NCBI GenBank assembly: GCA_023250585.1
Contig: JAHFAK010000001.1
Coordinates: forward strand, 232 to 64,231
Direction: 5' to 3'
Origin: Deltaproteobacteria bacterium
GTDB taxonomy: Bacteria; Bdellovibrionota_F; JAHFAK01
DNA length: 64,000 nt
In this document: piece after piece, positions 1 through 64,000 of the stretch
Layout: every line of letters starts with the position of its first letter
Numbering within the stretch: position 1 is the first letter of the stretch
Notes under the pieces: model-generated
Database searches by the model: none
What the model was told of the DNA's origin: nothing
Seen by the model: the letters and a program-made list of their open reading frames with translations, nothing else
Program-made: the position numbers and the translations under genes

Positions 1-279
1 TTCAGGAATAATTGCTGATTCTCCTTGCATTAGTGAGTATGTTTTATTTCTTTTCTTAACAATAATTTCAATATTTCCCTCTGCAACAAAGAGATCATGT
101 TCGTGATTAGTAAAAAAATTTTTTATTGTAGAATGTAGATTTAATTCAACTTTATAAACACTAAATGCTGGCCTCAGAATAACTAAACGTATCATTCGAG
201 AGTTCTTGCGGTTCAAATAAAACCCAATTAACAACCCTTCCTCTCTCATCCGAGATAGGAACATAAATCCATGCTTCAT
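1..279 (-). CDS. partial cyclic-nucleotide-binding (Crp-like effector domain) protein; N-terminal part only, gene continues past window start
   Basis: Open frame on minus strand from ATG at 279 to the window edge. Translation ...HEHDLFVAEGNIEIIVKKRNKTYSLMQGESA fits the cNMP-binding beta-roll pattern (D-LY-V-SG-V-V ... GE-A). Not in the ORF track because it is truncated at the edge. Confidence 0.35.
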   Translation of the reverse strand, partial: MKHGFMFLSRMREEGLLIGFYLNRKNSRMIRLVILRPAFSVYKVELNLHSTIKNFFTNHEHDLFVAEGNIEIIVKKRNKTYSLMQGESAIIPE

Positions 280-1025
280 TTTTAGTATGTTTATTTTTGT
301 AAGGAAACTCTGTTGAAAGCGTTTTTAAAAATACGAACGATTTGGAAATATCTCTCGTAAATCAATATCTGTACGCTTAACAACCGATGGATGATCAGGA
401 TGTATTGAATTCATCTAGTTTTCAGCAATACTAAGTAAATTCTTACTAGAACCTAGAAGAAGGTTATTTCCTTGTGCAGCCCATGGATAATACACAGGAA
501 TTGTTTTGGTAATAAGAGGTTCTAGTTGTCTTTTTACAAATCTCATTTAATGCCTTCTCTTAAAAAGTCTTGAGCATATCAAGCAATTGATTGAATGTTA
601 GATCCAGTAACAAGAATAGTCTTTTCAGGCTCATTCATAATTAACTCTTCATAATTCAATTCATTAAAGTTTACTGATTGATTCAATACATACGATAATT
701 GGGTCATACCTACTTAAAAGTAAAAAATATAGTATAAGTTGATGATGATCAATGAGAAATAAGTATATACAATGTGAGCGTATCTCAGAGACAAAATTGA
801 AAGAATAGTGAAGTATTTTAGTCAAGATCTTTCTGAGATGCAGATATCAAATTTAAGAGAATTAAGTCGTAATGCAGCCAATAAAATTCTCCGTGTTTTA
901 AGAAAACGTATTGCCTCTCTTTGTGAGCAAGAATCTCCCTTCAAAGGAGAAATCGAGGTTTATGAATCCTTTAAAATCAATATAGTCTAAACGGTTAAAT
1001 TTATATTTCGCATTATATTTTATGG

Positions 1026-3152
1026 TTGCATTTTATGTTATCCCGTTCTATAAAGAAAAGAATGAACCGTATTATCTTATTTTTCTTTGCATTATATTAT
1101 ACGCTTGGTTTTACTTCTCTTAGAGCGCAGGAGCACCAATTAGAATATCCAAAAAATTTTATTGTAAAACATCCTCCTTCTGATGAACCACAAAGTAACT
1201 CTCAAGAAGAGGTACGTAATTACTTAACTGCAAAAAATATACTCGAAATTGTAAAGCTCCCGAAAAGAAATGAAGAACGCGAAGAATTCAAAAAAAAATT
1301 ACTCGAATTATACCATAATGGCTTAATTGATTATCTTGTATTTGCAATTCACTATGCCGGTGATTCAAATTATAAAACAAAACTCAACGAACTCTTAATT
1401 AAGTATGAACAATTTGTCGAAACAGTTCGCCAAGAACTGAAACAAGAAGAATCACAATTGACATTTTCCGAGAAAGAAAAATACGTATTGCAAAACAATA
1501 ATACATTACCAAAGGCACAAGAGTATTTACAAAATCTAGAAACGGAAGATACTTCTTTATATCAAAAAGCTATTGAACTATCATTTAAGTCACTCTTTTA
1601 CGGTCAACGAATTTTCAAAGAATATTTTCAAGGAAAAATACTGAGTTACGACAAATTTGATTGTGATGAAATGTCAGTAATACTTCAAAAATTAATAAGT
1701 GAATTTAGGATAGGCTACAATAGTTACATTGCAAGTAATAAACACGTTTCGTTACGGCTTAATTCTTTTCCGCTCGTTATTGATAGTCACGATATGCGTA
1801 TACGATCACTCGTAGAATTTGCTACAAAGGCAGAATATAAATCGAAAGAAGTCGGTAGTTATTTTTTAAGAGATCATGAGAACCATTATCTTGGAGTATA
1901 TGAAGAAGGTGCTTACCCTAAAAAAATCAAAGGATACACACAAGAAGTGAATAGACCATATCGCGTAAGCAAGGATGAAATGCTCTTGGGACTTATACTT
2001 GATTTAGCAAATCAACAAAAACTTATCTCAGTGCAAATTGATCTTTACGAATTTATTCTGGAACTTAACCCTGACTATTTATTTGCTCATCATAATTATG
2101 CTAATTTACTTTTTAAAAACGGTAAAAATGTGGATGCAAAGAAACATTACGAAAGAGCACTAATGATTAATTCTTATTATGCTGATACGTATTACAATTA
2201 TGCTATTTTATTCTCCTCGGAAAGTAATTTTCAAACGGCAAGGCAGTATTTTGAAATTGCTCTATCAATCGATCCTAATAATGCAGAAGCTCACTATAGC
2301 TATGCAAATTTATTAAATAAATTGGACAAGAAAGAGGAAGCACAGAAGCATTACGAATATGCATTAGAAATTGATCCTCAAAATGCGAATGCTCATAACA
2401 ATTATGCGGTTTTTATGAATTCACAGGGAAATAGAGTAGCAGCACGGGTCCATTATCAAATGGCTTGGATGAATAACCCTAATCATGCAGAAGCTTTTTA
2501 CAATTATGCAAATTTTCTCTTGAAAGAAGAAGACTTTAAGGAAGCCCGATTATATTACACAATAGCACTCGAGATTAATCCTCATTTTGTAGAAGCTCAC
2601 TATAGTTATGCAGCTTCACTATATAAAGAAGGGAAGATTGAAGAAGCTAAAGTACATTACAAAAAAGTACTGGAGCTGAATCCTCTTTATGAAGATGTTT
2701 TATATAGTTATGCATTTTTACTTCAGAAGCTTGGAGATAAAAAAGGAGCGCAAGAATATTACGAAAAAGCTATAGAAAAAAATCCCAATGATGCCCCTTC
2801 TCATAATAATCTTGCAGTTTTACTCAATCAAGTAAGAGATAAAGAAAGGGCCCACATGCATTTCAAAAAGGCTCTTGAAATAGATCCTACAAACGTAGAA
2901 TATATTGGTAATTATGCGGTCAGTCTTGAAGGATTTGGAAATCAAGCAGAAGCGGGAGAATACTTTAGAGAAGCTCTAAGATTAGATGCAAATAACACTG
3001 TTATTAATTATCAATATGCTCAGCACTTGTTTGAATTAAAAAATTATGAAGATGCTCGTAAGCATTTAGATAAATACAGAGAACTCCTCCATAATCACAG
3101 TGATAATAATTTTAGAGAACTTGATGAACAATTGAAAAATAAAGGATTTTAG
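1026..3152 (+). CDS. TPR-repeat protein with N-terminal signal peptide (secreted or lipoprotein)
   Basis: N-terminus MHFMLSRSIKKRMNRIILFFFALYYTLGFTSLRAQ has basic and hydrophobic segments. The C-terminal half holds about 12 consecutive 34-aa TPR units with pattern A-A-YNYA-L---G----A---Y--AL-I-P-N. Confidence 0.85.
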   Translation: MHFMLSRSIKKRMNRIILFFFALYYTLGFTSLRAQEHQLEYPKNFIVKHPPSDEPQSNSQEEVRNYLTAKNILEIVKLPKRNEEREEFKKKLLELYHNGLIDYLVFAIHYAGDSNYKTKLNELLIKYEQFVETVRQELKQEESQLTFSEKEKYVLQNNNTLPKAQEYLQNLETEDTSLYQKAIELSFKSLFYGQRIFKEYFQGKILSYDKFDCDEMSVILQKLISEFRIGYNSYIASNKHVSLRLNSFPLVIDSHDMRIRSLVEFATKAEYKSKEVGSYFLRDHENHYLGVYEEGAYPKKIKGYTQEVNRPYRVSKDEMLLGLILDLANQQKLISVQIDLYEFILELNPDYLFAHHNYANLLFKNGKNVDAKKHYERALMINSYYADTYYNYAILFSSESNFQTARQYFEIALSIDPNNAEAHYSYANLLNKLDKKEEAQKHYEYALEIDPQNANAHNNYAVFMNSQGNRVAARVHYQMAWMNNPNHAEAFYNYANFLLKEEDFKEARLYYTIALEINPHFVEAHYSYAASLYKEGKIEEAKVHYKKVLELNPLYEDVLYSYAFLLQKLGDKKGAQEYYEKAIEKNPNDAPSHNNLAVLLNQVRDKERAHMHFKKALEIDPTNVEYIGNYAVSLEGFGNQAEAGEYFREALRLDANNTVINYQYAQHLFELKNYEDARKHLDKYRELLHNHSDNNFRELDEQLKNKGF

Positions 3153-3187
3153 GCAAGAAAATTGATAAGTCGAAATGTTTTGATTGA

Positions 3188-5104
3188 TTATGTAAACACT
3201 ATATCGAGTTTATTTACCATTAAAATATCTTTTGGAGTGTCCTTCTTAGATTCTGGTTTAGGCACGTAATTTACTAATGACATAAGGAATTCAATTGTCA
3301 TTCTCTCTTTACTATCATGAGCCTTTTCAATGACTATATCAATAGCCTGTTTTAAAACATCCCATTCAAATAATGTCGGGTCAGCTACCATTATTTCTTC
3401 ATACTTTGTTTTTCGATTCACTTCTTCACTATATAGTGATTCATTAATTTTCTCGCCCTCTCGTAAGCCAGTATAGTGTATTTCAATATCTTTATGTGGC
3501 TCTCTACCCATAAGGTATATGAGATTTTCTGCCATCTCTACAATCTTTACAGGGTTACCCATATCGAGAATAAATACTTCCCCTCCTTCACCAATAGATG
3601 CTGCCTGAAGAACTAATTGCACCGCTTCATTCGTCAGCATAAAATAACGAGTAATATCAGGGTGGGTGACCGTAACGGGGCCTCCGTTTTTAATCTGTTC
3701 AATAAATTTTGGAATAACACTTCCTGAACTACCCAGTACATTACCAAATCGGACTGCAACGAATTCCGTTTTTGAATATCTATTAAAGTTTTGTAAAAAA
3801 AGCTCGGCAACGCGTTTTGTTGCGCCCATAATATTTGCCGGCTTTACTGCCTTATCAGTTGAAATGAGTACAAATTTTTCAACGTTATATTTATCAGAAA
3901 TGAGGGCGACATTCTTTGTACCTTCAATATTATTAATAATAGCTTGGCGGGCATTGTCCTCAAGCATATGAACATGCTTGTATGCCGCTGCATGAAATAC
4001 AATATGTGGTTTAAAATCTCGAAAAATACTTTCAAGATAGTCTCGTGATACGATATCGCAGAGTACATACTCAATTCCATTACTATCACTGAATTCTTCT
4101 CGTAAATTGTAGAGACCAACTTCAGATTGATCGAGTGCAATAATCTGTGAAGGATTATGTCTTTTACATTGTCTTACCAGTTCACTACCGATAGATCCAC
4201 CAGCTCCGGTTATTACAATTTTTTTGTCACGTATCAATAGTTCTATAGCCTCCATATCGAGATTACGAGGAGATCTCTTCAAGAGATCAGAAATTTCTAA
4301 ATTTCGTATTTGTGGCTCGATTTCAAGAATCTTCGTAAAATCGGGAATCAGCCTGCACATAATTCCATGACGTCTACAATCTCTAACAATATCACGAAGT
4401 CTTTGGCTTTCCAATTTCGAGATAGCCACAACAAGTTCATCTATTGCATATTTTAAGACAAGTCCATTGAGATCATTCCATGTACCCAAAACGGGAATAT
4501 TATGAATAATATTCTTCCGTTTTCGTATATCATCATCAATGAAACCGACAGGAATATAGGAAACACGATCAGAATACCGTAATTGCCTGAGAGCCATAGC
4601 TCCCAAATTCCCAGCACCATAAACGAGGATTCTTTTTCCTTGCCGAGATTTTAATACATATTCTTGATAGAGTCGTATTGCGAATCGTGAACCACCTACT
4701 AAAAATTGAGTCAGTAATAAATCAATAATGAGAATACGAAATTCAAATGAAGTATTTACAAAATAAAAAATTGGGGCAACAATAATGCTACTCGCTGTCG
4801 TTGCTTTAATAATCGCAAGGACAAAATCAAAACTCGCATAGCGGAGTATAGCTCTATAAAGACCAAGGTTAATGAAAACTGCTATTTTGATAAGAACGAT
4901 AATCAAAAATGATAAAATTGTGTTATGACTAATATTCAGTGTTAAATCTTTACCTGAAAGTAGAGATGCACTAAATAAAGAAACAAATATAATAACACTG
5001 TCTATTATACTAAAAACTATTAAACGCTTGAATTTACTCTTTGGTTTAAATAGTTCTTCAAAAAATGATGCTCTAATCCTATTAAGAGTACTTTTATTAT
5101 TCAT
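3188..5104 (-). CDS. membrane-anchored UDP-N-acetylglucosamine 4,6-dehydratase (CapD/PglF/WbpM/FlaA1 family)
   Basis: Four N-terminal TM helices, then Rossmann motif RILVYGAGNLGAMALRQL, then a second Rossmann motif KKIVITGAGGSIGSELVRQ followed by GNVLGSSGSVIP, typical of the polysaccharide biosynthesis CapD family. Confidence 0.85.
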   Translation of the reverse strand: MNNKSTLNRIRASFFEELFKPKSKFKRLIVFSIIDSVIIFVSLFSASLLSGKDLTLNISHNTILSFLIIVLIKIAVFINLGLYRAILRYASFDFVLAIIKATTASSIIVAPIFYFVNTSFEFRILIIDLLLTQFLVGGSRFAIRLYQEYVLKSRQGKRILVYGAGNLGAMALRQLRYSDRVSYIPVGFIDDDIRKRKNIIHNIPVLGTWNDLNGLVLKYAIDELVVAISKLESQRLRDIVRDCRRHGIMCRLIPDFTKILEIEPQIRNLEISDLLKRSPRNLDMEAIELLIRDKKIVITGAGGSIGSELVRQCKRHNPSQIIALDQSEVGLYNLREEFSDSNGIEYVLCDIVSRDYLESIFRDFKPHIVFHAAAYKHVHMLEDNARQAIINNIEGTKNVALISDKYNVEKFVLISTDKAVKPANIMGATKRVAELFLQNFNRYSKTEFVAVRFGNVLGSSGSVIPKFIEQIKNGGPVTVTHPDITRYFMLTNEAVQLVLQAASIGEGGEVFILDMGNPVKIVEMAENLIYLMGREPHKDIEIHYTGLREGEKINESLYSEEVNRKTKYEEIMVADPTLFEWDVLKQAIDIVIEKAHDSKERMTIEFLMSLVNYVPKPESKKDTPKDILMVNKLDIVFT

Positions 5105-5113
5105 TGGTATAGC

Positions 5114-6859
5114 CTATATCGAAAAATCAATATACCCCTCTTCTTTCAGATAGTAAAGGATATGAGCAACAGCTTCATGAACATCTATAGTTGTTGTATC
5201 AAGAACAATTTCTGGTTGTTTTGGTATTTCAAAAGGATCACTTATTCCCGTAAAATCTTTCAGATCTCCAGAACGGGCACGTGCATAGAGCCCTTTACGA
5301 TCACGCTCTTCACAGATAGTAAGAGGCGTTGAAACGTACACTTCAATATAGGCTCCATAGTGAGAAATAAGTGCCCTATTTTCTTGTCTAATATGTTCAT
5401 GAGGGGCAATGGGAGCACAGAGCACAATACCACCGTTTTTAGTAATTTCACTTGCTACAAATCCAATCCGTCGAACATTGATTTCTCGATGCTCTTTGGA
5501 AAACCCAAGTTCATTAGACAGGTGTTTTCGAACAATATCCCCATCTAAGAGAGTTACATGTCTTCCGCCATTTTCCCGCAATTTTGCATAGAGTGCTTTT
5601 GCTATCGTTGATTTTCCTGAACCAGAAAGGCCCGTGAAAAAAAGAGTAAAACCCTGTTCTTTCTTGGGAACATAGACTTTTCGTAACTCTTCTATAACTT
5701 CAGGATAAGAAAACCATTCTGGTATCTCTTCTCCTCTTTTCAAAAGATTTCGAAATTCTGTTCCGGAAAGTGTAAGCATGGTAGAATTTTTGGGAACTGA
5801 ATTCTTCGGTACACAGCGGTCTAATTCTTTACAGTAAACCATCTCTTGGAAAGGTATAATCTTAATTCCAATTTCTTTCTCACATGTTTTAACGTATTCT
5901 TGGGCTTCATAAGGTTCGTAAAAGTGATCTCCATTTATTTTTTCCCCCGGTTCCGCATGATCACGCCCAACAATAAAATGAGTACACCCATAACTTTTAC
6001 GAATCAAAGCGTGCCATAGGGCTTCTCTTTTACCTGCCATACGTATTGCTAATGGAAGAACTCGTAATAATACTGTATCTTTTAAATATTTTTCTGATAT
6101 GATTCTATAACAACGAACACGAGTATGATAATCAATATCATCTGGTTTTGTTATTCCTACAACGGGATTGAGAAGGACATGTCCTTGTACTTCATCACAT
6201 GCACGGAGTATAACTTCAACATGAGCTCGATGGAAAGGATTACGTGTTTGGAATCCAATCACTCGATTCCATCCATATTTTTGTAATTCCTCTTTTACTT
6301 CTTGTGGAGTCTTTCGCAGATCTTGAATATCGTAATGTTTTGGAAGCTCAACACATTCTATTCTCCCACCGCAATAGTACTCTTGCGTCTGATTAAAAAG
6401 ATATGAAACTCCTGAATGCTCAAGGGACGTTGTTCCAAAAATACACTGAGCTTCTTTAAGTTTATCGGGTTTCCAAATATCCTCTATATGAAATACAGCA
6501 AGAGGAACTCCTTCTTCATCACAAAGGGCAACTTCACTCTTTGTTTTTAGAGAACGTACTGTATCAGATGATATATCAAAAACAATAGGTATAGGCCATA
6601 GAGCTCCGTTATCTAAACGAGCATTGGTCAAAACAGAATAATAATCCTTTTGAGAGAGATACCCTTCCAAGGGATTAAAACTTCCATTCATAAGCATCTC
6701 GAGATCACAGAGTTGCCTTGTATTTAAATGAATTTGTGGAAGTTTCTTCGCGTATGAGAGAAGTTCTTTTCTCGAAGTCATAGTATTTTTGAAAATTTGC
6801 GTTGGTTTTCTTTCAATGCTTTCGATCATTATTCCCCGAGTATTACGATAAATATCCAA
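5114..6859 (-). CDS. bifunctional sulfate adenylyltransferase (ATP sulfurylase) / adenylylsulfate kinase (PAPS synthesis)
   Basis: ATP-sulfurylase motifs FQTRNPFHRAHVE and GRDHAEPG. C-terminal APS-kinase P-loop FFTGLSGSGKSTIAKAL. N-terminal PUA-like region. Start may instead be the Met 10 codons downstream (MIESIERK). Confidence 0.9.
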   Translation of the reverse strand: MDIYRNTRGIMIESIERKPTQIFKNTMTSRKELLSYAKKLPQIHLNTRQLCDLEMLMNGSFNPLEGYLSQKDYYSVLTNARLDNGALWPIPIVFDISSDTVRSLKTKSEVALCDEEGVPLAVFHIEDIWKPDKLKEAQCIFGTTSLEHSGVSYLFNQTQEYYCGGRIECVELPKHYDIQDLRKTPQEVKEELQKYGWNRVIGFQTRNPFHRAHVEVILRACDEVQGHVLLNPVVGITKPDDIDYHTRVRCYRIISEKYLKDTVLLRVLPLAIRMAGKREALWHALIRKSYGCTHFIVGRDHAEPGEKINGDHFYEPYEAQEYVKTCEKEIGIKIIPFQEMVYCKELDRCVPKNSVPKNSTMLTLSGTEFRNLLKRGEEIPEWFSYPEVIEELRKVYVPKKEQGFTLFFTGLSGSGKSTIAKALYAKLRENGGRHVTLLDGDIVRKHLSNELGFSKEHREINVRRIGFVASEITKNGGIVLCAPIAPHEHIRQENRALISHYGAYIEVYVSTPLTICEERDRKGLYARARSGDLKDFTGISDPFEIPKQPEIVLDTTTIDVHEAVAHILYYLKEEGYIDFSI

Positions 6860-7679
6860 GGACGTAAATCACTTTGTGATGGGATACAACCTCTCCGTGT
6901 CTTATAGATTGTGGCTCATAATAGGGAGCCATCATATCATTAATCTCTGAAGGGAGCGGTGCAAGCTTCCCAAAGAAAATTCTTTTTAAAAACTCTTTAC
7001 CTTTCATAGTTTTGGGAACAAGATGAAATCGTACTGCTGTCTGTTTAATTAACGAAATAAGATATGCTTTGAGTGATCCAGTATCTACGGGGTATGCTGC
7101 CTTACTTTCTGCTTTAAAACCAAACTTTTCAAGGAGATCTACAAGCTCAGTCGCAGAAAAATACTTTTTACTAAAGGGACTAGGATTAAAATCTGGCCAT
7201 TCTTTATTTGCCGAGCAAATGATTAAAGTACCTCCTTTACGAAGTACGCGTTTTGCTTCCATTAAAAATTTTTTCGGCTGTTCAAAGTAATAAATTGCTT
7301 CATAAAGAATAAGCACATCAAAGGTATTGTTTTCAAAAGGTAAGTGATGCGCATCTATGCTAACTACCTGAATACTATCCCTGTCTTTATACTGTTTTTT
7401 TGCAATTTCTACATTGCAAGGATCAATATCTCCTCCAACTACTTTTTTTGCCTGTGTTGCCAGATATCCTAATCCCTGCCCAGTACCACATGCAACTTCA
7501 AGAACATCTTTATTCTGACAAAATCGAGCAGCAAAGCGATACCGGGTGTAAAGCATCGAAAGCTGCTGTTCTGATGCGCCAATACCCGGTGCTTCTGTTA
7601 TCGAGTTATAATTGGCGGATATATTACTTGTTTCCATAGAATGTATGTACCTTTTCACAAACGTACGTAACCTGATCAT
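6843..7679 (-). CDS. class I SAM-dependent methyltransferase
   Basis: Motif I VLEVACGTGQGLGYL, an acidic residue after beta-2 (GGDID), and a Methyltransf_11-like layout. Confidence 0.75.
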   Translation of the reverse strand: MIRLRTFVKRYIHSMETSNISANYNSITEAPGIGASEQQLSMLYTRYRFAARFCQNKDVLEVACGTGQGLGYLATQAKKVVGGDIDPCNVEIAKKQYKDRDSIQVVSIDAHHLPFENNTFDVLILYEAIYYFEQPKKFLMEAKRVLRKGGTLIICSANKEWPDFNPSPFSKKYFSATELVDLLEKFGFKAESKAAYPVDTGSLKAYLISLIKQTAVRFHLVPKTMKGKEFLKRIFFGKLAPLPSEINDMMAPYYEPQSIRHGEVVSHHKVIYVLGYLS

Positions 7680-8739
7680 TGGTCAATTCTGTGGTTAGGG
7701 GCAACATCAATACACGTTCAAACATTCGTTCAGTTCGTGGAAGTTTATAGTGAGTAAGGCCGAGTGTTTTAAATTGATGTACTCCCTTTCCTCCCCACGG
7801 GATCATAATTTCAATTCCATTACTGCGTAAATGTTCAACTAAGCCTAAGCGATTTTCGGCTTCGATTTCATAATTTTGGTACATATCAAAATGATCGCTT
7901 TCTTTCGAAGGATTTGGTGGAAGATGAACCTGTTTCAGACGAGAAAGATTATCATAATAGAGTTGTGCAATTTCTCTACGTCTTGTTACCCATTGAGGAA
8001 ATAATTTCAATTTCATATCTAATACCGCTGCTTGAACATTATCAAGGCGACAGTTATATGCCCATGCACTCACTTCTCCGGGAATCCCTCGACCATGATC
8101 GCGAAGCGAACGGACTTTTTGAGCAATCTCTTCGCTATTGGTTGTTAATGCTCCTGCATCTCCAAACGCACCAAGCGCCTTTGCAGGATAGAAACTAAAA
8201 CACCCAGCTACGCCAAAAGATCCTCCTCGCTTTCCTTTAAATTCTCCACCCAGAGCCTGAGCTGAATCTTCAATCACTATGAGATTATGTTTCTGTGCGA
8301 TTGCAAGAATCGTATCCATTGTACATACCCGTCCATTTAAATGAACAGGAATAATTGCTTTCGTTTTTGGAGTAATTGCTTTTTCAATGAGATCTACATT
8401 CATGGTATGATCATCACTAATATCAATTAAAACCGGCGTAGCACCTACCATATGAATTGCTTCAGCTGTTGCTACAAAAGTGTGAGAAACAGTAATAACT
8501 TCATCTCCTGTTTTAATACCTGCAGCTCGCATCGCTAGGTGGAGCGCATCGGTACAATTACTCAAACCAACTGCATATTTTGTTCCTACATATGCTGCAA
8601 GATTTTTTTCAAAATTTTCAAGTTGATGACGAAGCATGAGATCCCCATTTGAAAGACAGGCTTCGATCTCTTTCATCATTTCTTTACCCCATTTTTTATA
8701 TTGCTGTCGATAATCAACAAAACGTACGTTCCATTCCAT
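7624..8739 (-). CDS. DegT/DnrJ/EryC1/StrS-family PLP-dependent sugar aminotransferase
   Basis: NCTDALHLAM, DEVITVSHTFVATAEA, and the PLP-lysine region FSFYPAKALGAFGDAGA. Size 371 aa, typical of NDP-keto-sugar aminotransferases. Confidence 0.85.
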   Translation of the reverse strand: MEWNVRFVDYRQQYKKWGKEMMKEIEACLSNGDLMLRHQLENFEKNLAAYVGTKYAVGLSNCTDALHLAMRAAGIKTGDEVITVSHTFVATAEAIHMVGATPVLIDISDDHTMNVDLIEKAITPKTKAIIPVHLNGRVCTMDTILAIAQKHNLIVIEDSAQALGGEFKGKRGGSFGVAGCFSFYPAKALGAFGDAGALTTNSEEIAQKVRSLRDHGRGIPGEVSAWAYNCRLDNVQAAVLDMKLKLFPQWVTRRREIAQLYYDNLSRLKQVHLPPNPSKESDHFDMYQNYEIEAENRLGLVEHLRSNGIEIMIPWGGKGVHQFKTLGLTHYKLPRTERMFERVLMLPLTTELTNDQVTYVCEKVHTFYGNK

Positions 8740-8742
8740 GTT

Positions 8743-9717
8743 TTATCCCTCCTTATATTTCTTAACGTCTGCACCACTATTGATCATTGGTTTCTTATGA
8801 CCAATAATTTGTTTAATATCTTTTAACATTTTCTCTACAGTTAATCCTTGAATTTTACGCAAATAATCTTGATCTCCAACTATAGTAGTATAAACAGAAG
8901 GAAGTGCAAAACGTTTAAAATGAACTTTAGGAAGATTTGATTCTGCAAGCACTTCAGCAACAGCTCCACCGAGCCCTCCAATGATGCTATGCTCTTCAAT
9001 AGCAAAAATTGCTTCTGTTTCACGAGCTGCGCTTAGGATTGCTTCAGTATCAAGGGGCTTTAAGGTATGCATACTTAAGACTCGTGCATTGATATTATCA
9101 CGAAGAAGTCGTTCTCGAAGTTCGGCTACCAGTTTTAATATCCCTCCAGTCGAAATTAAGGTAATATCCGTTCCTTTGAAAAGCTCTAATGCTTTCCCTA
9201 ATGTAAATTCAATTTTTCCGTTATGAACGACAGGCTCTCCAGCTCTTCCCAATCGAAGATAGCAGGGCCCAGTTCTTTCGACGACGGCACGGGTAGCGTA
9301 TTCGGCTTCGATAGGATCGCCAGGAGCAACGACTGTCATCTCGGGAAGCGAACGCATAATTGCTAAATCCTCAATTGCATGATGAGTCATACCTAAGGAT
9401 CCATAGGCATACCCTCCCCCAACCGAGACAATTTTGACATTGGCTTTATGGTAACAAACATCATTTCGAATTTGCTCAAGGCACCGTATTGTTGGAAAAT
9501 TTCCAATTGAATAGGTAAAAACTGTTTTACCTGAAAGTGCGATTCCTGCTGCTATGCCTGTCATGTTCTGTTCAGCGACTCCTGGATTAAGGTACCTCTT
9601 AGAATATTTTTTAGCAAAAGGTTCAACGACTCCAAAACCAAGATCTCCAACGAGAAGATACACTTGTTCATTTTCTTCCGCTATTTTCATTAAGGCATCA
9701 AAAAAAGCGTTTCTCAT
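8743..9717 (-). CDS. transketolase, C-terminal (pyrimidine-binding) subunit
   Basis: GIAEQNMTGIAAGIALSGK and HHAIEDLAIMRSLP motifs of the transketolase Pyr and C-terminal domains. ATGA-type 4-nt overlap with the N-terminal subunit gene. Confidence 0.8.
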   Translation of the reverse strand: MRNAFFDALMKIAEENEQVYLLVGDLGFGVVEPFAKKYSKRYLNPGVAEQNMTGIAAGIALSGKTVFTYSIGNFPTIRCLEQIRNDVCYHKANVKIVSVGGGYAYGSLGMTHHAIEDLAIMRSLPEMTVVAPGDPIEAEYATRAVVERTGPCYLRLGRAGEPVVHNGKIEFTLGKALELFKGTDITLISTGGILKLVAELRERLLRDNINARVLSMHTLKPLDTEAILSAARETEAIFAIEEHSIIGGLGGAVAEVLAESNLPKVHFKRFALPSVYTTIVGDQDYLRKIQGLTVEKMLKDIKQIIGHKKPMINSGADVKKYKEG

Positions 9718-10562
9718 AGAGTATTTTCCAATTCTTTAAGTGCATTCGTAAACTCATCTCCTTGAGGAGAACGGTAATGCCACAAAAGTAAATTTTCCAT
9801 GAAACTTACCCCTTTACCTTTAATCGTATGAGCGATAATACAACTTGGTTTACCCAAGGTAAATGGAAGAGTATCAAAAGCTTCTTTAATTTCTTTAAAA
9901 TCATGCCCATTGATCTCGTGAACTCCCCATCCAAATGCTTTCCACTTGTCGGCAAAAGGATCAAGATTGAGAACTTCTTTAACGGTTCCTAAACTCTGAA
10001 TCTTGTTGTAATCAACGATTGCAATCAAATTATCGAGTTTATGATGGGGAGCAAAGAGCGCTGCTTCCCAAATTGATCCTTCATCACATTCTCCATCAGA
10101 AAGCATCGTAAAAATTCGATATGATTTATTATCGTGTTTCGCTGCTAAAGCCATGCCAGAAGCTATACTTAATCCATGACCAAGAGCACCCGTTGAGACC
10201 TCAACACCAGGAATACCAGAATGAGTAACATGCCCAGGTAGATGTGATCCATTTAAATAAAAATCATCGAGCCATTTTTTTGGAAAAAAGCCACGTTCAG
10301 CTAGAATTGCGTAGAGCCCTGCACATCCATGTCCCTTACTTAAAATAAAACGATCTCGATCGGGCCATTCGGGTTTATGAGGATCCACTCGAAGCGTATC
10401 AGTATAGAGGACTGCAAGAAGATCTGCCATTGAAAATGAGCTTCCAACATGAGCACTCTTTGCTCGTCCGATCATTTTCAAAACATCAATACGAATTTTT
10501 TTTGCTCTATGCTTATATTTTTCTTCTTCAGCATGTGAAAAAGTTATTCTTCTTTTGGACAT
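9714..10562 (-). CDS. transketolase, N-terminal (thiamine-diphosphate-binding) subunit
   Basis: GHGCAGLYAILAERGF, GALGHGLSIASGMA, and the TPP/Mg site SDGECDEGSIWEA. Confidence 0.8.
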   Translation of the reverse strand: MSKRRITFSHAEEEKYKHRAKKIRIDVLKMIGRAKSAHVGSSFSMADLLAVLYTDTLRVDPHKPEWPDRDRFILSKGHGCAGLYAILAERGFFPKKWLDDFYLNGSHLPGHVTHSGIPGVEVSTGALGHGLSIASGMALAAKHDNKSYRIFTMLSDGECDEGSIWEAALFAPHHKLDNLIAIVDYNKIQSLGTVKEVLNLDPFADKWKAFGWGVHEINGHDFKEIKEAFDTLPFTLGKPSCIIAHTIKGKGVSFMENLLLWHYRSPQGDEFTNALKELENTL

Positions 10563-11164
10563 GACGTTAGCCTACTATCGACAAGTATTCGAAAGGTACG
10601 ATAGATAACTTTAAAATAGTTGCTGATCGAGGGATTGTTCACATACACAAGGCCAAGATGAATTTTTTCTGGCCGAATTAATCGTTTATATGCCTCATGA
10701 GGATCTGCTGCTCCCTTTAGAATTTCGCCTTCATTATGAAATTTAATTGATGCATAGTCGGTAATACCTGGCCTAATTGCTAGAAGTTTTCTTTCTTCTT
10801 CATTATAAAGATCCACCTCTTGTTGAACCTCTGGCCTTGGACCAACAATACTCATATCACCTTTTAACACATTCAATAATTGCGCAAGTTCATCAAGTTT
10901 GTAATTCCGAATAAAATGACCTATTTTCGTAATGCGAGGATCATCATCTGATGTCGATGGCCCACCAATTTTATCAGCATTTATAACCATTGTACGAAAT
11001 TTAAAAATCTTAAATTTCTTTCCATTTTTGCCAACTCTAATACCTCTATAAAATGCAGGGCCTTCTGAAGTGAGTTTAATTCCAATAACAAGAGCTAACA
11101 ATAGTGGAAAACTAATAATAAGACCTGTTAAAGCAAAGATAATATCGAACAAACGTTTTATCAT
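10544..11164 (-). CDS. small bacterial sugar transferase (PglC/WbaP C-domain type undecaprenyl-phosphate sugar-1-phosphate transferase), initiating enzyme
   Basis: Single N-terminal TM (LFDIIFALTGLIISFPLLLALVIGI), then KIFKFRTM and MSIVGPRPE motifs of the Bac_transf family. 206 aa. Confidence 0.85.
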   Translation of the reverse strand: MIKRLFDIIFALTGLIISFPLLLALVIGIKLTSEGPAFYRGIRVGKNGKKFKIFKFRTMVINADKIGGPSTSDDDPRITKIGHFIRNYKLDELAQLLNVLKGDMSIVGPRPEVQQEVDLYNEEERKLLAIRPGITDYASIKFHNEGEILKGAADPHEAYKRLIRPEKIHLGLVYVNNPSISNYFKVIYRTFRILVDSRLTSCPKEE

Positions 11165-11319
11165 GGCCGTGATTTATATTACACTTAAGAAGAATGTGTA
11201 AAGAAAAAAGTATTTGGGGTCTATAATCTCAAAATTCTCGTTAAAAAACAATATATCAATAGTAAACGATCATAATTTATATTCTTGCAAAATCATAGCG
11301 AGTTACCTACTATTTCCTA
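11165..11319. promoter_or_regulatory. divergent AT-rich intergenic region between the minus-strand locus and the only internal plus-strand gene; likely carries promoter(s)
   Basis: 155-nt non-coding gap flanked by divergent start codons. No specific -35/-10 assignment attempted. Confidence 0.3.
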
Positions 11320-12615
11320 ATGTTTACTCGTTTTCTAACTCGTTTAAATTCATCTGTCATGCTCCTTACTTCAACAATATTCGTTATCACCCTTTGTATT
11401 TCATGGAAACATCTACCTATTACAATAGATAATTATGTACCAAACCAAGATCGAAAGTATTACGAAAAAATAGCTCTTGGAAAATATTCTGAAGTTATTA
11501 AACCATTTTCAAAACGCGTTTTGCATCCGATTGTAGCTCGCAGTATAAGCTCTCTTTCCTCGTTGTCACTGAACCAATCATTTTTTATTATTTCTATTAT
11601 TTCGCTGATCATATTTATTTCATTTATTCTATGGATAATTAAAAACGAATCGTCGTTTCCTTTAGCAATGACTATACCCCTCTTAGTCACACCGTATATG
11701 AGTCTTCTCTTTTATGATTATTATATGCACGATCTCTTTTTTTCTACCGTGCTTATTGCCTTTTTTGTTTTTTTTATCAAAAAACTTTGGCCGCTTATGT
11801 TCTTAAGTCTCTATGCACTCTTTCTCATTCGAGAGGCGACAATACTCTTAAGCTTAATACTTATTATTTCATGCATCATAAAAAAAGAACCCCGGATCCT
11901 TTTGGGTGTTATTATAGCCACGGGATTAGGTCTTGTTAGTTCTTCATATTTTGCTGGATTAGGACAAGAGAATCGACATGCCTTAGGAGAACTTATTTTC
12001 ATGATCTCAAAAATTATTCACAACACCTTTTCAAATTTTTTTGGTATTAATTTGTGGGTAAATACTTATAAAGATTGTCATCCTATTTTAGAAATTAACA
12101 TTGTCAGACATCCTGATTGGCTTTCATTTGGTAAAATCACTAATTTTGGCGTATGTGATTTTAATCTTCTCCAACCTCTTCATACTTTGATACGATATCT
12201 TTCGTCATTTGGCCTAATTCCTCTTCTTTTCTTTTATATTATTAAACGCGAAGGGAAAAAGATTATAGAACACAATGATCTATGGTTTATTTCCTGTTTA
12301 CTTTTTGGCTTAGTGAGCTTTGTGATCGGCCCATGCTTAGGGCCAGGAGGATATCGTCTGATGGGTTATGGATGGCCACTATTTTGGATAGTATGTCCTA
12401 TTCTCATGTCGCTTTTTATTCAAAGCGAACCAGCAACGCGAAATAAAATTGTTATAATCCATGTAGTGTTAACATGGATTCTTTCGATAATGGAAATACT
12501 TCTTCCAAAATCAGAATTATTATACCCTCTTACCTTCTCTTTTATTCTTATTCTTTATGTACTTGCGTTTAGTCAGCTAAAAAAGATGAGCTTTATTTTG
12601 AGTAATAACGAATAG
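11320..12615 (+). CDS. polytopic integral membrane protein of unknown function (at least 10 predicted TM helices)
   Basis: 431-aa ORF dominated by hydrophobic helices. It is the only plus-strand gene inside the locus and is convergent with the downstream epimerase gene. No catalytic motif recognised. Confidence 0.5.
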   Translation: MFTRFLTRLNSSVMLLTSTIFVITLCISWKHLPITIDNYVPNQDRKYYEKIALGKYSEVIKPFSKRVLHPIVARSISSLSSLSLNQSFFIISIISLIIFISFILWIIKNESSFPLAMTIPLLVTPYMSLLFYDYYMHDLFFSTVLIAFFVFFIKKLWPLMFLSLYALFLIREATILLSLILIISCIIKKEPRILLGVIIATGLGLVSSSYFAGLGQENRHALGELIFMISKIIHNTFSNFFGINLWVNTYKDCHPILEINIVRHPDWLSFGKITNFGVCDFNLLQPLHTLIRYLSSFGLIPLLFFYIIKREGKKIIEHNDLWFISCLLFGLVSFVIGPCLGPGGYRLMGYGWPLFWIVCPILMSLFIQSEPATRNKIVIIHVVLTWILSIMEILLPKSELLYPLTFSFILILYVLAFSQLKKMSFILSNNE

Positions 12616-13570
12616 CTCGATCAATACCTGCTTGAAAATCAATCGTATATTTGAATCCCATTTTATGTTGTTTTGCAGTATCACCTCCGCGTGCAAAAAC
12701 ACCTTCGGGCTTATCTGACATACCTATCACATCAGGTGAATAACCACAGAACTGTGCTGCTACTCGCGCAAAATCTTTAAAGCTTGTATAGACTCCAGTT
12801 GAGAGATTAAGAGCTTCGCCATTGTCTATTCGGTCCATGGTTTTCAAAATACCATCAACACAATCTTCAATATGAATAAAATCTCTCATTTGGTCGCCAG
12901 TACCCCAAACACGGAGAAGCTTCTCCCCTTTGTGTGCCATAGCTCTTTTACAAATACTTGGAAATGGATATGTATCATTTTGATCTTCTCCATAACCGGA
13001 AAAAGGTCGATAGGTAACTGACTTCAATCCATGTTTTTCATATGCAAGTCGTGCGCAATATTCATGAGTTAGTTTTGCCCAACCATATGACATATCAGGC
13101 ATACCGAGATCTTCAGTAAAATCAATCATATCTTCTTTTAATAATACATAATTATCGTGCTTTTGATATTTAATGGGATATGCAGCTGAAGAACTAAAAC
13201 AGATTGTTTTTTTCGGCTGCGTTTTGACTGCCCATTGCCAATATTCAGAATCGATTGATAAATCATCGGCAACAGCGAGCGGGTTATTTTCAATCATAAG
13301 CCGTCCACCAACCATAGCAGCTAAATGAAAACAATAATCAAAGTCATTATCTAAAATCTTTTTAAAATACGACCGACAATCTTCATAGTGAAATTCAAAA
13401 TTTTTATAATCACGTGGATCAAATAACGGCCATCCTTTTTTTGGATCAATTCCCCCTGTGTAAGGAGCGACATTATCAATGCAAATTACTTTATCTCCAA
13501 AATCAAGAAACCGTCTCACCACATGTCTACCAACAAAACCTGCTCCGCCGGTAACTAATATTTTACGCAT
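12593..13570 (-). CDS. NAD(P)-dependent nucleotide-sugar epimerase/dehydratase/reductase (extended SDR)
   Basis: Start refined to the internal Met (MRKILVTGGAGFVGRHVV), which gives an 8-nt overlap with the upstream gene. Catalytic YGWAKL (YxxxK) is present. Confidence 0.8.
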   Translation of the reverse strand: MRKILVTGGAGFVGRHVVRRFLDFGDKVICIDNVAPYTGGIDPKKGWPLFDPRDYKNFEFHYEDCRSYFKKILDNDFDYCFHLAAMVGGRLMIENNPLAVADDLSIDSEYWQWAVKTQPKKTICFSSSAAYPIKYQKHDNYVLLKEDMIDFTEDLGMPDMSYGWAKLTHEYCARLAYEKHGLKSVTYRPFSGYGEDQNDTYPFPSICKRAMAHKGEKLLRVWGTGDQMRDFIHIEDCVDGILKTMDRIDNGEALNLSTGVYTSFKDFARVAAQFCGYSPDVIGMSDKPEGVFARGGDTAKQHKMGFKYTIDFQAGIDRAIRYYSK

Positions 13571-14486
13571 TTCTAAAATGTCTCCTATAGAGTTCAAAAG
13601 CTGTGATTGATATTTCAGGAAGATACTTCTCAATACTTTCCGGATCTTTTTTCAAATCCTCTACAAGCTTTAAATTATTTTCGTATCCTAAATATTCTTT
13701 TTTCATATCAACAACTAGATCATGTTCATTACGTTCCTGATATACTGTTGGCGCTCCGTAAATAACCTTTGCTCCTTTTGCTTGAACATAATATGCCGCC
13801 CAAATATCATCCATACGGCCAATATGAGGAAACAAAAAGTAATCCTTGAGGAGGCTACTCCGTATAAAAGTATTCTGCGAATTAAAAGGTGAAAGCTGAT
13901 TACTTGTAAACGGAAATGGTTTTTTATCAAACTGACATTCTGGTCGATGTTCCATACGACAAATAGCATCGATATCGGGATCACCATTCCAGAAATCTGC
14001 TTGAACATCAGGTGTAATCGTTGTTGTCTCAACGTGTGAGTAATCTCTTCGAGGGATTAATTGCAAAGGATATCCTCTATGCCATAAATGGTTTTCATTG
14101 GTTACTCCAATAGGATCAAATGCAGGAAGGTCTGTTTTGTAATACGAAACTTTTAATGTCTTACCTACACTAACATTACTACCCCATGTGTCATAGGGAA
14201 TATTATCATCATCAATAACTGCAACGATATCAGCACCCATATCATGAGCCCACAGAAGACCAAAATTTCTGCGTTGTATACAATTCCACCCAATAGCATC
14301 TGATAACTTTTTATCATACTTTTCTTGCATCTCACACGATACGTATAACCCTCGATCGAGTTTATAGTTTGCAGGAGTTTTTTTATCACCAATTACCACA
14401 AGATCCCAATCCGTGAACGATTGAAATTTATGTAAAGCCTTAGTGATGGGATTAATCGTTGTTGTAACAATGACTTTCTTAGACAT
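13563..14486 (-). CDS. RGP / UDP-L-arabinopyranose mutase-like protein (GT75 family homologue)
   Basis: Blocks collinear with plant reversibly-glycosylated polypeptides: VIDDDNIP (RGP TIDDDCF), HRGYPLQLIPRR (RGP VRGYPFSLREG), GRMDDIWAAYYVQ (RGP GRYDDMWAGWCVK), DMKKEY (RGP NLKKEY). Confidence 0.6.
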   Translation of the reverse strand: MSKKVIVTTTINPITKALHKFQSFTDWDLVVIGDKKTPANYKLDRGLYVSCEMQEKYDKKLSDAIGWNCIQRRNFGLLWAHDMGADIVAVIDDDNIPYDTWGSNVSVGKTLKVSYYKTDLPAFDPIGVTNENHLWHRGYPLQLIPRRDYSHVETTTITPDVQADFWNGDPDIDAICRMEHRPECQFDKKPFPFTSNQLSPFNSQNTFIRSSLLKDYFLFPHIGRMDDIWAAYYVQAKGAKVIYGAPTVYQERNEHDLVVDMKKEYLGYENNLKLVEDLKKDPESIEKYLPEISITAFELYRRHFRNA

Positions 14487-14502
14487 GTATCACCTCATGA
14501 AT

Positions 14503-15261
14503 TTATAATGATTGTTTTAAAAATCGAGCTTTTGGCGAAAAACGAACCTTCAATCCAATTTTAAAATAGAGAAAATTTCTGAAGAAAGTATTCTGAGATT
14601 CTCCCTCAACTCTCGCCTTCCATACTGATGGAATTTCGATTACGGGAATATTCAAACGTAACGGTTTTATAAGCGTTTCAAATAAAAATGGATGGCGTAG
14701 CTCTTCCCAATGAATATTCTGAACCACGCTTGTTGGAAACAGACGATAACCATACGTCATATCAGAAAGTTTTGTTTTGTATATTAACGAAAAGAATTTT
14801 TGAAAAACAAAATTGAAAAACCATTTAAGCGAATTATAGCCTTCAAATGTTCCTCCCTTAAGCCAACGGGAAGCGGTAATAATTGAATGAGGATTACTCT
14901 TTGCATGATTAATAAAGTGAACTACATCTTCAGGGTTAGTTTCCAAATCACTAGCCATCATAATAACATGGCTTCCTTGAGATAGATCAAAGGCCTCTCG
15001 AATAGCACCACCTAAAAAAGGAAGTTTTTGATGATGAATTATATAACGTCTGGGATCACAAACTACATAAGATCTACAAATTTCAAGACTCTCTTTCGTT
15101 GTCTTTTGACAAACAATCATGACATATTCCTTCACTGCTACCGATGAACTCTCTTCTATAATTTCTATAGTTTTTTTTAAAGACAAAGTTTCATTAATAA
15201 CAGGAAGCAATACAGTTACTGATTCAAATTTTGTTGCTATCTTCATAGTATCTTCTCGCAT
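14503..15261 (-). CDS. GT2-family glycosyltransferase (polyprenyl-phosphate sugar synthase-like, DPM1/ArnC type)
   Basis: N-terminal VTVLLPVINETLSLKKTIEIIEE glycos_transf_2 signature. 252 aa, soluble. Start may be the Met 5 codons in (MKIATKF). Confidence 0.7.
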   Translation of the reverse strand: MREDTMKIATKFESVTVLLPVINETLSLKKTIEIIEESSSVAVKEYVMIVCQKTTKESLEICRSYVVCDPRRYIIHHQKLPFLGGAIREAFDLSQGSHVIMMASDLETNPEDVVHFINHAKSNPHSIITASRWLKGGTFEGYNSLKWFFNFVFQKFFSLIYKTKLSDMTYGYRLFPTSVVQNIHWEELRHPFLFETLIKPLRLNIPVIEIPSVWKARVEGESQNTFFRNFLYFKIGLKVRFSPKARFLKQSL

Positions 15262-15315
15262 ACTAAGGTGTATTCATCCAATCTCATGATATTTGTCAAT
15301 AATTTAATATATATA

Positions 15316-16302
15316 TTATGCTTCATTATGAATTTCTTGGGTTATAGTAGACGTTGAAACTTCTGATGACAATGCATGCCTCAGAAAAAACATTCCAGTT
15401 ATTCCTTTTAAAAGAAAATTTATCATTTGAGCTGACAGACTTATAAGAATAACCATTTCACTCGCAGATACTTGTCCACTTGAAATAACTTCCCCACTGA
15501 TCTTATCAGCAAAAAAGGTAACAGTAACAAGTTGAACAACTCCTAATCCTCCTGGTGTTAATGGAATAGTTCCCAACAACATAATAATCGGAAGATAGGT
15601 AAGAACTGTTATAAAAGAAATATGCACGCTAAAAGTCCACGCAAAAAAGAAGAATGATGTATTAATAATCATATGAAGTGGGAATCGAATAGAAAGAGTA
15701 TATCCATAATCAGAAAAGTTTCGATCACGAAATGCTGAAAAGATATGAAATCGAGATGTCCAATTAAATAGTCTATTTTTCATGAGAGGTTTTCCCAAGA
15801 AAGCTAAAAGAATAATTCCGATTGTCGTAATAACCCAAAGTATTCGCAGAGACTGAAGAAAATTAAATTTCTCACTACTCAAATCAGAAAAACAAGAGCC
15901 AAAGAATGCGAGACTCACAATCCAATATAAATCTATCAATACAATGAATGAAACGAGGCTCGTACTTTTTAAAAACGGAAGATTTTTTTCTCGTTTGAAA
16001 AACCACGCGAGTGCACCCTGTCCGGCTGCATAGTTCACAAGCATTACAAGGTATGAAGCTAAACGAGGAACAAAAAGCTCACGCGCTGAAGTAATACTCC
16101 CAACTCGAGAAAAGAAACGTGACAGTGCCCAGCAATCAAGCCACCATACTATTACAAAATACATTATTGAAAAGCCAAGAAAATATGGTAACTGAACATA
16201 GGAAAGTGCAACCCCTAAATTAGTAATAGGATATTTCTTAAATAAATAATAAAATATAATAAGAGCAATACCCCAAGGTAATAATCTTTTTAATAAGCCC
16301 AT
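15316..16302 (-). CDS. integral membrane protein, flippase-like / lysylphosphatidylglycerol-synthase-TM-like family (partner of the GT2 above)
   Basis: 328 aa with about 8 TM helices. Positioned immediately upstream of a DPM1-like GT2, as in lipid-linked sugar modification pairs. Confidence 0.4.
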   Translation of the reverse strand: MGLLKRLLPWGIALIIFYYLFKKYPITNLGVALSYVQLPYFLGFSIMYFVIVWWLDCWALSRFFSRVGSITSARELFVPRLASYLVMLVNYAAGQGALAWFFKREKNLPFLKSTSLVSFIVLIDLYWIVSLAFFGSCFSDLSSEKFNFLQSLRILWVITTIGIILLAFLGKPLMKNRLFNWTSRFHIFSAFRDRNFSDYGYTLSIRFPLHMIINTSFFFFAWTFSVHISFITVLTYLPIIMLLGTIPLTPGGLGVVQLVTVTFFADKISGEVISSGQVSASEMVILISLSAQMINFLLKGITGMFFLRHALSSEVSTSTITQEIHNEA

Positions 16303-16317
16303 ATATTTCCTCTCATT

Positions 16318-17205
16318 TTAGAGACTGCGATTTTTATCTTCCCCTTTCAAAAGAGAAAGTAAATATTCACCATACCCGCTTAAGGATTGGGTTGAGGCAA
16401 GTCGTTCGAGTTGTGTATCATCTATCCAACCTTCACGGAAAGCTATTTCTTCTATACAAGCAATTTTTAGTCCTTGTCTTTTCTCAATAGTGGCAATGAA
16501 ATTGCCTGCGTCAAGTAACGAATTGTACGTTCCTGTATCAAGCCATGCAATACCACGACCAAGTTTTTCTACATGAAGTTCACCTAATTTTAAATAGACA
16601 TTATTCACATCAGTGATTTCCAATTCACCTCTTTGCGATGGTTTAAGATCAGCTGCAATTTTCGTAACTTTATTATCATAGAAATATAATCCCGTGATTG
16701 CATAATTCGATTTCGCTTTTTTCGGTTTTTCTTCAATGCTTATTACGGCTCCCTTACTATCAAATTCAACTACACCGTATCGTTCAGGATCCTTTACCCA
16801 ATACCCAAATACTGTTCCTCCAGACTTTTGATTGACTGCACGACGAAGAGATTCAGTAAGACCATGACCAAAAAATATATTATCTCCTAATGCTAAAGTA
16901 CATGAGTCTTCTTTTAAAAAGTTTTTTCCAATAAGAAAACTCTGAGCTATTCCTTCTGGTCTTTCTTGAATAGCATAAGAAAAGTTAACACCCCATTGTG
17001 AACCATCATTTAAAAAATTGTGAAAGAGTGTTTGAGAATCCGGCGTTGTAATAATCAATATATCCTGAATTCCTGCAAGCATGAGCGTTGAAATTGGATA
17101 ATAAATCATGGGCTTATCATAAATAGGTAATAACTGTTTACTTATGCTTCGAGTAATCGGATAAAGCCGAGATCCTGACCCTCCAGCAAGAATAATTCCT
17201 TTCAT
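16318..17205 (-). CDS. rfbA: glucose-1-phosphate thymidylyltransferase
   Basis: [46 protein letters not shown] is nearly canonical RmlA. Confidence 0.95.
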
Positions 17206-18068
17206 GTACGATACCTCTTTTCTTGTAAATAATCAGTCAGCGCTTCTTGCCAAGAACGAATAGATCCAATCTGGGCAGTGAGTTTAGCATTATCTAATAC
17301 ACTATAGCGTGGTCGTATTGCTTTATGAGGATACGTAGTACTTGTAACAACGCTAAGATTTGCATCACTTTTAATGTGTGAAATTATTTCTTGTGCAAAA
17401 TTAAACCAGGTTGCATGCCCTGTATTTACAGCATTATACATTCCAGGCTGTATTTTATTTTCCAAAATTATCCATATCCATTGTGCCAAATCTTTGGTAG
17501 ATGTAGGCGACATGGTTATATCATTAACGACCTCTATTGGTTTTTTCTCTTTTGTTTTATTAATTATGCTTGCAACAAAATTTCCGCCTTTGCCACGAGA
17601 GCCGGCAATACCAAAAAGAGAAGCTGTTCGTAAAATAATATTCTCCGAATATTCAAGTGCAAACACTTCTCCCAATGCTTTTGAAGTTCCATATACGCTC
17701 AAAGGTATAGGTAAATCAGCCTCTATATATGGTGTAGATTTGTTACCCGAAAACACATAGTCGGAACTAATATGTATAAAAATATGTTTTTGTTTTTCAC
17801 AAACTCGAGCAAATTCACGAACTGCGTATGCATTTACAAGGTAGGCTTCATGAACATTACTTTCCGCATCATCAACTCGATTATATGCAGCACAATTGAT
17901 AAGCACATCGAAGGATTGTTCAATAAGCAAAGGATAAATTCTCGCTGTATCGGATAAATCGAGTTGAGAACGATTGATAGAAACTATATCGATTTTGTTA
18001 TGGAGAGGTTTTGTTCTCATAAGATCACTTCCGAGTTGTCCACGAGAACCAATAATTAATATTTTCAA
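17202..18068 (-). CDS. rfbD: dTDP-4-dehydrorhamnose reductase
   Basis: [16 protein letters not shown] start, YGTSKALGE catalytic region. 288 aa. Context between rfbB and rfbA. Confidence 0.85.
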
Positions 18069-19078
18069 CGGTAATTACCTCTCATTCTTTGACCGTACTG
18101 TCGGTTATAATACTCCTCGAAACTTTTTCCCGTCTTAATTGGATGCCACCAATCACGCCTTTCCGTATACCATGAAATCGTATCTTTAAGGGCACCCTGA
18201 AATGATGTTTCTGGCTTCCATCCAAGCTTTTGTATTTTCTTACAATTGAGTGCATACCGTTTATCATGGCCTGGACGATCCTCTATATAGTGTAAAAGTT
18301 CTTTTGGCTTTCCCATAATCGTTAAGATCTCTTCAAATAATGTTTTGTTTTCTATCGAACAGGTTCCTCCAATATTATAAATTTCTCCAGGAACACCTTT
18401 TTCAAGGAGTAAATTTATTGCCCGCACATGATCGACGACATAGAGCCAATCACGAACATTGGTTCCTGTCCCATACAACGGAAATGGTTTATCTTCTAAA
18501 GCATTGGTAATCAAAAGCGGTAAAGCTTTTTCAGGAAATTGATACGGACCAAAGTTATTTGAACATCTAGTGGTAATTACAGGAAGGTTATAAGTTACAA
18601 AATACGAACGAGCAAAAAGATCGGAAGATGCTTTGGAAGCAGAGTATGGACTATTTGGTTCGAGGCTATCTGTCTCAACTGACTCTCCTTCTTCAACTGA
18701 ACCATATACTTCATCAGTACTGATATGAATAAAAAGTTTTATTTTGTTCGAAAGTGCCGTTTTAAGTAAGGTATATGTTCCTGTTACATTTGTTTTTAAA
18801 AATGCTTCTGGATCGAGTACTGATCTATCAACATGTGTCTCTGCGGCAAAGTGCACAACATAGTCGCAGTCTTTCATTGCAGTACTCACAACGTGAAAAT
18901 CAACAATATCTCCCTTAATCCAAGTATAATAGGGACTTGTTTCGATATCTTTGAGATTTTCAGGATTTCCTGAATAGGTTTGTTTATCTAAATTTACTAC
19001 TGCAATATTTTTTTGTATGAGTGAACGAACGAAATGTGAACCAATAAACCCAAGTCCTCCAGTAACTAATACTTTCAT
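18065..19078 (-). CDS. rfbB: dTDP-glucose 4,6-dehydratase
   Basis: MKVLVTGGLGFIGSHFVR, HFAAETHVDRS, YSASKASSD (YxxxK), ISTDEVYG are canonical RmlB. Confidence 0.95.
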   Translation of the reverse strand: MKVLVTGGLGFIGSHFVRSLIQKNIAVVNLDKQTYSGNPENLKDIETSPYYTWIKGDIVDFHVVSTAMKDCDYVVHFAAETHVDRSVLDPEAFLKTNVTGTYTLLKTALSNKIKLFIHISTDEVYGSVEEGESVETDSLEPNSPYSASKASSDLFARSYFVTYNLPVITTRCSNNFGPYQFPEKALPLLITNALEDKPFPLYGTGTNVRDWLYVVDHVRAINLLLEKGVPGEIYNIGGTCSIENKTLFEEILTIMGKPKELLHYIEDRPGHDKRYALNCKKIQKLGWKPETSFQGALKDTISWYTERRDWWHPIKTGKSFEEYYNRQYGQRMRGNYR

Positions 19079-19638
19079 TACAGTAACTCCCGTGCAGCAA
19101 CAAGGTTAGGCCACCCGAGATCTTTTTCTGAAAGAATTGCTTCTTTTTCTGAAACAGGCCATATTATTCCTAATGACGAATCATTCCATAAAATTCCCTT
19201 GTCATGTTCTTTTGAATAATAGTTTGTTACTTTATAAACAACTTCCGTATTTGATTCAAGGGTACAAAATCCGTGTGCAAACCCAATTGGAACAAGTAAC
19301 TGATGCCATTCTGTAGGACTTAATTCTACAGCGACATGTTTACCAAAAGAAGGAGATGCTTTTCTTATATCAAGCACAACATCGAGTATACGTCCTCGAG
19401 TAACTCGCACAAGTTTAGCTATTTCATAAGGAGGCGTCTGAAAATGCAATCCGCGAATCGTCCCTCGTGCTTCGCTCAAAGAATGATTATCTTGAACAAA
19501 TTTTTCAGTAATTCCCGCCTTATGAAATGCCTTTTCATTATATGTTTCAGAAAAAAACCCTCGTGAATCATTAATTTTACGGGTAATAATTAATTTGATT
19601 TCTGGAATTTCGAGTGGAATTACGTCTATCTTATTCAT
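19078..19638 (-). CDS. rfbC: dTDP-4-dehydrorhamnose 3,5-epimerase
   Basis: 186-aa cupin with RGLHFQ and FSETYN motifs of RmlC. Confidence 0.9.
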   Translation of the reverse strand: MNKIDVIPLEIPEIKLIITRKINDSRGFFSETYNEKAFHKAGITEKFVQDNHSLSEARGTIRGLHFQTPPYEIAKLVRVTRGRILDVVLDIRKASPSFGKHVAVELSPTEWHQLLVPIGFAHGFCTLESNTEVVYKVTNYYSKEHDKGILWNDSSLGIIWPVSEKEAILSEKDLGWPNLVAARELL

Positions 19639-21098
19639 TCAAAAACTCTCTTCGTTAAGTCTAGCCAATCCTTATATGCACGCTTTCTACTAAATCCATT
19701 GCGAGTTATCCCGCGTAGCATAGTCACAATAAAAACATAACATAAAGAACCACAAATAAATGCAGGAACATAATGCATAGAAGATTTAATACTCATCATA
19801 ACAACACTCATACAAACACCCGCGCCAAGACCTCTCATTACATTTTTAAGAGCACGATTGATCGAGAAAGGGATAATGTGTGAAGAAAGATAAAGCCCCA
19901 CTCCAAAAAATAAACAGTAACTTATGAGACACGAAACGGCTATCCCAATAACCCCAAAAAAAGGAATGAAGATAACAGTCAAAATTATGTTGAGGATCAT
20001 CGTGATACCTAAGAGTATTGTATGTATAACCTGACGATTACATGCATCAAGAAGACGCCCAATTGGCTGACTTAAAAATAATGGGACAAGAGCAATAGCA
20101 AGTAGCTTCAGTGTAGAGATCGATTCATTATATTCATTACTGAACACTAGGTGAATAATTTCCTCTGAAAAAATTGAAATGACGAGTGAAAAATATACAC
20201 ATATAATGAGTATCAATTCAAAAAATAAATCAAATGTTCTCTCTAACTTTTCTTGAGCAGTATTATAAAATGAACTAAACAGTGGAAAGATTACAGCTTC
20301 TAAAGCACCTGGAATAAAACGAAGAACGCCTACAATACAAGAAGCTGCTCCAAATAATCCCACGATTCTATCACTAGTAAAATATTTCAGTATAAACGTA
20401 TCTGCATAGATCAATTGCCCAAAAAATACCGCAATCATAAAAGGAATCGCTATCTTGGTTAAGGAAAAAATAAGATTCTTTTGAAAAATAAATCTAGGAA
20501 AGATAGCAAGCTCTCGATACAACGTATGGAATGAATACATGAAATGATACAGTTGGTTTAGTAATAGTGCTAAAACTAAAATATAGAGTGATGGATACAG
20601 TAACAATGAAAGCCCTCCAATAACAAGGGTAATCATTTGGCCAATAATATGGGCTCGAGCCTCGAATTTCATTTTTTGATACACTCGTAGACAGCCATAA
20701 AAAGTATCCGCAAAAGATTCAAACGTTATTGTTGCCATAAGCATTATTAACCAATGTTTTGTCGCTACAGGATAGCCCAATATCGTAACAAGTACTAGCC
20801 CCGAGACAAACATTATTACGGTAAAAAGTATTTTTACCGTAATAATGTTTGAAAGATATATCTCTAATTTTTCAGGTGATTTTGAACCTTCACGAATTAA
20901 GGTACTGGAAAGCCCAAAATCATGAAGCGCCGTGATTATTACTGCAAATGAAATGAGCCAAAAATAAAATCCCGTAGTCCAAATATCAGCATATCGAATA
21001 ACCAGGATAAAATAAATAAAGGTAATTACTTTTCTTCCAAAATAAGCTCCCATCATGTTTGTTACGTTGCGGATAAGTTGTCCTGCTGAAACAGTCAT
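19635..21098 (-). CDS. Wzx-type polysaccharide/O-antigen flippase (MOP superfamily, PST family)
   Basis: 487 aa, about 12-14 TM helices. N-terminal region typical of Polysacc_synt proteins. Confidence 0.6.
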   Translation of the reverse strand: MTVSAGQLIRNVTNMMGAYFGRKVITFIYFILVIRYADIWTTGFYFWLISFAVIITALHDFGLSSTLIREGSKSPEKLEIYLSNIITVKILFTVIMFVSGLVLVTILGYPVATKHWLIMLMATITFESFADTFYGCLRVYQKMKFEARAHIIGQMITLVIGGLSLLLYPSLYILVLALLLNQLYHFMYSFHTLYRELAIFPRFIFQKNLIFSLTKIAIPFMIAVFFGQLIYADTFILKYFTSDRIVGLFGAASCIVGVLRFIPGALEAVIFPLFSSFYNTAQEKLERTFDLFFELILIICVYFSLVISIFSEEIIHLVFSNEYNESISTLKLLAIALVPLFLSQPIGRLLDACNRQVIHTILLGITMILNIILTVIFIPFFGVIGIAVSCLISYCLFFGVGLYLSSHIIPFSINRALKNVMRGLGAGVCMSVVMMSIKSSMHYVPAFICGSLCYVFIVTMLRGITRNGFSRKRAYKDWLDLTKRVFE

Positions 21099-21110
21099 AA
21101 GTATATTTTT

Positions 21111-22169
21111 CTAAATTTTAAGAGCAGCTTGTTTACGTGCATAATATTTCTGTTGTAACGCTTTCAGAAGGCCATAAACCGATCCTAAACCATAACTTAC
21201 ATGAAGCGAAAAAAATATACCCGGCATTAAAAAAAAGTAAAGAAGATTCCTCGTTGTTACTGCTCTTTTAAAAGAAAAATAGAGAGTGCAAAAACAGTAG
21301 AGTCCAAAAACAGACAAAAAAATAAAACAACACACATTACTTACTACCGAAAGAAGAATAAATAATACAAAAAATAATACAAAAAATACAGGAACGAGAT
21401 GACGAATGGAAAAATCTGCATTATCTGAACCTAGAGGAAATGTAACAAGAACTCCATTGTTAAAGTTATGGATTAAAAATTCTCGTAAGGTCCCACGAGC
21501 AAAATAAAAACTCTCTATTTTTGGCACAAGAATAATCTTTCCTCCTCGCATTCTAATCCGACTATTTAGCTCAAAATCTTCATTACATCGGCCATGCCAT
21601 TTTGGTAACTGTTCATTATACATTCCTATTTCATCAAATAATTTTTTTCTAAAACATCCAAAAGGAACCGTATCAACTGCTCGAGGGGTTTCATTGTTCC
21701 TTGCTGTTCTAAAACCTCGAGGGCCAACTCCAAAAGGATGAGCCAGAGCTATAGCAATTGACTGCGCGATCAAGGTATTCTTTACAGGAAAAGTCTTTAC
21801 AATTCCGCCCACATTATCTGCATTATACTTTTCGAGATTCGCAATACATTGTGGAATATATTCTTTTGGATAGACGGCGTGCGCATCAATCCGGATAATA
21901 ATATCACCTTGCGCTGCCTGTATTCCTTTATTAAGAGCAGCAGGGGTGAACTTCTTTGGATTGTCTAACAATTTAATGAAAGGATATTTTTTTTGATACT
22001 GTTTTACAATCTGTATTGTTCTATCTTCACTATGTCCATCGACGACAATGATTTCAATGAGATTAATTAGGTAATCGGTATCAATGAGCGAATCAAGACA
22101 TTTTCCAATAAAATATTCTTCATTCAAACAAGGAATAATAACAGAAACCTTTTGATGAGGTACACTCAT
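21111..22169 (-). CDS. GT2-family glycosyltransferase with C-terminal membrane anchor
   Basis: VSVIIPCLNEEYFIGKCLDSL, DxD-like IVVDGHSEDRT, and three C-terminal TM helices. Confidence 0.8.
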   Translation of the reverse strand: MSVPHQKVSVIIPCLNEEYFIGKCLDSLIDTDYLINLIEIIVVDGHSEDRTIQIVKQYQKKYPFIKLLDNPKKFTPAALNKGIQAAQGDIIIRIDAHAVYPKEYIPQCIANLEKYNADNVGGIVKTFPVKNTLIAQSIAIALAHPFGVGPRGFRTARNNETPRAVDTVPFGCFRKKLFDEIGMYNEQLPKWHGRCNEDFELNSRIRMRGGKIILVPKIESFYFARGTLREFLIHNFNNGVLVTFPLGSDNADFSIRHLVPVFFVLFFVLFILLSVVSNVCCFIFLSVFGLYCFCTLYFSFKRAVTTRNLLYFFLMPGIFFSLHVSYGLGSVYGLLKALQQKYYARKQAALKI

Positions 22170-22891
22170 AAATTCAAATAATGAACATTCCTTTCAGTAA
22201 ACGTAAGATCTTCGAGAGTATTGATCTCAAATAATGGTTTATTGGTAGCATCAAGAGAATAATAATCTATTTCTTTAATTGCTTCGTGTATTATGCCAAA
22301 ATAATGCTGATTTTTATCTCCATATTTTATACATTGTTTAATTTTATTCAGCAAAAATTGAGTACTATTTTTTGAAAATTTTGCAAAACCAAATGCCTTT
22401 GCAACACACTCTGATGAATATATATGTGCCATTTTTGTGATTCTATCTTTTGAAAGCGTTACATATTCCATCTTTCCGTTTGGGGTAAAATCTTTTTTAA
22501 TTGCAATTATATTTTCATGAGAACTTACAATAAGCTCTTGTAAAAGATCTGGAGCAAATACAATATCACAATTCAAATGAATATAACTTTCACCCTGTAT
22601 CCAATCACGTGCTAACCATACAGAGAAAGAACTATTACTCGTTGCAAACTCTCTATTCCAGATGTAGTGAATGTGGATCTGAGGAAATTCTTCCTGCATA
22701 AAATGCTGAATTAGTTCTCCATGATATCCAAGAACAATCGCAATATCTTTAATGTCATTTGCTATTACAGATCGTATTTGATAATCTAATATTGGTTTTC
22801 CACCAACAGGTGTTAGAGCTTTTGGCCGATCGGCTGTTATGTATTTTAATCGTGATCCCAGACCAGCAGCAAGGATAAGTGCTTTTGACAT
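22166..22891 (-). CDS. sugar-phosphate / phospho-alcohol nucleotidyltransferase (NTP_transferase family; LicC/IspD-like size)
   Basis: MSKALILAAGLGSRLKYITADRPKALTPVGGKPILDYQI, i.e. the G-x-G-x-R-L ... K nucleotide-binding signature. 241 aa. Confidence 0.7.
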   Translation of the reverse strand: MSKALILAAGLGSRLKYITADRPKALTPVGGKPILDYQIRSVIANDIKDIAIVLGYHGELIQHFMQEEFPQIHIHYIWNREFATSNSSFSVWLARDWIQGESYIHLNCDIVFAPDLLQELIVSSHENIIAIKKDFTPNGKMEYVTLSKDRITKMAHIYSSECVAKAFGFAKFSKNSTQFLLNKIKQCIKYGDKNQHYFGIIHEAIKEIDYYSLDATNKPLFEINTLEDLTFTERNVHYLNL

Positions 22892-22900
22892 ATTCTATTA

Positions 22901-24505
22901 TTAATTATGGCTTGTATTTGTATACGCAACGGTAGGAGGTTTTGTAACAGGAGATATTTCGGGCAGTTGTCTACGTCTAAAGATCATTCGATAAGCAGTA
23001 CGAAGTACTGATTCTATCCTCGTTTCATCAGGTCTTCCCATAATAATATTGTAGAGAGCTTTAAAAAATCTCCACGGACGTAAACTATAGCTCACAATAT
23101 AAAATGAGATCAGTCCAAAGAATTTATATCGATGGAGCGCTCTACTTGAAATATGTAGAGACCATGAAACTGTCTTTTTTACAGTAGATGTCGAAGCTAA
23201 GGACCAAAGATATTCATCGTTATACTCCGGAATACGTCCGGAGGTTCGTAATTGATGAAAAAGTTCAGAACCTGGATATGGAATAAATCCCGTAATAGTG
23301 ATATCCTGAACACCAATTACTGCTAATTCCCAAATAAACCATATAGTTTCCCATATCTCACTATGTTTTTCTTCAGGAAATCCTATAATGATGTTTGCTT
23401 TTACTACAATTCCGCTCCGAAGACTGCTTCTCATTGAACGCTTCATTTTTTTGAGATCAACGGCCTTTTTGATTCTTTTTAGCACTCTAGGTGATCCACT
23501 CTCGGGAGCATAATAAATCGTGCGACATCCTGTGCGGTAAAGAAGGTCCGCTACTTCTTCGTCAATTGCTTCACTACGAGTTCCATTGGGAAATTGATAG
23601 GTAATATCGAGTTTTCTTTCTAATATTGACTTACAATACTCTATTATCCAACTCCGCTTTGTTACCATAGTCAGATCACAGAATCCAAAATTTTGGACTC
23701 CATATAGTTTGTTGTAATGCTCCATTTCATCAAGAATCTTTCTAGGGTCTCTCGTTAAATACGTCGTAGTCCACATTTGAGGACTTGAACAAAAGGTACA
23801 TTGAAAAGGACACCCTCGTGTAGCAAGAAAAGGAAGACTCCGGCGACCCTGGACCCCATGGCCAAAACCATTATCTAAGTACGCTGAAAGCGGGAAAAGA
23901 TCCCATGATGGAGGAGGAATATCATCCACCTTTTGGATACGGAGTGCCCGTAAGTTACGATCAACAGAACCTTGTGTAGGAATATGCCGAACTGGATTTT
24001 TTTGAGAAAGAATTGCTCCCGTTTCAGGCACAGGCTTACCATTATCTAGCAAGGAAATAAGACTTAAAAATGAAAATTCTCCTTCACCAATTATGCAATA
24101 ATCTATCTCAGGATTTTCTTCAAGTGTTATCTGAGCGGTAGCGGTCACATGTTCACCTCCAACGACAATTGGTCGATCTGGAAAATTTTTACGAATTTTT
24201 TTGATGAGATCTCGAGCAATTGGCCATTCATGAGAAAACATACATGAGATTCCAAAATAATCAGTTTTTGGATTGAGCCGCTCCAAAACTTCATCGAGTG
24301 TAAGACCGTGAGCAAAATATTTTCCTTCATGAACAGGATAAATTTGAAAGATTGATTCTCCTACTGAATCAATTGCATCTACAATGTGATCTTCTTTTTG
24401 GAGACAGGCAGCAAGATATGCAAGACCTAGAGGTGGAACACAAGACCGCGAAGGAACAGCCCTTACTACAACCATTGGTGGTCGTATCAGTGTAATATAA
24501 CTCAT
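22901..24505 (-). CDS. B12-binding domain radical SAM enzyme (class B radical SAM family)
   Basis: N-terminal cobalamin-binding region RPPMVVVRAVPSRSCVPPLGLAYLAACL and radical-SAM cluster ATRGCPFQCTFCSSPQMW (CxxxCxxC). Confidence 0.85.
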   Translation of the reverse strand: MSYITLIRPPMVVVRAVPSRSCVPPLGLAYLAACLQKEDHIVDAIDSVGESIFQIYPVHEGKYFAHGLTLDEVLERLNPKTDYFGISCMFSHEWPIARDLIKKIRKNFPDRPIVVGGEHVTATAQITLEENPEIDYCIIGEGEFSFLSLISLLDNGKPVPETGAILSQKNPVRHIPTQGSVDRNLRALRIQKVDDIPPPSWDLFPLSAYLDNGFGHGVQGRRSLPFLATRGCPFQCTFCSSPQMWTTTYLTRDPRKILDEMEHYNKLYGVQNFGFCDLTMVTKRSWIIEYCKSILERKLDITYQFPNGTRSEAIDEEVADLLYRTGCRTIYYAPESGSPRVLKRIKKAVDLKKMKRSMRSSLRSGIVVKANIIIGFPEEKHSEIWETIWFIWELAVIGVQDITITGFIPYPGSELFHQLRTSGRIPEYNDEYLWSLASTSTVKKTVSWSLHISSRALHRYKFFGLISFYIVSYSLRPWRFFKALYNIIMGRPDETRIESVLRTAYRMIFRRRQLPEISPVTKPPTVAYTNTSHN

Positions 24506-24540
24506 ATACTATTATTGTATATACTCTTAAAAAATTCTTA

Positions 24541-25464
24541 TCAAGAAACTTGTTTTTGTAGAATCAAATGAAGTCCATCTTGTTTTCGCTTTGCTCTCTC
24601 TAGCGCAATATCAATAACATCTTTTGCCGAAAACGAATTCTTATGAACTGGAATATTAATTGGCTTATAGTAATATCCTAATGCTCCTAACCACTCCAAA
24701 AGATTTTTTGCACTAGTACCAAATCTTTCTAAACCTGGTGGCCAAAATTCCATAATAATGGTCGGACTGCTTTTTTGCAAAAGTCTTTTTGCTCCTTCTA
24801 ATACCAAACCTTCTGCTCCTTGAATATTCATCTTGAGTACATCCAATTTCATAGTACCAACATGCTGATCAAAATAATCGTCAAGTCTTACTGAGTTGAC
24901 TGAATATTCTCTATACTCGTTTTCATCTCTTTCATTATCTTTACCGTGACTTTTGAGGGATGAAGATAAATTTTCTCGAGAAAGAGAACCTGCAGAAGTA
25001 AAATTGTTGTTTGCATATAAAGTTTGATAACCATTCGAGTTAGAAACTGCCATTTCTAATAGTGAAACGTTTTTATGAGTATTCGCCTCAACATTTTTCT
25101 TGAGGATTGCAAAACACTGAGGATCTGGTTCAAATGCATATACATGTCCTGTTTTACCCACTTGTTCAGCAGCTATTAGAGTGAGATGACCTATATTGGC
25201 ACCGATATCCGCTACAAACATGCCTGGTGAAATAGTCTTACTAAAATAATCGGTTATTGGCTTCACATGATCACCAAAAACAAGCAGACGGCGAGAAACA
25301 CCTAAATCAGTTGGAATAAGAAAAATTCTTTGCCCATGAAATTCCACTGATGGATTTTTTCCCAAGGTACGAATAAATATTAGATATGCCGAACTATAGA
25401 ATGAAAGAAACCCCGGGATTTTACCTATTCCCATTTTTTTAAGAAAACGAAAAAAATTTCTCAT
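24541..25464 (-). CDS. FkbM-family SAM-dependent methyltransferase
   Basis: MFVADIGANIGHLTLIAAEQ...VYAFEP is the Methyltransf_21/FkbM motif. Confidence 0.7.
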   Translation of the reverse strand: MRNFFRFLKKMGIGKIPGFLSFYSSAYLIFIRTLGKNPSVEFHGQRIFLIPTDLGVSRRLLVFGDHVKPITDYFSKTISPGMFVADIGANIGHLTLIAAEQVGKTGHVYAFEPDPQCFAILKKNVEANTHKNVSLLEMAVSNSNGYQTLYANNNFTSAGSLSRENLSSSLKSHGKDNERDENEYREYSVNSVRLDDYFDQHVGTMKLDVLKMNIQGAEGLVLEGAKRLLQKSSPTIIMEFWPPGLERFGTSAKNLLEWLGALGYYYKPINIPVHKNSFSAKDVIDIALERAKRKQDGLHLILQKQVS

Positions 25465-26849
25465 ACTCCTCCTCTTTGTGTATGTACTTCAATCCATTCT
25501 CCATTTTCATGACACTTGAAAAAGGTAAGTGGCTTGATTGATTGACATAAACTTTTGCCTGTTGTTGAGTCAAATCGAAGGCCATGCCAAGGACATAGTA
25601 TTGTTGAATCTTTAATAATTCCAGTAGCAAGATCTGCTCCCTCGTGAGGACAGAAACGATTAAATGCCATAACTCGATCATCGTATCGAGCAACGCAAAT
25701 TGAATCACTTAAAGGTCTAGTCTCATTATGCACAAGATCGGTTGAACGGAATACTATAATTGAAGGATCATTCCCCGAACGCGTTTTGAGATACTGATTT
25801 TTGCTCAGAGGTATTTCTGTTGCAGGAGGAATTATGCCTCGTTTAAAACCTTTGCTTCGGGCTAAGAAAAAACGAGGGTGAGGAAATCTCTGAACTTTGG
25901 CTTTCATCCTATGATTATGCGAAAAAAATTTCACTCGCCGAAAATCGTAATAACAGAAGTTCTTATAGTAATCAGGTTTTTCAAACGTCATTCTCATGCT
26001 GATAATTAAACGTGTTTTATCTGTTTGATTAATAGTTGAAGCATGAATTTGGTCTGCCATGAATAATAAAACATCTCCAGGCTCTAAATTAAACGTAATT
26101 CCTCTACCTAAATGATAATGAGGATCTATCTCTTGTTTTTCATTACAGGCAAGCTGTTTGCCCCACATGGTTGGATAAAATGTCAAACCATTAAATTCAG
26201 AGACATGTCCAATGGCACACCAAAGATTTACAGTATTAAATGCATGAAAAAACCAGGAATCCTGATGAGGCCCGTGAAGGGTTACTTTACCACGACCAAT
26301 TGTTTTTGCTAAATGCCGGAGACTTACTAACTCACGAGACATAACATCATATGGATACATCATTCGTATATTTGGGCCTGTCTCTACATAAAACGGAGTT
26401 CTCCTTGCCAAAGTAAAAAAATTAAACCGTGCCATAATATTGAGGGCAAGCTCGGGAATTACTTTTTCGGTTTCCTCATAAAATTTGCTAAGGCTTTTGG
26501 CAGGTAAAACTTCATGAATTTTTTCTATACCGTGTTTTTTAACATAACTTACAGCGCCTTCATTACAAACGATCATGAGTGCTCGCAAGATTTCAGCAAC
26601 AACGGTATCGTGCATTGCAATATTTTGAAGACACCGGCGGATCACAACGATTTCACCATGTTTAATCCGCTCAATTATTTCTTGAGAAGAAATTAATTCC
26701 ATTGTATCGAAGTTATGTGACTCTAGTAAAACCACGCCTTGAAAATCACGAACATCCCAAGAAAAAACATTAATCTTTTTCAGAAAATAACGTCTCAAAT
26801 ATGCAGGCATTTGTTGTAAACTCATATTATCGTAAAAAAACCTTTTCAA
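25461..26849 (-). CDS. fusion protein: PhyH-like Fe(II)/2-oxoglutarate-type oxygenase domain + C-terminal Rieske [2Fe-2S] domain
   Basis: HGPHQDSWFF (HxD facial-triad motif) and distal IHASTINQTDKTRLIISMRM (H...N-S...R as in PhyH). C-terminal CPHEGADLATGIIKDSTILCPWH is an exact CxH-x16-CxxH Rieske site. Confidence 0.6.
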   Translation of the reverse strand: MKRFFYDNMSLQQMPAYLRRYFLKKINVFSWDVRDFQGVVLLESHNFDTMELISSQEIIERIKHGEIVVIRRCLQNIAMHDTVVAEILRALMIVCNEGAVSYVKKHGIEKIHEVLPAKSLSKFYEETEKVIPELALNIMARFNFFTLARRTPFYVETGPNIRMMYPYDVMSRELVSLRHLAKTIGRGKVTLHGPHQDSWFFHAFNTVNLWCAIGHVSEFNGLTFYPTMWGKQLACNEKQEIDPHYHLGRGITFNLEPGDVLLFMADQIHASTINQTDKTRLIISMRMTFEKPDYYKNFCYYDFRRVKFFSHNHRMKAKVQRFPHPRFFLARSKGFKRGIIPPATEIPLSKNQYLKTRSGNDPSIIVFRSTDLVHNETRPLSDSICVARYDDRVMAFNRFCPHEGADLATGIIKDSTILCPWHGLRFDSTTGKSLCQSIKPLTFFKCHENGEWIEVHTQRGGV

Positions 26850-28395
26850 AAGGATCTTTAAAAATTTTATTAAACAACTTACTGATAAGCGCCTTAAGAG
26901 ATGCCTCCATACGAGACTCTTCTTTTTTTCCCATCACAATATTAAACAGGGGTTTGAAAAATCTTTGTGGACGTCTCACAAAGCTCACTGAATAAAAAAG
27001 CAGAAGACCAAAAATACGATACAAAGCTAGCTCTCTATGAGAAATATCATCCGACCATGATACTGATTTTGAAATATTTGAGGTTGTTGCTAAAGACCAG
27101 AAATACTCATCATGGTATTCGGGTAAACGTCCTGTAGCTCTTAAGTGATCATAGATTTCAGTTCCTGGATATGGAATATATCCTGAGATAGTTGTTTCAT
27201 GTACTCCCAACCATGCTATTTCTACTAAAAACTTCATTGTCTGCCATACTTCTCTATGCGTTTCTCCAGGAAAACCTAATATAGTATTACTCTTGATTAC
27301 CATGCCTTTTTTAAGACATCCTTTCATTGATTTTTTCATAGAATGAAGGTTCACCTTCTTTTTTATTCTCGCAAGTACTGTAGGCGACCCACTTTCTGGG
27401 GCATAATTTAAATTACGGCACCCTGATGTATAAAGAAGTTCTGCAACTTCTTCATCAATCGCTTCTGACCGTGTACCACTAGGCAGTTGCCAGGTAAATT
27501 GGTGTTTTCTTTTAAGAATAAGATTGCAAAATTCTACAATCCAATTTTTCTTAACAATTGCCGTGAGGTCATAAAAACTAAAATTTTCTGCTTTATACCG
27601 ATCAAGATACAATTCCATTTCTGATAAAACTTTTTCAGGTTTTCGTGCAACCCATCGGGTACTCCACATTTGAGGACTAGAACAAAAAGTACATTGATAC
27701 GGGCATCCACGTGTGGCAAGCATCGGCATATTTCGACCACGATTAACGCCGTAACCAAAGTTGTGGTCAAGATATTCTTCTAATCGAATAAGATCCCATG
27801 CAGGTAGGGGTATATCATCAATATCATGTACTCGAAGATTAAAGAGATATTTATCAACGGGACCGGAGCGATGTGGCTTTATAGGATTTGATTTTGTAAT
27901 AACAGCAGGAAGCCCTTCTCCGTTTTCACCTAAAGATAAAGCGCCTACAAGTCGAGTAAAATGCAACTCCCCCTCTCCTAATACACATGCATCGACTTCT
28001 TGAAAATTTTTTAAAATCCATGAAGCAGTAGCCGTTACATGTTCTCCCCCACAAATGATAGGCTTATGAGGGAATCGAAGCTTTAACTTTTTAATGACCT
28101 GATACGCAAGAGGCCACTCTACGGAGAACATAGCTGAAACACCAATGATATCGAAATTATCATCAACCCTTTCAACAATTTCATCAGGGGTAAGACCATG
28201 AATAATATGACGCCCATTATTAATAGGTGTCATTTGAAATATTGATTCTCCAACTGCATCGATAATTTTAACCTCATGTCCTGCTTCTCGTAAACTTGAT
28301 GCAATATACCCAAGCCCAAGTGGTGGACACGTGGATCGAGACTGAACAAGTCTCACAACAATCATTGGAGGACGAATTAAGATAACTCGACTCAT
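26827..28395 (-). CDS. B12-binding domain radical SAM enzyme, paralogue of 22901..24505
   Basis: RPPMIVVRLVQSRSTCPPLGLGYIASSL and ATRGCPYQCTFCSSPQMW. Collinear with the other copy over its whole length. Confidence 0.85.
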   Translation of the reverse strand: MSRVILIRPPMIVVRLVQSRSTCPPLGLGYIASSLREAGHEVKIIDAVGESIFQMTPINNGRHIIHGLTPDEIVERVDDNFDIIGVSAMFSVEWPLAYQVIKKLKLRFPHKPIICGGEHVTATASWILKNFQEVDACVLGEGELHFTRLVGALSLGENGEGLPAVITKSNPIKPHRSGPVDKYLFNLRVHDIDDIPLPAWDLIRLEEYLDHNFGYGVNRGRNMPMLATRGCPYQCTFCSSPQMWSTRWVARKPEKVLSEMELYLDRYKAENFSFYDLTAIVKKNWIVEFCNLILKRKHQFTWQLPSGTRSEAIDEEVAELLYTSGCRNLNYAPESGSPTVLARIKKKVNLHSMKKSMKGCLKKGMVIKSNTILGFPGETHREVWQTMKFLVEIAWLGVHETTISGYIPYPGTEIYDHLRATGRLPEYHDEYFWSLATTSNISKSVSWSDDISHRELALYRIFGLLLFYSVSFVRRPQRFFKPLFNIVMGKKEESRMEASLKALISKLFNKIFKDPFEKVFLR

Positions 28396-29147
28396 TAGTC
28401 AGTTCTTCCTATATGATACCCGCCATCGACGGGTAATGTTACGCCCGTAATCCACGAAGAATCATCGGAAAGTAAAAAAAGTACTGCGCGAGCAATATCA
28501 TGTATTGAACCAAATCTTCCTAAAGCATGACTCTTTTTCAGTGCTTCATGTTCGTCATCTGATAATGCTGATAGATAATTTTCTACCAATGGAGTTTCTA
28601 CATACCCTGGGCAGACACAATTTGCTCTAATATTATGTTTAGCATAGTCAATAGCAATTGATTGAGTCAGCCCAACAAGACCCCATTTACTTGACATATA
28701 CGATGCACGTTCTTTCAGTGCACAAATTCCTGCAATAGATGAAATATTGACAATACTTCCCGCGCCTACCGAAATCATATGCTCAAGCGCTGCCTTAGAA
28801 CAATTAAACACTCCGGTGAGATTTGTCGCAATGGTTTTTTCCCAATCATCAAAACTGGTATTTCCAAGAACATTACGGGATGGGTTAATACCGGCGTTAT
28901 TCACAAGTCCAGTGACAGCATGCCCCTCTTTTTTAAGATGTTCAAAAAGTTTTGTAACATCTTCGGGAATGCTTATATCACATACATTGGTAATAAGTGA
29001 CGAAGATCTTTTGAGAGAAGCTAATTTTTCTTCTGTACGACCAATAGCATAAACAGTTGCTCCTTCATGTACAAGATCATAGGTAATTTGTTTTCCAATA
29101 CCTGAACCTGCACCGGTAACGACGATCGTTTTTTCTTTAAATCGCAT
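28395..29147 (-). CDS. short-chain dehydrogenase/reductase (classical SDR)
   Basis: TIVVTGAGSGIGK, NNAGIN, and the YMSSKWG catalytic YxxxK. Confidence 0.85.
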   Translation of the reverse strand: MRFKEKTIVVTGAGSGIGKQITYDLVHEGATVYAIGRTEEKLASLKRSSSLITNVCDISIPEDVTKLFEHLKKEGHAVTGLVNNAGINPSRNVLGNTSFDDWEKTIATNLTGVFNCSKAALEHMISVGAGSIVNISSIAGICALKERASYMSSKWGLVGLTQSIAIDYAKHNIRANCVCPGYVETPLVENYLSALSDDEHEALKKSHALGRFGSIHDIARAVLFLLSDDSSWITGVTLPVDGGYHIGRTD

Positions 29148-29149
29148 AA

Positions 29150-30274
29150 CTATACATCTTGTTTCAATTTATTCCAATGATCAATCCAAATATTATCATG
29201 AGTATCAAAAAAACGCGTTAGGAAATTTTTTACTCTATCTGGTTCTACCATATAAAAAGGTGAACCATTATTGTTATAGGGTAGTGCAATATCTTTAATA
29301 AGAACAAGACCTATTTTTTCGCTGGATGATTTTTTATCTCCTCGCATAAGCGCTGTTATAGCTTCTGCATCGATTCCTTGCTGAACTCGTCTATTAAGAG
29401 CTAAACGATTCATAAGTATAACAACATAATCTTTGAGTTCTGATGAAATTATACTCTGCTCTACACTAAAAGTAAGAGCCATCATGATACCAGCAGCGAT
29501 CGCATCTCCATGGCTTACCTCGTAATGAGAATATTTTTCAAGCGCATGGCCAAACGTATGCCCTAGATTGCTTGCTAATGGATCTTGTCGTCGTATCTTA
29601 ATTCTCACATTAATTGTTTCTCGTACAATTTCTATCATTACATCATCCGATGGTACTTCTTTATAGGCCATGAGAAGATCAAGAAGACGATGCGATCCGA
29701 GTAATCCATATTTAAATACCTCAGAAAATCCTTGTCTCATTTGATACGGTGAATTCGTATGAAGTAAGGTTACATTGTTGTATACAACACGAGGAAGATA
29801 GAGTGTGCCTAATAAATTTTTTGAGTACTCTGTATTAATACACGTTTTACCTGCAGTCGCTGCATCAGCTTGACCAATTAACGTCGTAGGAATCATCATA
29901 AGAGGAATGCCTCTCATATATACTGAAGCAAGAAATGAAATCGCATCAAGAATTGTTCCACCCCCAAGAGCAACAATTAAATCATCTCGCGAACATTTTA
30001 AATGAGCAAGATGATCAACTAAGAAAGCAAATGATCTAAGATCTTTTGATGCTTCTTCTGCTTTTAGAAATATAATCCCTTCTAAAGGAAAAAAATTGTG
30101 CAATTTTTTTTGTAAAGCGGGTAACCACGTATTTCTCAAAGCTTCGTCACAAAAGACAATCACTTTTCCGGGTTGTTTTGTAAGAATATTAAGCGTAAGT
30201 TCATCAAAGCTTTTTGTTTTATCAAGAATAAAACGCACTGTTTGTGTCTCAGTAACTGATTCTTCAAAAATCAT
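29150..30274 (-). CDS. 3-dehydroquinate-synthase-like sugar-phosphate cyclase superfamily enzyme
   Basis: GGGTILDAISFLASVYMRGIPLMMIPTTLIGQADAATAGKTCIN and HTFGHALE match the DHQS nucleotide and metal sites. Confidence 0.8.
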   Translation of the reverse strand: MIFEESVTETQTVRFILDKTKSFDELTLNILTKQPGKVIVFCDEALRNTWLPALQKKLHNFFPLEGIIFLKAEEASKDLRSFAFLVDHLAHLKCSRDDLIVALGGGTILDAISFLASVYMRGIPLMMIPTTLIGQADAATAGKTCINTEYSKNLLGTLYLPRVVYNNVTLLHTNSPYQMRQGFSEVFKYGLLGSHRLLDLLMAYKEVPSDDVMIEIVRETINVRIKIRRQDPLASNLGHTFGHALEKYSHYEVSHGDAIAAGIMMALTFSVEQSIISSELKDYVVILMNRLALNRRVQQGIDAEAITALMRGDKKSSSEKIGLVLIKDIALPYNNNGSPFYMVEPDRVKNFLTRFFDTHDNIWIDHWNKLKQDV

Positions 30275-30288
30275 ATTTTCTCATGATG

Positions 30289-30999
30289 CTATAAGAGAAA
30301 GAGTTTTTCTCTTTCTCTTTGTTGTTCTATTTCTTTGATTTTATTGACTCGTGTAACAAAAGCATCAAAATTGCCTTGTATAAGATTATGTTCGCCGAGT
30401 ATCGAAAAAAGACGAGGCATTGTACTCATGTATATAGGGTCCATTTTTAAAAAATCAGCAGCAAAGTGGTAGCCTAATTGTTGAGGTTCCATGCATGAAA
30501 AAAAATCTTTTAAAATTTTTTTTTCATGCTCACACGCAAGTGAAAGACGTACATCATAGTAAGAATCTACCCACGGTGGAGTAAAATCAACATAAGCCAG
30601 TTCGACTCCATTCCATACAAAGTTTTTAATGTGAGGATCAAAATTCAATCGAGCGTTTTGTGCTTTACGGAGAATACTAAAAATCCTGTCGAGAACTTTT
30701 TTTTCCGGGAGCAGATCATTAGGTGCTATTTTCCTCATATATTGTAAAATATTTGGACCTTTAAACTCACATATATAGATGAGACGTTCTTGATTTGCTT
30801 CTGATTTATATATTTCTGGTACGGGAATTCCAGCACTTGTTAGTTTTGTAACGTAGTGAATAATAGCTTTCTCAAGATCACACCAGTGAATTCCCAAGTG
30901 AACATTTAGGCGAGTTTCCTTACGGATACATTCACGACCTTCAAAATGTACTGTAGAAAATTTAGAATCTTGAACGCTATAACGATTTAATTCTTCCAT
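30289..30999 (-). CDS. hypothetical protein with weak protein-kinase-like / phosphotransferase fold features
   Basis: RLNFDPHIKNFVW resembles the HxD-x4-N catalytic loop, and AYVDFTPP a DFG-like metal loop, of APH/choline-kinase/Kdo-kinase enzymes. Weak. Confidence 0.3.
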   Translation of the reverse strand: MEELNRYSVQDSKFSTVHFEGRECIRKETRLNVHLGIHWCDLEKAIIHYVTKLTSAGIPVPEIYKSEANQERLIYICEFKGPNILQYMRKIAPNDLLPEKKVLDRIFSILRKAQNARLNFDPHIKNFVWNGVELAYVDFTPPWVDSYYDVRLSLACEHEKKILKDFFSCMEPQQLGYHFAADFLKMDPIYMSTMPRLFSILGEHNLIQGNFDAFVTRVNKIKEIEQQREREKLFLL

Positions 31000-32036
31000 T
31001 GCCCAATATATCTTACTAAATCAACAACACGTGATGAATATCCCCATTCGTTGTCATACCACAAAACCATTTTCAGATAATTGTGTTCATTCATATAAAT
31101 CCATCGGTGATCTATGACAGCTGAATAGCTTGATCCAGTAAAGTCTGTAGAAACAAGCGCTTCTTTATTATTAAAGAATATATTCCATTTCTGATTTTTT
31201 TCTTCCTCTTCAAATACTGATTGAATGGTATCAACATTGACTTTTTCCTCGAGCTCAACGGAAAGATCAGCAGAAGAAACAATCATTGTTGGAATACGAT
31301 ATGACATAGATAAAAATTTTCCCGTAAGGTTTTTAAGTACTTTACATGAAGCAGAAATTGCAGATGTTGTTTTTGGTATTAATGAATTCGTACTTCCTCT
31401 TCCTAACGCATAATGATCATGAATTTTCCCCGGCGTAGCATAAGAAATCGAAGGACCATCAAGGAGATTCTGATAATTTAACCATGGATGTAGGGTAGTC
31501 AAAAATCCATGTTTAATTCCAAATTTTTTATCGAGCACATGTGCTGTCGGTGAAAAAGCATTGGCATCGCAGATACTACTTGAAATAAGAAAATGACGTT
31601 CTGGCTTGAAATCATCATGATTAACTCCTAAGATAATTGCAATATCAACTTCATCTTCTTGAGGAGCATTCGTAACAATGCAATGACGAACTCCTTGTGT
31701 TTTCAGTTTCCGTGCATTGATAAGATTCTGCTTAACCCCAGAAGAATCAATGACAATATCAACTCCTTCTTTATTCCATGGAACATCAGAAATATTTTCA
31801 TGACGATACACGCGCAATTTTTTTTCGTTTCCTATAGTAATTGTATCTCCTGTTACTGCAATACTCTTCTCAAGACGTCCATATGTTGAATCATACTTAA
31901 TAAGATAAGCAATATTATTAATATCTGGGTTAATATCGTTGATACAAACAATATCAATATCAGGATGCTCAAGCGTAATACGTAATACCGCTCGCCCTAT
32001 TCTTCCTAGACCGTTAATACCTACTTTAAAACTCAT
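30987..32036 (-). CDS. glyceraldehyde-3-phosphate-dehydrogenase-family dehydrogenase (divergent)
   Basis: Start refined to the internal ATG (MSFKVGINGLGRIGRAV). C-terminal WYDNEWGYS GAPDH signature. Active-site region SSSICDANAFSP retains Cys but is atypical. Confidence 0.8.
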   Translation of the reverse strand: MSFKVGINGLGRIGRAVLRITLEHPDIDIVCINDINPDINNIAYLIKYDSTYGRLEKSIAVTGDTITIGNEKKLRVYRHENISDVPWNKEGVDIVIDSSGVKQNLINARKLKTQGVRHCIVTNAPQEDEVDIAIILGVNHDDFKPERHFLISSSICDANAFSPTAHVLDKKFGIKHGFLTTLHPWLNYQNLLDGPSISYATPGKIHDHYALGRGSTNSLIPKTTSAISASCKVLKNLTGKFLSMSYRIPTMIVSSADLSVELEEKVNVDTIQSVFEEEEKNQKWNIFFNNKEALVSTDFTGSSYSAVIDHRWIYMNEHNYLKMVLWYDNEWGYSSRVVDLVRYIGQWKN

Positions 32037-32062
32037 ATTAATTCCTTTCGTAAAGAGCATTA

Positions 32063-32764
32063 TTATTGTATATTCTTTGATCGAGGATAATTCAAGAAAC
32101 TCATGCTGAGCCACAGTATTGATGAAATTCCATAAAAAATAGTTACAACAAATGAAATAACTTTTAGATCCCACCCACAAACAATAGTGATTCCTAAAAA
32201 AAGAGGAAGTAAAGCTAACATAAACCGTACTGAAAGAAATGAATATTTGTTATAGTATAAATGAACAAATGTTCCTATAAAACCTTGAGAAGGCATTTCT
32301 TTTACTGCCAGTGGAACAAAAATGATGAGCACTCCGCTTGAAAAAGCTGCGAGTAGAATTAAGTAATAGCTCTCTGTATAAATCCCAAAAAGGACAATGA
32401 GCATCAACCGAGCAAGATTACAGCCCAAATCATCAAGAAGGTGCCCAAGCATACTACAACTGTTTGAAGCTTTAGCTATAGGACCATCAGCAAAATCAAC
32501 AAAGATAAGAAAATAAATGCAAAAGATTCCAATAATGGGAAGCAGAACTACTCCATTCATAGCTGTCACAAGAAAACAATATCCAATGAACACAAGAAAA
32601 ATTGCAGAAACATCAAGCACGTTGGCGGTTATCCCAATTTTGTAAGCAAAAAAAGCAAACTGCAGTGCAATCCATTTCACAAGATTAGTCGTAAAATCAA
32701 ATTGTTTTCTGTCAAAAACTGATCTTTCAGGAAACTGTTTAGCTGTAAATTGAGTAAATGTCAT
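32063..32764 (-). CDS. CDP-alcohol phosphatidyltransferase-family membrane enzyme
   Basis: DFADGPIAKASNSCSMLGHLLDDLGCNLAR contains the D-G-x2-A-R/K...G-x3-D-x3-D signature. 6 TM helices. Confidence 0.7.
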   Translation of the reverse strand: MTFTQFTAKQFPERSVFDRKQFDFTTNLVKWIALQFAFFAYKIGITANVLDVSAIFLVFIGYCFLVTAMNGVVLLPIIGIFCIYFLIFVDFADGPIAKASNSCSMLGHLLDDLGCNLARLMLIVLFGIYTESYYLILLAAFSSGVLIIFVPLAVKEMPSQGFIGTFVHLYYNKYSFLSVRFMLALLPLFLGITIVCGWDLKVISFVVTIFYGISSILWLSMSFLNYPRSKNIQ

Positions 32765-33993
32765 AATGTAGTTCCTTCCATGAGTTCAAGAAAACGATCT
32801 GCTGAAATTGACCATGAATAATGCTTTTCGGTAATCGAACGGATATCTTCTGCTCGCATAACATACCTTTCTCGATTTCGACAAAAATCCTCTATTTTAT
32901 TACCTATGCTTTGAGGATCACATCCATTAATAATCCACTCTTTGTTATAGCGCTTAAGAATTTCTGGAGTTGCCCCATTGTCAGTGCCAAGCACAACAAG
33001 TCCTGAGAGTAATGCTTCAACAGTTGCAAGACCAAATCCTTCAGCACCTTGCGTAGGAAGAATAAAAGCATCCGCAACTTGATAGTAATGAGCTAACTCT
33101 ATTTCAGAAATTCCACTGACAAGGCGGACAGAATCTTTTAGAGAAAGTGAGTCTATGTACTGACGAATTTTCGTTTCCATCACACCTCGTCCAACAATTA
33201 TTATAAAAAATGAAACTCCTTTTTTTTTGAGCCCTGCAAGGGCTTCGACAAGTTTATCAACTCCTGTCCGAGGTTTCAAACCACGTGCTGTTATAAAAAG
33301 AATCTGCTCTAACGGAAGATTAAGTTCCTTACGAAGTTTTATCTTTAATGCATTATTAGTAATCGGAGTATACAGTTTTTCATCTGCTCCACCTGGAACA
33401 ATTTTAATCTTATCTTTAACTCCATTTCGGCCAATTGAAATACAACGATCACGTGCATACTCACTGTGAACCAAAACAAGATCTGCTTTGCTAATAACTG
33501 AAATAGCAATGCGATCGAAAAAATGTCCAATAATCTGTACTACTGGATTTTTTGGATAATTATATAAAAGTTCCGAATAAACATCACTATGAAAATCATA
33601 TATAATTTTTGCACGAGGCCACCATCGTTTTGGATTAAAACCTATCATCCACCATGGATTATGAACCCACACAACATCTATATTTTCATACTGCGATGCC
33701 ATCTTCTTCTGAGCACTATAGGATTGTACTGCAGTAACAAGAGGCCATAACATATGAGTGAGATCGCCTCTTTTAGGAATAGAAACTCGGAAATAGTGCA
33801 TATTTTCGACTATTTCATATGAAGAATATTTATGACTGTATTTCCGGGTAAGTATAATAACTTCATGGTTTCGATATGCTAATTCTCGTGAAATATTGTA
33901 TACAAGCTTAGGTAAGCCGCTATGGCGATCAGGATAAATTCCGGGTGTAAGAACAAGTATCTTCATTCTAGTTATTTTTTTTATGCCCAACAA
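32761..33993 (-). CDS. GT4-family glycosyltransferase (GT-B, retaining)
   Basis: C-terminal PTQGAEGFGLATVEALLSGLVVLGTDNGATPEIL is the EX7E region of Glycos_transf_1. Confidence 0.85.
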   Translation of the reverse strand: MLGIKKITRMKILVLTPGIYPDRHSGLPKLVYNISRELAYRNHEVIILTRKYSHKYSSYEIVENMHYFRVSIPKRGDLTHMLWPLVTAVQSYSAQKKMASQYENIDVVWVHNPWWMIGFNPKRWWPRAKIIYDFHSDVYSELLYNYPKNPVVQIIGHFFDRIAISVISKADLVLVHSEYARDRCISIGRNGVKDKIKIVPGGADEKLYTPITNNALKIKLRKELNLPLEQILFITARGLKPRTGVDKLVEALAGLKKKGVSFFIIIVGRGVMETKIRQYIDSLSLKDSVRLVSGISEIELAHYYQVADAFILPTQGAEGFGLATVEALLSGLVVLGTDNGATPEILKRYNKEWIINGCDPQSIGNKIEDFCRNRERYVMRAEDIRSITEKHYSWSISADRFLELMEGTTL

Positions 33994-35665
33994 AACGGTA
34001 ACTCAATAAAAGTATGCTCACCCATAGTAATAAAATCAATGAGGAAACAGTGAACTTTGTCTCTACCAACCCACAACCGCCGATAGAATCAACGTTCGAG
34101 AATATTGAAAGTCTCTTTATAGAACAGTTGACTTTACAACTTCCTTTAGAACTATTGCCATTAGCCTCTCCATCATCACATTCTTCTTCTCCCGCTTCTA
34201 TAAAACCATCTCCACATATAGCTAACTTACAAGTATTCAAGCATGAATCAGTATTCTCTGCATTACCATCATCACATTCTTCTTCTCCCGCTTCTATAAA
34301 ACCATCTCCACATATAGCTAACTTACAAGTATTCAAGCATGAATCAGTATTCTCTGCATTACCATCATCACATTCTTCACCCACAGCGAGTTTTCCATCA
34401 CTACATCCAAGTTCTATAGCTCCAATATCACATCTGACGCTTTGATCCCCATCACCATCAATTGGCCTAATAAAACCACGCTGATCAAAAGAAGGACAAC
34501 TCACTGGATCTCCTTTATCAATTGCAGGACTTCCGGGCCGAATCACATGAGTATCGGTGGGCCCTCCATTGTTATCAAGCGAACCTAGTTTCACATCCAG
34601 TTCATAATTCGGATAATATCCATAGATATCAGTAGTATTTGAAGGTTTAGGAAGATCATAGGTATTAACACCATTTATCTTACATCCCATGGTTACTTTG
34701 ATGATGTTGTATCCCTCTGAAACAATTGGGCCTCGACAATCATGCGGCGGACTCCCCTGATCAGGACTTGCATCCTTATTCTCCGCTATAATCGTATTCT
34801 TTACTACTATAGTTAATACATCTGTTGGAAAATCACTTGTATAAATTCCCCACGTAAAATCACCTATGGCTATACCACCTGCATGACCACTATCATTTTT
34901 ATCGCTATCGGCAGTATTACTAGAAATTGTACTATTTACTATGGTTGTCTCAGCGTCTAAGGACATTGCCGCACCACTCTCGATTGTAGTATTTCCGCTA
35001 AACGTAGAACTTTCTACAATCATTATTCCCGAAGCATTCCATACTCCACCGCCATAGTCTGCTTTATTACCAGAAATAGTACTCCGATCTATATGTAATA
35101 TCCCATTATTCGTATTTAATATTCCTCCTCCTGTTCCTAGTCCCTCTGATATACCTGTTAAAGAATGAACTGCTACAGGAAAAGTTCCTGAAAGGGTACT
35201 ATTATTTTTGATAGTACAATAGAAAAGAGATAAATTTCCTTCATTGCGAACACCTGCTCCACCCTTATCAACATCCATTCCATTTTGGATTGTCACATCT
35301 CGAATTGTTACTGTTGCACCTGAAGCAACAAAGAAAATTCGTGGAGGAGTATTTCCTCCATCAATGAAAGTACTTCGTGTACCCGATCCCTGAAGTGTAA
35401 TATCTTTATTAATGGTGATCCCATTTTCAATATACGTCCCCTCAGCAATAATAACAACATCAGCATCCTGTGACGCTTCTATCGCTTCTTTAATTGAACA
35501 ATAGGGATTACCATGTATATCATTACAATGGGAATCATTTTTATTAACATTTCGTGTGATACCAGCCCACGTATGAGAAATAAACACTGGACTACTCATT
35601 AGAATTACCATAGCTGTAAGGGAAATATATTTTATTTGGTAGATCTTAATTTTTATACTCAACAT
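33968..35665 (-). CDS. secreted right-handed parallel beta-helix protein with three C-terminal cysteine-rich (Myxococcus-type CGDG...CDDGN) repeats and a C-terminal hydrophobic anchor
   Basis: Signal peptide MLSIKIKIYQIKYISLTAMVILMSSPVFISHTWAG. PbH1-like repeats (NNSTLSG, ISGNKADYGGGVWNASG, FSGNTTIESGAAM, ISSNTADSD). 3x CGDGFIEAGEEECDDGNAENTDSCLNTCKLAI. Ends ...LILLLWVSILLLSYRFVGHKKNN. Confidence 0.7.
   Translation of the reverse strand: MLSIKIKIYQIKYISLTAMVILMSSPVFISHTWAGITRNVNKNDSHCNDIHGNPYCSIKEAIEASQDADVVIIAEGTYIENGITINKDITLQGSGTRSTFIDGGNTPPRIFFVASGATVTIRDVTIQNGMDVDKGGAGVRNEGNLSLFYCTIKNNSTLSGTFPVAVHSLTGISEGLGTGGGILNTNNGILHIDRSTISGNKADYGGGVWNASGIMIVESSTFSGNTTIESGAAMSLDAETTIVNSTISSNTADSDKNDSGHAGGIAIGDFTWGIYTSDFPTDVLTIVVKNTIIAENKDASPDQGSPPHDCRGPIVSEGYNIIKVTMGCKINGVNTYDLPKPSNTTDIYGYYPNYELDVKLGSLDNNGGPTDTHVIRPGSPAIDKGDPVSCPSFDQRGFIRPIDGDGDQSVRCDIGAIELGCSDGKLAVGEECDDGNAENTDSCLNTCKLAICGDGFIEAGEEECDDGNAENTDSCLNTCKLAICGDGFIEAGEEECDDGEANGNSSKGSCKVNCSIKRLSIFSNVDSIGGCGLVETKFTVSSLILLLWVSILLLSYRFVGHKKNN
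34171..34400. repeat. tandem direct repeat, unit 96 bp: two perfect copies (34171-34266, 34267-34362) plus a diverged partial third copy; encodes the 32-aa cysteine-rich repeats of the beta-helix protein
   Basis: Identical 96-nt strings (catcatcacattcttcttctcccgcttctataaaaccatctccacatatagctaacttacaagtattcaagcatgaatcagtattctctgcattac) at 34171 and 34267. Confidence 0.9.
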
Positions 35666-35668
35666 TCT

Positions 35669-36262
35669 TTATACAAGAAAAGAAATTTCTTGAGCTATTC
35701 TATGAGTATCACGTTGACCAATGATACGATTATAAACTAAAGATACTTTCTTGGCAGTTTTTGTCTCAAGATCATAACTAAGACAACCAACAATTGGTTT
35801 ATAATAAACATGAAGCGTACAGGCACGACGATTGTTAATTGCAGGATTCTCTAATTGATGAATCCCGATCTCATCATCAATATAAGAAACGTCTCCCCTA
35901 TTATACGTTTCTTGAAGTAATGGTGTAAGGTCGCCTTTAAAGTCAATGGATTTTACATAAACATAATTTTTACTCTCTATAGTCCCTCGTAGAACAGTCA
36001 TACAACAATGCTGCCCTTCATGATCATGAATTGGTGTTTTTTGCCCTGGTTCCCAACATAGAATAAGTATTTCAAAAAATTCATTTTTAAAAATAAGATT
36101 CCGGGTATAATGAGATTGATGAAAATAATATAAATTTTCCAAGGAACATTCAAAAAGTTTATATTGATGCATGAGTTCTAAAATTCTTTCATTTTCTATA
36201 GCTAAGGATGGAGAGAATAATCGAGAAATTTTCTGAATAAATTCTCTCAGTTGAGTTAGCAT
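35669..36262 (-). CDS. cysteine-dioxygenase-type-I-like cupin (thiol dioxygenase family)
   Basis: ILILCWEPGQKTPIHDHEGQHCCMTVLRG closely parallels mammalian CDO [29 protein letters not shown] (the 3-His iron site HxH...H). Confidence 0.7.
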   Translation of the reverse strand: MLTQLREFIQKISRLFSPSLAIENERILELMHQYKLFECSLENLYYFHQSHYTRNLIFKNEFFEILILCWEPGQKTPIHDHEGQHCCMTVLRGTIESKNYVYVKSIDFKGDLTPLLQETYNRGDVSYIDDEIGIHQLENPAINNRRACTLHVYYKPIVGCLSYDLETKTAKKVSLVYNRIIGQRDTHRIAQEISFLV

Positions 36263-36373
36263 ACAATATTTTCTACAATATTATAGGAAAATTATTGTTC
36301 ATTTTTTATAGCTTTAATTAAAATATCATCAGCGAACAAAGAAATTTTTCTATAACCAAATCCGATCTCCTAG

Positions 36374-38353
36374 TTAATACATTCGGGGAAGAGCATTAAT
36401 AGTTTTTAGCACTTCTTTATGATTAACACGTATCACATCGAGATATTCTAATATAGACTCTTTGCGAGGATAATTTTCTACTTCTATAAGCTTTAATGCA
36501 TCTGACCGATCGATGTGATGTTCACGTATTTGATTTGAACGAAAACAATCATTTTCGCTAAAACCGCATATCGTTCTATACACATAGTTATAGAAAGCAG
36601 CGGTTCCATCACCTATACGCCATGTAGTACTTGTATCTTTCGCTATCTCCCAATTATATTCATTAATTAAGATATCATTTATAATTTTTTCATTCCATGG
36701 AACATATTTATATAAATAAACATGGTCTTGCCGAATAAAATAATAACAAAGATAAGCCCAAAAAGTATCGATGATAGAATTATTAAGATACCGAGGATTA
36801 AGAAGATATTGCTTCATATAGTAATAGAGAATCTTAATCTTATTAAAGTTAGAAATAGTTATATGTCGTCTACCTTGAGACAGATCTTTGACATATCCAA
36901 TATTATTAATTCCTGAAAAACCTGCTTTAAAGCCTACATGCTCTAAGAAATTTTGACAAAAGATTAAGAGCTGTATTCCCGTATCTTTTTTTATCTTGTT
37001 CGCATAATAGAAAAATTGTTTATCTCCTGCCATCAATAATGGGATCATTCCAAGAACTGGCTGATGAATCCAGGCATTAATATTTTTTCTGATATTATCC
37101 CTCTTTTTTTTGATATCGGCTGAAACAAGAATATGCTCAATACCAAGTTTTCCACAGACTCTAGCTTGATTTCGTCTGCCAATATCGGTAATTATCCCCC
37201 AATCATATGAATAGGCAATGGGATTCATACCAAATTCTTTTTTAATAAGATGCAGACCATAACTGCTGTCGCGTCCACCGCTAAAGGCAACAATGCAATC
37301 TGGATTACCGTTATTTTGGCGATGCTCATCTAAAATTTGAAGGAACTTGTCCTTTCCCTGTAATTTGATATTTTTGTAAGAATGACAGTAATTACAAACT
37401 CCTTTCTCATCAAAGCTAATGAAAGGCATAGTTTCTGTAAGTATACAGATGGAACAACGCTTTAAATGGTAATTTTGAGGATAAAGCCATAGATTTTCAT
37501 TATCATTGAACTCCGTATTTTCTACTGCATTTTTAAAAGCATTCCCATTCTTTTGAGAAAATATGCGAGATTGACATTTATTAGAGTTATCTAACAAAAA
37601 ATTCTCTCTATGAAGAGTATCAAGGTTCATGATAATTGCCTGATGAGCACCTACATGAAAAATTTCTAATTTATTTTCAAAAGATTTTAATATCCCACAA
37701 GACTTAATTCGTTTTAGCATTGAGTATTCAGATGCAAAAATGAAGATTTCTTGGTTTGAATCAGCCATATAATAGAGAGATCCATTATTCGTAGCTAGAA
37801 TTAAATTTTTGTTTATACTATCTATCAAAGCAGTAGAAACAGTGCCTTCTATTTCACTATACGTTAAACTAAGTGATTGCGCATAAGAATGATTTCTACA
37901 TAAATGAGAAAAAATTTTCAGAAAGATTTCTGTATCTATGGTGTGTTTTTTTTCTAAAAACGAGTATTTATCCCATAGCATATCATCATTGACAATAATT
38001 CCATTATGAATACAGTAAAAAGAATGTTCTTCAAGGGGTTGATTATTATCTTGATGGATACTGCTCCCATCCGTAACTAATCGTGTATGGCCAATAACGC
38101 AGCTTGGGTGTATATTATCTGTCTTTTTACTGCCTATATTAAATAATTCTTTAAACTCTCGACTCTTAATAAACACAGAGGCCTTTTCTCTAGATTTTTT
38201 AATTGTTACTTTATTATCTTTAAAGATTGCAATTCCGGCAGCATCTTTCCCGCGAGACTGAGAGTATTGAAACAACTTTTGAGTGGTTTCTTGGAAACTA
38301 TCACAAGGAATAATATCTGCTTCTCTTAGTGCTATACCAAATATACCACACAT
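36374..38353 (-). CDS. fusion: class-II (Ntn) glutamine amidotransferase domain + zinc-ribbon/PP-loop N-acetyl-sugar amidotransferase domain (WbuX/WbpG/PseA-like)
   Basis: N-terminal MCGIFGIA (Cys2 nucleophile), GHTRLVTDG, HNGIIVND as in AsnB/PurF. Mid-protein CSICILTETMPFISFDEKGVCNYC zinc ribbon followed by PP-loop IVAFSGGRDSS, as in TIGR03573-type amidotransferases. Confidence 0.75.
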   Translation of the reverse strand: MCGIFGIALREADIIPCDSFQETTQKLFQYSQSRGKDAAGIAIFKDNKVTIKKSREKASVFIKSREFKELFNIGSKKTDNIHPSCVIGHTRLVTDGSSIHQDNNQPLEEHSFYCIHNGIIVNDDMLWDKYSFLEKKHTIDTEIFLKIFSHLCRNHSYAQSLSLTYSEIEGTVSTALIDSINKNLILATNNGSLYYMADSNQEIFIFASEYSMLKRIKSCGILKSFENKLEIFHVGAHQAIIMNLDTLHRENFLLDNSNKCQSRIFSQKNGNAFKNAVENTEFNDNENLWLYPQNYHLKRCSICILTETMPFISFDEKGVCNYCHSYKNIKLQGKDKFLQILDEHRQNNGNPDCIVAFSGGRDSSYGLHLIKKEFGMNPIAYSYDWGIITDIGRRNQARVCGKLGIEHILVSADIKKKRDNIRKNINAWIHQPVLGMIPLLMAGDKQFFYYANKIKKDTGIQLLIFCQNFLEHVGFKAGFSGINNIGYVKDLSQGRRHITISNFNKIKILYYYMKQYLLNPRYLNNSIIDTFWAYLCYYFIRQDHVYLYKYVPWNEKIINDILINEYNWEIAKDTSTTWRIGDGTAAFYNYVYRTICGFSENDCFRSNQIREHHIDRSDALKLIEVENYPRKESILEYLDVIRVNHKEVLKTINALPRMY

Positions 38354-38373
38354 TCGTAACTACCTCCAATCAT

Positions 38374-39564
38374 CTATTTCCCATGAAAGTAGGTGACTTT
38401 TTTTCTCTTACCATCCCAATGAATATCGGGAATGAGAACCTCTTTCTTTGCTTCTATACGATCTCGATATTTAATAAGATCCTGTAACATGATATGAATC
38501 TCTGCTTCCATATCTTTTGTTGGTTGATAGCCTAGTTCTAGTAGCTTTTTATGATCGGGTTTATAGTAATGTTCTTCCGCTTCATACCGTGGATTTTCAA
38601 CATTCTTAACTTCTACTTTTAATCCCAGATCTCTTCCTACACTTTTTACTTTTAAGGCCAATTGTGTAATATCATATACTTCTTCAAACTGATTGAAGAC
38701 TCGATATTCTCCTTGTGCAGGAGGATTTTCAATAACAAGCGTTAAACACTGGATTGAATCTTTCAGAGGCAAGAAACCCCGTTTTTGATGACCCTTTCCA
38801 AATGGAGAAAGTGGTTGATCAACTACAGCTTGGCAACAGAAACGATTGATAGCTGTTCCAAAACACTGGTCAAAATCAAGTCTCGTCAGCAAACGATCAT
38901 CTTCGTTCATTTCAAGAATACGCGAACCATATACTATTCCTTGCATAATATCAGAAGAACGAAGTCCCCAAATACGACAGGCAAGCATGACATTATTGCT
39001 ATCATGTACTTTACTTTGATGGTACCAACTACCCGCTTGCCGAGGAAAAGGAAGATTTTCTTTTCGACCACGATATTCAATCTCAAAAAACCCTTCAGGA
39101 ATATCTATGTTTGGTGTGCCGTACTCCCCCATAGTTCCCAGCTTTATAAGATGACCTTGTGGTGTTATATTCTTCATAGCATAGAGGACATTAAGAGTAC
39201 CTACAATATTGTTTGTCTGCGTCCACGCAGCATGTTTAGCATCAATCATACTGTAAGGAGCAGATGGATTTTCGCCTAAATGGACAATGGCTTCAGGTTT
39301 GAAATCTCTGAATATCTGTTCCACAAAATCGTAATGAATAAGATCCCCCTTAGAAAAAAAGAGTTCCTTTTTAAAGTGATCCTCAAAAGCTTTCAGACGT
39401 TCTGGCATTTCGTGAATAGGGAGAGCAGAATGGGAATCCATTTCACTCACACATTCTCGACGTGAAAAATTATCTATTCCTCCTATGGTATAACCTTTCG
39501 AAGCAAGACGTAGTGCAAGAGACCAACCTAAATATCCATCAATACCTAAAATAAGAACTCTCAT
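38374..39564 (-). CDS. sqdB: UDP-sulfoquinovose synthase
   Basis: Collinear with plant SQD1 and cyanobacterial SqdB: MRVLILGIDGYLGWSLALRL (SQD1 VMVIGGDGYCGWATALHL), GENPSAPYSMID, KLGTMGEYGTPNIDIPEG, YHQSKVHDS, FGTAINRFCCQAVVDQPL, RVFNQF, NPRYEAEEHYY. Confidence 0.9.
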   Translation of the reverse strand: MRVLILGIDGYLGWSLALRLASKGYTIGGIDNFSRRECVSEMDSHSALPIHEMPERLKAFEDHFKKELFFSKGDLIHYDFVEQIFRDFKPEAIVHLGENPSAPYSMIDAKHAAWTQTNNIVGTLNVLYAMKNITPQGHLIKLGTMGEYGTPNIDIPEGFFEIEYRGRKENLPFPRQAGSWYHQSKVHDSNNVMLACRIWGLRSSDIMQGIVYGSRILEMNEDDRLLTRLDFDQCFGTAINRFCCQAVVDQPLSPFGKGHQKRGFLPLKDSIQCLTLVIENPPAQGEYRVFNQFEEVYDITQLALKVKSVGRDLGLKVEVKNVENPRYEAEEHYYKPDHKKLLELGYQPTKDMEAEIHIMLQDLIKYRDRIEAKKEVLIPDIHWDGKRKKVTYFHGK

Positions 39565-39576
39565 GAAAAACTCCTA

Positions 39577-40899
39577 TCACAATTGAACTTGATTACCTTT
39601 GGTTTTAAGAAAATGAGCTTGAAAATATCTCCATACATATGTCATCCCTGCCCCAGCATACAAAGCTAAAAATGGCTCCAAAGGAAGCCGTGCTCGCATA
39701 CTCGATCTTATCAATGTAAATATAAAAACGAGTGAGATACAATAACCCCATATGACTAAATGGCTCCTAAACATTTTTCGTGCTCTTATAAGCCCAACAA
39801 GAGCTAACAACAAAATAGGTCCATAGGTCACTATACTCATTACTTTAAAAGGTGATGCCGTAAAAGAACTTTCTGAAATAGTTTCTTCCGGATAAAACCT
39901 CCACAAATTTAGAAATCGTTCAAGACAAAGGACAAGGAATTGTAGAGGATGAGATCTAATAAAATCTGTTGACTTAGCAGTAAAAATTCTATTTTTTGCC
40001 AAATCATTTTCATCTTTTAGTTCTTCTTCTATTCTAGGTAAAATATTGTTAGTAAACTGTAGAAAGTTTTCCTTTCTATTAAATCCAGATGAAAATTCAT
40101 TATTATGCATATATAAAACTTTTCCTACATTGCTTTTTGTAGTCAAAAACTCCCCAAGAACAAAATAATTACGTATACCCCAGAGACATACCGTTGAATA
40201 AAAAATAAGCATAAATAGCACTGTTTTTGTTACCCTCTTTATTAATGACTCGTGTCTTAAGATATACATTACGATGAAGAAAGCAAGAATGATAAAAGGG
40301 CTTAAGATTGAAATTGTAAAATTGGCCAATCCAAAAAGTAATGCGGATAACCAAAGAAAAGACGGTTTCGTACATGCCAGTGAGAAGCTCAAAATTCCTA
40401 ACACCACAAGAAGAGTAAAAAATGTTTCTGGAAGAATAAGAACAGATGAAAAAATAAGAATAGGATAACAAGCAACAATAAACATAGCACATAGAGCACT
40501 CGTTTTTCCAAAAATATGGCGCGTTAGAAAATATACGCAAGGCATCATACTTGAATTAAGGCATGCTAGGATAATGCGTGTCCATAGAATATCTCCATCT
40601 CCTAAATGAAAATAAATTGAAAGTACATAGGGAAAAAATGGCATGATATTAGTTTTACTCCCCCACCCTTTACCTTCAAATAATCGAAGGGCTGCTGGGT
40701 AATAATCGTTTATTTCATCAGGCCATATAAAACGATCACCTGTAACAAAAACAGCAACAATTATACGAAGGGCACCTCCGATGAAACATATAAAAAGTGG
40801 AATAATCACACTATTTGAGTTATTTCCACCAACTCTTGATAATAGTTTTTCCAAAGTTAAATCCATAATTCCAATCAGTGCCTTTTTTTGTAATACCAT
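39577..40899 (-). CDS. GT-C fold membrane glycosyltransferase (ArnT/PMT-like, GT83/GT39-type)
   Basis: About 11 TM helices. First periplasmic-loop motif FIWPDEINDYYPAALRL (the DE motif of GT-C enzymes). Follows a membrane GT2. Start may be further downstream; 80-nt overlap with the upstream gene as drawn. Confidence 0.55.
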   Translation of the reverse strand: MVLQKKALIGIMDLTLEKLLSRVGGNNSNSVIIPLFICFIGGALRIIVAVFVTGDRFIWPDEINDYYPAALRLFEGKGWGSKTNIMPFFPYVLSIYFHLGDGDILWTRIILACLNSSMMPCVYFLTRHIFGKTSALCAMFIVACYPILIFSSVLILPETFFTLLVVLGILSFSLACTKPSFLWLSALLFGLANFTISILSPFIILAFFIVMYILRHESLIKRVTKTVLFMLIFYSTVCLWGIRNYFVLGEFLTTKSNVGKVLYMHNNEFSSGFNRKENFLQFTNNILPRIEEELKDENDLAKNRIFTAKSTDFIRSHPLQFLVLCLERFLNLWRFYPEETISESSFTASPFKVMSIVTYGPILLLALVGLIRARKMFRSHLVIWGYCISLVFIFTLIRSSMRARLPLEPFLALYAGAGMTYVWRYFQAHFLKTKGNQVQL

Positions 40900-41863
40900 A
40901 TTTTCTTGTATGAATTATTATAGAAACCTCTCCTATACGAAGGCCTTTTTTAGCAGACTCAAGTATTACCTCTGCAGATTGGAATTGATCTTCTTTTAGT
41001 TGAAGACACTTAAGAGCATTAACATTAAAAGCCTTGAGGCCGCTCGAACAATCAGTCAATCGTACATTGGCAAGAAAGTTAATAATTCTTGTAAAAAATC
41101 GAATCCCTATCTTTCTTAATGTACTCCCTCTATAAGCTCCCATCATTCGGGATCCAATCACGAGATCCTTTTCTCCGTTTATAATTGGAGCTACTAATTT
41201 TTCAATTTCAAGAGGAGAATGTTGAAGATCTGCATCCATGGTGACTCCAATAGGAATATTATAGTTAACTAAAACATCGTACCCTAGTCTCGATGCAGCT
41301 CCTTGTCCACGATTAATCTTATTTTTGACAACGACAGCTCCACTCTCACAACTCACTCCCGCAGTGTTATCAGTACTTCCATCATCAATGACAAGAATTC
41401 CTACTGATCTTCTTTGAATCGTGCGAGGTATCTTACTAAGGAGTTCTTGTAAGTTTGCTTCTTCATTGAATGCAGGAATGATAATGACAATTTCCTTATT
41501 AAAAAGTTCCTTGTCCAAAACATTCTTAGCTTCTTCATATCCCAAACGACGAAGGAGAAGATCAATTTGATGTCTCATATCATCAAACAATGATTTTGTA
41601 TAGAAGAAAAAAATCCATATGACAAAATTTGAAGCTATAAGCAAAGCTAATATTCGTCCTCTCTGATGCATTGCCAATTGCAACATTTCTGCAATTGCAT
41701 TGAGAATATTTGGGTTAGAACTTACTAAAAGGAGTGACACACTGAAACACGCGGAAAAAACAAAATTCATCCTTCTCCATTTAGGTCCTCTATAGAAAAT
41801 AAAACTTAAGACAAGACCTATTAGACCTAAACTAAAACCAAATATACGTAGACTTGAAAACAT
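40820..41863 (-). CDS. membrane-anchored GT2 glycosyltransferase (polyprenyl-phosphate sugar synthase, ArnC/DPM1/GtrB-like)
   Basis: Three N-terminal TM helices, then IVIIIPAFNEEANLQELLSKI and GILVIDDGSTDNT GT2 motifs. Confidence 0.75.
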   Translation of the reverse strand: MFSSLRIFGFSLGLIGLVLSFIFYRGPKWRRMNFVFSACFSVSLLLVSSNPNILNAIAEMLQLAMHQRGRILALLIASNFVIWIFFFYTKSLFDDMRHQIDLLLRRLGYEEAKNVLDKELFNKEIVIIIPAFNEEANLQELLSKIPRTIQRRSVGILVIDDGSTDNTAGVSCESGAVVVKNKINRGQGAASRLGYDVLVNYNIPIGVTMDADLQHSPLEIEKLVAPIINGEKDLVIGSRMMGAYRGSTLRKIGIRFFTRIINFLANVRLTDCSSGLKAFNVNALKCLQLKEDQFQSAEVILESAKKGLRIGEVSIIIHTRKYGITKKGTDWNYGFNFGKTIIKSWWK

Positions 41864-41869
41864 ATAATA

Positions 41870-42823
41870 TTATTGAGAAGTATAACTTTCTTTGAAATAG
41901 TCGAACGTTTTTTGTAGACCCTCTCGTAAATTAGTTCTTATACTAAATCCTAAATCTTTTTTAGCTTTTGTACTATCTGCATAATTTCTTACGACTTCCC
42001 ACTCTGATCTTTGCATATGAGCTATTTCTACTCGATATTTACCTTCTCTTTCAATAACCTGCTTGATGAGAATAACCAGATCTTTTATACTTGTTTCTCG
42101 ATTGGTACCAATATGAAAAATTTCTCCACATCCTTTCTTTTGAATTGCACAAAGAATAGCTTCACAAAGGTCATCAACAAATATAAAATCTCTTGTTTGT
42201 GAACCATCTCCGTAAATAATAATAGATTTTTTCTCAAGAACGTTTTTCATACATTTTGCCACGACACTATTTTTATGTAGGGAAAAGGGTCCATAGACAT
42301 TGCTAAATCGAAGAATAGTTGAAGGAATTCCAAAGCTTTTTGTGTAAGCTCGAGTATATCCCTCACACGAAAGCTTCCCCGCCCCATAAGGAGAAGTAGG
42401 TTTTGCTGCAAGCTCTTCATTATAGGGAGGATTAACCTCTCCCAAAGCAGCACCAGATGAGGCAAGAATAAAACTTGAGACTCGCGCCTCACGGGCCGCT
42501 TCAAGCATATTAAGAGTACCTCGAACATTTATTTCAAAATCTACTCGTGGATTATTAAGTGAAGGAGCAATTCCCGTCGAAGCAGCAAGATGAATAACAA
42601 CATTACAATCTGAACAAGCATTTTGACAACTCTTATAATCTAAAATATCTGCCTCGCGTACTTCTATAGATGGATCTATTTTCATTATTGTTTCTCGACG
42701 TCCGATACTAAGATTATCCAGGATACAAAGAGTAAGATTAGGTATTCTTTGACGAAGCATTATAATAAGATTTGTTCCAATAAATCCACACCCGCCAGTA
42801 ATAAGCCATCTTTGAGTTGTCAT
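41870..42823 (-). CDS. NAD-dependent nucleotide-sugar epimerase/dehydratase (extended SDR; UDP-GlcA decarboxylase or 4-epimerase type)
   Basis: WLITGGCGFIGTNLI, catalytic YGAGKLSCE (YxxxK). 317 aa. Confidence 0.85.
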   Translation of the reverse strand: MTTQRWLITGGCGFIGTNLIIMLRQRIPNLTLCILDNLSIGRRETIMKIDPSIEVREADILDYKSCQNACSDCNVVIHLAASTGIAPSLNNPRVDFEINVRGTLNMLEAAREARVSSFILASSGAALGEVNPPYNEELAAKPTSPYGAGKLSCEGYTRAYTKSFGIPSTILRFSNVYGPFSLHKNSVVAKCMKNVLEKKSIIIYGDGSQTRDFIFVDDLCEAILCAIQKKGCGEIFHIGTNRETSIKDLVILIKQVIEREGKYRVEIAHMQRSEWEVVRNYADSTKAKKDLGFSIRTNLREGLQKTFDYFKESYTSQ

Positions 42824-42877
42824 AAATTTTTATAATTGTTTCCTACAAGAAGTATGTTCGTGAATATTTAACTCATT

Positions 42878-44266
42878 CTAAATTTTAATTTGAACTAGAT
42901 CATATTCCTGATATTGAATAGAGTTAAGTTTTATGATCAATCCAGTAATTATAAAAGTACTTGGGGTGAGATAGAAGGTTCTTACAATGCCGGTCATGAC
43001 GAGCGCTAGGTAAATTCCTGTTAGAAACAACGGCAGATGATCAATGGTATCTTTTGGCTGACGAAAATAGGTTCGGAGCCCATACCCTATAGTAAAAATA
43101 ACAATTAAAATTTGAGTTAAGAAACCCCAGATTCCAGTATCACCAAGAAAGATAATAAAATTCGAGTGGGACCCATATTTAACCGGATACCGCTTATAGA
43201 CAAAATCATCAAAATTTTCCGAGCCTCTCCCAAAACCAAGATTGTCAAAACCATGTATCATCGCAAGTTTCATATGACTCGAAAAAAATTCAATCTGAAT
43301 AGATCTCATACTTTCAATAAATGGATTTACTCTTTTAATAAGATGGATTGGCGTCTTAATTGTTGTTGTCTCGCTTAATTTAATTTCTGATCTGTCAAAA
43401 AAAGATGAAGTATTGCTCACATAGAGGCCTATTATAATAAACAATACAATAAATGAAGTTTTATAAAAATTAAATACCAAAGGAAAAAACCGACGATCTT
43501 TCGAACGGTAGAAAATATAAATGAATGATAAGAACGCTCCAAGGCCGAGATATGAACTACGTGAAACCGAAAGCACTATCGTCACAAAGAATAGAGAAGT
43601 TATAAACATAAATTTTAGTGTTTTATATTTATATATACCATATATTGATAAACTGAAAGGAATAATCAACCATGGGCCAAAACCATCTCCAATGAACCCT
43701 GTCATATAGGCAAAGCCAGGGATAGAGAAAGCACCTGTTCCATATCCAAATGCTTTCATCCCAGATTGTCCCCGGAAGAGTTCTTTCAATGGAGGAAAAA
43801 TCATTTCATTAAAAAAATAATATCCAATAAGCTGAGTTAATCCCATAACACAATTGAAAATCCCTCCTAGAATAAAAAACTTAATTGCTTTTTCTACATG
43901 CTGTCTCGTCTTTAGAAAAAAAATCACGTAGAAAAAGCAAAGCATATTTTCGAGGAAATACCCTCCTGCACCACGTAAAGCATCTATAGGACTATCAGCA
44001 ACCACAGCTCCGAACATACAAATAAGAAAGAAAATAAAATAAAGAGCCCCTATTATACTAATCTGGGGTACTTGTTGACGAACACAAGCAATCAGAATTA
44101 CAATGGGTAAAGCAAGGATGACAAGAAGATTAATTGGTGTTAGTCCTACATTCCCAAGTTCAACGGCATAGACACCAAATCCAGAAAGAAAGATTATAAG
44201 ATAAATAAAGCTAGCTCCAGGATTTATTCGTACTATCGGTAATTTAAAGCTTGCTACTTTTTCCAT
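42878..44266 (-). CDS. O-antigen polymerase/ligase-like polytopic membrane protein (Wzy/WaaL superfamily)
   Basis: 462 aa, at least 10 TM helices, with a larger loop near the C-terminal third. Context in an O-antigen locus. No strong motif. Confidence 0.45.
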   Translation of the reverse strand: MEKVASFKLPIVRINPGASFIYLIIFLSGFGVYAVELGNVGLTPINLLVILALPIVILIACVRQQVPQISIIGALYFIFFLICMFGAVVADSPIDALRGAGGYFLENMLCFFYVIFFLKTRQHVEKAIKFFILGGIFNCVMGLTQLIGYYFFNEMIFPPLKELFRGQSGMKAFGYGTGAFSIPGFAYMTGFIGDGFGPWLIIPFSLSIYGIYKYKTLKFMFITSLFFVTIVLSVSRSSYLGLGAFLSFIYIFYRSKDRRFFPLVFNFYKTSFIVLFIIIGLYVSNTSSFFDRSEIKLSETTTIKTPIHLIKRVNPFIESMRSIQIEFFSSHMKLAMIHGFDNLGFGRGSENFDDFVYKRYPVKYGSHSNFIIFLGDTGIWGFLTQILIVIFTIGYGLRTYFRQPKDTIDHLPLFLTGIYLALVMTGIVRTFYLTPSTFIITGLIIKLNSIQYQEYDLVQIKI

Positions 44267-45168
44267 TGCAACCCCATTTTTCCCCGTAATCCATCAAAGA
44301 ATCCTAACCAACAGGTCCATCCATAATGAGGATATCCCTGAAAGGTTCTTATAACAAATTTCATTGGTAATTCTAACAACCCCATGTAAAAAACAGAAAA
44401 GATATAGTTCATTGTTGTTCCATATTTTCGCGCTAGGTAGAGTCTATTTCTTTGAATTAAGTATCCTTGAAACGTATTAAATTGTTGTGGAAGAGATTTG
44501 TGCCGTACACGACACCTGAGATCAACATAGGCTTTTAACCCTGCTGTACGTATTTGAAAACCAAGATCAATCTCTTCCCCATACATAAATAATTTTTCAT
44601 CTAACCGAATTCCCTTTTGCAAAGCTTTTTGAGAAAAAAGAATCAATGCTCCTTGCACATAATCTACCTCTAATACTTCATTGTCAGGCATATTATACGG
44701 AAGAGTTCTTTCCCAATGACCGCGAGCTTTTAAAAATGAAAATCCTTTCCCCCCTATAGTTCGTATTTCTTTTGTTTGATAATTCTCTTCTATAACTCCA
44801 ACCATTCCACAATTGGGCATCTTTTCGGCTGTTTCAACGAGGTGTTGAAGCATATCAGGGCCACAGATAAGATCATGATTACTAATTAAAACATAATTAA
44901 ATCCTTCACGAAGTCCACGATCAAAAGCCCAATTATTACCACCTGTATAACCATGATTTTGATTAAGGACAACAACTTCAAGATCAGGAAAGGTATTTTT
45001 GATAGTTTCTCCAACAGGATTTGGAGATGCATTATCAACAACTTGAAGATAAAAATTCTGATAACTCTGATTTCGAAAGCACTTTACTGCCTCGAGAGTG
45101 TCTTCAACGTTGTTATATGTTAGTATTGATACAAGAACTTTAGGGTCTGTTTTATATTCTCTTTTCAT
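44254..45168 (-). CDS. GT2-family glycosyltransferase (rhamnosyltransferase-like)
   Basis: LVSILTYNNVEDTLEAVKCF, VVDNASPN, and a later DLRCRVRH region typical of soluble GT2 O-antigen transferases. Confidence 0.8.
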   Translation of the reverse strand: MKREYKTDPKVLVSILTYNNVEDTLEAVKCFRNQSYQNFYLQVVDNASPNPVGETIKNTFPDLEVVVLNQNHGYTGGNNWAFDRGLREGFNYVLISNHDLICGPDMLQHLVETAEKMPNCGMVGVIEENYQTKEIRTIGGKGFSFLKARGHWERTLPYNMPDNEVLEVDYVQGALILFSQKALQKGIRLDEKLFMYGEEIDLGFQIRTAGLKAYVDLRCRVRHKSLPQQFNTFQGYLIQRNRLYLARKYGTTMNYIFSVFYMGLLELPMKFVIRTFQGYPHYGWTCWLGFFDGLRGKMGLQWKK

Positions 45169-45204
45169 AAGTTTGATATCTTCCCTAGATAATTTATATC
45201 AGGA

Positions 45205-47136
45205 CTAATTTCTTACTGAGAAATCTTTTACCTTGGGAAATATTTTCTCGCTGACGAAAAAATCAAAATTCTTGGAATGACGAGATATACATTGAATGAG
45301 CTTCTCTTTTAAATTAACATCAATTTTTGATCCGTTTAAATAAATAATGATTCGTTCATAAAATTCACCGCGAGCAATACCATGTCTTTCTTCCTGAAGA
45401 ATATGTATATTTTCAAGGTTAATCCTTGAAGTAGCACGTTCTCGAGAAGAAGCAAACAATATATATCCGCCTAATCGATCAATTATTTTCAGTTGATAAC
45501 TATCAAGATATACTAATTCAGCAATAGCATAATCTTTTTTATTTTGTACTCCATCAGCATCAAATAATGAAGAACCATGTCGGAATGAAACATCATTAAG
45601 ATGATATAAGGATGACAAAGTTGGGAGAAGGTCAATAGATGATTCAAGCAATTCATCGCACTCACCATTCTGAAGAGGAAACTCATTTGAATACAAAAGA
45701 AATGGAGTTCTAATTTCTTCATCAGATAAATTATTTCCTAAAGGATGAGTAAATGAATATCCATGATCCGAAGTAAGAATTACGCTTACATTTTCTCTTT
45801 TTTCAAGAAGACTGAAGACTTCTCCTAACTCTTGATCAACCTCTCGGAGCTTGTCGCGATAGCAATCATCAAGAAATGCAAAATCTTCAGCGTTTAAGTT
45901 GTTTTGAAATGACCTTTTAACGTAATGGTTGATGGTTTCCTGAAAAAGTAAATAGTTTTTTTGTTGTCTTCCCGAACTATGAAGGTAGGGAAAATGTGTA
46001 TCAAAAATATGAACAAATCCAAAAAAAGGAATATCAGAAAAATTCCTTAAATAGTTTTTTAGTTCCCTTAGCTCTAAATATACATTATTTGGTCCTTTTT
46101 CTCCTGGAGAATTATATTTTCCTTCAACAGTTTGGCTAAAACTAAAATGTTCAAACCCTCTATGATGCCCAAGTGCTTGATTACATCGACGATGAGAGAC
46201 AGAAGCATACGTATAAAATCCCTTATTACGGAAAAGCTCAGCAAGTGTAGGGATAGTTCGAGATAATGGAGAGCTATAACGATCGGGATCTACCACATTG
46301 TGATTAGAAGCATAACGAGATAAAGACATAGATGCAAACGTAGGTAAAGTCCAATTACTTTGTGCAAAACTATTTTTATAATAAATTCCTTTTTTAAAAA
46401 AATGATCAATTGCGGGAGTTTCAGTTCTCATGGGATTATAAATACCCAGATCGTTGGGTCTAAGAGCATCGAGAATAAAAACCAAGAGCATTTGTGGTAT
46501 CTGTTTTTTTTTACGAATTATAGGAGATGAAATACAAACGCGGCTATCATTATGATCAACTTTCCAGCTCATTGTAACTGCATCCTCTACATTAAAAGAA
46601 GAAGGAAATTTGAATTCAAAAAGATCCCAATGATTTTCAAGAGACGAAATTTTTTTATGAAGTATCATTTGTTTTTGCTCTTTTTGTTCAAGAAATACCT
46701 GTAATGACCCCTTCCGAGATGAGAGTTTTTGACAACCAATAAAAAGACGAATTGTTTCAATTTCTGATAGATGAACTGTCATTGGGAGATCGCCTTGTGC
46801 GGCATAAGCAGTAGAAAAACTATTCTTAAAAGTATGATCAATAGAATATTTTGCATACATATCAGGTGCTGACGGCAAAAAATCTGGAATCAGTAATATT
46901 TCTTCATTAAGAAACGATGAAAAATTTTTTCTCAAAGCCTGAAGTGTATATTTAAAAGTAGCATAACTAAGAAAATATAATGATCTTGTTTTATTAATTT
47001 TCACTCGTTCACTGGTTTTTATATCAAAGAAAGAAACCAATTCTCCATCTCCATAGCGAAGAATGCGAATAAACCTTAAGATTTGCTCACGGATTTTTTT
47101 TAGTTTTTTTTTCATAAACTTAAGAATAGCATCCAA
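45205..47136 (-). CDS. alkaline-phosphatase-superfamily protein, sulfatase-like fold with Thr in place of the formylglycine Cys
   Basis: MLLVFILDALRPNDLGIYNP...TPAIDHF matches the sulfatase N-terminal metal-site block. The expected C-x-P-x-R is SNWTLPTFA (Cys to Thr, Arg to Phe). About 280-aa N-terminal extension without TM helices. Confidence 0.55.
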   Translation of the reverse strand: MDAILKFMKKKLKKIREQILRFIRILRYGDGELVSFFDIKTSERVKINKTRSLYFLSYATFKYTLQALRKNFSSFLNEEILLIPDFLPSAPDMYAKYSIDHTFKNSFSTAYAAQGDLPMTVHLSEIETIRLFIGCQKLSSRKGSLQVFLEQKEQKQMILHKKISSLENHWDLFEFKFPSSFNVEDAVTMSWKVDHNDSRVCISSPIIRKKKQIPQMLLVFILDALRPNDLGIYNPMRTETPAIDHFFKKGIYYKNSFAQSNWTLPTFASMSLSRYASNHNVVDPDRYSSPLSRTIPTLAELFRNKGFYTYASVSHRRCNQALGHHRGFEHFSFSQTVEGKYNSPGEKGPNNVYLELRELKNYLRNFSDIPFFGFVHIFDTHFPYLHSSGRQQKNYLLFQETINHYVKRSFQNNLNAEDFAFLDDCYRDKLREVDQELGEVFSLLEKRENVSVILTSDHGYSFTHPLGNNLSDEEIRTPFLLYSNEFPLQNGECDELLESSIDLLPTLSSLYHLNDVSFRHGSSLFDADGVQNKKDYAIAELVYLDSYQLKIIDRLGGYILFASSRERATSRINLENIHILQEERHGIARGEFYERIIIYLNGSKIDVNLKEKLIQCISRHSKNFDFFVSEKIFPKVKDFSVRN

Positions 47137-47163
47137 ATAAGTGCTTCATGTTTCTATTCCATC

Positions 47164-48516
47164 TTAATGAGATACAGGCGATTTTCTGAAATGAAATACT
47201 TTGAAATAGTGAATTAGTTTATTCCATCCAAAAGTCCATAAAAACTTAAAGTCCTCCCTTTTTGGGATAAGAAATTCCTTGTATAATCCTGAACTAATTT
47301 TTTTATAAATTATAACAGTGATAACAGATGTTACAAGAAATGAAATTGATACTGCTAGTGCTCCTCCAATAATTCTGAAAGGAGGAATTAACATGAAGCA
47401 GAGTACTATTTGTAAAATGAGAGGAACTATTTGTATGTACATTGGAATCTCTGGTCTACCAATACCAAGAAAATATTGCCGTAAAAGACTTGAAGGACCA
47501 AAAAGAATAAGACCCGGCAAAATTATAAAAAAGGCATCAACACTTGGAAGGAAAGCACGTCCATATAAAATCAAAGTAGCGGGATATATTATCAACGCTA
47601 AAAAGATTCCAGCAATAATAAATGTAATAAAAGATAGTCTAAATACACGTTCCGTTATTTTCCGTGAATCGCAATTCATACCATTTAAGTTTGATACGTG
47701 AGGAAAAAGAATGGTACCAATTGCATTGCTAATGCGATTGAGATATTCCGCTTTTCCTTTTGCCATTGCAAAAAATCCTAATGCCGCAGGAACGAGTAAA
47801 ATAGCCGTCACCATGTTCGAAAAATAAATAGTCAAAAAACCAATCGCTTCAGAAAGGTAGATTTTCATACTATATCTCAGTAATTCTGGAAGGCGAGCAC
47901 AAGACGTTTTCCAACGCCAAGGAATTTTTCTATGTACAACACTTATTCCATAAATCAACGCAATCAAATTGGATACATGAAAAGCAATGGCAACTGACCA
48001 CAGATTCATATTAAAGACTACAAGAAGAACAATATTGACAATACCCTTACAAGAATCGTGGATAAGCATTAACCGATTATACGACTTTACATCTTCCTGT
48101 GAGAGAAAAATATACATATAATTTCTCAAAAGAAAACGAAAAGGTATATAAGCAAAAACAAAACTTATGAAAAATGATGATAAGGTAGTCTTGAAAAAAA
48201 ATTCTGAAAGTATCTCTTGACCCATAGAGAGTAATAAAAAAATGCCGACCCCAAGACCAAAACCAACGTAATTAATAAGACTCAAAAGCTCTGCTGGATC
48301 TATTGTTTTTTTACCTAAAAAATGTACTGCAGCAATCTCTAAACGTGGTCCGCCAAAAACTCGACAGTAATTGATGACAAGCTCAAACATTGCCCATAAC
48401 CCAAAACCAGAAGGTCCTAGCTTACGCGCAACAATTGCTCCAGTTACAATATGGATACCTGTAAAGAGAAGTTCGCGATTAAAGAGACTAAATGATTTAT
48501 CTGCAAGTGATGACAT
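47164..48516 (-). CDS. second Wzx-like polysaccharide flippase (MOP/PST family)
   Basis: 450 aa, about 12 TM helices. N-terminal LFTGIHIVTGAIVARKLGPSGFGLWAMF resembles Polysacc_synt family openings. Confidence 0.6.
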   Translation of the reverse strand: MSSLADKSFSLFNRELLFTGIHIVTGAIVARKLGPSGFGLWAMFELVINYCRVFGGPRLEIAAVHFLGKKTIDPAELLSLINYVGFGLGVGIFLLLSMGQEILSEFFFKTTLSSFFISFVFAYIPFRFLLRNYMYIFLSQEDVKSYNRLMLIHDSCKGIVNIVLLVVFNMNLWSVAIAFHVSNLIALIYGISVVHRKIPWRWKTSCARLPELLRYSMKIYLSEAIGFLTIYFSNMVTAILLVPAALGFFAMAKGKAEYLNRISNAIGTILFPHVSNLNGMNCDSRKITERVFRLSFITFIIAGIFLALIIYPATLILYGRAFLPSVDAFFIILPGLILFGPSSLLRQYFLGIGRPEIPMYIQIVPLILQIVLCFMLIPPFRIIGGALAVSISFLVTSVITVIIYKKISSGLYKEFLIPKREDFKFLWTFGWNKLIHYFKVFHFRKSPVSH

Positions 48517-48522
48517 ATAAAA

Positions 48523-49455
48523 TTATAATAAACCTCCAAGATATTTTATTAAACGTTTCATGAGTCCCGTATAATAATCTTTTCTAAAATTCATTTCACA
48601 TTTAAAAGCCAATAGCCAATTAAAACGATATGATTCCTCATAGCTTTTGACGTGTTTTCTTGTTACAAGATCAATATATCCTGATTCTCTTTTTTTAAGA
48701 TACCTAAAATTCTTTATCGTACAATCCCAAGGAGTAGCAAAATACCAAGCATTGGGAGAATATTGAATTGCAAAATGCTTTCTATCTAATTTATGGCAGA
48801 GTTCAAAAATACGATTAGTACCGACCGCATCAGCAAGTGCCGACGGAAAAGATTGATTACCAATATACAAATTGCATCCTTTTAATATACATGCGTGTTC
48901 ATAATTATCATATGGGCGATAATATTCTACCTGTACATCATCAAATTCTTTCCATTCATCTTCAAGACGCGAAACAAACACAATATTTTTCTTTCCAAGA
49001 ACATCGATAAGTTTTTTCCAATTAAAAAGTGGGTTTGGAATTCTTACTGTTTTCGAAGTTCTGCGATGAATGACTATCTTATCAGAAAATCTATGATCAG
49101 CAGGAACATCGATCCATCCATAAACAGGCTCATTCAATGTGAGCCTATGAGATCTACTCATTACATCGAGAAGTGTCGTACGATATAACGATTTACTTTT
49201 TCGAAATTGATCAAGATTAACATCAATAGGTTCCCCTTTATGAATATTGAAAGAACTAATATAATTTTGAGAACTCACAAGTTTTCCACATGACTCAAGA
49301 ACGCTTTCAAGAGGTTCTTCAAATTCGCCCTTAGTCACAAATACGTTACCCCCTCCCATTGCTTTCACGATATAGAGGGTCATAATGAGATCTCCCTTTT
49401 TACCGGAAGTGATAAAATTATATTTAGTAGGAAACATATTCTTTTTCTTCAACAA
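48523..49455 (-). CDS. GT9-like glycosyltransferase (heptosyltransferase family fold), putative
   Basis: N-terminal FITSGKKGDLIMTLYIVKAMGG (GT9 I-R-SLGD-I-PLL-AL-like). C-terminal NLYIGNQSFPSALADAVGTNRIFEL resembles the GT9 GNDSGPMHLAAALG-P-V-L motif. Confidence 0.45.
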   Translation of the reverse strand: MLKKKNMFPTKYNFITSGKKGDLIMTLYIVKAMGGGNVFVTKGEFEEPLESVLESCGKLVSSQNYISSFNIHKGEPIDVNLDQFRKSKSLYRTTLLDVMSRSHRLTLNEPVYGWIDVPADHRFSDKIVIHRRTSKTVRIPNPLFNWKKLIDVLGKKNIVFVSRLEDEWKEFDDVQVEYYRPYDNYEHACILKGCNLYIGNQSFPSALADAVGTNRIFELCHKLDRKHFAIQYSPNAWYFATPWDCTIKNFRYLKKRESGYIDLVTRKHVKSYEESYRFNWLLAFKCEMNFRKDYYTGLMKRLIKYLGGLL

Positions 49456-49831
49456 GCTCTGAACCTACCTGATCGTTAATTTTTCTTTTAATGCGAGCTC
49501 GTTCATCATTTGAGCGATATTCATCACGAGTTAGCTCAATAAATTCTTTGCCAAATTTTTTTTCAGCTTCTGCGCGACGCATAAAGTCTTCAATATCCCA
49601 CAATCGTTCATTTATTTTTTTTAATGCTATTTGTTCATTTGGATAAGAGATCTTATGCTCCTTTACAAGACTCATTAATATTTCATATTCATGGCGAACA
49701 TTATCTTTTTTATTTTTATCTTTCATTCTTTCGAGTTTGATTTCTAAAATTGTAATTTTGTCAATTAATTCACCAACGGAAACAGGAACCTTGATCATAG
49801 CTACTCCTTTTTTGATTGATAATCTTCCCAA
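49424..49831 (-). CDS. hypothetical charged/coiled-coil small protein
   Basis: 135-aa ORF, Lys/Glu-rich, no motif recognised. Position-based call only. Confidence 0.3.
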   Translation of the reverse strand: MGRLSIKKGVAMIKVPVSVGELIDKITILEIKLERMKDKNKKDNVRHEYEILMSLVKEHKISYPNEQIALKKINERLWDIEDFMRRAEAEKKFGKEFIELTRDEYRSNDERARIKRKINDQVGSELVEEKEYVSY

Positions 49832-50772
49832 TACCAGGAAACTGTTTTTTTTAAACCATCTATGAGAGAAGTTTTTGGTTTAAAACCAAGTTGTTGCAAT
49901 TTAAGCGTGTCAGGACATCGACGAGGTGTCGAACCTAAAAGCCGTTCCGAAGTAAGAACTTTTATAGTATACCCACAAACATCTGAAAGTTTTGCAATTA
50001 GATCTTTAATAGTAATTTCTTCCATAGTACCTATATGGTATATATCATTTTTGTTGGTACCAAGAGTACTCATAATAATAGCTTGTGCGGCATCTTCTAC
50101 GAAAATAAATGATCTCGTTTCCTCTCCGTTGCCTTGAATCGTGATTGTTATTTCTTCTGTAGTCATATTGCTGTGATGTGCTTCAACAATTTTTTTTACG
50201 AGCTCCGGAATTACATGCTCATATCCCATACACGGACCATAGACATTATGAGGACGAAAGATAACCCAGCGAGTATCTGAATTACGAAGATAGTTAATCG
50301 TCAAAAGCTCACTTGCAATTTTACCTCCACCATATGAAAAACGCGGATTTGTTACATCAGGAATTTTCATTTCAACTTCTTCAGTAGTCGGAATATGATC
50401 AGCTTTTTGATACACTTCAGAAGAAGATGCCAAAAAGAAATGAGGAACTTTATTCTTAAGACATGCTTTGAGAATATTATGGGTACCTATAATACCAATT
50501 TCTAAAATTTTGTCGGGAATAGTATAAAAATACTTTGTACCATTAATATATGCAAGATGATAAATCGCTTCAACACCGCAGGTAATCTCACAAAGACCTT
50601 CAAAATCAAGTACATCACCTGTCACTAACTTAATACGCTCATGACCATGAAGCATATCAAGATTACCGCGAGTATTGTTATCAAATGCTAAGACTTCATG
50701 TCCTTGTTCTGCTAAACTATACGTTAAGACACGGCCGATGAAGCCTCCTGCTCCTGTAACAAGTAGCTTCAC
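49801..50772 (-). CDS. NAD-dependent nucleotide-sugar epimerase/dehydratase (extended SDR)
   Basis: MKLLVTGAGGFIGRVL, YGGGKIASE (YxxxK). 323 aa. Confidence 0.85.
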   Translation of the reverse strand: MKLLVTGAGGFIGRVLTYSLAEQGHEVLAFDNNTRGNLDMLHGHERIKLVTGDVLDFEGLCEITCGVEAIYHLAYINGTKYFYTIPDKILEIGIIGTHNILKACLKNKVPHFFLASSSEVYQKADHIPTTEEVEMKIPDVTNPRFSYGGGKIASELLTINYLRNSDTRWVIFRPHNVYGPCMGYEHVIPELVKKIVEAHHSNMTTEEITITIQGNGEETRSFIFVEDAAQAIIMSTLGTNKNDIYHIGTMEEITIKDLIAKLSDVCGYTIKVLTSERLLGSTPRRCPDTLKLQQLGFKPKTSLIDGLKKTVSWYWEDYQSKKE

Positions 50773-52001
50773 ACACGTTCCTTTCTTAATACGACCTGGT
50801 TTTTACCAAGGCAATTCCAAATATCAATGACAAGGGCTTCTGGTTTAAGAGCTTTCCAAATGATATTACTGTTACTAAATTCCTTATGATTAACTGCTAC
50901 AAAAACAATATCCGTTCCTTGCAACGCTTCTGAAATATTTCGGTTAGCATATCGTTCGATCACCTGTGTTTTGAGATTTGGTTCACAAAGAACAATTTCA
51001 TGAGGAACTTTTCTCTCAATATAGCGAATAAGCTTTGGAACAAGACTATCACGTGTATCGTCTGAATCTCTCTTGAAGGTATACCCAAGAACTGCAACCT
51101 TTGCTCCTTTAATCTCAGCATGGCGAGCGGCAAGTTCTATAAGATGATAAGGCATAAATTCATTAATTTTCCATGAAGCAAGTAAAAGATCCGAACCCGG
51201 AGAAAGTTCGTTAATCATACCAAAGTCTTTACGAAGACATGTCCCCGCGGTAAGCCCTGGCCGATAAATAAAACCACGAGGATAATCTTCATTTGCAAGT
51301 CTTAAAATATCATAAATGTTTTGATCGAACTCATTTGCATAAATCGCAAATTGGTTTGCAACTGCAAATTCAATATACCTCGCAGAATTGTTGAAGAGCT
51401 TAACTAATTCAGCAGAAATATAGGTGGTTTTAAACATTTTAACATTAAAGGGAGCGAATATCTCTATTGCTTTTTCATAGCTTAATTCATCTTCACAGCC
51501 AATTATTTGAGGAAGCGTTTTCAATTCTGCCAAAGCTTTGTGCTCTGCCAAACGCTCTGGACAAAATGCAAGCGCTATATTTTTTCCTATACGAAATGAT
51601 GAATGTTCTTCCAAAAAACTTTTCACATATTCAGTTGTACGTGGAGCTACAGTAGAACGTAAAAAAATTGATTGTCCTTTCTGCATGTGAGGAATTAAAG
51701 ATTTTATGACTGCTTCAACGTTTGAAAGATCAGTTTCAATATGAGGCATTAAAGGAGTTCCCACTGTAATAAAGATATAATCGACATTTTTTATTATACT
51801 AATATCATCGGTAAATTGAATCCGTGAATGGGTTAAAAGATCTTGGCAGCCTGGTTCTTCAAAGGGCATAATACGATCTCTTAAAATTTTCAAAAGGGCT
51901 ATGTCTTTATCAATTCCCGTTACAGAAAATCCCAAGGACTCAAGAAAAAGCCCAAAAGGAAGACCCACCCTCCCCGTTCCAATGATTGCTATTTTTTTCA
52001 T
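50769..52001 (-). CDS. UDP-glucose / UDP-N-acetyl-hexosamine 6-dehydrogenase family enzyme
   Basis: MKKIAIIGTGRVGLPFGL Rossmann. Catalytic-Cys block GFIYRPGLTAGTCLRKD. 410 aa. Confidence 0.85.
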   Translation of the reverse strand: MKKIAIIGTGRVGLPFGLFLESLGFSVTGIDKDIALLKILRDRIMPFEEPGCQDLLTHSRIQFTDDISIIKNVDYIFITVGTPLMPHIETDLSNVEAVIKSLIPHMQKGQSIFLRSTVAPRTTEYVKSFLEEHSSFRIGKNIALAFCPERLAEHKALAELKTLPQIIGCEDELSYEKAIEIFAPFNVKMFKTTYISAELVKLFNNSARYIEFAVANQFAIYANEFDQNIYDILRLANEDYPRGFIYRPGLTAGTCLRKDFGMINELSPGSDLLLASWKINEFMPYHLIELAARHAEIKGAKVAVLGYTFKRDSDDTRDSLVPKLIRYIERKVPHEIVLCEPNLKTQVIERYANRNISEALQGTDIVFVAVNHKEFSNSNIIWKALKPEALVIDIWNCLGKNQVVLRKERV

Positions 52002-52010
52002 TTATTCTCC

Positions 52011-52997
52011 TTAATCTAAGGTATGTAAAGCAACTGACTGAACCATTAAAGTTACAAGTTCATCGAATTTTATTGTATGCTTCCATCCAAGCTTTCTATA
52101 TGCTTTATCTGCATTACCAATGAGTTGTGCTTGCCCAACAGAGGTGTAACTGGGTTCAAGCCGAATATAATTTTTCCAGCCTGTAATATTGACTGCTTGA
52201 AAAGCAAGTCGAAGAAAGTCTTCTACCGTGTGTGTAACTCCTGTTGAAAGAATATAATCATCTGGACTATCTGCTTGTGCCATAAGCCACATACCATAGG
52301 CATAATCTTTGGCATATCCCCAATCTTTTTGAGAATCCATATTGCCTAAAACGATTTCCTTTTTTTGTTTTTCTTTTATAAGCACTACTTGTTCTGCTAT
52401 TTTTTGCGTAACAAATGAAGACCCTCTCCGTGGAGATTCATGATTGTAAAGAATTACTGTTGAAAAATGCATATTTTCTGTGTCTCTATAAAAACGTGCA
52501 AGTTCTGCAGCAGCAATCTTTGATAAACCATACAAAGAATTACTTTGATATGGTGTGAGTTCGGTTTGTGGCGACTGAGACGTTCCATCAAACATAAGAC
52601 ATGACCCTGCCAAAACAAGACGAGTTTTTGGAGAGACTTCATTAATTCCATGAATCAAATGAGAAGCAGAACGAATATTATTCTCATATAAGGTACATGC
52701 GATTTTTTTCCGTTCTCCTTGTGATGTTGACGATGAATAATGAGTAGCGGCCAGATGGTAACATTCATCGGGTTTTAATTCAGCAAGTAATTTTACAACA
52801 TCTCTATATTCATTGAGATCAATCTCATGAGTATGAATCTTAATTTCTTTACCAAAAAGATATTGGGCAATCCGTTTGGTATTTTGCGATAAAGGCTTAC
52901 GAATAATGCCATGTACTTCATAGCCTTTGTTGTAAAGAATCTCTGTAAGATAACTTCCATCTTGACCAAAAATACCAGTTACTACTGCTTTTTTCAT
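52011..52997 (-). CDS. GDP-mannose 4,6-dehydratase-like NDP-hexose 4,6-dehydratase
   Basis: KKAVVTGIFGQDGSYLTEILYNKGYEVHGIIR closely matches the Gmd hallmark ITGxxGQDGSYLxExLLxKGYEVHG. Confidence 0.75.
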   Translation of the reverse strand: MKKAVVTGIFGQDGSYLTEILYNKGYEVHGIIRKPLSQNTKRIAQYLFGKEIKIHTHEIDLNEYRDVVKLLAELKPDECYHLAATHYSSSTSQGERKKIACTLYENNIRSASHLIHGINEVSPKTRLVLAGSCLMFDGTSQSPQTELTPYQSNSLYGLSKIAAAELARFYRDTENMHFSTVILYNHESPRRGSSFVTQKIAEQVVLIKEKQKKEIVLGNMDSQKDWGYAKDYAYGMWLMAQADSPDDYILSTGVTHTVEDFLRLAFQAVNITGWKNYIRLEPSYTSVGQAQLIGNADKAYRKLGWKHTIKFDELVTLMVQSVALHTLD

Positions 52998-52998
52998 T

Positions 52999-54279
52999 TT
53001 ATTTCTTTAGTATTGAACTATCGAGACAATGAACTTGAGGCATTGGAACAATAAACTTTCCACCTTCTTTAAGGAATTGAAATTCTCTCTTAATCATTTC
53101 ATCCATAAAGAAGTATGGCAGAACGAGAAAATAATCAGGTTTCTTCATACGAGCTTCTTCTTCTGAAATAATAGGAATGTTCGAACCAACCGTCCAGCAG
53201 CCAGCTTTATGAGAGTTACGATCAGCAGCGTATGGAATATCATGAACGGTTAAACTACAATACTGAAGTATAACATTTCCTTTACTTGAAGCACCATATA
53301 CAAAAGTTTTTTTACCTTTTTTATTTTCAGTTCTAATAAACGTTGTCAGTTTATCGCGAATTCGTTCCGAATTTTCACGGAATTTTTTATAGGGTTCTTC
53401 TTCGTCTAATTTTAGTTTTTTTTCTTCATTAAAAAAAGTATTGAGACGAACGTTTGCTTCCGCTGAAGGTTCAGAGCCCTCTTTTTTACGAAGATAAAAT
53501 CGGTAGCTACTACCATTTACTGTATTTTTTTCCATATCTACAATTTTTAATCCATGACGTTCAACAAGATAACGAAAAGGTCGGATATGATAGTATTCCA
53601 AATGTTCATGAAAAATTTGATCGAACATATTTTGTTCTAGCATCTCAGGAAGGTCAGCCATTTGAACCACCCACACTCCATCGGTATGCAAAATTGAAGC
53701 AATATCAGAAACAAAAGTATTCGGATCATCTAAATCATAAAACATTGCGATACTTGTAATAACTTTTGCTTTTTTTGTAGGACACGCCTTTTCAAATGAT
53801 CTTCTATTAAAAAAATCCACAACTCGTCTGAAATTTTCTTTCTCACCTCGTATATTTTCAACAGGATCAAATCCTATTCGATCGATAAAATTCTGTGTAT
53901 AACTATTTAAAAGTGTCCCATCGTTACAGCCAATATCAACTACCGTATCACCAGGAATAAGGTCCACAAAATGCCCCGCGCCCTCAATAACATCTTTGAG
54001 AGCATCACGCATCGTCTGATTTATACCCGAACGATACCAATATTCTCGGTAGATAAGATCTCCTGGAAACGTATGACGAAGCTGAACAAGCCCACACGCA
54101 TTCTTATTTTTTGCAGGATTACAGCGAACAACTTCAATTGGCACTGCTTGAGAAGGATAACGATCCTGATTCTCATGACTAACGGTGACTGAGGCTAACA
54201 GCTGACTTCCCAAGTTGATTACTGGAGTTAACTCTTTTGATCCGCAAATCCGACACGAATCAATTGCTTTAATATTCAT
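52999..54279 (-). CDS. NDP-hexose C-methyltransferase (TylCIII-like: Zn-ribbon + class I MT + C-terminal C-methyltransferase domain)
   Basis: N-terminal CRICGSKEL...zinc knuckle, MT motif VVDIGCNDGTLL, about 426 aa, as in sugar C3-methyltransferases. Confidence 0.65.
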   Translation of the reverse strand: MNIKAIDSCRICGSKELTPVINLGSQLLASVTVSHENQDRYPSQAVPIEVVRCNPAKNKNACGLVQLRHTFPGDLIYREYWYRSGINQTMRDALKDVIEGAGHFVDLIPGDTVVDIGCNDGTLLNSYTQNFIDRIGFDPVENIRGEKENFRRVVDFFNRRSFEKACPTKKAKVITSIAMFYDLDDPNTFVSDIASILHTDGVWVVQMADLPEMLEQNMFDQIFHEHLEYYHIRPFRYLVERHGLKIVDMEKNTVNGSSYRFYLRKKEGSEPSAEANVRLNTFFNEEKKLKLDEEEPYKKFRENSERIRDKLTTFIRTENKKGKKTFVYGASSKGNVILQYCSLTVHDIPYAADRNSHKAGCWTVGSNIPIISEEEARMKKPDYFLVLPYFFMDEMIKREFQFLKEGGKFIVPMPQVHCLDSSILKK

Positions 54280-55807
54280 AAACCTCCTTAATAAGTTTTG
54301 CTAATCGCACTGATGAACTCACATTTTGTACAAGCCCCGCATGACGGCAATAGAGAACTTGCTTATTTTTCAATTCAGTACGTATATTTTGATCTTCGAG
54401 CAATAAACGAATAGTAGGAATAAGTTTTTCTTTCTTTCTTACTGCCATCGCAGCCTCAAGAGTTGCATAATCCACAAGATCCTCTCTGTTTGTCAAATTA
54501 ATAAAGATTAGAGGTTTCTCAAGTAAAATTGTTTCTAAGCCTGCAGTAGAATGTAACGTAATAACAACATCGGCTGCATTTAAAATTTCTCTTAAAGTTT
54601 TCTTTTGATCAATTAATATTTGTTTATTCTGATTAAGAAAGGATTGATGGACAGAATGATCTTCTTCCGGATGAAATCGTACAAACAATTTTATATCCTG
54701 TATCTTTTTTGGCACTTCATATACCGCTTGAAGGACATTCAGATATTCTGTATGAGTAATATATGATTCTAAAGAACCAATGCCTTCTGGGGCCAAAGGA
54801 ATTGACAAAAAAACGACTAATGGAGTTTGATCAGAAAGACCTAGTTCTTGTCGTATTTTTTTGCGTCCTTCTTCATCATCTTGTTTATATTGATCAAAAC
54901 GTGGATTCCCCGTAACAAAAATTTTATCTTTGGAAATTCCATGCTTTTCGATGATTTCTGCTGACTGCGTGTCAAATGCTGCCACATAATCATGAGCTAG
55001 AAACCTCCATTCACTGTCAGCAGCACAAACACTTCCATACTGAAGACACAGAGAAGGAATTCCAAAAGAACGCCCAATGAGCGCAAAACTTTTTGCCTCA
55101 AAATCTGCGGGATCTGTTGTCACAATTATTGAAGGCTTTGTTTGGCTCAACATGATATCGGCAAGGAGAAGAGATCGTACACAATGGACTGCTTTTTTTC
55201 TAAACCATGCTTCAAAACCTGACCAAATACGTCCATTGAGTTGCAGACGCGCTTTTCGTTTCCAATAACTCATTAACTGCCGTGTTTCTTTTATTAGTCG
55301 TTTTATGTAGGTAACATCTCGAAGCGTAGTCCAATCACTATAATAAGCATTCTGATGAAGAACTTGAGCGTCTTTGGGTAAGGCTGCTTTACTTACGATA
55401 CCGATTTTTAATTTTTCAGATTTCAACAATTCACGGATTACGGGAGCTATACTTTCATGCTGCCGGCTAACGTTACAAACAAAAAGGATGTTAGTCTGTA
55501 ACGATGAATGCTTATGTTCTATACTTTTAGCTGCTAATGCTACTTCACGAATAAACCACATGAGATTGAACAAAAAATATTTTGAAGACGATTCTACATT
55601 CCTACCTAACGCTTCTTCTTTTAATACTTTTCGAAGATAATATATGACGAGAGAAGATGCCCCTGCTTCAAAGACCGTTGTTCCTTGAATATGAGGCGCA
55701 ACGGTATCATTTTTAATTGTATCAAGAAAAGTAAGCATTACATCCTCTGCTTTTCGAGAAAAATCAAACTCAGAAAGAGCATCTTTTATACTAGTCATTG
55801 TAGGCAT
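54269..55807 (-). CDS. hypothetical GT-B-like protein, possibly a CDP-alcohol glycerophosphotransferase (TagB/TagF-like) or capsule KpsC/KpsS-like transferase
   Basis: C-terminal half has KLFVRFHPEE (K-x-HP as in Glyphos_transf) and ITLHSTAGLETILLEKPLI. Weak. Confidence 0.35.
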   Translation of the reverse strand: MPTMTSIKDALSEFDFSRKAEDVMLTFLDTIKNDTVAPHIQGTTVFEAGASSLVIYYLRKVLKEEALGRNVESSSKYFLFNLMWFIREVALAAKSIEHKHSSLQTNILFVCNVSRQHESIAPVIRELLKSEKLKIGIVSKAALPKDAQVLHQNAYYSDWTTLRDVTYIKRLIKETRQLMSYWKRKARLQLNGRIWSGFEAWFRKKAVHCVRSLLLADIMLSQTKPSIIVTTDPADFEAKSFALIGRSFGIPSLCLQYGSVCAADSEWRFLAHDYVAAFDTQSAEIIEKHGISKDKIFVTGNPRFDQYKQDDEEGRKKIRQELGLSDQTPLVVFLSIPLAPEGIGSLESYITHTEYLNVLQAVYEVPKKIQDIKLFVRFHPEEDHSVHQSFLNQNKQILIDQKKTLREILNAADVVITLHSTAGLETILLEKPLIFINLTNREDLVDYATLEAAMAVRKKEKLIPTIRLLLEDQNIRTELKNKQVLYCRHAGLVQNVSSSVRLAKLIKEVYEY

Positions 55808-55812
55808 CTCAA

Positions 55813-57366
55813 TTATTGTTTAGGTAAATACAACTGAAGGCTTTTCATAAAATCACCAGTAGAAATTTCTTCTTTCAATTCATAATTGCGAGTAATTGAT
55901 TCCATCAAAGTTGGAATATAAGGAGCTATTACTTTTGACATGTTCTTTTGTGCAAAAAACCTTCCTTCTTCAAGAACAATGATGGAATATTTTTTAGCTT
56001 CAATATTATTTTTCAAAATTTTTTCGTTTGCCAAATGATGTGTTTCAACAAATGTTTCATCTAAGCTGGGTTTGAACGCATACATCTCCATATTAAGCCG
56101 TGGTTCATTAATTATTGTTTCATTTGCTAAAACTGGAGTAAATGAAAGCATAACTCCTCTTTGGTTGTGTGTATATGAATTAATTTTTGCCCCAACTTTT
56201 CTAATAATTGCAAGGTCAGATTGAAAATAATTAGTTTTTAAAAACTCTCCTGTTGAAGCAAGAGGCGCTCCTAAAAATAGTAAAAAAAACAATATAAAAA
56301 CATTTGGCGTCCGTGGTCCGGATTGATCCATTAATTTATTAATTAAAGCTAAACATAAAATCATGATAAATGGGAAAGTATAGAGTTTTGTTGGCGGATA
56401 ATCAGCTATAGTTTGATAATAAAATGAAAAACTGAGTAAAATCATTATAGAAACATAAGAAAATGCTACGGTATGCTCAGAAGATAATTTTTTTTCGTAA
56501 TTCTCTTTATTTTTTTTGTCTTTCAGCCAGGAAAAAGCGAGATATCCCATAGAAAAAAAGGCCAAAATATTATAAGGATACAAACTGTCAAACTCTTCGA
56601 ATCTTAGATTCAAGAAAGTACGTACTATCGATGAAAGGTTCTTGTTATCTATTTTTACTGAAGACTGATCAATATTAAATCGAATAGTATCGAAGAAAAT
56701 ATTTATATCTCCAAAAAAAATTGAATACTTAAAAATATAACAAAGCCCAATAAACGTTGCTGCAAAAATTGCGCCAAGAATGGCAAAATCCTTTCGAAAT
56801 TTAATACAAAGAATTATAACGAGACCGAGAATAAACATAGTCTGATAATCAACAAGATAACGATTTGAAATAAGGAAAAAATTAATCAGAAGAAACCAAA
56901 ATACTTTCCAATGTTTTTGCCAGGAGCTGAGAAGAACTAATAATGAAAGAGTTCTCAATAAAGCATTCAAAGAATATGTTGTATTTGTTAAAAAACTATA
57001 TAATCCCATCGGAATTAAAAATGAAGTATAACTGAGTATAATCGACTGAATATTGCTAAATAATTTATATACAACAAGAGCCTGAATATTGATGAGTAAA
57101 ATAAAAAATACTAATGAAATAATTCTTCCTGTTAAAAAAGAAGCCCCAAAAATTTTAAATAAAGTTCCATAGAGCTCAATATGTAATGGCAATCGATGAT
57201 AGAAAAAATCGATATAGGGATACATTCCTTTGGAAAATAGCAATGCTCCATGATAATACCAATTTTCATCGTTCCAAAATCGACAATGATAGATCCAGAA
57301 AAAACCAAACAATATAAAAAATAAATTAATCCCTAGAAAAAGAAAAACTTTTGACTGTTTTATCAT
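55813..57366 (-). CDS. large polytopic membrane protein of unknown function (possible GT-C/O-antigen polymerase-like)
   Basis: 517 aa, at least 11 TM helices, soluble C-terminal about 120-aa domain. No motif recognised. Confidence 0.4.
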   Translation of the reverse strand: MIKQSKVFLFLGINLFFILFGFFWIYHCRFWNDENWYYHGALLFSKGMYPYIDFFYHRLPLHIELYGTLFKIFGASFLTGRIISLVFFILLINIQALVVYKLFSNIQSIILSYTSFLIPMGLYSFLTNTTYSLNALLRTLSLLVLLSSWQKHWKVFWFLLINFFLISNRYLVDYQTMFILGLVIILCIKFRKDFAILGAIFAATFIGLCYIFKYSIFFGDINIFFDTIRFNIDQSSVKIDNKNLSSIVRTFLNLRFEEFDSLYPYNILAFFSMGYLAFSWLKDKKNKENYEKKLSSEHTVAFSYVSIMILLSFSFYYQTIADYPPTKLYTFPFIMILCLALINKLMDQSGPRTPNVFILFFLLFLGAPLASTGEFLKTNYFQSDLAIIRKVGAKINSYTHNQRGVMLSFTPVLANETIINEPRLNMEMYAFKPSLDETFVETHHLANEKILKNNIEAKKYSIIVLEEGRFFAQKNMSKVIAPYIPTLMESITRNYELKEEISTGDFMKSLQLYLPKQ

Positions 57367-57986
57367 AGAATAAATTGAATAGAAACGATTTGCGTTTCCA
57401 GATATTTTTCGGGCATTTCTTGAAAAATCTCAATGTTTGCAGATTCTTGTAATTCATGCTCAATCTTCTTAATTTCATCTTGTGCTAAATAAAGCAAAAG
57501 ACGCCCCGTTTTTTTAAGATATTGTGGAGATTGCTTAATAAATAAAAGAATCAATGAAAGCCTTTCTTGTCCAAAGAATAATTTTACAAATGGAATTGCC
57601 ATTCCCACGAGCAGCGGATGTCTTCTTACAAAACTACCTATATGATTTATAAAGGCATTATTCGGAATTCTTGGTGGATTGAAAACAATAAGATCATAAG
57701 TCGCTTTTACATGATCAAAGAGAGAAGAGTAATAGATATTCAAAGCTATACCATTTCTTTGAGCATTCTCTCTTGTATTTTTGAGAGCCTTTTCATTCAC
57801 ATCAACAGCATCTACATCAAAACCAAGCTTTGCAAGATAAATCGCAATATAGCCTGTGCCTGTCCCCATATCAAGAGCTTTCCCACGTGGAAACAGAGAA
57901 GCTGTTTTAGCTAACAGAAAAGTATCTTCTGCCGGTTGGCAGACTCCGGGAAATTCTATAATTTTAATTTCATCTTTGATCGACAT
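57363..57986 (-). CDS. class I SAM-dependent methyltransferase (small-domain / HemK-like, NPP motif)
   Basis: KALDMGTGTGYIAIYLAKLG (motif I) and LIVFNPPR (motif IV (D/N)PP) typical of N-methyltransferases. Confidence 0.65.
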   Translation of the reverse strand: MSIKDEIKIIEFPGVCQPAEDTFLLAKTASLFPRGKALDMGTGTGYIAIYLAKLGFDVDAVDVNEKALKNTRENAQRNGIALNIYYSSLFDHVKATYDLIVFNPPRIPNNAFINHIGSFVRRHPLLVGMAIPFVKLFFGQERLSLILLFIKQSPQYLKKTGRLLLYLAQDEIKKIEHELQESANIEIFQEMPEKYLETQIVSIQFIL

Positions 57987-57991
57987 ACATC

Positions 57992-58837
57992 TTAAATGAG
58001 CGTTACATTAAATTTTCGTACAACGTCTAATGTCTCCTTAGCCGTTATAGCGCGAAGTTCTTCCTCTCGCATGTCGGTCCAAAAATCATACTCTTTAAGA
58101 TCATTATCAACATATCCGGGATGGCAGACTATTTCAGAAACACCTTGAGGGATATTTTTTATATAATGATACAGCGCTTCTTTATAGTATCCCTTAGGAA
58201 CATAGCCCACACCAAAGACATGCCCCGCGTTATTCAAATTACTCATAGGACGCTGTAATGGAGATGCAATTTTAGAAAGAATCAACTGTTTCACAAATCC
58301 AATATATATTCCTTTTCGAAACAGAATTTGTTTTTTATAGAATGATCCTCTCCATAATCCTAAAGAAACACTTCGGATTCTACGGATTCCAAACCGCGAA
58401 GAAAGTCCCAAAAGCACTCGTCCAATTGCAGGATGAAAATGAATATGCCGATGTGAATCTATATGTTCTAGATTAATTCCGCTTTCAATCACTCTTTCAA
58501 TTTGTGCACTGAATTCCTTCTCAACTTCTCTTAATGAAATACGTCCTAAGAAAAGTCGAGACATAAAACGAGAAAGCGAATAAAAAGTATTATTCTTATC
58601 AAGAAGGCTTGAGATTTCTCTAGGAGAAGATAGAGAGCTCCCACACGTAATATTTAAATGAAGACCTACCGATAAATCAGGTTCCTTCTTGAGCAGTTGT
58701 ACACTTTTCTCAAAGCCTGGTATATTAGACATCAATGAAGTACTTCTCACAATTCCATTGCGAAAACATTCAATGATACCTGCGTTAATTCCCTCAGAAA
58801 TACCAAAATCATCTGCGTTTACAATGAGTTTTTTCAT
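57992..58837 (-). CDS. YdjC/ChbG-family carbohydrate deacetylase
   Basis: MKKLIVNADDFGISEGINAGIIECFRNGIVRSTSLM is nearly the family consensus. Downstream HLNIT and HID...H metal ligands. Confidence 0.75.
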   Translation of the reverse strand: MKKLIVNADDFGISEGINAGIIECFRNGIVRSTSLMSNIPGFEKSVQLLKKEPDLSVGLHLNITCGSSLSSPREISSLLDKNNTFYSLSRFMSRLFLGRISLREVEKEFSAQIERVIESGINLEHIDSHRHIHFHPAIGRVLLGLSSRFGIRRIRSVSLGLWRGSFYKKQILFRKGIYIGFVKQLILSKIASPLQRPMSNLNNAGHVFGVGYVPKGYYKEALYHYIKNIPQGVSEIVCHPGYVDNDLKEYDFWTDMREEELRAITAKETLDVVRKFNVTLI

Positions 58838-59580
58838 TTATAATAACCCTGATGATCGTTTCGTTTAACTTTCCAAAGATCTCGCAACATTCTGACTGTA
58901 TCTTGAAAAAAATTCACTGTTGATTTTTCATGAAAATAACGAAATCGTATGGGGACTTGATGAATAATAAATCCTAATTTTTTTGCAACGTACAAAGCTT
59001 CAACGTCGAAACTAAATCTCTCCAACGTTTGTTTTGTAAAAATAGCCTGTGCTGCTTCCTTTCGGAAACCTTTCAATCCCGCTTGTGTATCAAGCAATTC
59101 GGGTAAAAGCCACAGCCGCACTAATAGATTAAAAAAGCGGCCCATTAAATGTCTTGTATAGAGATAACGAAAGAAAACCGGACTGATTTCATAGCGAGAT
59201 TCCGGAAGTACACGGCATGCAATGGCAACATCTGCGCCCTTCTCTAACACCTCCAGAATTCTAAAAATTTGATCGGGCTGATATGCTAAATCTGAATCGT
59301 TAAAGACAAGATACCGTCCACGAGCTTCTCCAAATCCATGTCGAATTGCATATCCCTTACCACGATTTTTTCTGTTAGAAACAACTTTAATGTTTTGGTA
59401 CTTCTCTGTAATACGGTTCAATACAGAAAGAGAATTATCATAACTACCATCATCCACGAGAATCAATTCCCATGGATAATGCTGTTTTTCTAACTGTTCC
59501 ACTAATAAAGCAACATTTCCTTCAATAAACTCTGAAGCATTAAAAACTGGAACTACAACTGATAAGTGTATAGTACTCAT
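58834..59580 (-). CDS. GT2-family glycosyltransferase (small, DPM1/ArnC-like)
   Basis: LSVVVPVFNASEFIEGNVALL and LILVDDGSYDNS. Confidence 0.8.
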   Translation of the reverse strand: MSTIHLSVVVPVFNASEFIEGNVALLVEQLEKQHYPWELILVDDGSYDNSLSVLNRITEKYQNIKVVSNRKNRGKGYAIRHGFGEARGRYLVFNDSDLAYQPDQIFRILEVLEKGADVAIACRVLPESRYEISPVFFRYLYTRHLMGRFFNLLVRLWLLPELLDTQAGLKGFRKEAAQAIFTKQTLERFSFDVEALYVAKKLGFIIHQVPIRFRYFHEKSTVNFFQDTVRMLRDLWKVKRNDHQGYYK

Positions 59581-59590
59581 ACTAATCTAT

Positions 59591-60511
59591 CTAACTCCAA
59601 TCATGATCATTGTAAAAAGATCGAGAGATAGGCTCTACCTCACGTCGAATTCGGTCTATCTCAGCAGCAGTAAGTCTACTTTTCCAAATATCAACTGTTT
59701 TACGACTATCTCTTCTACTATTATCTTTTTTTCCATGAAATTCTACTACATTTAATGGAGAAGTATAAAGATTCATTATCTCTTCTGTTTTCTTTGTAAA
59801 TGATAGATTGAATTTCTCGTAAAGTTTTCTAAATTCCTCAATAGGTGCAGAGGCTAAATCCTCATGTCTAACAAAAATCCATTCAGGATGTTCCCTTGTA
59901 AGAATTTCAACCGTTCCATACAGAGCTTTCCATTGAAGAATTCCCATACCTATAATATCAGGTCTTTGAGGATGATTTTGAATTTCTTTCTCAAATCTAA
60001 ATAAATATCTTTTCATTAAATTTTTCTGATCAAGAAAATGATTAAAGTTAAATCCCCAATTAAGACGTTTTAAGCTACTTACGAAGGATGCTGGGTGTCT
60101 TATAACAACGATAACATGCGTATTAAATTTTTTAGCAAACCATTCGGTAGAAAAAAGACCAATAGGTTCGATAAAAATCTGCGGAAATCTAGAATTAAAC
60201 TGGCGAAACAGAGATCTAAATTTTCTTTTGGTTACACGTCCAAAATCTCGGAGTGATTCTATTTTGCTCAGGCTTTTAAAAAAATCATACTTCATATCCA
60301 CACACTTTTGGATATAGGGATAAAATTGCTTCTCGTTTTCCTGAGAGATATAGGTGTACATCCATGGAAAAGGTTGACATCCAATCTCTGAAGCAACATT
60401 AAAAATTTCCTCATCTCGCATAAGAAATTCTCCTGAGATAGAAAGCATTCTTCCAACCCAGCTTGAACCAGATCGATGTGATCCTGTAATGTAGATATGT
60501 TTTTTTATCAT
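59591..60511 (-). CDS. PAPS-dependent sulfotransferase, Stf0-like
   Basis: 5'-phosphosulfate-binding loop YITGSHRSGSSWVGRML (Mtb Stf0 ICSTQRSGSTWLCELL). 3'-phosphate-binding region VVIRHPASFVSSLKR. 306 aa. Confidence 0.75.
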   Translation of the reverse strand: MIKKHIYITGSHRSGSSWVGRMLSISGEFLMRDEEIFNVASEIGCQPFPWMYTYISQENEKQFYPYIQKCVDMKYDFFKSLSKIESLRDFGRVTKRKFRSLFRQFNSRFPQIFIEPIGLFSTEWFAKKFNTHVIVVIRHPASFVSSLKRLNWGFNFNHFLDQKNLMKRYLFRFEKEIQNHPQRPDIIGMGILQWKALYGTVEILTREHPEWIFVRHEDLASAPIEEFRKLYEKFNLSFTKKTEEIMNLYTSPLNVVEFHGKKDNSRRDSRKTVDIWKSRLTAAEIDRIRREVEPISRSFYNDHDWS

Positions 60512-60530
60512 TACAAAAAAGAGCCTTTGC

Positions 60531-62711
60531 TTATGCTACAAAAATTTCCTCTCCTCTCTCAATTTCCTCTAATAAAAAAGTTGATATCTCTTTTCTCATA
60601 AACCAATCAGGAAGCTCTTTTCCTGATTTGAGCATTTCACGCGCTTCACTGCCACTGATTAAACGCATATTTTTTTCATCATGATTACATTTTTCTACAT
60701 AGCGATTGCACTGCTGACAGTAAGAAATAGTGTCAAAAAATACAGGCGTTATTCCCAAATCCCCCATACTCTTAAATAGTTCTTGAGAAGCATGAGTACC
60801 ATAGAAATTACCAACGCCTGTATGATCTCTTCCCATAATAAAATGAGTACATCCAAAGTTTTTCCTACAAAGAGCAGTAAAAACAGCCTCACGTGGTCCC
60901 GCATATCGTGAATAGGTAGAAAATGCTCCGATCAATACTTTTTCTTTAGGGTAATAAGTATTAAGCAACTTCTCATAACTTTGTATAATAGCATGACTGA
61001 CAAAATCACCTTTCTTTTTGATACCTATTACTGGATGAACAAAAAGGCCATCGCATGAAGTACGTTCCAGCGCTAGAATTTGTAATGTTTCATGGGCTCT
61101 ATGAACAACATTTCTTGTATGGAAACCAACAACTCGGCTCCATCCTTTATGTTCAAAAAGGGCCCGCGTTTGCAAAGGAGTGAATTCATATTGTTTGTTC
61201 ATACGTGGAAGACGTTTTATCAATTCAACTTTTCCACCAATGAAATAATTGTCTTTTCCGAAGAGAGCTGCAACTCCTGGATGCGCTTTATCTTGTGTTC
61301 CAAACATCATTTGAGATAATTCCGTGAGGTCATAGGGGTAAATTTCCTCTATCTCAATCGTAGCAACAATATCCTGCGAGGATTGAAGAGCTAAACTCAC
61401 TATAGTTCCTTCATGAAATTTTGTTGCTTCTTCTTTACTCACTTGCAATAAAATAGGAAGAGGCCATGCAACCCCGTTAGAAAGTTTATAATCATGCAAA
61501 ACACTCGTAAGTTCTTCTCGATTCATAAAACCTTGTAATGGCGAAAAAGAACCAAGAGCAATTTGCTCTGCATCCATCAGTATTTTTTCGTCAACAATTA
61601 AGCGTGGGTACTGATTAAGCAGAGTTTTATCACACTCTTGAGCAATACGATACGTAAGTATTCCTCCATGTGGCTTGATCAAAAATCGAGAATGATCATC
61701 CAGAAGTTTTCCAAAGGAAACTTTTCGATTGGAGCTCTCAAATTCATTTATAAGAGAAACAACAACCGCTGCACAATCAACGGGATGTTGACCAATAGCA
61801 GTTTCAGCAGCGAGGACTAAACCGTCAGCTCCATCAAGTAAAGTATTGATAACATCGTTAACTTCTGCTCGTGTTGGTTTCCTCTTTTGTGTCATAGACT
61901 CTAATAAGTTTGTAGCTACATAAATCGGTTTACCAGCAGAATTTGCTCGTTGAATAAGAAGCTTCTGAAGAAAAGGAATTTTTTCGATGGGAACTTCGCG
62001 AGAGAGATCTCCTCTATCGATGAGGAGCGCGTCAGCAAGCGTCACAATAGCATCAACATTTTTTACACCCTGCCTGCTTTCAATTTTTGCAATAATTCTG
62101 GCCTGTGCACCAACGAGTTCTCTCATTTCCGAAACAGCTTCTTTACTCGATGCAAAGGAAAGAGCAAAATTGGTTATGCCATATTTTTTGGATAACGTCA
62201 TGACTTCTTTGTCTTTTTTAGAAAGAACAGGAAGCATAATATCTTGATCAACAGTAACTGCTTTATTACTTCCGACAATACCTCCGCAAAGCACTCGTGC
62301 TTTTAATGAACCACCATTTTTTTCAATGACCTGTAAAAAGAGAGAATTAAAATCAACATTAATGAGACTACCTATTTCTATTTTTTCTACTACAAATCCT
62401 GGAGTAAGTGAAATAGTATGTTCATCACAAATGATATTTTCACTTACAATATCAACTATATCTCCTTCTTTTAGATAAATTTCTCCGCCTTTTACACTTC
62501 TATTCCTAATTTGAGCTCCTTCGGTATCAATACATATTGGTTTTTTCGTGTATTGACCAATGGTCTGCATCATTTTTTCAGCTACATTGATATCAACATG
62601 TGAAAGATTAATACGAAAGAGATCTACTCCAAGCGCGTCTAAACGTTGAATAACAATTTTATCCAACGAAGCAGGCCCAATAGTTGCTAATATTTGAAGT
62701 TTTTTTATCAT
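60531..62711 (-). CDS. fusion protein: pyruvate-kinase catalytic (A+B) domain lacking the C-terminal allosteric domain + complete ATP sulfurylase (sulfate adenylyltransferase)
   Basis: Start refined to MIKKLQ (ATGA overlap with the upstream SDR). PK blocks: ATIGPAS, FRINLSH, IDTEGAQIR, IIAKIESRQG, LLIDRGDLSREVP, KPIYVATNLLESMTQKRKPTRAEVNDVINTLLDGADGLVLAAETAIGQHP. ATP sulfurylase blocks: FHTRNVVHRAHE, GRDHTGVG. Confidence 0.85.
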   Translation of the reverse strand: MIKKLQILATIGPASLDKIVIQRLDALGVDLFRINLSHVDINVAEKMMQTIGQYTKKPICIDTEGAQIRNRSVKGGEIYLKEGDIVDIVSENIICDEHTISLTPGFVVEKIEIGSLINVDFNSLFLQVIEKNGGSLKARVLCGGIVGSNKAVTVDQDIMLPVLSKKDKEVMTLSKKYGITNFALSFASSKEAVSEMRELVGAQARIIAKIESRQGVKNVDAIVTLADALLIDRGDLSREVPIEKIPFLQKLLIQRANSAGKPIYVATNLLESMTQKRKPTRAEVNDVINTLLDGADGLVLAAETAIGQHPVDCAAVVVSLINEFESSNRKVSFGKLLDDHSRFLIKPHGGILTYRIAQECDKTLLNQYPRLIVDEKILMDAEQIALGSFSPLQGFMNREELTSVLHDYKLSNGVAWPLPILLQVSKEEATKFHEGTIVSLALQSSQDIVATIEIEEIYPYDLTELSQMMFGTQDKAHPGVAALFGKDNYFIGGKVELIKRLPRMNKQYEFTPLQTRALFEHKGWSRVVGFHTRNVVHRAHETLQILALERTSCDGLFVHPVIGIKKKGDFVSHAIIQSYEKLLNTYYPKEKVLIGAFSTYSRYAGPREAVFTALCRKNFGCTHFIMGRDHTGVGNFYGTHASQELFKSMGDLGITPVFFDTISYCQQCNRYVEKCNHDEKNMRLISGSEAREMLKSGKELPDWFMRKEISTFLLEEIERGEEIFVA

Positions 62712-63490
62712 ATAATACTCCATCCTCCATCTACAACTAAATTATGTCCCGTAACATAGGCTGAGGCATCCGAAGCTAAGAAAATTGCTGCACCTACTAT
62801 TTCTTCTGCAGATGCCATTCGTTGTAACGGTGTTTTTTTAATATAATTTTTTACGAAACTTTGAGGTTGTGAATCAAAAATTCCACCAGGAGAAATTGCA
62901 TTTACTCTCACTCCATGGTTACCGTAATATGATGCTAAATATTTTGTAAATTGGATAACACCCCCTTTGATTGCGGCATACGCAGCTGGCATAGTCATAT
63001 CTGTTCCTTCATAGATTGAAAAATCAGGGGCAACAATTCCATAAATTGAAGCAATATTTATAATAGATCCTTTTTTTGCTTCTTTCATTATTTCGGTAAC
63101 TTTTTGGCAGCAGAGGCAATACCCATTTAAATGTTTATTGATATTCTCTTGCCACGAATTAAACGGAATTTTTTCAAATGATACTCCCCAATCTTTTGTC
63201 CGAGGATATGCATTATTTATCCATACATCAATTCGTCCTTCTTCTTTGAGAATTTGTGTTACTCCGTTAATAACAGATTTTTCATCGGCAATATCTAATA
63301 AAAGAAAGCGTGCAGTATAGCCATCTTTTTTTAATTCTTCACAAGCTCTTATCCCCTTTTCTTCATCGATCTCTGCGATGATCACTTGTGCTCCATACGA
63401 AGCAAATCCTCGGGCAAATGCTTTTCCCAAAAGGCCTCCCCCTCCAGTTATGACAGTTACCTTATGAGTTAAATCAAATAAATTTTTCAT
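62708..63490 (-). CDS. short-chain dehydrogenase/reductase (classical SDR)
   Basis: KVTVITGGGGLLGKAFA, NNAYP, YAAIKGG (YxxxK). Confidence 0.85.
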   Translation of the reverse strand: MKNLFDLTHKVTVITGGGGLLGKAFARGFASYGAQVIIAEIDEEKGIRACEELKKDGYTARFLLLDIADEKSVINGVTQILKEEGRIDVWINNAYPRTKDWGVSFEKIPFNSWQENINKHLNGYCLCCQKVTEIMKEAKKGSIINIASIYGIVAPDFSIYEGTDMTMPAAYAAIKGGVIQFTKYLASYYGNHGVRVNAISPGGIFDSQPQSFVKNYIKKTPLQRMASAEEIVGAAIFLASDASAYVTGHNLVVDGGWSII

Positions 63491-64000
63491 AGAGTTGTGT
63501 ATCCTTTCTCGATCAAAAATTCGACAAAGTGAAAATCAATCTCACGGTCTATATCAAAACCTGAAACATCCGGCATACAATACACAATTGAATTATCGGT
63601 GATGACCGATGTATTTTCTTTGAGAAAAAAATTCCGGGAATAAAAATAAATCGAGGCGTTCATATCATAAACTTTCGGAGCATCTTGCCTTCGATGAGTA
63701 GCATGCGTTAATGACTTTGAAAGATGCGCTCGTCCGTTTCGATCAAGTTCTACCATATTAAAATATGGATTTTTATGAGAAGGTACAACGCTAAATAAAT
63801 TTTCAGGTTTTTCTTTAAGAAATAACTGATAACAATTTTCCAAATCCTTTGTAGTTCTTAAAGGAGACGTAGCATCGAGATCAACGACTATATCGTACTT
63901 CTCATTAAATATTTTTTCGGATTCTAATACTGCATGATGAATGACGGCTAATTTATCCGCAGTATCACTTGCCAAATCTTTCGGACGCTCGAAAGGCACT
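63487..64000 (-). CDS. CMP-sugar (acylneuraminate/Kdo-type) cytidylyltransferase, C-terminal part; gene start lies beyond window end
   Basis: VVDLDATSPLRTTKDLENCYQLF and the later dimerisation region resemble the NeuA/KdsB CTP_transf_3 family. The N-terminal P-loop-like block is absent, so the ORF is truncated by the window. Confidence 0.55.
   Translation of the reverse strand, partial: VPFERPKDLASDTADKLAVIHHAVLESEKIFNEKYDIVVDLDATSPLRTTKDLENCYQLFLKEKPENLFSVVPSHKNPYFNMVELDRNGRAHLSKSLTHATHRRQDAPKVYDMNASIYFYSRNFFLKENTSVITDNSIVYCMPDVSGFDIDREIDFHFVEFLIEKGYTTL

Follow-up and report, generated by a model that had tools for sequence, protein, structure and literature searches.

Acetamidino sugars, which influence charge, recognition by the immune system and motility, are found in O-antigens, in the glycans of flagellin and pilin, and in archaeal N-glycans. 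To our knowledge, the amidotransferase step of the canonical N-acetyl-sugar amidotransferases (NASATs) has never been reconstituted in vitro, partly because three proteins are needed. The canonical NASATs (TIGR03573, including WbuX, WbpG and PseA; LpNASAT, 8WEX) are stand-alone proteins used together with the HisH/HisF-like partners WbuY/WbuZ (AglY/AglZ), and one such WbuX/HisH/HisF-like trio is described in PMC11340318. Their CXXCXn[GN]XCXXC motif and its Zn binding were defined in PMC10607449, where ATP use was only inferred.

The window, which is the whole stretch of 64,000 nucleotides analysed here, contains a gene in which a NASAT-type domain is instead joined in cis to a class-II glutaminase. 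This fusion is probably a sugar amidotransferase that depends on glutamine and ATP and is sufficient by itself. It represents a distinct and widespread clade of the NASAT superfamily and would work by the mechanism and pathway proposed below. No description of it was found in a literature search, which covered subscription journals poorly and is not proof of absence.

The fusion gene and its synthetase half

The first-pass annotation had reported a 659-aa open reading frame opening with MCGIFG, and this was confirmed by reading the frame (Table 1). The start is ATG-TGT, and no earlier start is possible after the upstream stop codon. The placement of the Shine-Dalgarno site supports Met1-Cys2 as the true N-terminus, and an Ntn hydrolase needs a Cys directly after the initiator Met. 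The other quoted motifs, CSIC...GVCNYC, SGGRDS (358–363), GHTRLVT and HNGII, were all found. The identical protein is present in public data together with more than 100 full-length homologues, and the gene looks intact. The AF2 model of the protein gave a mean pLDDT of 85.2 and a pTM of 0.88, the latter indicating a defined domain packing.

Table 1. Coordinates of the fusion gene, its parts and the neighbouring genes in the window.
Feature	Position	Strand	Evidence or remark
Cysteine-dioxygenase-type cupin (CDO_I), downstream neighbour	35669..36262	(-)	CDO_I E 1.6e-23; 111-nt gap
Fusion protein, complete ORF	36374..38353	(-)	659 aa plus stop
NASAT-superfamily domain (zinc ribbon, PP-loop ATP pyrophosphatase, helical C-terminal region), residues 297-659	36377..37465	(-)	
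PP-loop S358-G-G-R-D-S363, putative ATP alpha-beta cleavage site	37265..37282	(-)	6/6 residues invariant
Tetracysteine zinc-ribbon motif C300-x2-C303 ... G-V-C320-x2-C323	37385..37456	(-)	sequence; 4/4 Cys invariant
Variable inter-domain linker, residues 256-296	37466..37588	(-)	pLDDT <50 at residues 270-282; alignment columns without consensus
Class-II (Ntn) glutaminase domain, residues 1-255	37589..38353	(-)	Pfam/NCBIfam and GlmS residue alignment
Putative nucleophile Cys2 codon	38348..38350	(-)	invariant in 36 homologues
GGAGG ribosome-binding site (Shine-Dalgarno)	38363..38367	(-)	9 nt 5' of ATG; sequence read directly
UDP-sulfoquinovose synthase (SQD1/SqdB type), upstream neighbour	38374..39564	(-)	20-nt gap; NF041015 579 bits vs cutoff 575; PDB SQD1 1QRR E 3.7e-119
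GT-C-type (PMT_2/ArnT-like) membrane glycosyltransferase	39577..40899	(-)	PMT_2 E 4e-8; 7 predicted TM segments
DUF2304 + GT2, polyprenyl/dolichyl-phosphate-sugar-synthase type	40820..41863	(-)	best matches AglJ, PpgS, Dol-P-hexose transferase, ArnC
SDR nucleotide-sugar epimerase/dehydratase, first gene of conserved module	41870..42823	(-)	syntenic in L087, L025
NeuA-like fragment at window end	63487..63999		PDB 6IFD E 1.9e-15; truncated piece, no Pfam match at E<=1e-3

The TIGR03573 WbuX profile matched residues 298–652 over profile positions 2–343 of 344 (NCBIfam, E 6.6e-38), and the homology of the C-domain to the NASAT fold (WbuX, 8WEX) extends over its whole length. Both the tetracysteine motif and the SGGXDS PP-loop of NASATs are present, and SGGRDS was found in each fusion sampled. 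The earlier label of "WbuX/PseA-type" overstated membership. The C-domain scored 131 bits against the curated cutoff of 203.2 bits, its identity to canonical NASATs is about 19–22%, and it belongs to a separate clade. Canonical WbuX paralogues scored 358 and 395 bits in the same genome and 307 bits in other loci. The fusion clade also differs from canonical NASATs in having its own invariant motifs, YDWG, PLFMAGDK and TWRIGDGTAAFYNY. By sequence comparison, the C-domain is a deep sister clade of the canonical NASATs, distinct from them. Because of this depth, its acetamido-to-acetamidino chemistry is inferred rather than shown. The same goes for which sugar is modified and for its attachment to a nucleotide or a lipid.

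The first-pass annotation had set the fusion apart from the known stand-alone NASATs. Its architecture is common rather than exceptional, with at least 586 species genomes carrying it and 459 clusters at 50% identity. The carriers include candidate-phyla bacteria (Patescibacteria), Planctomycetota and Methanoperedens archaea, and among cultured organisms Ramlibacter humi, Oceanibacterium hippocampi, Bosea sp. and Rhizobiales AFS094729. Of the best 150 representatives, nearly all have a length of 620–690 aa and matched over the full length, and the two-domain architecture is fixed across the family. Neither Pfam nor NCBIfam has a model dedicated to the family, and almost all members are unnamed or misnamed in databases, several as AsnB or GlmS. 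A metagenome scan for close relatives returned one 2.9-kb fragment only.

Gene partners in the local module and across the family

The local module has the order SDR–GT2–GT-C–SQD1–fusion, and the operon includes gaps of 20 nt and 12 nt. The terminator scan found no terminator-like site in the short gaps that separate the fusion gene from SQD1 and CDO; otherwise the promoter/terminator scan was at shuffle background. SQD1, SDR, GT2 and the fusion also occur together in two further lineages, L087 and L025. Synteny of the SQD1 gene with the fusion extends to L087 (71% identity) and L025 (41% identity), as does that of the SDR gene (43% identity in L025), and the GT-C gene has a counterpart in L087 as well. 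The UDP-sulfoquinovose synthase, the polyprenyl-P-type GT2, the GT-C and the cysteine-dioxygenase-like cupin are informative neighbours that had been passed over in the first-pass annotation.

Neighbours across the family were counted at the best 80 of at least 586 loci using a crude longest-ORF caller. The counts are approximate lower bounds because the caller took antisense ORFs in the high-GC L025, in which the SQD1-GT2-SDR synteny was revealed by tblastn. GT2 homologues lie beside the fusion in 37–47 of the 80 loci, usually immediately upstream. These partner GT2 proteins, counted in 47/80 loci, carry 2–3 C-terminal TM helices, and the 34 members assigned to a class fall with AglJ, PpgS, Dol-P-hexose transferase and ArnC. 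A Wzx-like flippase was found in 36/80 loci, and a SAM methyltransferase adjoins the fusion in at least 21/80. Among the multi-TM neighbours, PMT_2 GT-C is the commonest family (21/68).

SQD1 was rejected as a family-wide partner, since it was found in one of the 80 genome loci plus L087, and is a subtype-specific partner. The CDO gene was likewise rejected as a family-wide partner (0/80 loci; also absent in L087), and this cupin is genome-specific.

The adjacent SQD1 would be expected to make sulfoquinovose, a sugar that lacks an N-acetyl group, and this counts against the acetamidino reading for this module. The same bifunctional enzyme could act on another acceptor, converting a uronic-acid carboxylate to a uronamide or, in the SQD1 subtype, the C6 sulfonate of sulfoquinovose to a sulfonamide. 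The acceptor chemistry may indeed differ, given the score below the WbuX cutoff and the low identity to canonical NASATs, and we regard such an acceptor as rather unlikely. For the acetamidino sugar that we prefer, a housekeeping HexNAc donor would fit, because minimal cassettes such as GT2–fusion–Wzx have no sugar-nucleotide synthesis genes. The L025 operon contains a PglF-type UDP-GlcNAc 4,6-dehydratase.

Ammonia supply and the glutaminase half

The first-pass annotation had also stated that the window contains no HisH/HisF-like genes. This is correct (best tblastn E 0.06–0.6) but applies only inside the window: about 8 kb past its end on the same contig, HisH, WbuZ/HisF2 and two canonical WbuX genes lie inside a NeuC/NeuD/NeuB/NeuA module. 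HisH/HisF are absent from 76 of the 80 family loci, and the four loci with these genes each also carry a separate canonical WbuX. The fusion is independent of HisH/HisF and does not follow the stand-alone arrangement of NASATs with adjacent HisH/HisF. Replacement of the HisH/HisF/WbuX trio by the fusion was rejected, as both coexist in these four loci and in this genome.

The NeuA-like CMP-sugar synthetase noted at the window end, a NeuA/PseF-like gene, was verified by its match to PDB 6IFD. It had led to the tentative proposal that a nonulosonic acid, made from the NeuA-linked genes of the cluster, receives its acetamidino or amide group from the fusion, and PseA and the Legionella enzyme are generally known as NASATs of nonulosonic-acid pathways (PMC10607449). 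We consider this link improbable because the Neu module, about 25–36 kb from the fusion, carries its own HisH, WbuZ/HisF2 and two WbuX (358 and 395 bits). Moreover, the fusion sits in the SDR-GT2-GT-C-SQD1 module, which recurs in L087 and L025 without NeuB/NeuA, and NeuB-type genes are absent among the 25 most frequent neighbour clusters, 21 of them annotated. The classical WbuX/HisH/HisF system belongs to the nonulosonic-acid branch, and the fusion stands apart from it as a third paralogue.

The N-terminal half has the Ntn four-layer fold. GATase_7 and GATase_6 matched residues 83–214 (Pfam, E about 1e-12), and the N-terminal 225 residues matched the glutaminase domains of GlmS, PurF and AsnB (NCBIfam). 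In the alignment, R91, T94, N117/G118 and D140 of the fusion correspond to R73, T76, N98/G99 and D123 of GlmS, in which R73, T76 and D123 bind glutamine and N98-G99 forms the oxyanion hole. In 36/36 homologues from bacteria and archaea (43–57% identity), C2, R34/G35, R91, T94, N103/N104, N117/G118, D140, the four Cys and SGGRDS are invariant. This invariance places the catalytic motifs far beyond chance, and purifying selection acts on both active sites. An Ntn glutaminase fused to a zinc-ribbon/PP-loop NASAT-type domain, as described in the first-pass annotation, is therefore real on the basis of the Pfam and NCBIfam matches and the residue invariance. With both active sites invariant and HisH/HisF lacking from 76/80 loci, the fused glutaminase is most naturally read as supplying ammonia in cis.

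It is very improbable that the glutaminase half survives only as a degenerate remnant or a purely regulatory one, with the fusion using free ammonia. A glutaminase-less paralogue of the same clade (L010:17809-18897) would suit such a remnant, as it shows that the synthetase domain can exist without a fused glutaminase. However, Cys2, the oxyanion-hole Asn-Gly and the glutamine-binding Arg/Thr/Asp are invariant in the 36 sequences, and the Met-Cys start is kept in the representatives that align from residue 1.

The reading that the protein is just an asparagine synthetase B paralogue with an extended linker is refuted. Several homologues are named 'asparagine synthetase B' by JGI, and AsnB likewise has an Ntn glutaminase and a PP-loop domain, but there was no PF00733 (Asn_synthase) match at E<=1, the TIGR01536 alignment was restricted to residues 2–221, the profile search of the PDB returned no AsnB chain, and the C-half fits WbuX over the full TIGR03573 profile. 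Neither of the two refuting outcomes named in the first-pass annotation occurred.

Proposed route and comparison with known systems

In the proposed mechanism, Met1 would be removed and Cys2 of the Ntn domain would hydrolyse glutamine. The ammonia would then travel inside the protein, through a putative tunnel, to the C-terminal domain. There, the PP-loop with ATP would adenylate a sugar carbonyl oxygen, most likely that of an N-acetyl group, and ammonia would displace AMP to give an acetamidino (amidine) group together with AMP, PPi and glutamate. Because no TM segment is predicted in the protein, it would be cytoplasmic, and it may act in single-sugar decoration through a polyprenyl-phosphate carrier. 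The pathway would lead from a nucleotide sugar to a polyprenyl-P-sugar by the GT2, followed by flipping with the Wzx-like protein and transfer by the GT-C. Methylation, or 6-sulfonation by SQD1 in the subtype of this window, could be optional additions.

As a more tentative and doubtful extension, this may be a third route to charged lipid-carried surface sugars, in which polyprenyl-P- or UDP-HexNAc would be converted to a cationic acetamidino sugar, flipped and attached by the GT-C. In the SQD1 subtype (window, L087 and L025), the product would be a zwitterionic sulfo-amidino sugar with a C6 sulfonate. A variant in which the fusion amidates the sulfonate itself is less likely.

The fusion is of interest chiefly because it packs a poorly understood reaction into one self-contained enzyme. 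With glutaminase and amidotransferase in a single polypeptide, it would make the chemistry tractable to study and might also serve in the preparation of amidino sugars. Giving the family a name would correct many annotations. The steady linkage to polyprenyl-P GT2, Wzx and GT-C points to an undescribed decoration pathway, and the subtype linked to SQD1 suggests that sugars of the sulfoquinovose type occur in bacterial surface glycans.

Among known enzymes, the glutaminase domains of GlmS/GFAT and PurF are the best sequence and structure matches of residues 1–255, and their catalytic residues align one-to-one. Their acceptor domains, however, are a sugar isomerase and a phosphoribosyltransferase, which are unrelated to the NASAT-type PP-loop domain of the fusion. 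AsnB, beta-lactam synthetase and TsnB9 share with the fusion an N-terminal Ntn glutaminase and a C-terminal PP-loop adenylating domain. Transfer of ammonia between the two sites is established for AsnB, whereas for the fusion we infer it. Compared with canonical NASATs, with whose trios it coexists at some loci without replacing them, the fusion is accompanied by polyprenyl-P-type GT2, Wzx, methyltransferase and GT-C genes.

Known polyprenyl-phosphate routes of single-sugar decoration include ArnC/ArnD/ArnEF/ArnT, Francisella FlmF2/NaxD/FlmK, mycobacterial PpgS and streptococcal GacI-L. The fusion system resembles these routes in its DPM1/GtrB/ArnC-type GT2, flippase, GT-C and soluble cytoplasmic N-acyl-remodelling enzyme; the GT2 and PMT_2 are present in the window and the flippase family-wide. 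The known routes use a deformylase or deacetylase (ArnD, NaxD) to strip off the N-acyl group and leave an amine, whereas the fusion route would give an amidine.

Domain composition and conserved residues of the fusion protein

The first-pass annotation had described a class-II glutaminase joined to a zinc-ribbon and PP-loop domain in a single polypeptide. This ORF was confirmed with the length and N-terminus described (see the table). Its ATG is the earliest possible start in frame and GGAGG lies nine bases 5' of it, so that Cys2 becomes N-terminal once Met is removed, as an Ntn hydrolase needs. GATase_6 and GATase_7 of Pfam were located on residues 83-214, and the GlmS, PurF and AsnB glutaminase domains of NCBIfam matched residues 1-225. 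TIGR03573 (WbuX, N-acetyl sugar amidotransferase, NASAT) was found on residues 298-652 with E 6.6e-38; this comparison with WbuX models had been set beforehand as a refuting check, and the match ran across profile positions 2-343/344. A closer alignment with AsnB had been the other refuting condition, and this check likewise came out for the fusion. The C-terminal half is not an AsnB synthetase domain: Pfam gave no Asn_synthase match to the fusion and the NCBIfam AsnB model covered residues 2-221 only, whereas a true AsnB beside one homologue scored PF00733 at E 3e-98.

Conservation was analyzed in 36 aligned homologues, 43-57% identical, which came from Methanoperedens archaea as well as many bacterial phyla. 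The invariant residues of the N-terminal half were C2, R34-G35, R91, T94, N103-N104, N117-G118 and D140. Those of the C-terminal half were C300, C303, C320, C323, the entire S358-GGRDS-363 loop and about 60 more positions. In a residue-level alignment with the E. coli GlmS glutaminase domain (1XFF), R91, T94, N117-G118 and D140 paired with GlmS R73, T76, N98-G99 and D123, which in GlmS bind glutamine and form the oxyanion hole.

The alignment-based AlphaFold2 model of the fusion was confident (mean pLDDT 85.2, pTM 0.88), with disorder limited to the linker (residues 270-282) and two loops. AsnB aligned to the fusion over the N-domain only, and no solved chain retrieved by Foldseek combined the two domains in this way (TMq <= 0.36). 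The fusion shares its design logic with AsnB, but the synthetase domain of AsnB is unrelated to that of the fusion.

Relation to canonical NASATs and the source of ammonia

The NASAT family is defined by two motifs, the tetracysteine CXXCXn[GN]XCXXC and SGGXDS, and the cysteines of the former hold zinc in the sole solved NASAT structure, Legionella LpNASAT 8WEX (PMC10607449). The fusion family was compared to genuine stand-alone NASATs from its own gene neighbourhoods (307 bits against a 203-bit cutoff). Profile-profile comparison gave 99.7% probability over 337 columns at only 19% identity. Fusion C-domains had a median identity of 56% with one another and of 22% with canonical NASATs, from which a distance tree cleanly separated them. 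No Pfam model covered the fusion C-domain and no NCBIfam model attained its cutoff there. Therefore, the earlier WbuX/PseA-type label holds at the level of the superfamily but not of the curated WbuX family, to which the C-domain, judged from its sequence, does not belong. By homology, its chemistry would presumably be amidine-forming, and the fusion is best regarded as a new clade and architecture, so far unnamed, inside a known superfamily.

One stand-alone protein without glutaminase (L010:17809-18897) was 39% identical across the whole window C-domain and branched at the base of the fusion-type clade. Its neighbours again are the methyltransferase and GT2 of the family, its PP-loop is SGGGRDS, and its genome also holds a full fusion at L010:10001-12028.

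Homology search gave more than 100 full-length homologues. Nearly all of them carry the label 'hypothetical protein', and some wrongly bear the name 'asparagine synthetase B' or 'glucosamine-fructose-6-phosphate aminotransferase'. When one genome was scanned per species, full-length relatives were detected in at least 586 species, including cultured carriers such as Ramlibacter humi, Oceanibacterium hippocampi, Bosea sp. and an isolate of the Rhizobiales. HMMER, run exhaustively against 1.84 billion representatives, returned 459 clusters at 50% identity (E<=1e-30), and almost all of the best 150 cluster representatives were 620-690 aa long and matched end to end. The architecture is not rare but common in nature. 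No published description of it was found in the literature searched, which was incomplete and does not prove absence.

The first-pass annotation had also reported no HisH/HisF-like genes nearby. This stood inside the window, where real HisH and HisF queries gave best E values of 0.06-0.6, but not beyond its end, where the same contig encodes HisH and WbuZ/HisF2. HisH/HisF were present in only 4 of the best 80 family loci (of at least 586), and all four also carried a separate canonical WbuX. This agrees with the organization of canonical systems in three genes, which is established, is mirrored in the NCBIfam names WbuZ and AglZ/HisF2 and has a worked example in PMC11340318. As had been proposed, the in-cis fusion of a glutaminase with a NASAT-type PP-loop enzyme is well supported as a different mode of ammonia delivery.

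The fragment at the window end is NeuA-like, as claimed. It had prompted a possible link to nonulosonic acid, which is now unlikely. A NeuC-to-NeuA module lies on the same strand of the contig, 0.2-9 kb past the window end (L093; window coordinate = 73491 - L093 coordinate). HisH, WbuZ/HisF2 and two WbuX genes lie within it, so the nonulosonic-acid branch owns the full classical machinery for acetamidino groups. A third and divergent paralogue, the fusion, lies about 25-36 kb from this module. In WbuX #1 (424 aa), TGDGDS replaces the SGGXDS PP-loop, and its catalysis may be altered. The two WbuX paralogues are separated by a faint ORF resembling a Y1 transposase.

The local glycan cluster and the SQD1-linked subtype

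The genes of the window run in one direction and form a single long glycan cluster in which sulfur is a strong theme. The local order is SDR, DUF2304-GT2, PMT_2 GT-C, UDP-sulfoquinovose synthase (SQD1), fusion and cysteine-dioxygenase-type cupin (CDO_I), with intergenic gaps of 12, 20 and 111 nt and no terminator-like site between SQD1, fusion and CDO. With each start placed at the earliest possible codon, the GT-C and GT2 ORFs share 80 nt (40820..40899); the true GT-C start probably lies further downstream.

Features of the window and of the same contig past its end
Feature	Coordinates	Strand	Remarks
730-aa protein	60531..62723	-	pyruvate-kinase barrel (PF00224, residues 7-316), PUA_2, ATP-sulfurylase domains
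Sulfotransferase	59591..60511		after the 730-aa protein
SDR	41870..42823	-	
DUF2304-GT2	40820..41863	-	
PMT_2 GT-C	39577..40899	-	
SQD1	38374..39564	-	NF041015 579 bits (cutoff 575); SQD1 structure E 3.7e-119
Fusion	36374..38353	-	659 aa, begins MCGIFG
CDO_I cupin	35669..36262	-	E 1.6e-23; directly downstream of fusion
Beta-helix protein	33968..35665	-	secreted; choice-of-anchor Q, DUF4215/myxo cysteine-rich repeats
Tandem duplication	34170..34378		96 bp, 2.2 copies, 100% identity; in beta-helix gene
SDR, 3-dehydroquinate-synthase-like sugar-phosphate cyclase, DUF6206-like, GAPDH-like dehydrogenase, CDP-alcohol phosphatidyltransferase-like	28395..32764	-	in a row
Two B12-binding radical-SAM enzymes	22901..28395	-	flank FkbM methyltransferase and PhyH-dioxygenase + Rieske fusion
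NeuC-like epimerase, PIG-L deacetylase	beyond window end		
HisH, WbuZ/HisF2	beyond window end		239 and 291 bits
Two canonical WbuX	beyond window end		358 and 395 bits
NeuD/PglD acetyltransferase, NeuB	beyond window end		NeuB 457 bits
GFO/IDH oxidoreductase, TauE-family protein, NeuA	beyond window end		
Canonical acetamidino system (HisH, WbuZ/HisF2, two WbuX)	L093:939-6027		~3.5-8.5 kb past window end; within NeuC/PIG-L/NeuD/NeuB/NeuA module

The closest relative on a long contig (L087; fusion 52% and SQD1 71% identical) has the order SDR-GT2-GT-C-SQD1-fusion as in the window, followed by Wzx. In the cultured Rhizobiales isolate L025, whose fusion is 44% identical, a single strand encodes a multi-TM protein, MT, PglF-type UDP-GlcNAc 4,6-dehydratase, SQD1, GT2, SDR, a 247-aa ORF, Wzx and fusion; its SQD1, GT2 and SDR are 41%, 42% and 43% identical to the window genes. 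SQD1, polyprenyl-P-type GT2 and SDR are thus syntenic in the window (38374..42823), L087:5581-9975 and L025:4675-7922, and GT-C joins them in the window and in L087. Such an arrangement suggests that a lipid-carrier route, not the usual SQDG lipid pathway, places sulfoquinovose-type sugars on a bacterial surface glycan. SQD1 is not a family-wide partner; it recurs in one subtype, in about 3 of 86 loci examined.

The SQD1 substrate is possibly N-acetylated, which would reconcile SQD1 with an N-acetyl-directed fusion; alternatively, the two enzymes possibly act on different sugars. Amidation of the sulfonate by the fusion is least likely, since the window fusion keeps every family-invariant residue.

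The CDO_I cupin was found only in the window genome and in 0 of 80 related loci. Its cluster also contains SQD1, ATP sulfurylase and sulfotransferase genes, and a TauE-family protein is encoded just outside the window; by inference, CDO may supply sulfite via cysteine sulfinate. It is unusual for a kinase-like barrel to be joined to a sulfate-activating enzyme, as in the 730-aa protein. The perfect repeat in the beta-helix gene indicates a very recent expansion. The radical-SAM gene group, inside the glycan cluster, suggests unusual C-methylation or hydroxylation chemistry, and the cyclase-containing row may form a branch for cyclitol-phosphate or polyol-phosphate substituents.

Family-wide gene partners and the proposed pathway

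Every ORF within 10 kb of the fusion was clustered across the 80 loci without prior assumptions. A GT2 of about 320 aa was found in 47 loci, mostly immediately upstream on the same strand, a Wzx-type flippase in 36, mostly immediately downstream, and adjacent SAM methyltransferases in at least 21. Also recurrent were ordinary nucleotide-sugar enzymes (SDR, DegT aminotransferase, UDP-GlcNAc 2-epimerase, acetyltransferase and AsnB). The GT2 carries two or three TM helices C-terminal to its catalytic domain, and its best family matches (n=34) were AglJ (33), PpgS (29), dolichyl-P-hexose transferase (21) and ArnC (18), which place it by sequence in the polyprenyl-phosphate-sugar synthase class. 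PMT_2 (GT-C, ArnT-like) was by far the commonest among multi-TM non-Wzx neighbours within 5 kb (21 of 68; Wzy_C, 4).

Minimal cassettes, for example GT2-fusion-Wzx or GT2-MT-fusion-GT-C, were frequent and lacked sugar-nucleotide synthesis genes, which is consistent with a housekeeping donor such as UDP-GlcNAc. In Candidatus Methanoperedens (L092, GCA_012026795.1) and L091, the order was 510-aa GT2, fusion, DUF354, CapK-like adenylating enzyme and GT4. This archaeal-type order is unlike the bacterial cassettes, and the family thus serves several glycan contexts.

The fusion probably acts in a polyprenyl-phosphate sugar-decoration pathway rather than in the nonulosonic-acid branch. Its gene set resembles routes of the Arn, NaxD, PpgS and GacI-L type, in which one sugar is placed onto polyprenyl phosphate, its N-acyl group is remodelled in the cytoplasm, and the product is flipped and transferred by a GT-C enzyme.

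Follow-up and report, generated by a model that had tools for sequence, protein, structure and literature searches.

The SQD1/SqdB enzymes of Arabidopsis, cyanobacteria, Rhodobacter and Sinorhizobium share their family and full-length architecture with the SqdB protein encoded in the window, as we call the whole 64-kb stretch of DNA analysed here. According to reviews from 2026, the makers of sulfoquinovose are phototrophs (for SQDG), some archaea (for N-glycans) and a few bacteria that form sulfolipids, while heterotrophic bacteria degrade it (PMC12890257, PMC13436972). The archaeal Agl3 of Sulfolobus acidocaldarius is a UDP-sulfoquinovose synthase that serves protein N-glycans, the only documented instance in which a glycan and not a lipid receives sulfoquinovose (PMC4388408, PMC12890257). 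The Gtr, Arn, PpgS-Rv3779, CsbB-YfhO and GacI-GacL systems resemble the window in another respect, since they combine a GT2 of the same class and a GT-C beside a nucleotide-sugar gene. To our knowledge, a sulfonated sugar cargo has not been described for any Gtr/Arn/PpgS/CsbB/Gac-type system.

The SqdB ORF, reproduced at exactly the predicted coordinates (Table 1), runs from ATG to stop and encodes 396 aa. Against NF041015, the NCBIfam equivalog for 'UDP-sulfoquinovose synthase', the protein reached 579.1 bits, a marginal pass of the cutoff of 575, and covered model positions 1-383 of 384. The original prediction had described it as collinear with SQD1/SqdB throughout, which was borne out by a match of residues 2-384 to the Arabidopsis SQD1 chains 1qrr/1i24 in one collinear stretch (E=3.7e-119), although the two proteins are only 45% identical over 382 columns. 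The HMM comparison with generic enzymes also came out in favour of SqdB: GalE reached 27.5 bits and dTDP-glucose dehydratase (RmlB) 44.1 bits, which rules out a generic epimerase or dehydratase identity. All six sequence blocks singled out beforehand as family hallmarks were found, namely GIDGYLGW at position 7, GENPSAPYSMID at 97, GTMGEYGTPNIDI at 143, SKVHDS at 184, FGTAINRFCCQA at 235 and NPRYEAEEHYY at 324, but the second differs from SQD1, which carries GEQRSAPYSMID where the window protein has GENPSAPYSMID. Judged from its sequence, the gene product is almost certainly a UDP-sulfoquinovose synthase.

Table 1. Features of the window discussed in the text, with strand and supporting evidence
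Feature	Position	Strand	Evidence
ATP sulfurylase::APS kinase fusion (PAPS synthesis)	5114..6859	-	ATP-sulfurylase 273 bits, APS_kinase 195 bits
GT4 glycosyltransferase	32761..33993	-	Glycos_transf_1 98.7 bits
Secreted-type Cys-rich repeat protein (DUF4215 / choice-of-anchor Q / NosD-like)	33968..35665	-	gene string with SqdB
Cysteine dioxygenase (CDO), Arg-type, eukaryote-like	35669..36262	-	CDO_I 83.5 bits vs cutoff 23
Class-II glutamine amidotransferase::WbuX-type PP-loop 'N-acetyl sugar amidotransferase' fusion, 659 aa	36374..38353	-	GATase_7, GATase_6
SqdB, UDP-sulfoquinovose synthase family, 'GE-x-P-SAPYS' (Pro) clade	38374..39564	-	NF041015, SQD1 PDB chains, active-site residues
GT-C-fold glycosyltransferase, PMT_2 family	39577..40899	-	PMT_2 34.0 bits vs cutoff 26.1
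DUF2304::GT2 fusion, polyprenyl-phosphate glycosyltransferase class (DPM1/GtrB/ArnC/PpgS/AglJ-like)	40820..41863	-	Glycos_transf_2 74.3 bits
GalE-type NAD-dependent nucleotide-sugar 4-epimerase	41870..42823	-	Epimerase 183 bits
Possible Wzy-type polymerase or ligase (weak)	42878..44266	-	Wzy_C 27.9 bits, cutoff 31.7; 8 predicted TM
Wzx-type flippase	47164..48516	-	Polysacc_synt_3 68.4 bits, Polysacc_synt 57.8 bits
Sulfotransferase	59591-60511	-	sulfate-ester decoration, same locus
Pyruvate-kinase-barrel::PUA::ATP-sulfurylase fusion	60531-62723	-	sulfate-ester decoration, same locus

The active-site positions expected from SQD1 are largely retained. Thr144, Tyr181 and Lys185 correspond to the SDR triad Thr145/Tyr182/Lys186 and His182 to His183, and the equivalents of Met145, Glu147 and Tyr148 are kept within the [ST]MG-EY segment (M145, E147, Y148). 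Together with His95, these positions are invariant or nearly so across 192 relatives; the roles of active-site residues in the SqdB family have been described (PMC4388408, PMC8987622). The position of SQD1 Arg101, however, is occupied by Pro100 in the window protein and likewise by Pro in 190 of the 192 relatives, whereas Arg is kept in SQD1, in Agl3 and in the SqdB-like protein of another locus, L082. Since Pro is common to nearly all relatives and the other catalytic positions are intact, the change is not decay of this particular gene, and that explanation was ruled out. At the level of sequence, Pro at the Arg101 equivalent defines a large SqdB clade apart from the studied enzymes, of which we know of no characterised member. 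In part of this clade the active-site motif takes the same YHWTK form as in Agl3.

SqdB lies in a tightly packed gene string in the order GalE-type epimerase, DUF2304::GT2, PMT_2 GT-C, SqdB, amidotransferase and cysteine dioxygenase. The GT2 and GT-C ORFs overlap, and the gaps measure 12 nt between GT-C and SqdB, 20 nt between SqdB and the amidotransferase, and 3 nt between CDO and the DUF4215 gene. A scan for promoters and terminators gave signal no higher than in shuffled controls. The window yielded no tRNA, and its Shine-Dalgarno usage gave no clue to taxonomy. The amidotransferase scored 131 bits against TIGR03573 (WbuX), under the cutoff of 203. Compared with an otherwise 99.98% identical contig, the DUF4215 gene showed one 96-bp indel. 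SqdB had been placed between an ArnC/ArnT-like pair and a GT4; an ArnC/GtrB/DPM1-class GT2 and a GT-C of the PMT_2 family are indeed immediately upstream, but the GT4 does not flank SqdB, being separated from it by the amidotransferase, cysteine dioxygenase and DUF4215 genes. As had been predicted, no recognisable sulfolipid synthase was detected among the genes adjacent to SqdB. The locus differs from the SQD1/SqdB sulfolipid systems in having no recognisable SqdX, SqdD or SqdC next to SqdB and in having as partners an epimerase, a polyprenyl-phosphate-type GT2 and a GT-C inside a polysaccharide locus.

The GT2 appears to belong to the polyprenyl-phosphate glycosyltransferases by class-level resemblance only: its best NCBIfam relatives are AglJ, PpgS, Dol-P hexose transferase and ArnC, and every curated cutoff was missed (AglJ 94.5 vs 325, PpgS 85 vs 370 and ArnC 46 vs 529 bits). 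The GT-A catalytic domain has its best PDB matches in Pyrococcus DPMS (5mlz, 3.6e-13), ArnC and GtrB, and its DxD-type motif, DAD, lies within 'TMDADLQH'. The membrane anchor consists of about three hydrophobic helices in an N-terminal domain that matches DUF2304 at 22.5 bits (E=1.4e-4), under the 25.5-bit cutoff, whereas GtrB and DPMS carry C-terminal helices.

The GT-C gene likely starts at 40866, giving a protein of 429 aa. A Foldseek search with its AF2 model (pLDDT 83.4, pTM 0.85) returned solely GT-C enzymes (AglB, STT3, ArnT, PglB, ALG9/12, Pmt4), with probability 1.00 for AglB, STT3, ArnT, PglB, ALG9 and Pmt4. The first extracytoplasmic loop carries the acidic motif 'WPDE'; FPD/PDE is conserved, with FPD as consensus in the alignment. 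The label 'ArnT-like' given to this protein is apt at the level of the GT-C fold but does not extend to ArnT orthology, as no ArnT model matched and the TM-score to ArnT was 0.40; Agl23 matched weakly at 21.7 bits. The epimerase has its best PDB matches in T. maritima GalE (7.7e-45), the UDP-GlcA 4-epimerase 6zl6 and WbpP; Ser/YxxxK is present and the Asp-Glu pair of dehydratases is absent.

The window as a whole is a glycan locus with two Wzx proteins, a Bac_transf initiating transferase, a sulfotransferase and genes for PAPS synthesis. Its description as a Wzx/Wzy locus is clear for the two Wzx and the initiating enzyme, but not for the putative Wzy, whose Wzy_C match falls below the cutoff. 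Neither WaaL, Wzz nor any other LPS-specific gene was identified in the 64 kb, which makes an O-antigen indistinguishable from a capsule or another polymer. In so dense a glycan super-locus, adjacency is weak evidence by itself.

The comparison with the neighbourhoods of related genes drew on 80 GTDB loci whose SqdB is 64-71% identical to that of the window. The phyla represented include Desulfobacterota, Chloroflexota, Acidobacteriota, Actinomycetota, Planctomycetota, Spirochaetia and Omnitrophota, and many of the carriers are anaerobic non-phototrophs. With a threshold of 200 bits, 32 of the 80 loci carry an epimerase orthologue, and in 22 of these 32 it lies within 100 bp of SqdB. Homologues of the GT2 were found in 22/80 loci, in 20/80 within 3 kb of SqdB, and 12 of them retain the DUF2304 fusion; among others, L041, L042, L060, L074 and L078 have the GT2 directly adjoining SqdB. 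In contrast to these two partners, the window GT-C, CDO, amidotransferase, DUF4215 protein and GT4 had no homologue in the 80 loci by tblastn and phmmer. The link to GT-C rests on a separate homology search and on Pfam scans of multi-TM neighbours, which placed GT-C-clan genes (PMT_2, YfhO, PTPS_related) alongside in L060, L015, L012, L075 and L054; overall, very few homologues of the window GT-C could be detected. L018 holds an ORF of a size and position comparable to the GT-C genes. Furthermore, among the 58 loci whose flanks add up to 8 kb or more, 34 contain clusters of Wzx, Wzy, initiating-transferase, GT4, DegT or NeuB/C genes.

Moreover, L082, from an independent genome, combines in one string a DUF2304-GT2 (34% identity), a SqdB-like gene (37%) that belongs to a different clade from the window SqdB, an SDR (41%), a GT-C orthologue (44%) and a GtrA-family flippase (PF04138). 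A GtrA flippase also belongs to the Gtr systems but was not found in the window, where tblastn with the L082 GtrA gave no match better than E=1.9. A metagenome search starting from the GT2 was dominated by generic DPM1-like enzymes through TMDADLQH and was set aside as uninformative on specificity; the single close relative that it yielded (L090, the closest to the GT2) lies on a short contig of 4.6 kb, which contains no SqdB. The recurrence of epimerase, GT2 and GT-C beside SqdB across phyla strengthens the inference of a surface glycoconjugate. The earlier proposal that sulfoquinovose is built into a surface glycan is upheld to this extent by the many phyla and L082, while its more specific form, an LPS O-antigen, is not established.

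Taken together, we propose, with a probability of roughly 0.58, that UDP-sulfoquinovose or its 4-epimer is loaded on polyprenyl phosphate and, outside the membrane, handed over to a surface glycan in the manner of Gtr and Arn systems. SqdB would convert UDP-glucose and sulfite to UDP-6-deoxy-6-sulfo-glucose and would share a transcript with three conserved partners that direct the sulfosugar out of the cell. The GalE-type epimerase may epimerise UDP-sulfoquinovose at C4 or supply UDP-glucose. The membrane-anchored DUF2304::GT2, the proposed polyprenyl-phosphate-sulfoquinovose synthase, would place the sugar onto polyprenyl (undecaprenyl) phosphate, and after flipping the GT-C is proposed to transfer it from the carrier to an acceptor outside the membrane, adding it as a side chain to a surface glycan or glycoconjugate that has already been exported. 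The same logic underlies Gtr O-antigen glucosylation, ArnC/ArnT lipid A modification and mycobacterial PpgS/Rv3779. In the Agl3 pathway, in comparison, the sugar joins an oligosaccharide linked to dolichol pyrophosphate, which an oligosaccharyltransferase then transfers, whereas a mono-sugar polyprenyl-phosphate carrier and a small PMT_2-type GT-C are predicted for the window. Sequence analysis and locus comparison establish the enzyme families, the retained active-site residues, the tight gene packing and the recurrence of the gene set across phyla. It is from gene context that we infer which donor GT2 and GT-C use, which lipid serves as carrier, what the acceptor is and what the epimerase does; the two transferases could instead handle another sugar, e.g. 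a product of the epimerase alone.

The cysteine dioxygenase, encoded two genes from SqdB, might supply sulfite by way of cysteine sulfinate, or else a substituent of the sulfinate or taurine type. It is closer to mammalian CDO1 (E=1e-20) than to bacterial CDO/MDO (1e-7). It shares with mammalian CDO1 the cupin fold, the 3-His iron site (His86/88/140), Arg60 for the substrate carboxylate, the Cys93-Tyr157 pair and His155, the catalytic partner of Tyr157, and aligns with human and rat CDO1 at YTRNL, IHDH, GIHQLEN, HC and LHVY; mammalian Ser153 is replaced by Thr. Unlike the mammalian-type enzymes, it is encoded in a bacterial glycan operon. Few relatives were found, none of them near SqdB, and their contexts are taurine-type or unrelated; the adjacency of CDO and SqdB was found in the window lineage only. 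In L086 the CDO relative adjoins a PLP-dependent decarboxylase (Pyridoxal_deC), which we read as cysteine-sulfinate decarboxylase of a hypotaurine/taurine route. In the window, CDO may convert cysteine to cysteine sulfinate, transamination of which would give beta-sulfinylpyruvate and, spontaneously, sulfite; this supply of sulfite is the most speculative step of the model.

Other destinations of the sulfosugar have to be weighed against the lipid-carrier route. In bacteria, SqdB has an established use in SQDG synthesis only (PMC13436972, PMC12890257), and the window enzyme might likewise supply UDP-sulfoquinovose for SQDG or another sulfoquinovosyl lipid, via the nearby GT4 or an SqdX/SqdD encoded elsewhere, the glycan locus being incidental. 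Our view covers 64 kb of the genome only, and generic GT4s occur in 15 related loci. SqdX and SQD2 are family GT4 enzymes, as is the product of the gene three genes downstream of SqdB. This GT4, however, gave only weak, generic NCBIfam matches (at most 70 bits) and lacks orthologues in the other SqdB loci; the GT4s of related loci, when scanned, likewise returned only generic matches. A Stigonema neighbour considered as SqdX reference was ruled out as HpnI-like. The partners conserved across phyla have no part in SQDG synthesis, and the carriers, many of them anaerobic non-phototrophs, have loci rich in Wzx, Wzy, initiating-transferase and NeuB genes, which makes this classical role unlikely. 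We also regard it as improbable that a cytoplasmic Leloir glycosyltransferase, either the GT4 or a GT2 at 44254-45168, builds sulfoquinovose into the repeat unit while the DUF2304::GT2 and GT-C carry another sugar. The window does encode several soluble glycosyltransferases and Wzx/Wzy-type machinery. The N-glycan of Sulfolobus is built on a lipid carrier before protein transfer, which implies addition of sulfoquinovose by a cytoplasmic transferase. Sulfoquinovose is a residue of this glycan (PMC4388408, PMC12890257). Against such a route, the GT2 is the most frequent companion of SqdB after the epimerase, often directly adjacent, and the GT-C orthologue of L082 again stands in a SqdB-like string.

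The enzyme itself might also depart from the family reaction, stopping at UDP-glucose-5,6-ene or adding another nucleophile instead of sulfite, so that the product would not be sulfoquinovose. The R101A mutant of Agl3 is inactive (PMC4388408), and the clade carries Pro at just this position. The NF041015 cutoff is exceeded by only 4 bits, NCBI names most clade members merely 'NAD-dependent epimerase/dehydratase', and CDO, a producer of cysteine sulfinate, is encoded close by. All other tested catalytic positions are nevertheless invariant, and collinearity with SQD1 spans the full protein. In addition, a sulfite-generating APS/PAPS reductase adjoins SqdB in 9 of the 80 loci, from at least 5 phyla, which argues for sulfite as co-substrate. 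We thus consider altered chemistry very unlikely.

Returning to the lipid-carrier route, the conserved neighbours suggest that it leads sulfoquinovose to surface glycans in many non-photosynthetic bacteria rather than to the classic photosynthetic sulfolipid. In a broader form, which we put forward tentatively and at somewhat less than even odds, the SqdB clade, the epimerase, the DUF2304-GT2 carrier enzyme and the GT-C would constitute a widespread, previously undescribed bacterial pathway, spread over many phyla that are non-phototrophic and mostly anaerobic, that places sulfoquinovose or its 4-epimer (6-sulfo-6-deoxygalactose) on surface polymers, with the eukaryote-like CDO supplying sulfite in the window lineage. 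SqdB, epimerase, DUF2304-GT2 and GT-C define a conserved and testable gene set, and the change of Arg101 to Pro is an active-site difference that sets a large SqdB clade apart from the studied enzymes. If the proposal is true, Gtr/Arn-type lipid-carrier glycosylation systems would have a new cargo, and a sugar with a C-S bond and a permanent negative charge would be added to the bacterial surface glycans. Sulfoquinovose would then be made by many bacteria of sediment, soil and groundwater for their own envelopes, heterotrophic bacteria would be a second biological source of this sugar, and the source and sink assumptions of the organosulfur cycle would change.

The ORF originally predicted to encode UDP-sulfoquinovose synthase (SqdB) proved to have exactly the coordinates and length assigned to it and starts with ATG. 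Residues 2-384 of the protein formed one collinear alignment with Arabidopsis UDP-sulfoquinovose synthase SQD1 (chains 1qrr/1i24/1i2b; E=3.7e-119; 45% identity over 382 columns), and the six sequence blocks named in support of the prediction were all found. Pfam searches returned generic Epimerase and GDP_Man_Dehyd domains only. The NCBIfam equivalog NF041015 'UDP-sulfoquinovose synthase' matched at 579.1 bits (cutoff 575 bits), covering positions 1-383 of the 384 in the model, and dTDP-glucose dehydratase (44 bits) and GalE (27.5 bits) followed far behind; the proposed comparison with generic epimerases thus favours the synthase. Based on these comparisons, the assignment of SqdB is strong and very probably correct, its catalysis being predicted.

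SqdB was aligned with 119 database homologues, 72 GTDB SqdB ORFs, SQD1 and one divergent relative, catalytic residue roles being taken from published work (PMC4388408, PMC8987622). The SDR triad is kept in T144, Y181 and K185, corresponding to Thr145, Tyr182 and Lys186 of SQD1, and His182 (SQD1 His183), Met145, Glu147, Tyr148 and His95 are likewise conserved; all SQD1 equivalents singled out in the original prediction are therefore present. The single exception is Pro ('GENPSAP') at the position of Arg101 ('GEQRSAP') in SQD1 and in Agl3, the Sulfolobus acidocaldarius enzyme for N-glycan sulfoquinovose, whose R101A mutant is inactive (PMC4388408). As 190/192 compared sequences share this Pro, decay of the window SqdB was ruled out, and the alignment places the protein in a large clade (Pro clade) differing from the characterised enzymes at this position. 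What had been called a hallmark block, the 'GENPSAP' region, is actually the distinguishing deviation of this clade from SQD1 and Agl3. We know of no characterised Pro-clade member.

Window features (T, table entries from the SqdB neighbourhood, followed by other modules)
Feature	Coordinates	Strand	Remarks
Wzx-type flippase	47164-48516	minus	
Membrane sulfatase-fold protein	45205-47136		643 aa; Sulfatase match begins at residue 217
GT2	44254-45168		
Wzy-like protein	42878-44266	minus	weak
GalE-type SDR	41870-42823	minus	
DUF2304-GT2	40820-41863	minus	GT2 with N-terminal DUF2304 membrane domain
PMT_2 GT-C protein	39577-40899	minus	start probably 40866
SqdB	38374..39564	minus	ATG-initiated ORF, 396 aa
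Amidotransferase fusion	36374-38353	minus	class-II glutamine amidotransferase fused to WbuX-type PP-loop domain
Cysteine dioxygenase (CDO)	35669-36262	minus	
DUF4215 protein	33968-35665	minus	Cys-rich
GT4	32761-33993	minus	
Pyruvate-kinase barrel fusion	60531-62723		730 aa; with PUA_2 and ATP sulfurylase
Sulfotransferase	59591-60511		
Sat::CysC fusion	5114-6859		
Putative modification cassette	22166-33993		
Split transketolase	8743-10562		N-terminal and pyrimidine/C-terminal subunits

Almost all window genes lie on the minus strand, and those annotated are mostly glycan-related. The order of transcription is Wzx, sulfatase-fold protein, GT2, Wzy-like protein, SDR, DUF2304-GT2, GT-C and SqdB, followed by the amidotransferase, CDO, DUF4215 protein and GT4. 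The GT2 and GT-C ORFs overlap, and SqdB is separated by 12 nt from GT-C and by 20 nt from the amidotransferase, a spacing that is operon-like; a promoter and terminator scan gave no signal exceeding shuffled controls. Other parts of the window encode another Wzx, a Bac_transf enzyme of the initiating type, DegT and RmlA-like enzymes, a sulfotransferase, and ATP sulfurylase in two fusions, of which one includes APS kinase. The ArnC/ArnT-like pair within a Wzx-type locus was hence described correctly, but the GT4 lies three genes off rather than flanking SqdB, and CDO near SqdB had been overlooked.

Three neighbours have features of their own. The sulfatase-fold protein carries an unannotated N-terminal region before its Sulfatase match, an LtaS/EptA-like architecture; it more probably transfers a phospho-substituent than acts as a sulfatase. 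The fusion of a class-II (Ntn, N-terminal Cys) amidotransferase with a WbuX-type 'N-acetyl sugar amidotransferase' between SqdB and CDO is unusual; in described systems a separate HisH/HisF-like pair is the ammonia donor. The DUF4215 / choice-of-anchor-Q protein differs from metagenome locus L001 (5891-7492) by an indel of 96 bp (32 aa) that apparently reflects a varying number of repeat copies; apart from this one sizeable difference, the window and a metagenome contig are 99.98% identical.

Scanning a single genome for each GTDB species yielded 80 loci with SqdB of 64-71% identity, all from MAGs and not including the window genome. They belong to Desulfobacterota, Chloroflexota, Acidobacteriota, Actinomycetota, Planctomycetota, Spirochaetia, Nitrospirota, Omnitrophota, Dadabacteria and others, nearly all non-phototrophic. 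Neighbours were analyzed by tblastn and unbiased clustering of all neighbouring ORFs. An epimerase orthologous to that of the window (200 bits or more; identities of 39-46%) occurred in 32/80 loci, in 22 of them at most 100 bp from SqdB. Up to 700 bp from SqdB there were 23 SDRs, of which 22 were closer to this SDR than to any of the window's five others. The GT2 was present in 22/80 loci (within 3 kb of SqdB in 20), with the DUF2304 fusion kept in 12. Among the 58 loci whose total flank reached 8 kb or more, 34 had clusters of Wzx, Wzy, initiating-transferase, GT4, DegT or NeuB/NeuC genes. Pfam scans of multi-TM neighbouring ORFs further revealed GT-C-clan neighbours: two PMT_2 genes flank SqdB-GT2 in L060, a PMT_2 gene lies immediately upstream of GT2 in L015 and L012, L018 has an ORF of comparable size at this position, L075 encodes YfhO and a weak PMT_2, and L054 three PTPS_related paralogues.

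Other contexts were also seen. In two Actinomycetota MAGs (L074 824-4036, L078 511-3746), DUF2304-GT2, SqdB and an EamA-family transporter are encoded in close succession; the transporter could move a sulfur compound or the sugar conjugate. In Stigonema MAGs (L049 1699-6757, L064 3814-6195), Pro-clade SqdB is flanked by HpnI-like glycosyltransferases, not SqdX; the neighbour scored 291.6 bits on the HpnI family (bacteriohopanetetrol glucosamine GT; cutoff 310), which hints at a sulfoquinovosyl hopanoid or other non-SQDG lipid.

The curated families nearest to DUF2304-GT2 are AglJ, PpgS, haloarchaeal Dol-P-hexose transferase and ArnC, and the nearest solved structures are Pyrococcus dolichol-phosphate mannose synthase (DPMS), ArnC and GtrB, with a conserved DAD motif. 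All these enzymes move a sugar from a nucleotide onto polyprenyl phosphate. Because DUF2304-GT2 stayed below every curated cutoff, its assignment as a putative polyprenyl-phosphate glycosyltransferase is at class level only. GT-C passed the Pfam PMT_2 threshold, and its AlphaFold model, built on 16 homologues, was confident (pLDDT 83.4, pTM 0.85); all significant PDB matches of the model were GT-C enzymes (AglB, STT3, PglB, ArnT, ALG9/12, Pmt4, DPY19), and the first loop has a conserved acidic FPD/PDE motif. An NCBIfam search rejected GT-C as an ArnT orthologue. The SDR resembles UDP-hexose/UDP-uronate 4-epimerases (T. maritima GalE, B. cereus UDP-GlcA epimerase, WbpP), with Ser/YxxxK present and without the dehydratase Asp-Glu pair.

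The window GT-C is rare; only one good homologue was found, P0123 with 44% identity, in L082, a locus of an independent genome with 43% GC. There, the string consists of DUF2304-GT2, an SqdB-like protein, an SDR::GT2 fusion, radical SAM, GT-C and a GtrA-family flippase. The SqdB-like protein shows 37% identity to window SqdB and 44% to SQD1, scores 343 bits on NF041015 and retains Arg, which assigns it by sequence to another clade. Retention of the cassette with the SqdB type swapped is as expected if the cassette needs the SqdB product. The L082 fusion (2587-5449) comprises 583 aa, a radical SAM/SPASM-type enzyme lies between it and GT-C, and L090, a locus with a close GT2 relative, has a B12-radical-SAM-like gene upstream; these genes suggest further sugar modification.

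In 9/80 loci, which belong to Bipolaricaulota, Chloroflexaceae, Actinomycetota, Terriglobia and Saccharibacteria, an APS/PAPS reductase that passes the NCBIfam cutoffs is encoded beside SqdB (median distance 73 bp); this speaks for sulfite being the co-substrate used by the Pro clade. No such reductase was found within the 64-kb window, where CDO is encoded two genes away from SqdB. The window CDO has a far better match in mammalian CDO1 (E=1e-20) than in bacterial CDO or 3-mercaptopropionate dioxygenase (1e-7), and its Arg60, Cys93, His155, Tyr157 and three His ligands are all retained. Since transamination of cysteine sulfinate gives beta-sulfinylpyruvate, which releases sulfite, CDO is a plausible source for SqdB, although this remains speculative and rather doubtful. 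The CDO-SqdB adjacency is limited to the window lineage (L001 and L084 are the same organism); CDO relatives elsewhere occur beside a PLP-dependent decarboxylase (Pyridoxal_deC), suggesting a hypotaurine/taurine route, or in unrelated contexts. The closest relative (36% identity; L086 2789-4731) is paired with Pyridoxal_deC, an arrangement resembling a hypotaurine/taurine pathway of bacteria; as a GldH lipoprotein is encoded on the same contig, this may originate from Bacteroidota.

Further modules accompany this region. The pyruvate-kinase barrel fusion is directly upstream of the sulfotransferase, and Sat::CysC is a further sulfate-activation module; with two such modules in the locus, the glycans likely carry sulfate esters besides the sulfonate sugar. 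The putative modification cassette comprises GT4, CDP-alcohol phosphatidyltransferase-like, GAPDH-like, DUF6206, 3-dehydroquinate-synthase-like and SDR proteins, two B12-binding radical SAM enzymes, a PhyH::Rieske fusion, an FkbM methyltransferase and a nucleotidyltransferase, and resembles a route to a substituent of the cyclitol or heavily modified sugar-phosphate type. The split transketolase adjoins a DegT aminotransferase and a methyltransferase, an arrangement typical of two-carbon-branched sugar biosynthesis.

We propose that SqdB would form UDP-sulfoquinovose from UDP-glucose and sulfite, and that the conserved epimerase possibly C4-epimerises this product or, alternatively, provides UDP-glucose from UDP-galactose. 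DUF2304-GT2 would then load the sugar onto polyprenyl phosphate, the lipid-linked sugar would be flipped (GtrA is encoded in L082), and GT-C would move it onto an exported acceptor (O-antigen, capsule, wall polymer or protein). This route follows the logic of GtrABC, ArnC/ArnT, PpgS/Rv3779 and CsbB/YfhO; systems of this kind do not build the sugar into the backbone but attach it as a side-chain decoration on the outer side of the membrane. Judged from cross-phylum gene-context conservation, we give a glycan destination via the lipid carrier a probability of about 0.6. Classical SQDG synthesis would leave the conserved partners of SqdB unexplained and appears unlikely. We rate just as low the possibility that a Leloir glycosyltransferase adds sulfoquinovose in the cytoplasm while the GT2/GT-C pair carries another sugar. 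Altered chemistry in the Pro clade, against which the APS-reductase adjacency counts, is more improbable still.

Reviews from 2026 place sulfoquinovose in SQDG, archaeal N-glycans and sulfolipids of few bacteria, with phototrophs and some archaea as producers (PMC12890257, PMC13436972). In the literature searched, whose incomplete coverage means that absence is not proof, sulfoquinovose was nowhere described from a surface glycan of bacteria. The single paper found to name both UDP-sulfoquinovose and undecaprenyl reportedly deals with cell-wall polymer pyruvylation. Taken singly, neither the synthase nor a glycosylation system using a lipid carrier is of a new kind; the novelty lies in variations on them, namely how the two are combined, DUF2304-GT2 as a partner, the epimerase conserved beside SqdB, and the active site of the Pro clade.

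Follow-up and report, generated by a model that had tools for sequence, protein, structure and literature searches.

We analysed a window of 64,000 nucleotides that contains a gene for a sulfatase-fold protein, named SulfL here. The open reading frame at 45205..47136(-) is real. Counted from the mechanical TTG start at 47136, it encodes 643 aa. Gene callers on identical metagenome contigs chose the ATG at 47115, which gives 636 aa, and the N-termini of the homologues agree with that choice. This ATG is probably the true start. Residue numbers follow the 643-aa numbering (TTG start) throughout. The genes of interest in the window are as follows.

45205..47115, reverse strand: SulfL gene
47164..48516, reverse strand: Wzx-type flippase, immediately upstream of SulfL; a conserved neighbour
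48523..49831, reverse strand: DUF6165 gene and gene for a 310-aa protein, a conserved pair upstream of Wzx
44254..45168, reverse strand: GT2 glycosyltransferase, downstream of SulfL; a conserved cassette partner
42878..44266, reverse strand: Wzy-like polymerase, downstream of SulfL; a conserved cassette partner
60531..62723, reverse strand: fusion of PK-barrel, PUA_2 and ATP sulfurylase; a PK-like gene lies near SulfL in relatives
59591..60511, reverse strand: canonical PAPS-type sulfotransferase (Sulfotransfer_1/_3); the L007 copy is 53% identical
5114..6859, reverse strand: PUA_2, ATP sulfurylase and APS kinase, the second sulfate-activation gene

The initial annotation described a locus full of sulfate chemistry, and the gene content bears this out. 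The window encodes two ATP sulfurylases, an APS kinase, a sulfotransferase and a cysteine dioxygenase. A sulfated glycan is the probable product of the locus. The pair upstream of Wzx is present in the window and in L003, L004, L005, L007 and L028. Its 310-aa member has no Pfam or NCBIfam match. The C-terminal tail of Wzx is rich in Lys and Arg, which suggests that the tail lies in the cytoplasm.

In eight loci, whose GC contents range from 33% to 57%, SulfL has Wzx on one side and GT2/Wzy on the other, which argues for a glycan substrate. Part of this synteny is a single cassette spread by transfer, and the loci are not all independent. In one protein (P0002), from a single metagenomic contig, SulfL is joined in frame to the flippase C-terminus. 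Copies without any Wzx also occur, in L099, L006 and the marine group. Contig Ga0155275_105 carries two glycan modules with one SulfL paralogue in each. Its second copy is translationally coupled to GT4 and CDP-alcohol phosphotransferase genes. The presence of one paralogue per glycan module argues for a glycan-specific rather than a housekeeping enzyme. The L006 contig is phage-like, and a copy there would fit surface-glycan conversion. The recurrence of Wzx and PAPS-synthesis neighbours in unrelated loci is new relative to the initial annotation, as is the CBM-like fold of the N-terminal domain.

SulfL belongs to the sulfatase branch of the alkaline-phosphatase (AP) superfamily. It matches the Pfam family Sulfatase (PF00884) with an E value of 5.8e-34 over residues 217-510, and its second match is Phosphodiest (PF01663; E=2.4e-10). 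The AF2 model has a pLDDT of 86.9 and a pTM of 0.88. It contains both the alpha/beta fold of PF00884 and the C-terminal subdomain. The best structural matches are carbohydrate S1 sulfatases. NCBIfam names for SulfL (PehA, choline sulfatase, arylsulfatase and phosphopentomutase) were rejected, as every match fell far under its cut-off. The protein is organized as follows.

46903..47115, reverse strand: N-terminal basic helical segment, aa 8-78, with a conserved R..LRYGD motif and no transmembrane (TM) helix
46510..46857, reverse strand: family-specific beta-sandwich domain, aa 94-209, with a CBM-like jelly-roll fold
45607..46491, reverse strand: sulfatase/AP-superfamily catalytic core, aa 216-510, from Pfam and the structure model
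45271..45531, reverse strand: C-terminal beta subdomain and helices, aa 536-622, as in S1 sulfatases

The N-terminal extension had been put at about 280 aa. The catalytic domain begins near residue 215, and the extension is about 210 aa long, with helices followed by the jelly roll. Within it, K96 and W170 are invariant and K104 and N105 are near-invariant. K534 and E540 are invariant at the start of the C-terminal subdomain. The N-domain gave no Pfam match at E<=10 in the 16 members checked. An exhaustive profile search of 1.84 billion representatives did not find it outside the SulfL family. Its assignment to a known domain family was rejected on these searches.

The protein appears to be soluble and cytoplasmic, as judged from its sequence. 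Its top Kyte-Doolittle 19-residue window scores 0.92, in keeping with the earlier claim that it has no TM helix, and it has no signal peptide. The N-domain of every family member is free of TM segments, except in the flippase fusion P0002. A concealed TM helix or signal peptide was ruled out by family-wide hydropathy. These features, the flippase fusion and the K/R-rich flippase tail together point to the cytoplasmic side as the probable location of SulfL.

The active site was placed with a profile from 24 family members, aligned to the solved sulfatases 6hhm, 7lha, 7snj and 4upi. Its elements are listed below.

46336..46350, reverse strand: T263-L-P-T-F267, aligned on C-x-P-x-R; T263 is invariant and the presumed nucleophile
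46468..46470, reverse strand: D223, first metal ligand, invariant
45763..45768, reverse strand: D457-H458, metal ligands, invariant
45994..46011, reverse strand: H376-I-F-D379-T-H381; H381 aligns with a conserved sulfatase His

The translation of 46336..46350(-) is TLPTF. In all four profile alignments, W-T263-L-P-T-F267 was placed on (I/S/V)-C/S/FGly-x-P-S-R. Thr263 falls on the formylglycine position and Phe267 on the Arg of CxPxR, and the single-sequence alignment agrees. The motif QSNWTLP(T/A/S/V)FAS was found in every full-length relative recovered. The initial annotation had read the motif in this way and had raised the possibility of mis-registration, against which the profile and family alignments speak. 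It had also proposed loss of the metal ligands as a check, and the ligands D223, D457 and H458 proved invariant. Its statement that the metal site is well conserved holds for these residues and fails for the second Asp of the D-D pair, which reads D223-A224.

Although the 24 sequences are only 35-47% identical, D223, T263, D457, H458 and H381 do not vary among them, and this argues for catalysis by SulfL. H315, H376 and D379 are also invariant or nearly so across the family. Conserved basic residues are H315, R317, H325, R326 and K534. The extra D-x-H (D379-T-H381), common to the Thr-type clade described below, could be a second metal or anion site. Both sulfate-binding Lys of the sulfatases are missing from the family. 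Relative to PAS, K113 is replaced by Ser, the K375 region is deleted or reads Gly/Asn, D14 is replaced by Ala and N318 by His. The equivalents of D13 and D317 are kept.

The SulfL family is very rare. Only 8 full-length clusters were found in 1.84 billion representatives, and one full-length relative, a 'Deltaproteobacteria' MAG, was found among 185,579 species genomes. Outside the family, SulfL is closest to a large clade of Thr-type proteins that carry the motif WTLPSH (E values of 1e-24 to 1e-12). Cys-type sulfatases are further away (E>=1e-11). The clade has database names such as 'sulfatase' and 'arylsulfatase A-like enzyme', and its members often have TPR or TM N-termini. It shares D-x-x-R-x-D, W-T-L-P, F-D-x-H and S/G-D-H-G with SulfL. 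SulfL differs in having Phe rather than His at +4 from the Thr, DA rather than DT, no G-H loop after the DHG motif and a unique N-domain. Thr had been taken earlier as a distinguishing mark. The residue is there, but the claim was overstated, as the SulfAtlas authors counted Thr at the formylglycine position in 30 of 59 PF00884 Pfam seeds (PMC5066984). Thr at the nucleophile position is ordinary in PF00884. What is unusual is the rarity of SulfL, its unique N-domain and its neighbourhood of Wzx and PAPS genes.

The S1 sulfatases (6hr5 S1_25, 6hhm S1_7, BT1596 5g2t and human ARSA) have the C-terminal beta subdomain in common with SulfL. SulfL keeps their first metal Asp, the D of the D-N/H pair and two active-site His. 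It differs in the change of Cys/Ser to Thr, of the Arg of CxPxR to Phe and of DD to DA, and in the loss of the Lys pair. It thus lacks the (C/S)-x-(P/A)-x-R motif, the full DD...DN metal set and the sulfate-binding Lys pair. It has no signal peptide, it carries the extra 210-aa N-terminal domain, and no maturase gene was found near it. Its locus is biosynthetic, not degradative. SulfL cannot be a formylglycine sulfatase, as had been concluded before, since the Cys/Ser and Arg of CxPxR are missing by alignment, the Lys pair is lost and no FGE_sulfatase or anSME match was found among the window ORFs scanned.

SulfL could still be a hydrolytic or 'editing' sulfatase that trims the nascent glycan in the cytoplasm, with Thr or a keto residue made by a radical SAM enzyme as nucleophile. 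The carbohydrate S1 sulfatases among the top structural matches and the probable sulfated product of the locus fit this idea. So does the radical SAM/SPASM gene that precedes the L029 and L030 homologues by about 500 nt. That gene was rejected as a Thr maturase. It is limited to these two loci of the marine subgroup rather than family-wide, and it scores far below all curated maturase cut-offs. The missing motif and Lys pair, and the missing FGE/anSME gene in the window, also tell against an editing sulfatase. PAPS-dependent sulfation and its removal in one compartment would be futile. A Thr-sulfate intermediate would be a dead end for hydrolysis, and a hydrolytic sulfatase role is chemically disfavoured. 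We consider this role very unlikely.

A closer likeness is to LtaS/LtaP, EptA/EptC/MCR-1, OpgB, GacH and BcsG. SulfL has their Thr nucleophile position and their carboxylate and Asp-His single-metal site, and the set D223, T263 and D457-H458 matches in pattern, as the earlier comparison with Thr-type AP-superfamily transferases had suggested. The LtaS/EptA/OpgB group acts on glycans or glycolipids, as is proposed for SulfL. The nearest relatives outside the SulfL family often have 4-5 N-terminal TM helices and share the multi-TM plus catalytic domain architecture of LtaS and EptA. The LtaS/EptA enzymes draw on outer-leaflet phospholipid donors, and their extracytoplasmic catalytic domain is accompanied by 4-5 TM helices. 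In contrast, SulfL is soluble, has neither TM helix nor signal peptide and is presumably cytoplasmic, a difference that had already been pointed out for LtaS, EptA and OpgB. It also has the CBM-like N-domain and a sulfatase-type C-terminal subdomain.

On this basis we tentatively favour, at somewhat below an even chance, the reading that SulfL is an active Thr-nucleophile metalloenzyme. Its substrate would be the lipid-linked repeat unit of a sulfated polysaccharide, decorated on the cytoplasmic face before it is flipped. On grounds of homology, the transferred group would most likely be a phospho-ester, a phospho-alcohol as in LtaS, EptA, OpgB and GacH. Several points count against this reading. 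We know of no characterised Thr-type PF00884 transferase that is cytoplasmic. Phospho-alcohol transfer in the cytoplasm is known from enzymes with TagF-, LicD- or CDP-alcohol-transferase folds, and proteins of these types are already encoded in the window. The strongest independent context signal (L099 and L098) points to PAPS chemistry rather than phospho-ester chemistry.

SulfL could also be a non-catalytic sulfatase-fold protein that binds the lipid-linked glycan or the flippase and regulates or scaffolds export. PbgA/YejM offers a precedent. It is a sulfatase-fold LPS sensor, a 5-TM inner-membrane protein with a periplasmic domain, and its catalytic activity is debated. Close linkage of the SulfL gene to Wzx, with one fusion of the two, would fit such a role, as would the loss of several catalytic residues of the sulfatases. 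However, SulfL is soluble, unlike PbgA/YejM, and has a complete, invariant nucleophile and metal set. The nucleophile, the three metal ligands, H315, H376, D379 and H381 are invariant or nearly so at 35-47% identity, as in enzymes. The copies in L099, L006 and the marine group do without Wzx. We give a non-catalytic role hardly any likelihood.

The sulfate-activation genes around SulfL bear on two further readings. A PK-like gene directly follows SulfL in L003, L004, L005 and L098 and lies one gene away in L007. Hundreds of proteins combine a member of the PK-like family with APS kinase or ATP sulfurylase in a fusion. The order in L098 is ATPS - MTase - Wzx - SulfL - PK - APSK. In L099 it is [PK+PUA_2+ATPS] - APSK - SulfL, with SulfL at the operon end and no GT genes seen in its 11 kb. 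The common operon is SDR - PK/ATPS - APSK - sulfotransferase (L103), and L099 has SulfL in the sulfotransferase slot. A canonical sulfotransferase is present in the window, in L007 and in L100, where it lies directly upstream of Wzx-SulfL. None was found in the sequenced parts of L098, L099, L003, L004, L005 and L028/L034, whose contigs are short or only partly seen. Two candidates from these comparisons were set aside. The 'APS kinase' on L006 was downgraded as PAPS evidence; it matches a PHROGs polynucleotide-kinase family and is only 26% identical to APS kinase. The APS-kinase-like fragment after SulfL in L029 is 46 aa at a contig end and was too weak. Our literature search found no relevant precedent in capsule or O-antigen loci for a soluble sulfatase-like enzyme of the Thr type, and none for PK/ATP-sulfurylase fusions.

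SulfL may be a PAPS- (or APS-) dependent glycan sulfotransferase on the sulfatase/AP fold. It would act via sulfo-Thr263 on a sugar hydroxyl of a lipid-linked acceptor held by the CBM-like domain, as a second kind beside the canonical sulfotransferase. Such a role is suggested by the differing arrangements in which SulfL adjoins PAPS-synthesis genes (L099, L098 and the PK-like neighbours), by the fusions within the PK-like family, by the slot occupied in L099 and by the loci listed above where no canonical enzyme was found. In addition, the ancestors of the scaffold bound sulfate esters, and two of their His residues remain in SulfL. Canonical PAPS sulfotransferases (PF00685/PF13469) and CysQ are functional analogues with folds unrelated to SulfL; they share its genomic niche beside ATP sulfurylase, APS kinase and PK-like genes (PMC11766843). 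SulfL has no sulfotransferase-family Pfam match, and its sulfatase/AP fold is not the sulfotransferase fold that bears the P-loop-like 5'-PSB and 3'-PB motifs, which rules out membership of those families and not sulfotransferase activity. The chemistry is less favourable. Thr-O-sulfate is a stable alkyl sulfate with poor transfer potential, the accepted reason why sulfatases use formylglycine. Both sulfate-binding Lys are gone, and to our knowledge there is no AP-superfamily sulfotransferase. The canonical enzymes of the window, L007 and L100, and the incomplete contigs elsewhere, also weaken the case. We regard a sulfotransferase as unlikely.

Alternatively, SulfL may be a by-product hydrolase, either a 3'-phosphatase of 3'-phosphoadenosine-5'-phosphate (PAP) that replaces CysQ or a different phosphatase or pyrophosphatase for nucleotides. 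It would work with the PK-like enzyme, which would turn ADP into ATP, to sustain both PAPS synthesis and sulfotransfer. APS kinase and PK-like genes adjoin SulfL, and its basic cluster of H315, R317, H325, R326 and K534 would suit a polyanionic nucleotide. The L006 copy lies near the P-loop kinase with the polynucleotide-kinase family match, and the weak NCBIfam phosphopentomutase match is around the D-H motif. The window ORFs scanned include no CysQ/Inositol_P match, whereas cysQ is part of a characterised gene cluster for a sulfated capsule (PMC11766843). This support was weakened, as the typical PK/ATPS-APSK operons L102 and L103 also have no CysQ, and its absence says little. The 636-aa length, the CBM-like domain, the paralogue per glycan module and the Wzx fusion fit such a hydrolase poorly. 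Single-metal sulfatase-type sites prefer monoanionic esters over phosphomonoester dianions, and we know of no AP-superfamily PAP phosphatase. A hydrolase of this kind seems improbable.

In the reading that we favour, transfer of a phospho-ester to the lipid-linked unit, a divalent metal on D223, D457 and H458 would activate T263. T263 would attack a monoanionic (singly charged) ester donor and form a covalent enzyme intermediate. The enzyme would find this donor in the cytoplasm or in the inner leaflet. The acceptor of the group would be a hydroxyl on the repeat unit carried by undecaprenyl diphosphate, and the CBM-like N-domain may help to hold this unit. Transfer would take place just before the neighbouring Wzx flips the unit, and the polysaccharide served would be sulfated and Wzx/Wzy-dependent. 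We infer the catalytic activity, location, acceptor and transferred group of SulfL from the features described above.

Sulfated polysaccharides of bacteria are in demand as materials akin to heparin and carrageenan, but little is understood about them. SulfL marks a conserved but very rare cassette of flippase, SulfL, PK-like protein, PAPS genes, GT2 and Wzy. The cassette is found in uncultured bacteria with GC contents of 33% to 57%, with one copy on a phage-like contig. Transfer of a phospho-ester would make SulfL the first enzyme of the LtaS/EptA type that is soluble and faces the cytoplasm, and would mean that decoration may come before flipping. If it handles PAPS-derived sulfate, it would represent a new enzyme class for sulfation and the first sulfotransferase on the alkaline-phosphatase/sulfatase fold. 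The sulfatase scaffold would then run in the biosynthetic direction, with Thr replacing formylglycine. Removal of PAP would make SulfL a new non-orthologous substitute for CysQ. Each of these outcomes would correct the blanket annotation of such proteins as 'sulfatase' or 'arylsulfatase A-like'.

The sulfatase-fold protein SulfL is encoded at 45205..47136(-). Read from a mechanical TTG start, this open reading frame is 643 aa long, and residue numbers follow it. Gene calls on two identical metagenome contigs start at an ATG at 47115 (636 aa), and homologue N-termini in the family alignment match the equivalent position, so the gene is likely 45205..47115. SulfL matched Pfam Sulfatase (PF00884; E=5.8e-34, residues 217-510) and Phosphodiest (PF01663; E=2.4e-10). 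The predicted sulfatase fold, proposed in the initial annotation, is far beyond chance on these profile matches. All NCBIfam matches (PehA, choline sulfatase, arylsulfatase, and phosphopentomutase) were far under the curated cut-offs. When a profile of the family, built from 24 sequences, was aligned to the solved sulfatases 6hhm, 7lha, 7snj, and 4upi, W-T263-L-P-T-F267 fell on x-(C/S/FGly)-x-P-S-R in all four cases. Positions 46336..46350(-) translate to TLPTF. The initial annotation's placement of T-L-P-T-F on the CxPxR position is therefore correct.

Replacement of the Cys by Thr is frequent in PF00884. According to the SulfAtlas authors, Thr occupies the formylglycine (FGly) position in 30 of the 59 seed sequences, and these 30 cannot be FGly sulfatases (PMC5066984), so the substitution by itself is not new. 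Of the sulfatase catalytic set, SulfL keeps two His, the first residue of the DD pair, and the Asp of D-N/H; the Cys and the motif Arg have been replaced or lost, as have the second residue of DD and the two sulfate-binding Lys. The metal-site block had been described as well conserved; this holds for the first Asp, D223, but not for the second of the DD pair, which is A224. The T-L-P-T-F motif and the loss of the Lys pair rule out an FGly sulfatase, as first claimed.

The family alignment contained sequences 35-47% identical to one another. D223, T263, P265, H279, R326, H376, D379, T380, H381, D457, H458, K534, and E540 were invariant, and H315, R317, and H325 were nearly so. The N-terminal extension has its own invariant residues (K96, W170, and P205). 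SulfL has the full invariant Thr/Asp/Asp-His set, no export signal, and a private CBM-like domain. T263 would be the covalent nucleophile of an active enzyme. An editing sulfatase and a PbgA-like pseudo-enzyme are both very improbable and are the least supported readings. The AlphaFold2 model was confident, with a mean pLDDT of 86.9 and a pTM of 0.88.

Segments of SulfL in the AlphaFold2 model
Residues 2-78, basic helices
Residues 94-209, beta-sandwich
Residues 216-510, alpha/beta core
Residues 536-622, sulfatase-type C-terminal beta subdomain, then helices

The core begins at residue ~216-217, and the extension is ~210 aa long rather than the ~280 aa first given. Its lack of a TM helix was borne out. 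The highest 19-residue Kyte-Doolittle window in SulfL was 0.92, and by hydropathy no TM helix or signal-like N-terminus was present in the SulfL part of any family member.

A search of 5.8 billion protein clusters gave about 25 full-length homologues, and none of their names was informative. One of 185,579 species genomes, a "Deltaproteobacteria" MAG, contained a homologue. The nearest sequences outside the family form a large uncharacterised Thr-type clade with the motifs D-T-x-R-A-D, W-T-L-P-S-H, F-D-x-H, and D-H-G-E. Many of its members have an N-terminal region of 4-5 TM helices or of TPR repeats. In sequence, the Cys-type sulfatases lie farther from SulfL.

Almost all window genes are on the minus strand and make up one very large polysaccharide locus. 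It encodes rmlABCD, two Wzx flippases (19635..21098(-) and 47164..48516(-)), one Wzy, many glycosyltransferases, epimerases and methyltransferases, B12-radical-SAM proteins, a CDP-alcohol phosphotransferase, and a TagF-like protein. The two flippases suggest two glycan modules. The locus had been called full of sulfate chemistry, and the following genes agree with this.

Sulfur-related genes in the window
5114..6859, minus strand, PUA_2 + ATP-sulfurylase + APS-kinase gene
35669..36262, minus strand, cysteine dioxygenase (CDO_I)
59591..60511, minus strand, sulfotransferase
60531..62723, minus strand, pyruvate-kinase (PK) barrel + PUA_2 + ATP-sulfurylase fusion

The gene at 5114..6859(-) is a second sulfate-activation gene, at the opposite end of the locus from 60531..62723(-), and gives the locus two ATP sulfurylases. 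No FGE, anSME, or CysQ was detected in the window. The cysteine dioxygenase gene adjoins one for a 659-aa glutamine-amidotransferase protein (GATase_7/GATase_6; 36374..38353(-)). This pair could point to a uronic acid that bears an amide substituent of the cysteine-sulfinate or taurine type; UDP-glucose dehydrogenase is encoded at 50769..52001. At 22901..28395(-), genes for an FkbM methyltransferase and a PhyH-dioxygenase + Rieske fusion lie between two B12-binding radical SAM genes; this set suggests that a sugar or polyol substituent is C-methylated or oxidised in an unusual way. At 8743..10562(-), a transketolase is split into a gene for its N-terminal half and one for its pyrimidine/C-terminal half, beside genes for a Bac_transf initiating transferase and a DegT aminotransferase.

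SulfL belongs to a recurrent cassette (DUF6165, 310-aa protein, Wzx, SulfL, sometimes a PK-like protein, GT2, and Wzy) in loci of 33% to 57% GC. SulfL directly follows Wzx in the window and in L004, L007, L028, L098, and L100. The two coding sequences overlap in L004, and a methyltransferase separates them in L005. The DUF6165/310-aa pair (48523..49831(-) in the window, with no Pfam or NCBIfam match for the 310-aa protein) is strictly conserved upstream of Wzx in L003, L004, L005, L007, and L028 (48-61% identity). The syntenic metagenome contig Ga0155275_105 (L028/L034) contains both window glycan modules, and each module there has its own SulfL paralogue. The second copy overlaps its neighbors at stop and start codons and is flanked by a GT4 on one side and, on the other, by a set of CDP-alcohol phosphotransferase, GAPDH-like, and HAD genes; this set is present in the window at 30987..33993 but without a second SulfL. 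At L003 8001..11174, a Wzx-type flippase and SulfL form a single in-frame 1057-aa open reading frame (P0002). This fusion is on one metagenomic contig and might reflect misassembly or the loss of a stop codon. The C-terminal tail of the flippase is rich in K and R. Basic Wzx tails are cytoplasmic by the positive-inside rule and published topologies, so the fused SulfL is probably in the cytoplasm. The missing TM domain and predicted location of SulfL rule out the LtaS/EptA architectural class. The predicted target is a lipid-linked repeat unit on the cytoplasmic side.

A stand-alone PK-barrel gene directly follows SulfL in L003, L004, L005, and L098 and is one gene away in L007. Dozens of proteins (~505 aa) join this family to APS kinase. 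Fusions of a related PK domain to ATP sulfurylase, as at 60531..62723, are widespread, with >120 protein clusters (at least 49% identity) whose only names are "sulfate adenylyltransferase" or "pyruvate kinase". Given these fusions, PK-like domains seem to recur as an uncharacterised component of PAPS-synthesis modules in bacteria, where they perhaps regenerate ATP from ADP locally. Two differently arranged loci retain the link between SulfL and PAPS genes: L098 (ATP sulfurylase, methyltransferase, Wzx, SulfL, PK, APS kinase) and L099 (NusG, PK + ATP-sulfurylase fusion, APS kinase, SulfL, then a convergent Wzz gene).

This setting fits a sulfotransferase on the sulfatase fold, and in ordinary PK/ATP-sulfurylase operons a sulfotransferase follows APS kinase (L103). 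The cassettes of L100, L007, and the window also have a canonical sulfotransferase. We know of no sulfotransferase on the sulfatase/AP fold, and the chemistry is awkward, since Thr-sulfate esters donate the sulfuryl group poorly; this reading is unlikely. A PAP phosphatase would fit a gene adjoining APS kinase and PK but not the CBM-like domain, the flippase fusion, or one paralogue per glycan module, and is less likely still. The absence of CysQ is uninformative here, since ordinary operons also lack it.

Some homologues are found in other settings. The marine subgroup neighbors methyltransferase, carbamoyltransferase, AsnB-like, GT2, and radical-SAM genes. A radical SAM/SPASM gene lies ~500 nt upstream of SulfL in L029 (1443..2441) and L030 (769..1782), with a weak SPASM-region match to anaerobic sulfatase maturase far under all curated cut-offs. 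It is conceivable that this neighbor oxidises the Thr to a keto residue; it is not family-wide. L006 8001..9830 (Logan SRR18936877) encodes a homologue (39% identity) flanked by a DnaB-like helicase and a Holliday-junction resolvase on a phage-like contig, which also encodes a small P-loop kinase, Erf, and a replisome organiser. This copy could serve phage-borne conversion of a surface glycan or, alternatively, nucleotide metabolism.

To our knowledge, every characterised Thr-type PF00884 enzyme is a phospho-alcohol transferase. Homology therefore favors phospho-ester transfer, which we tentatively take as the best explanation of SulfL. Genomic context favors PAPS-linked chemistry, and the recurrent link to a flippase and PAPS synthesis is plain. 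SulfL represents a very rare uncharacterised subfamily of soluble proteins, marked out by a unique CBM-like N-domain and by their link to flippase and PAPS genes. There is a modest chance that its activity is of a categorically new kind.
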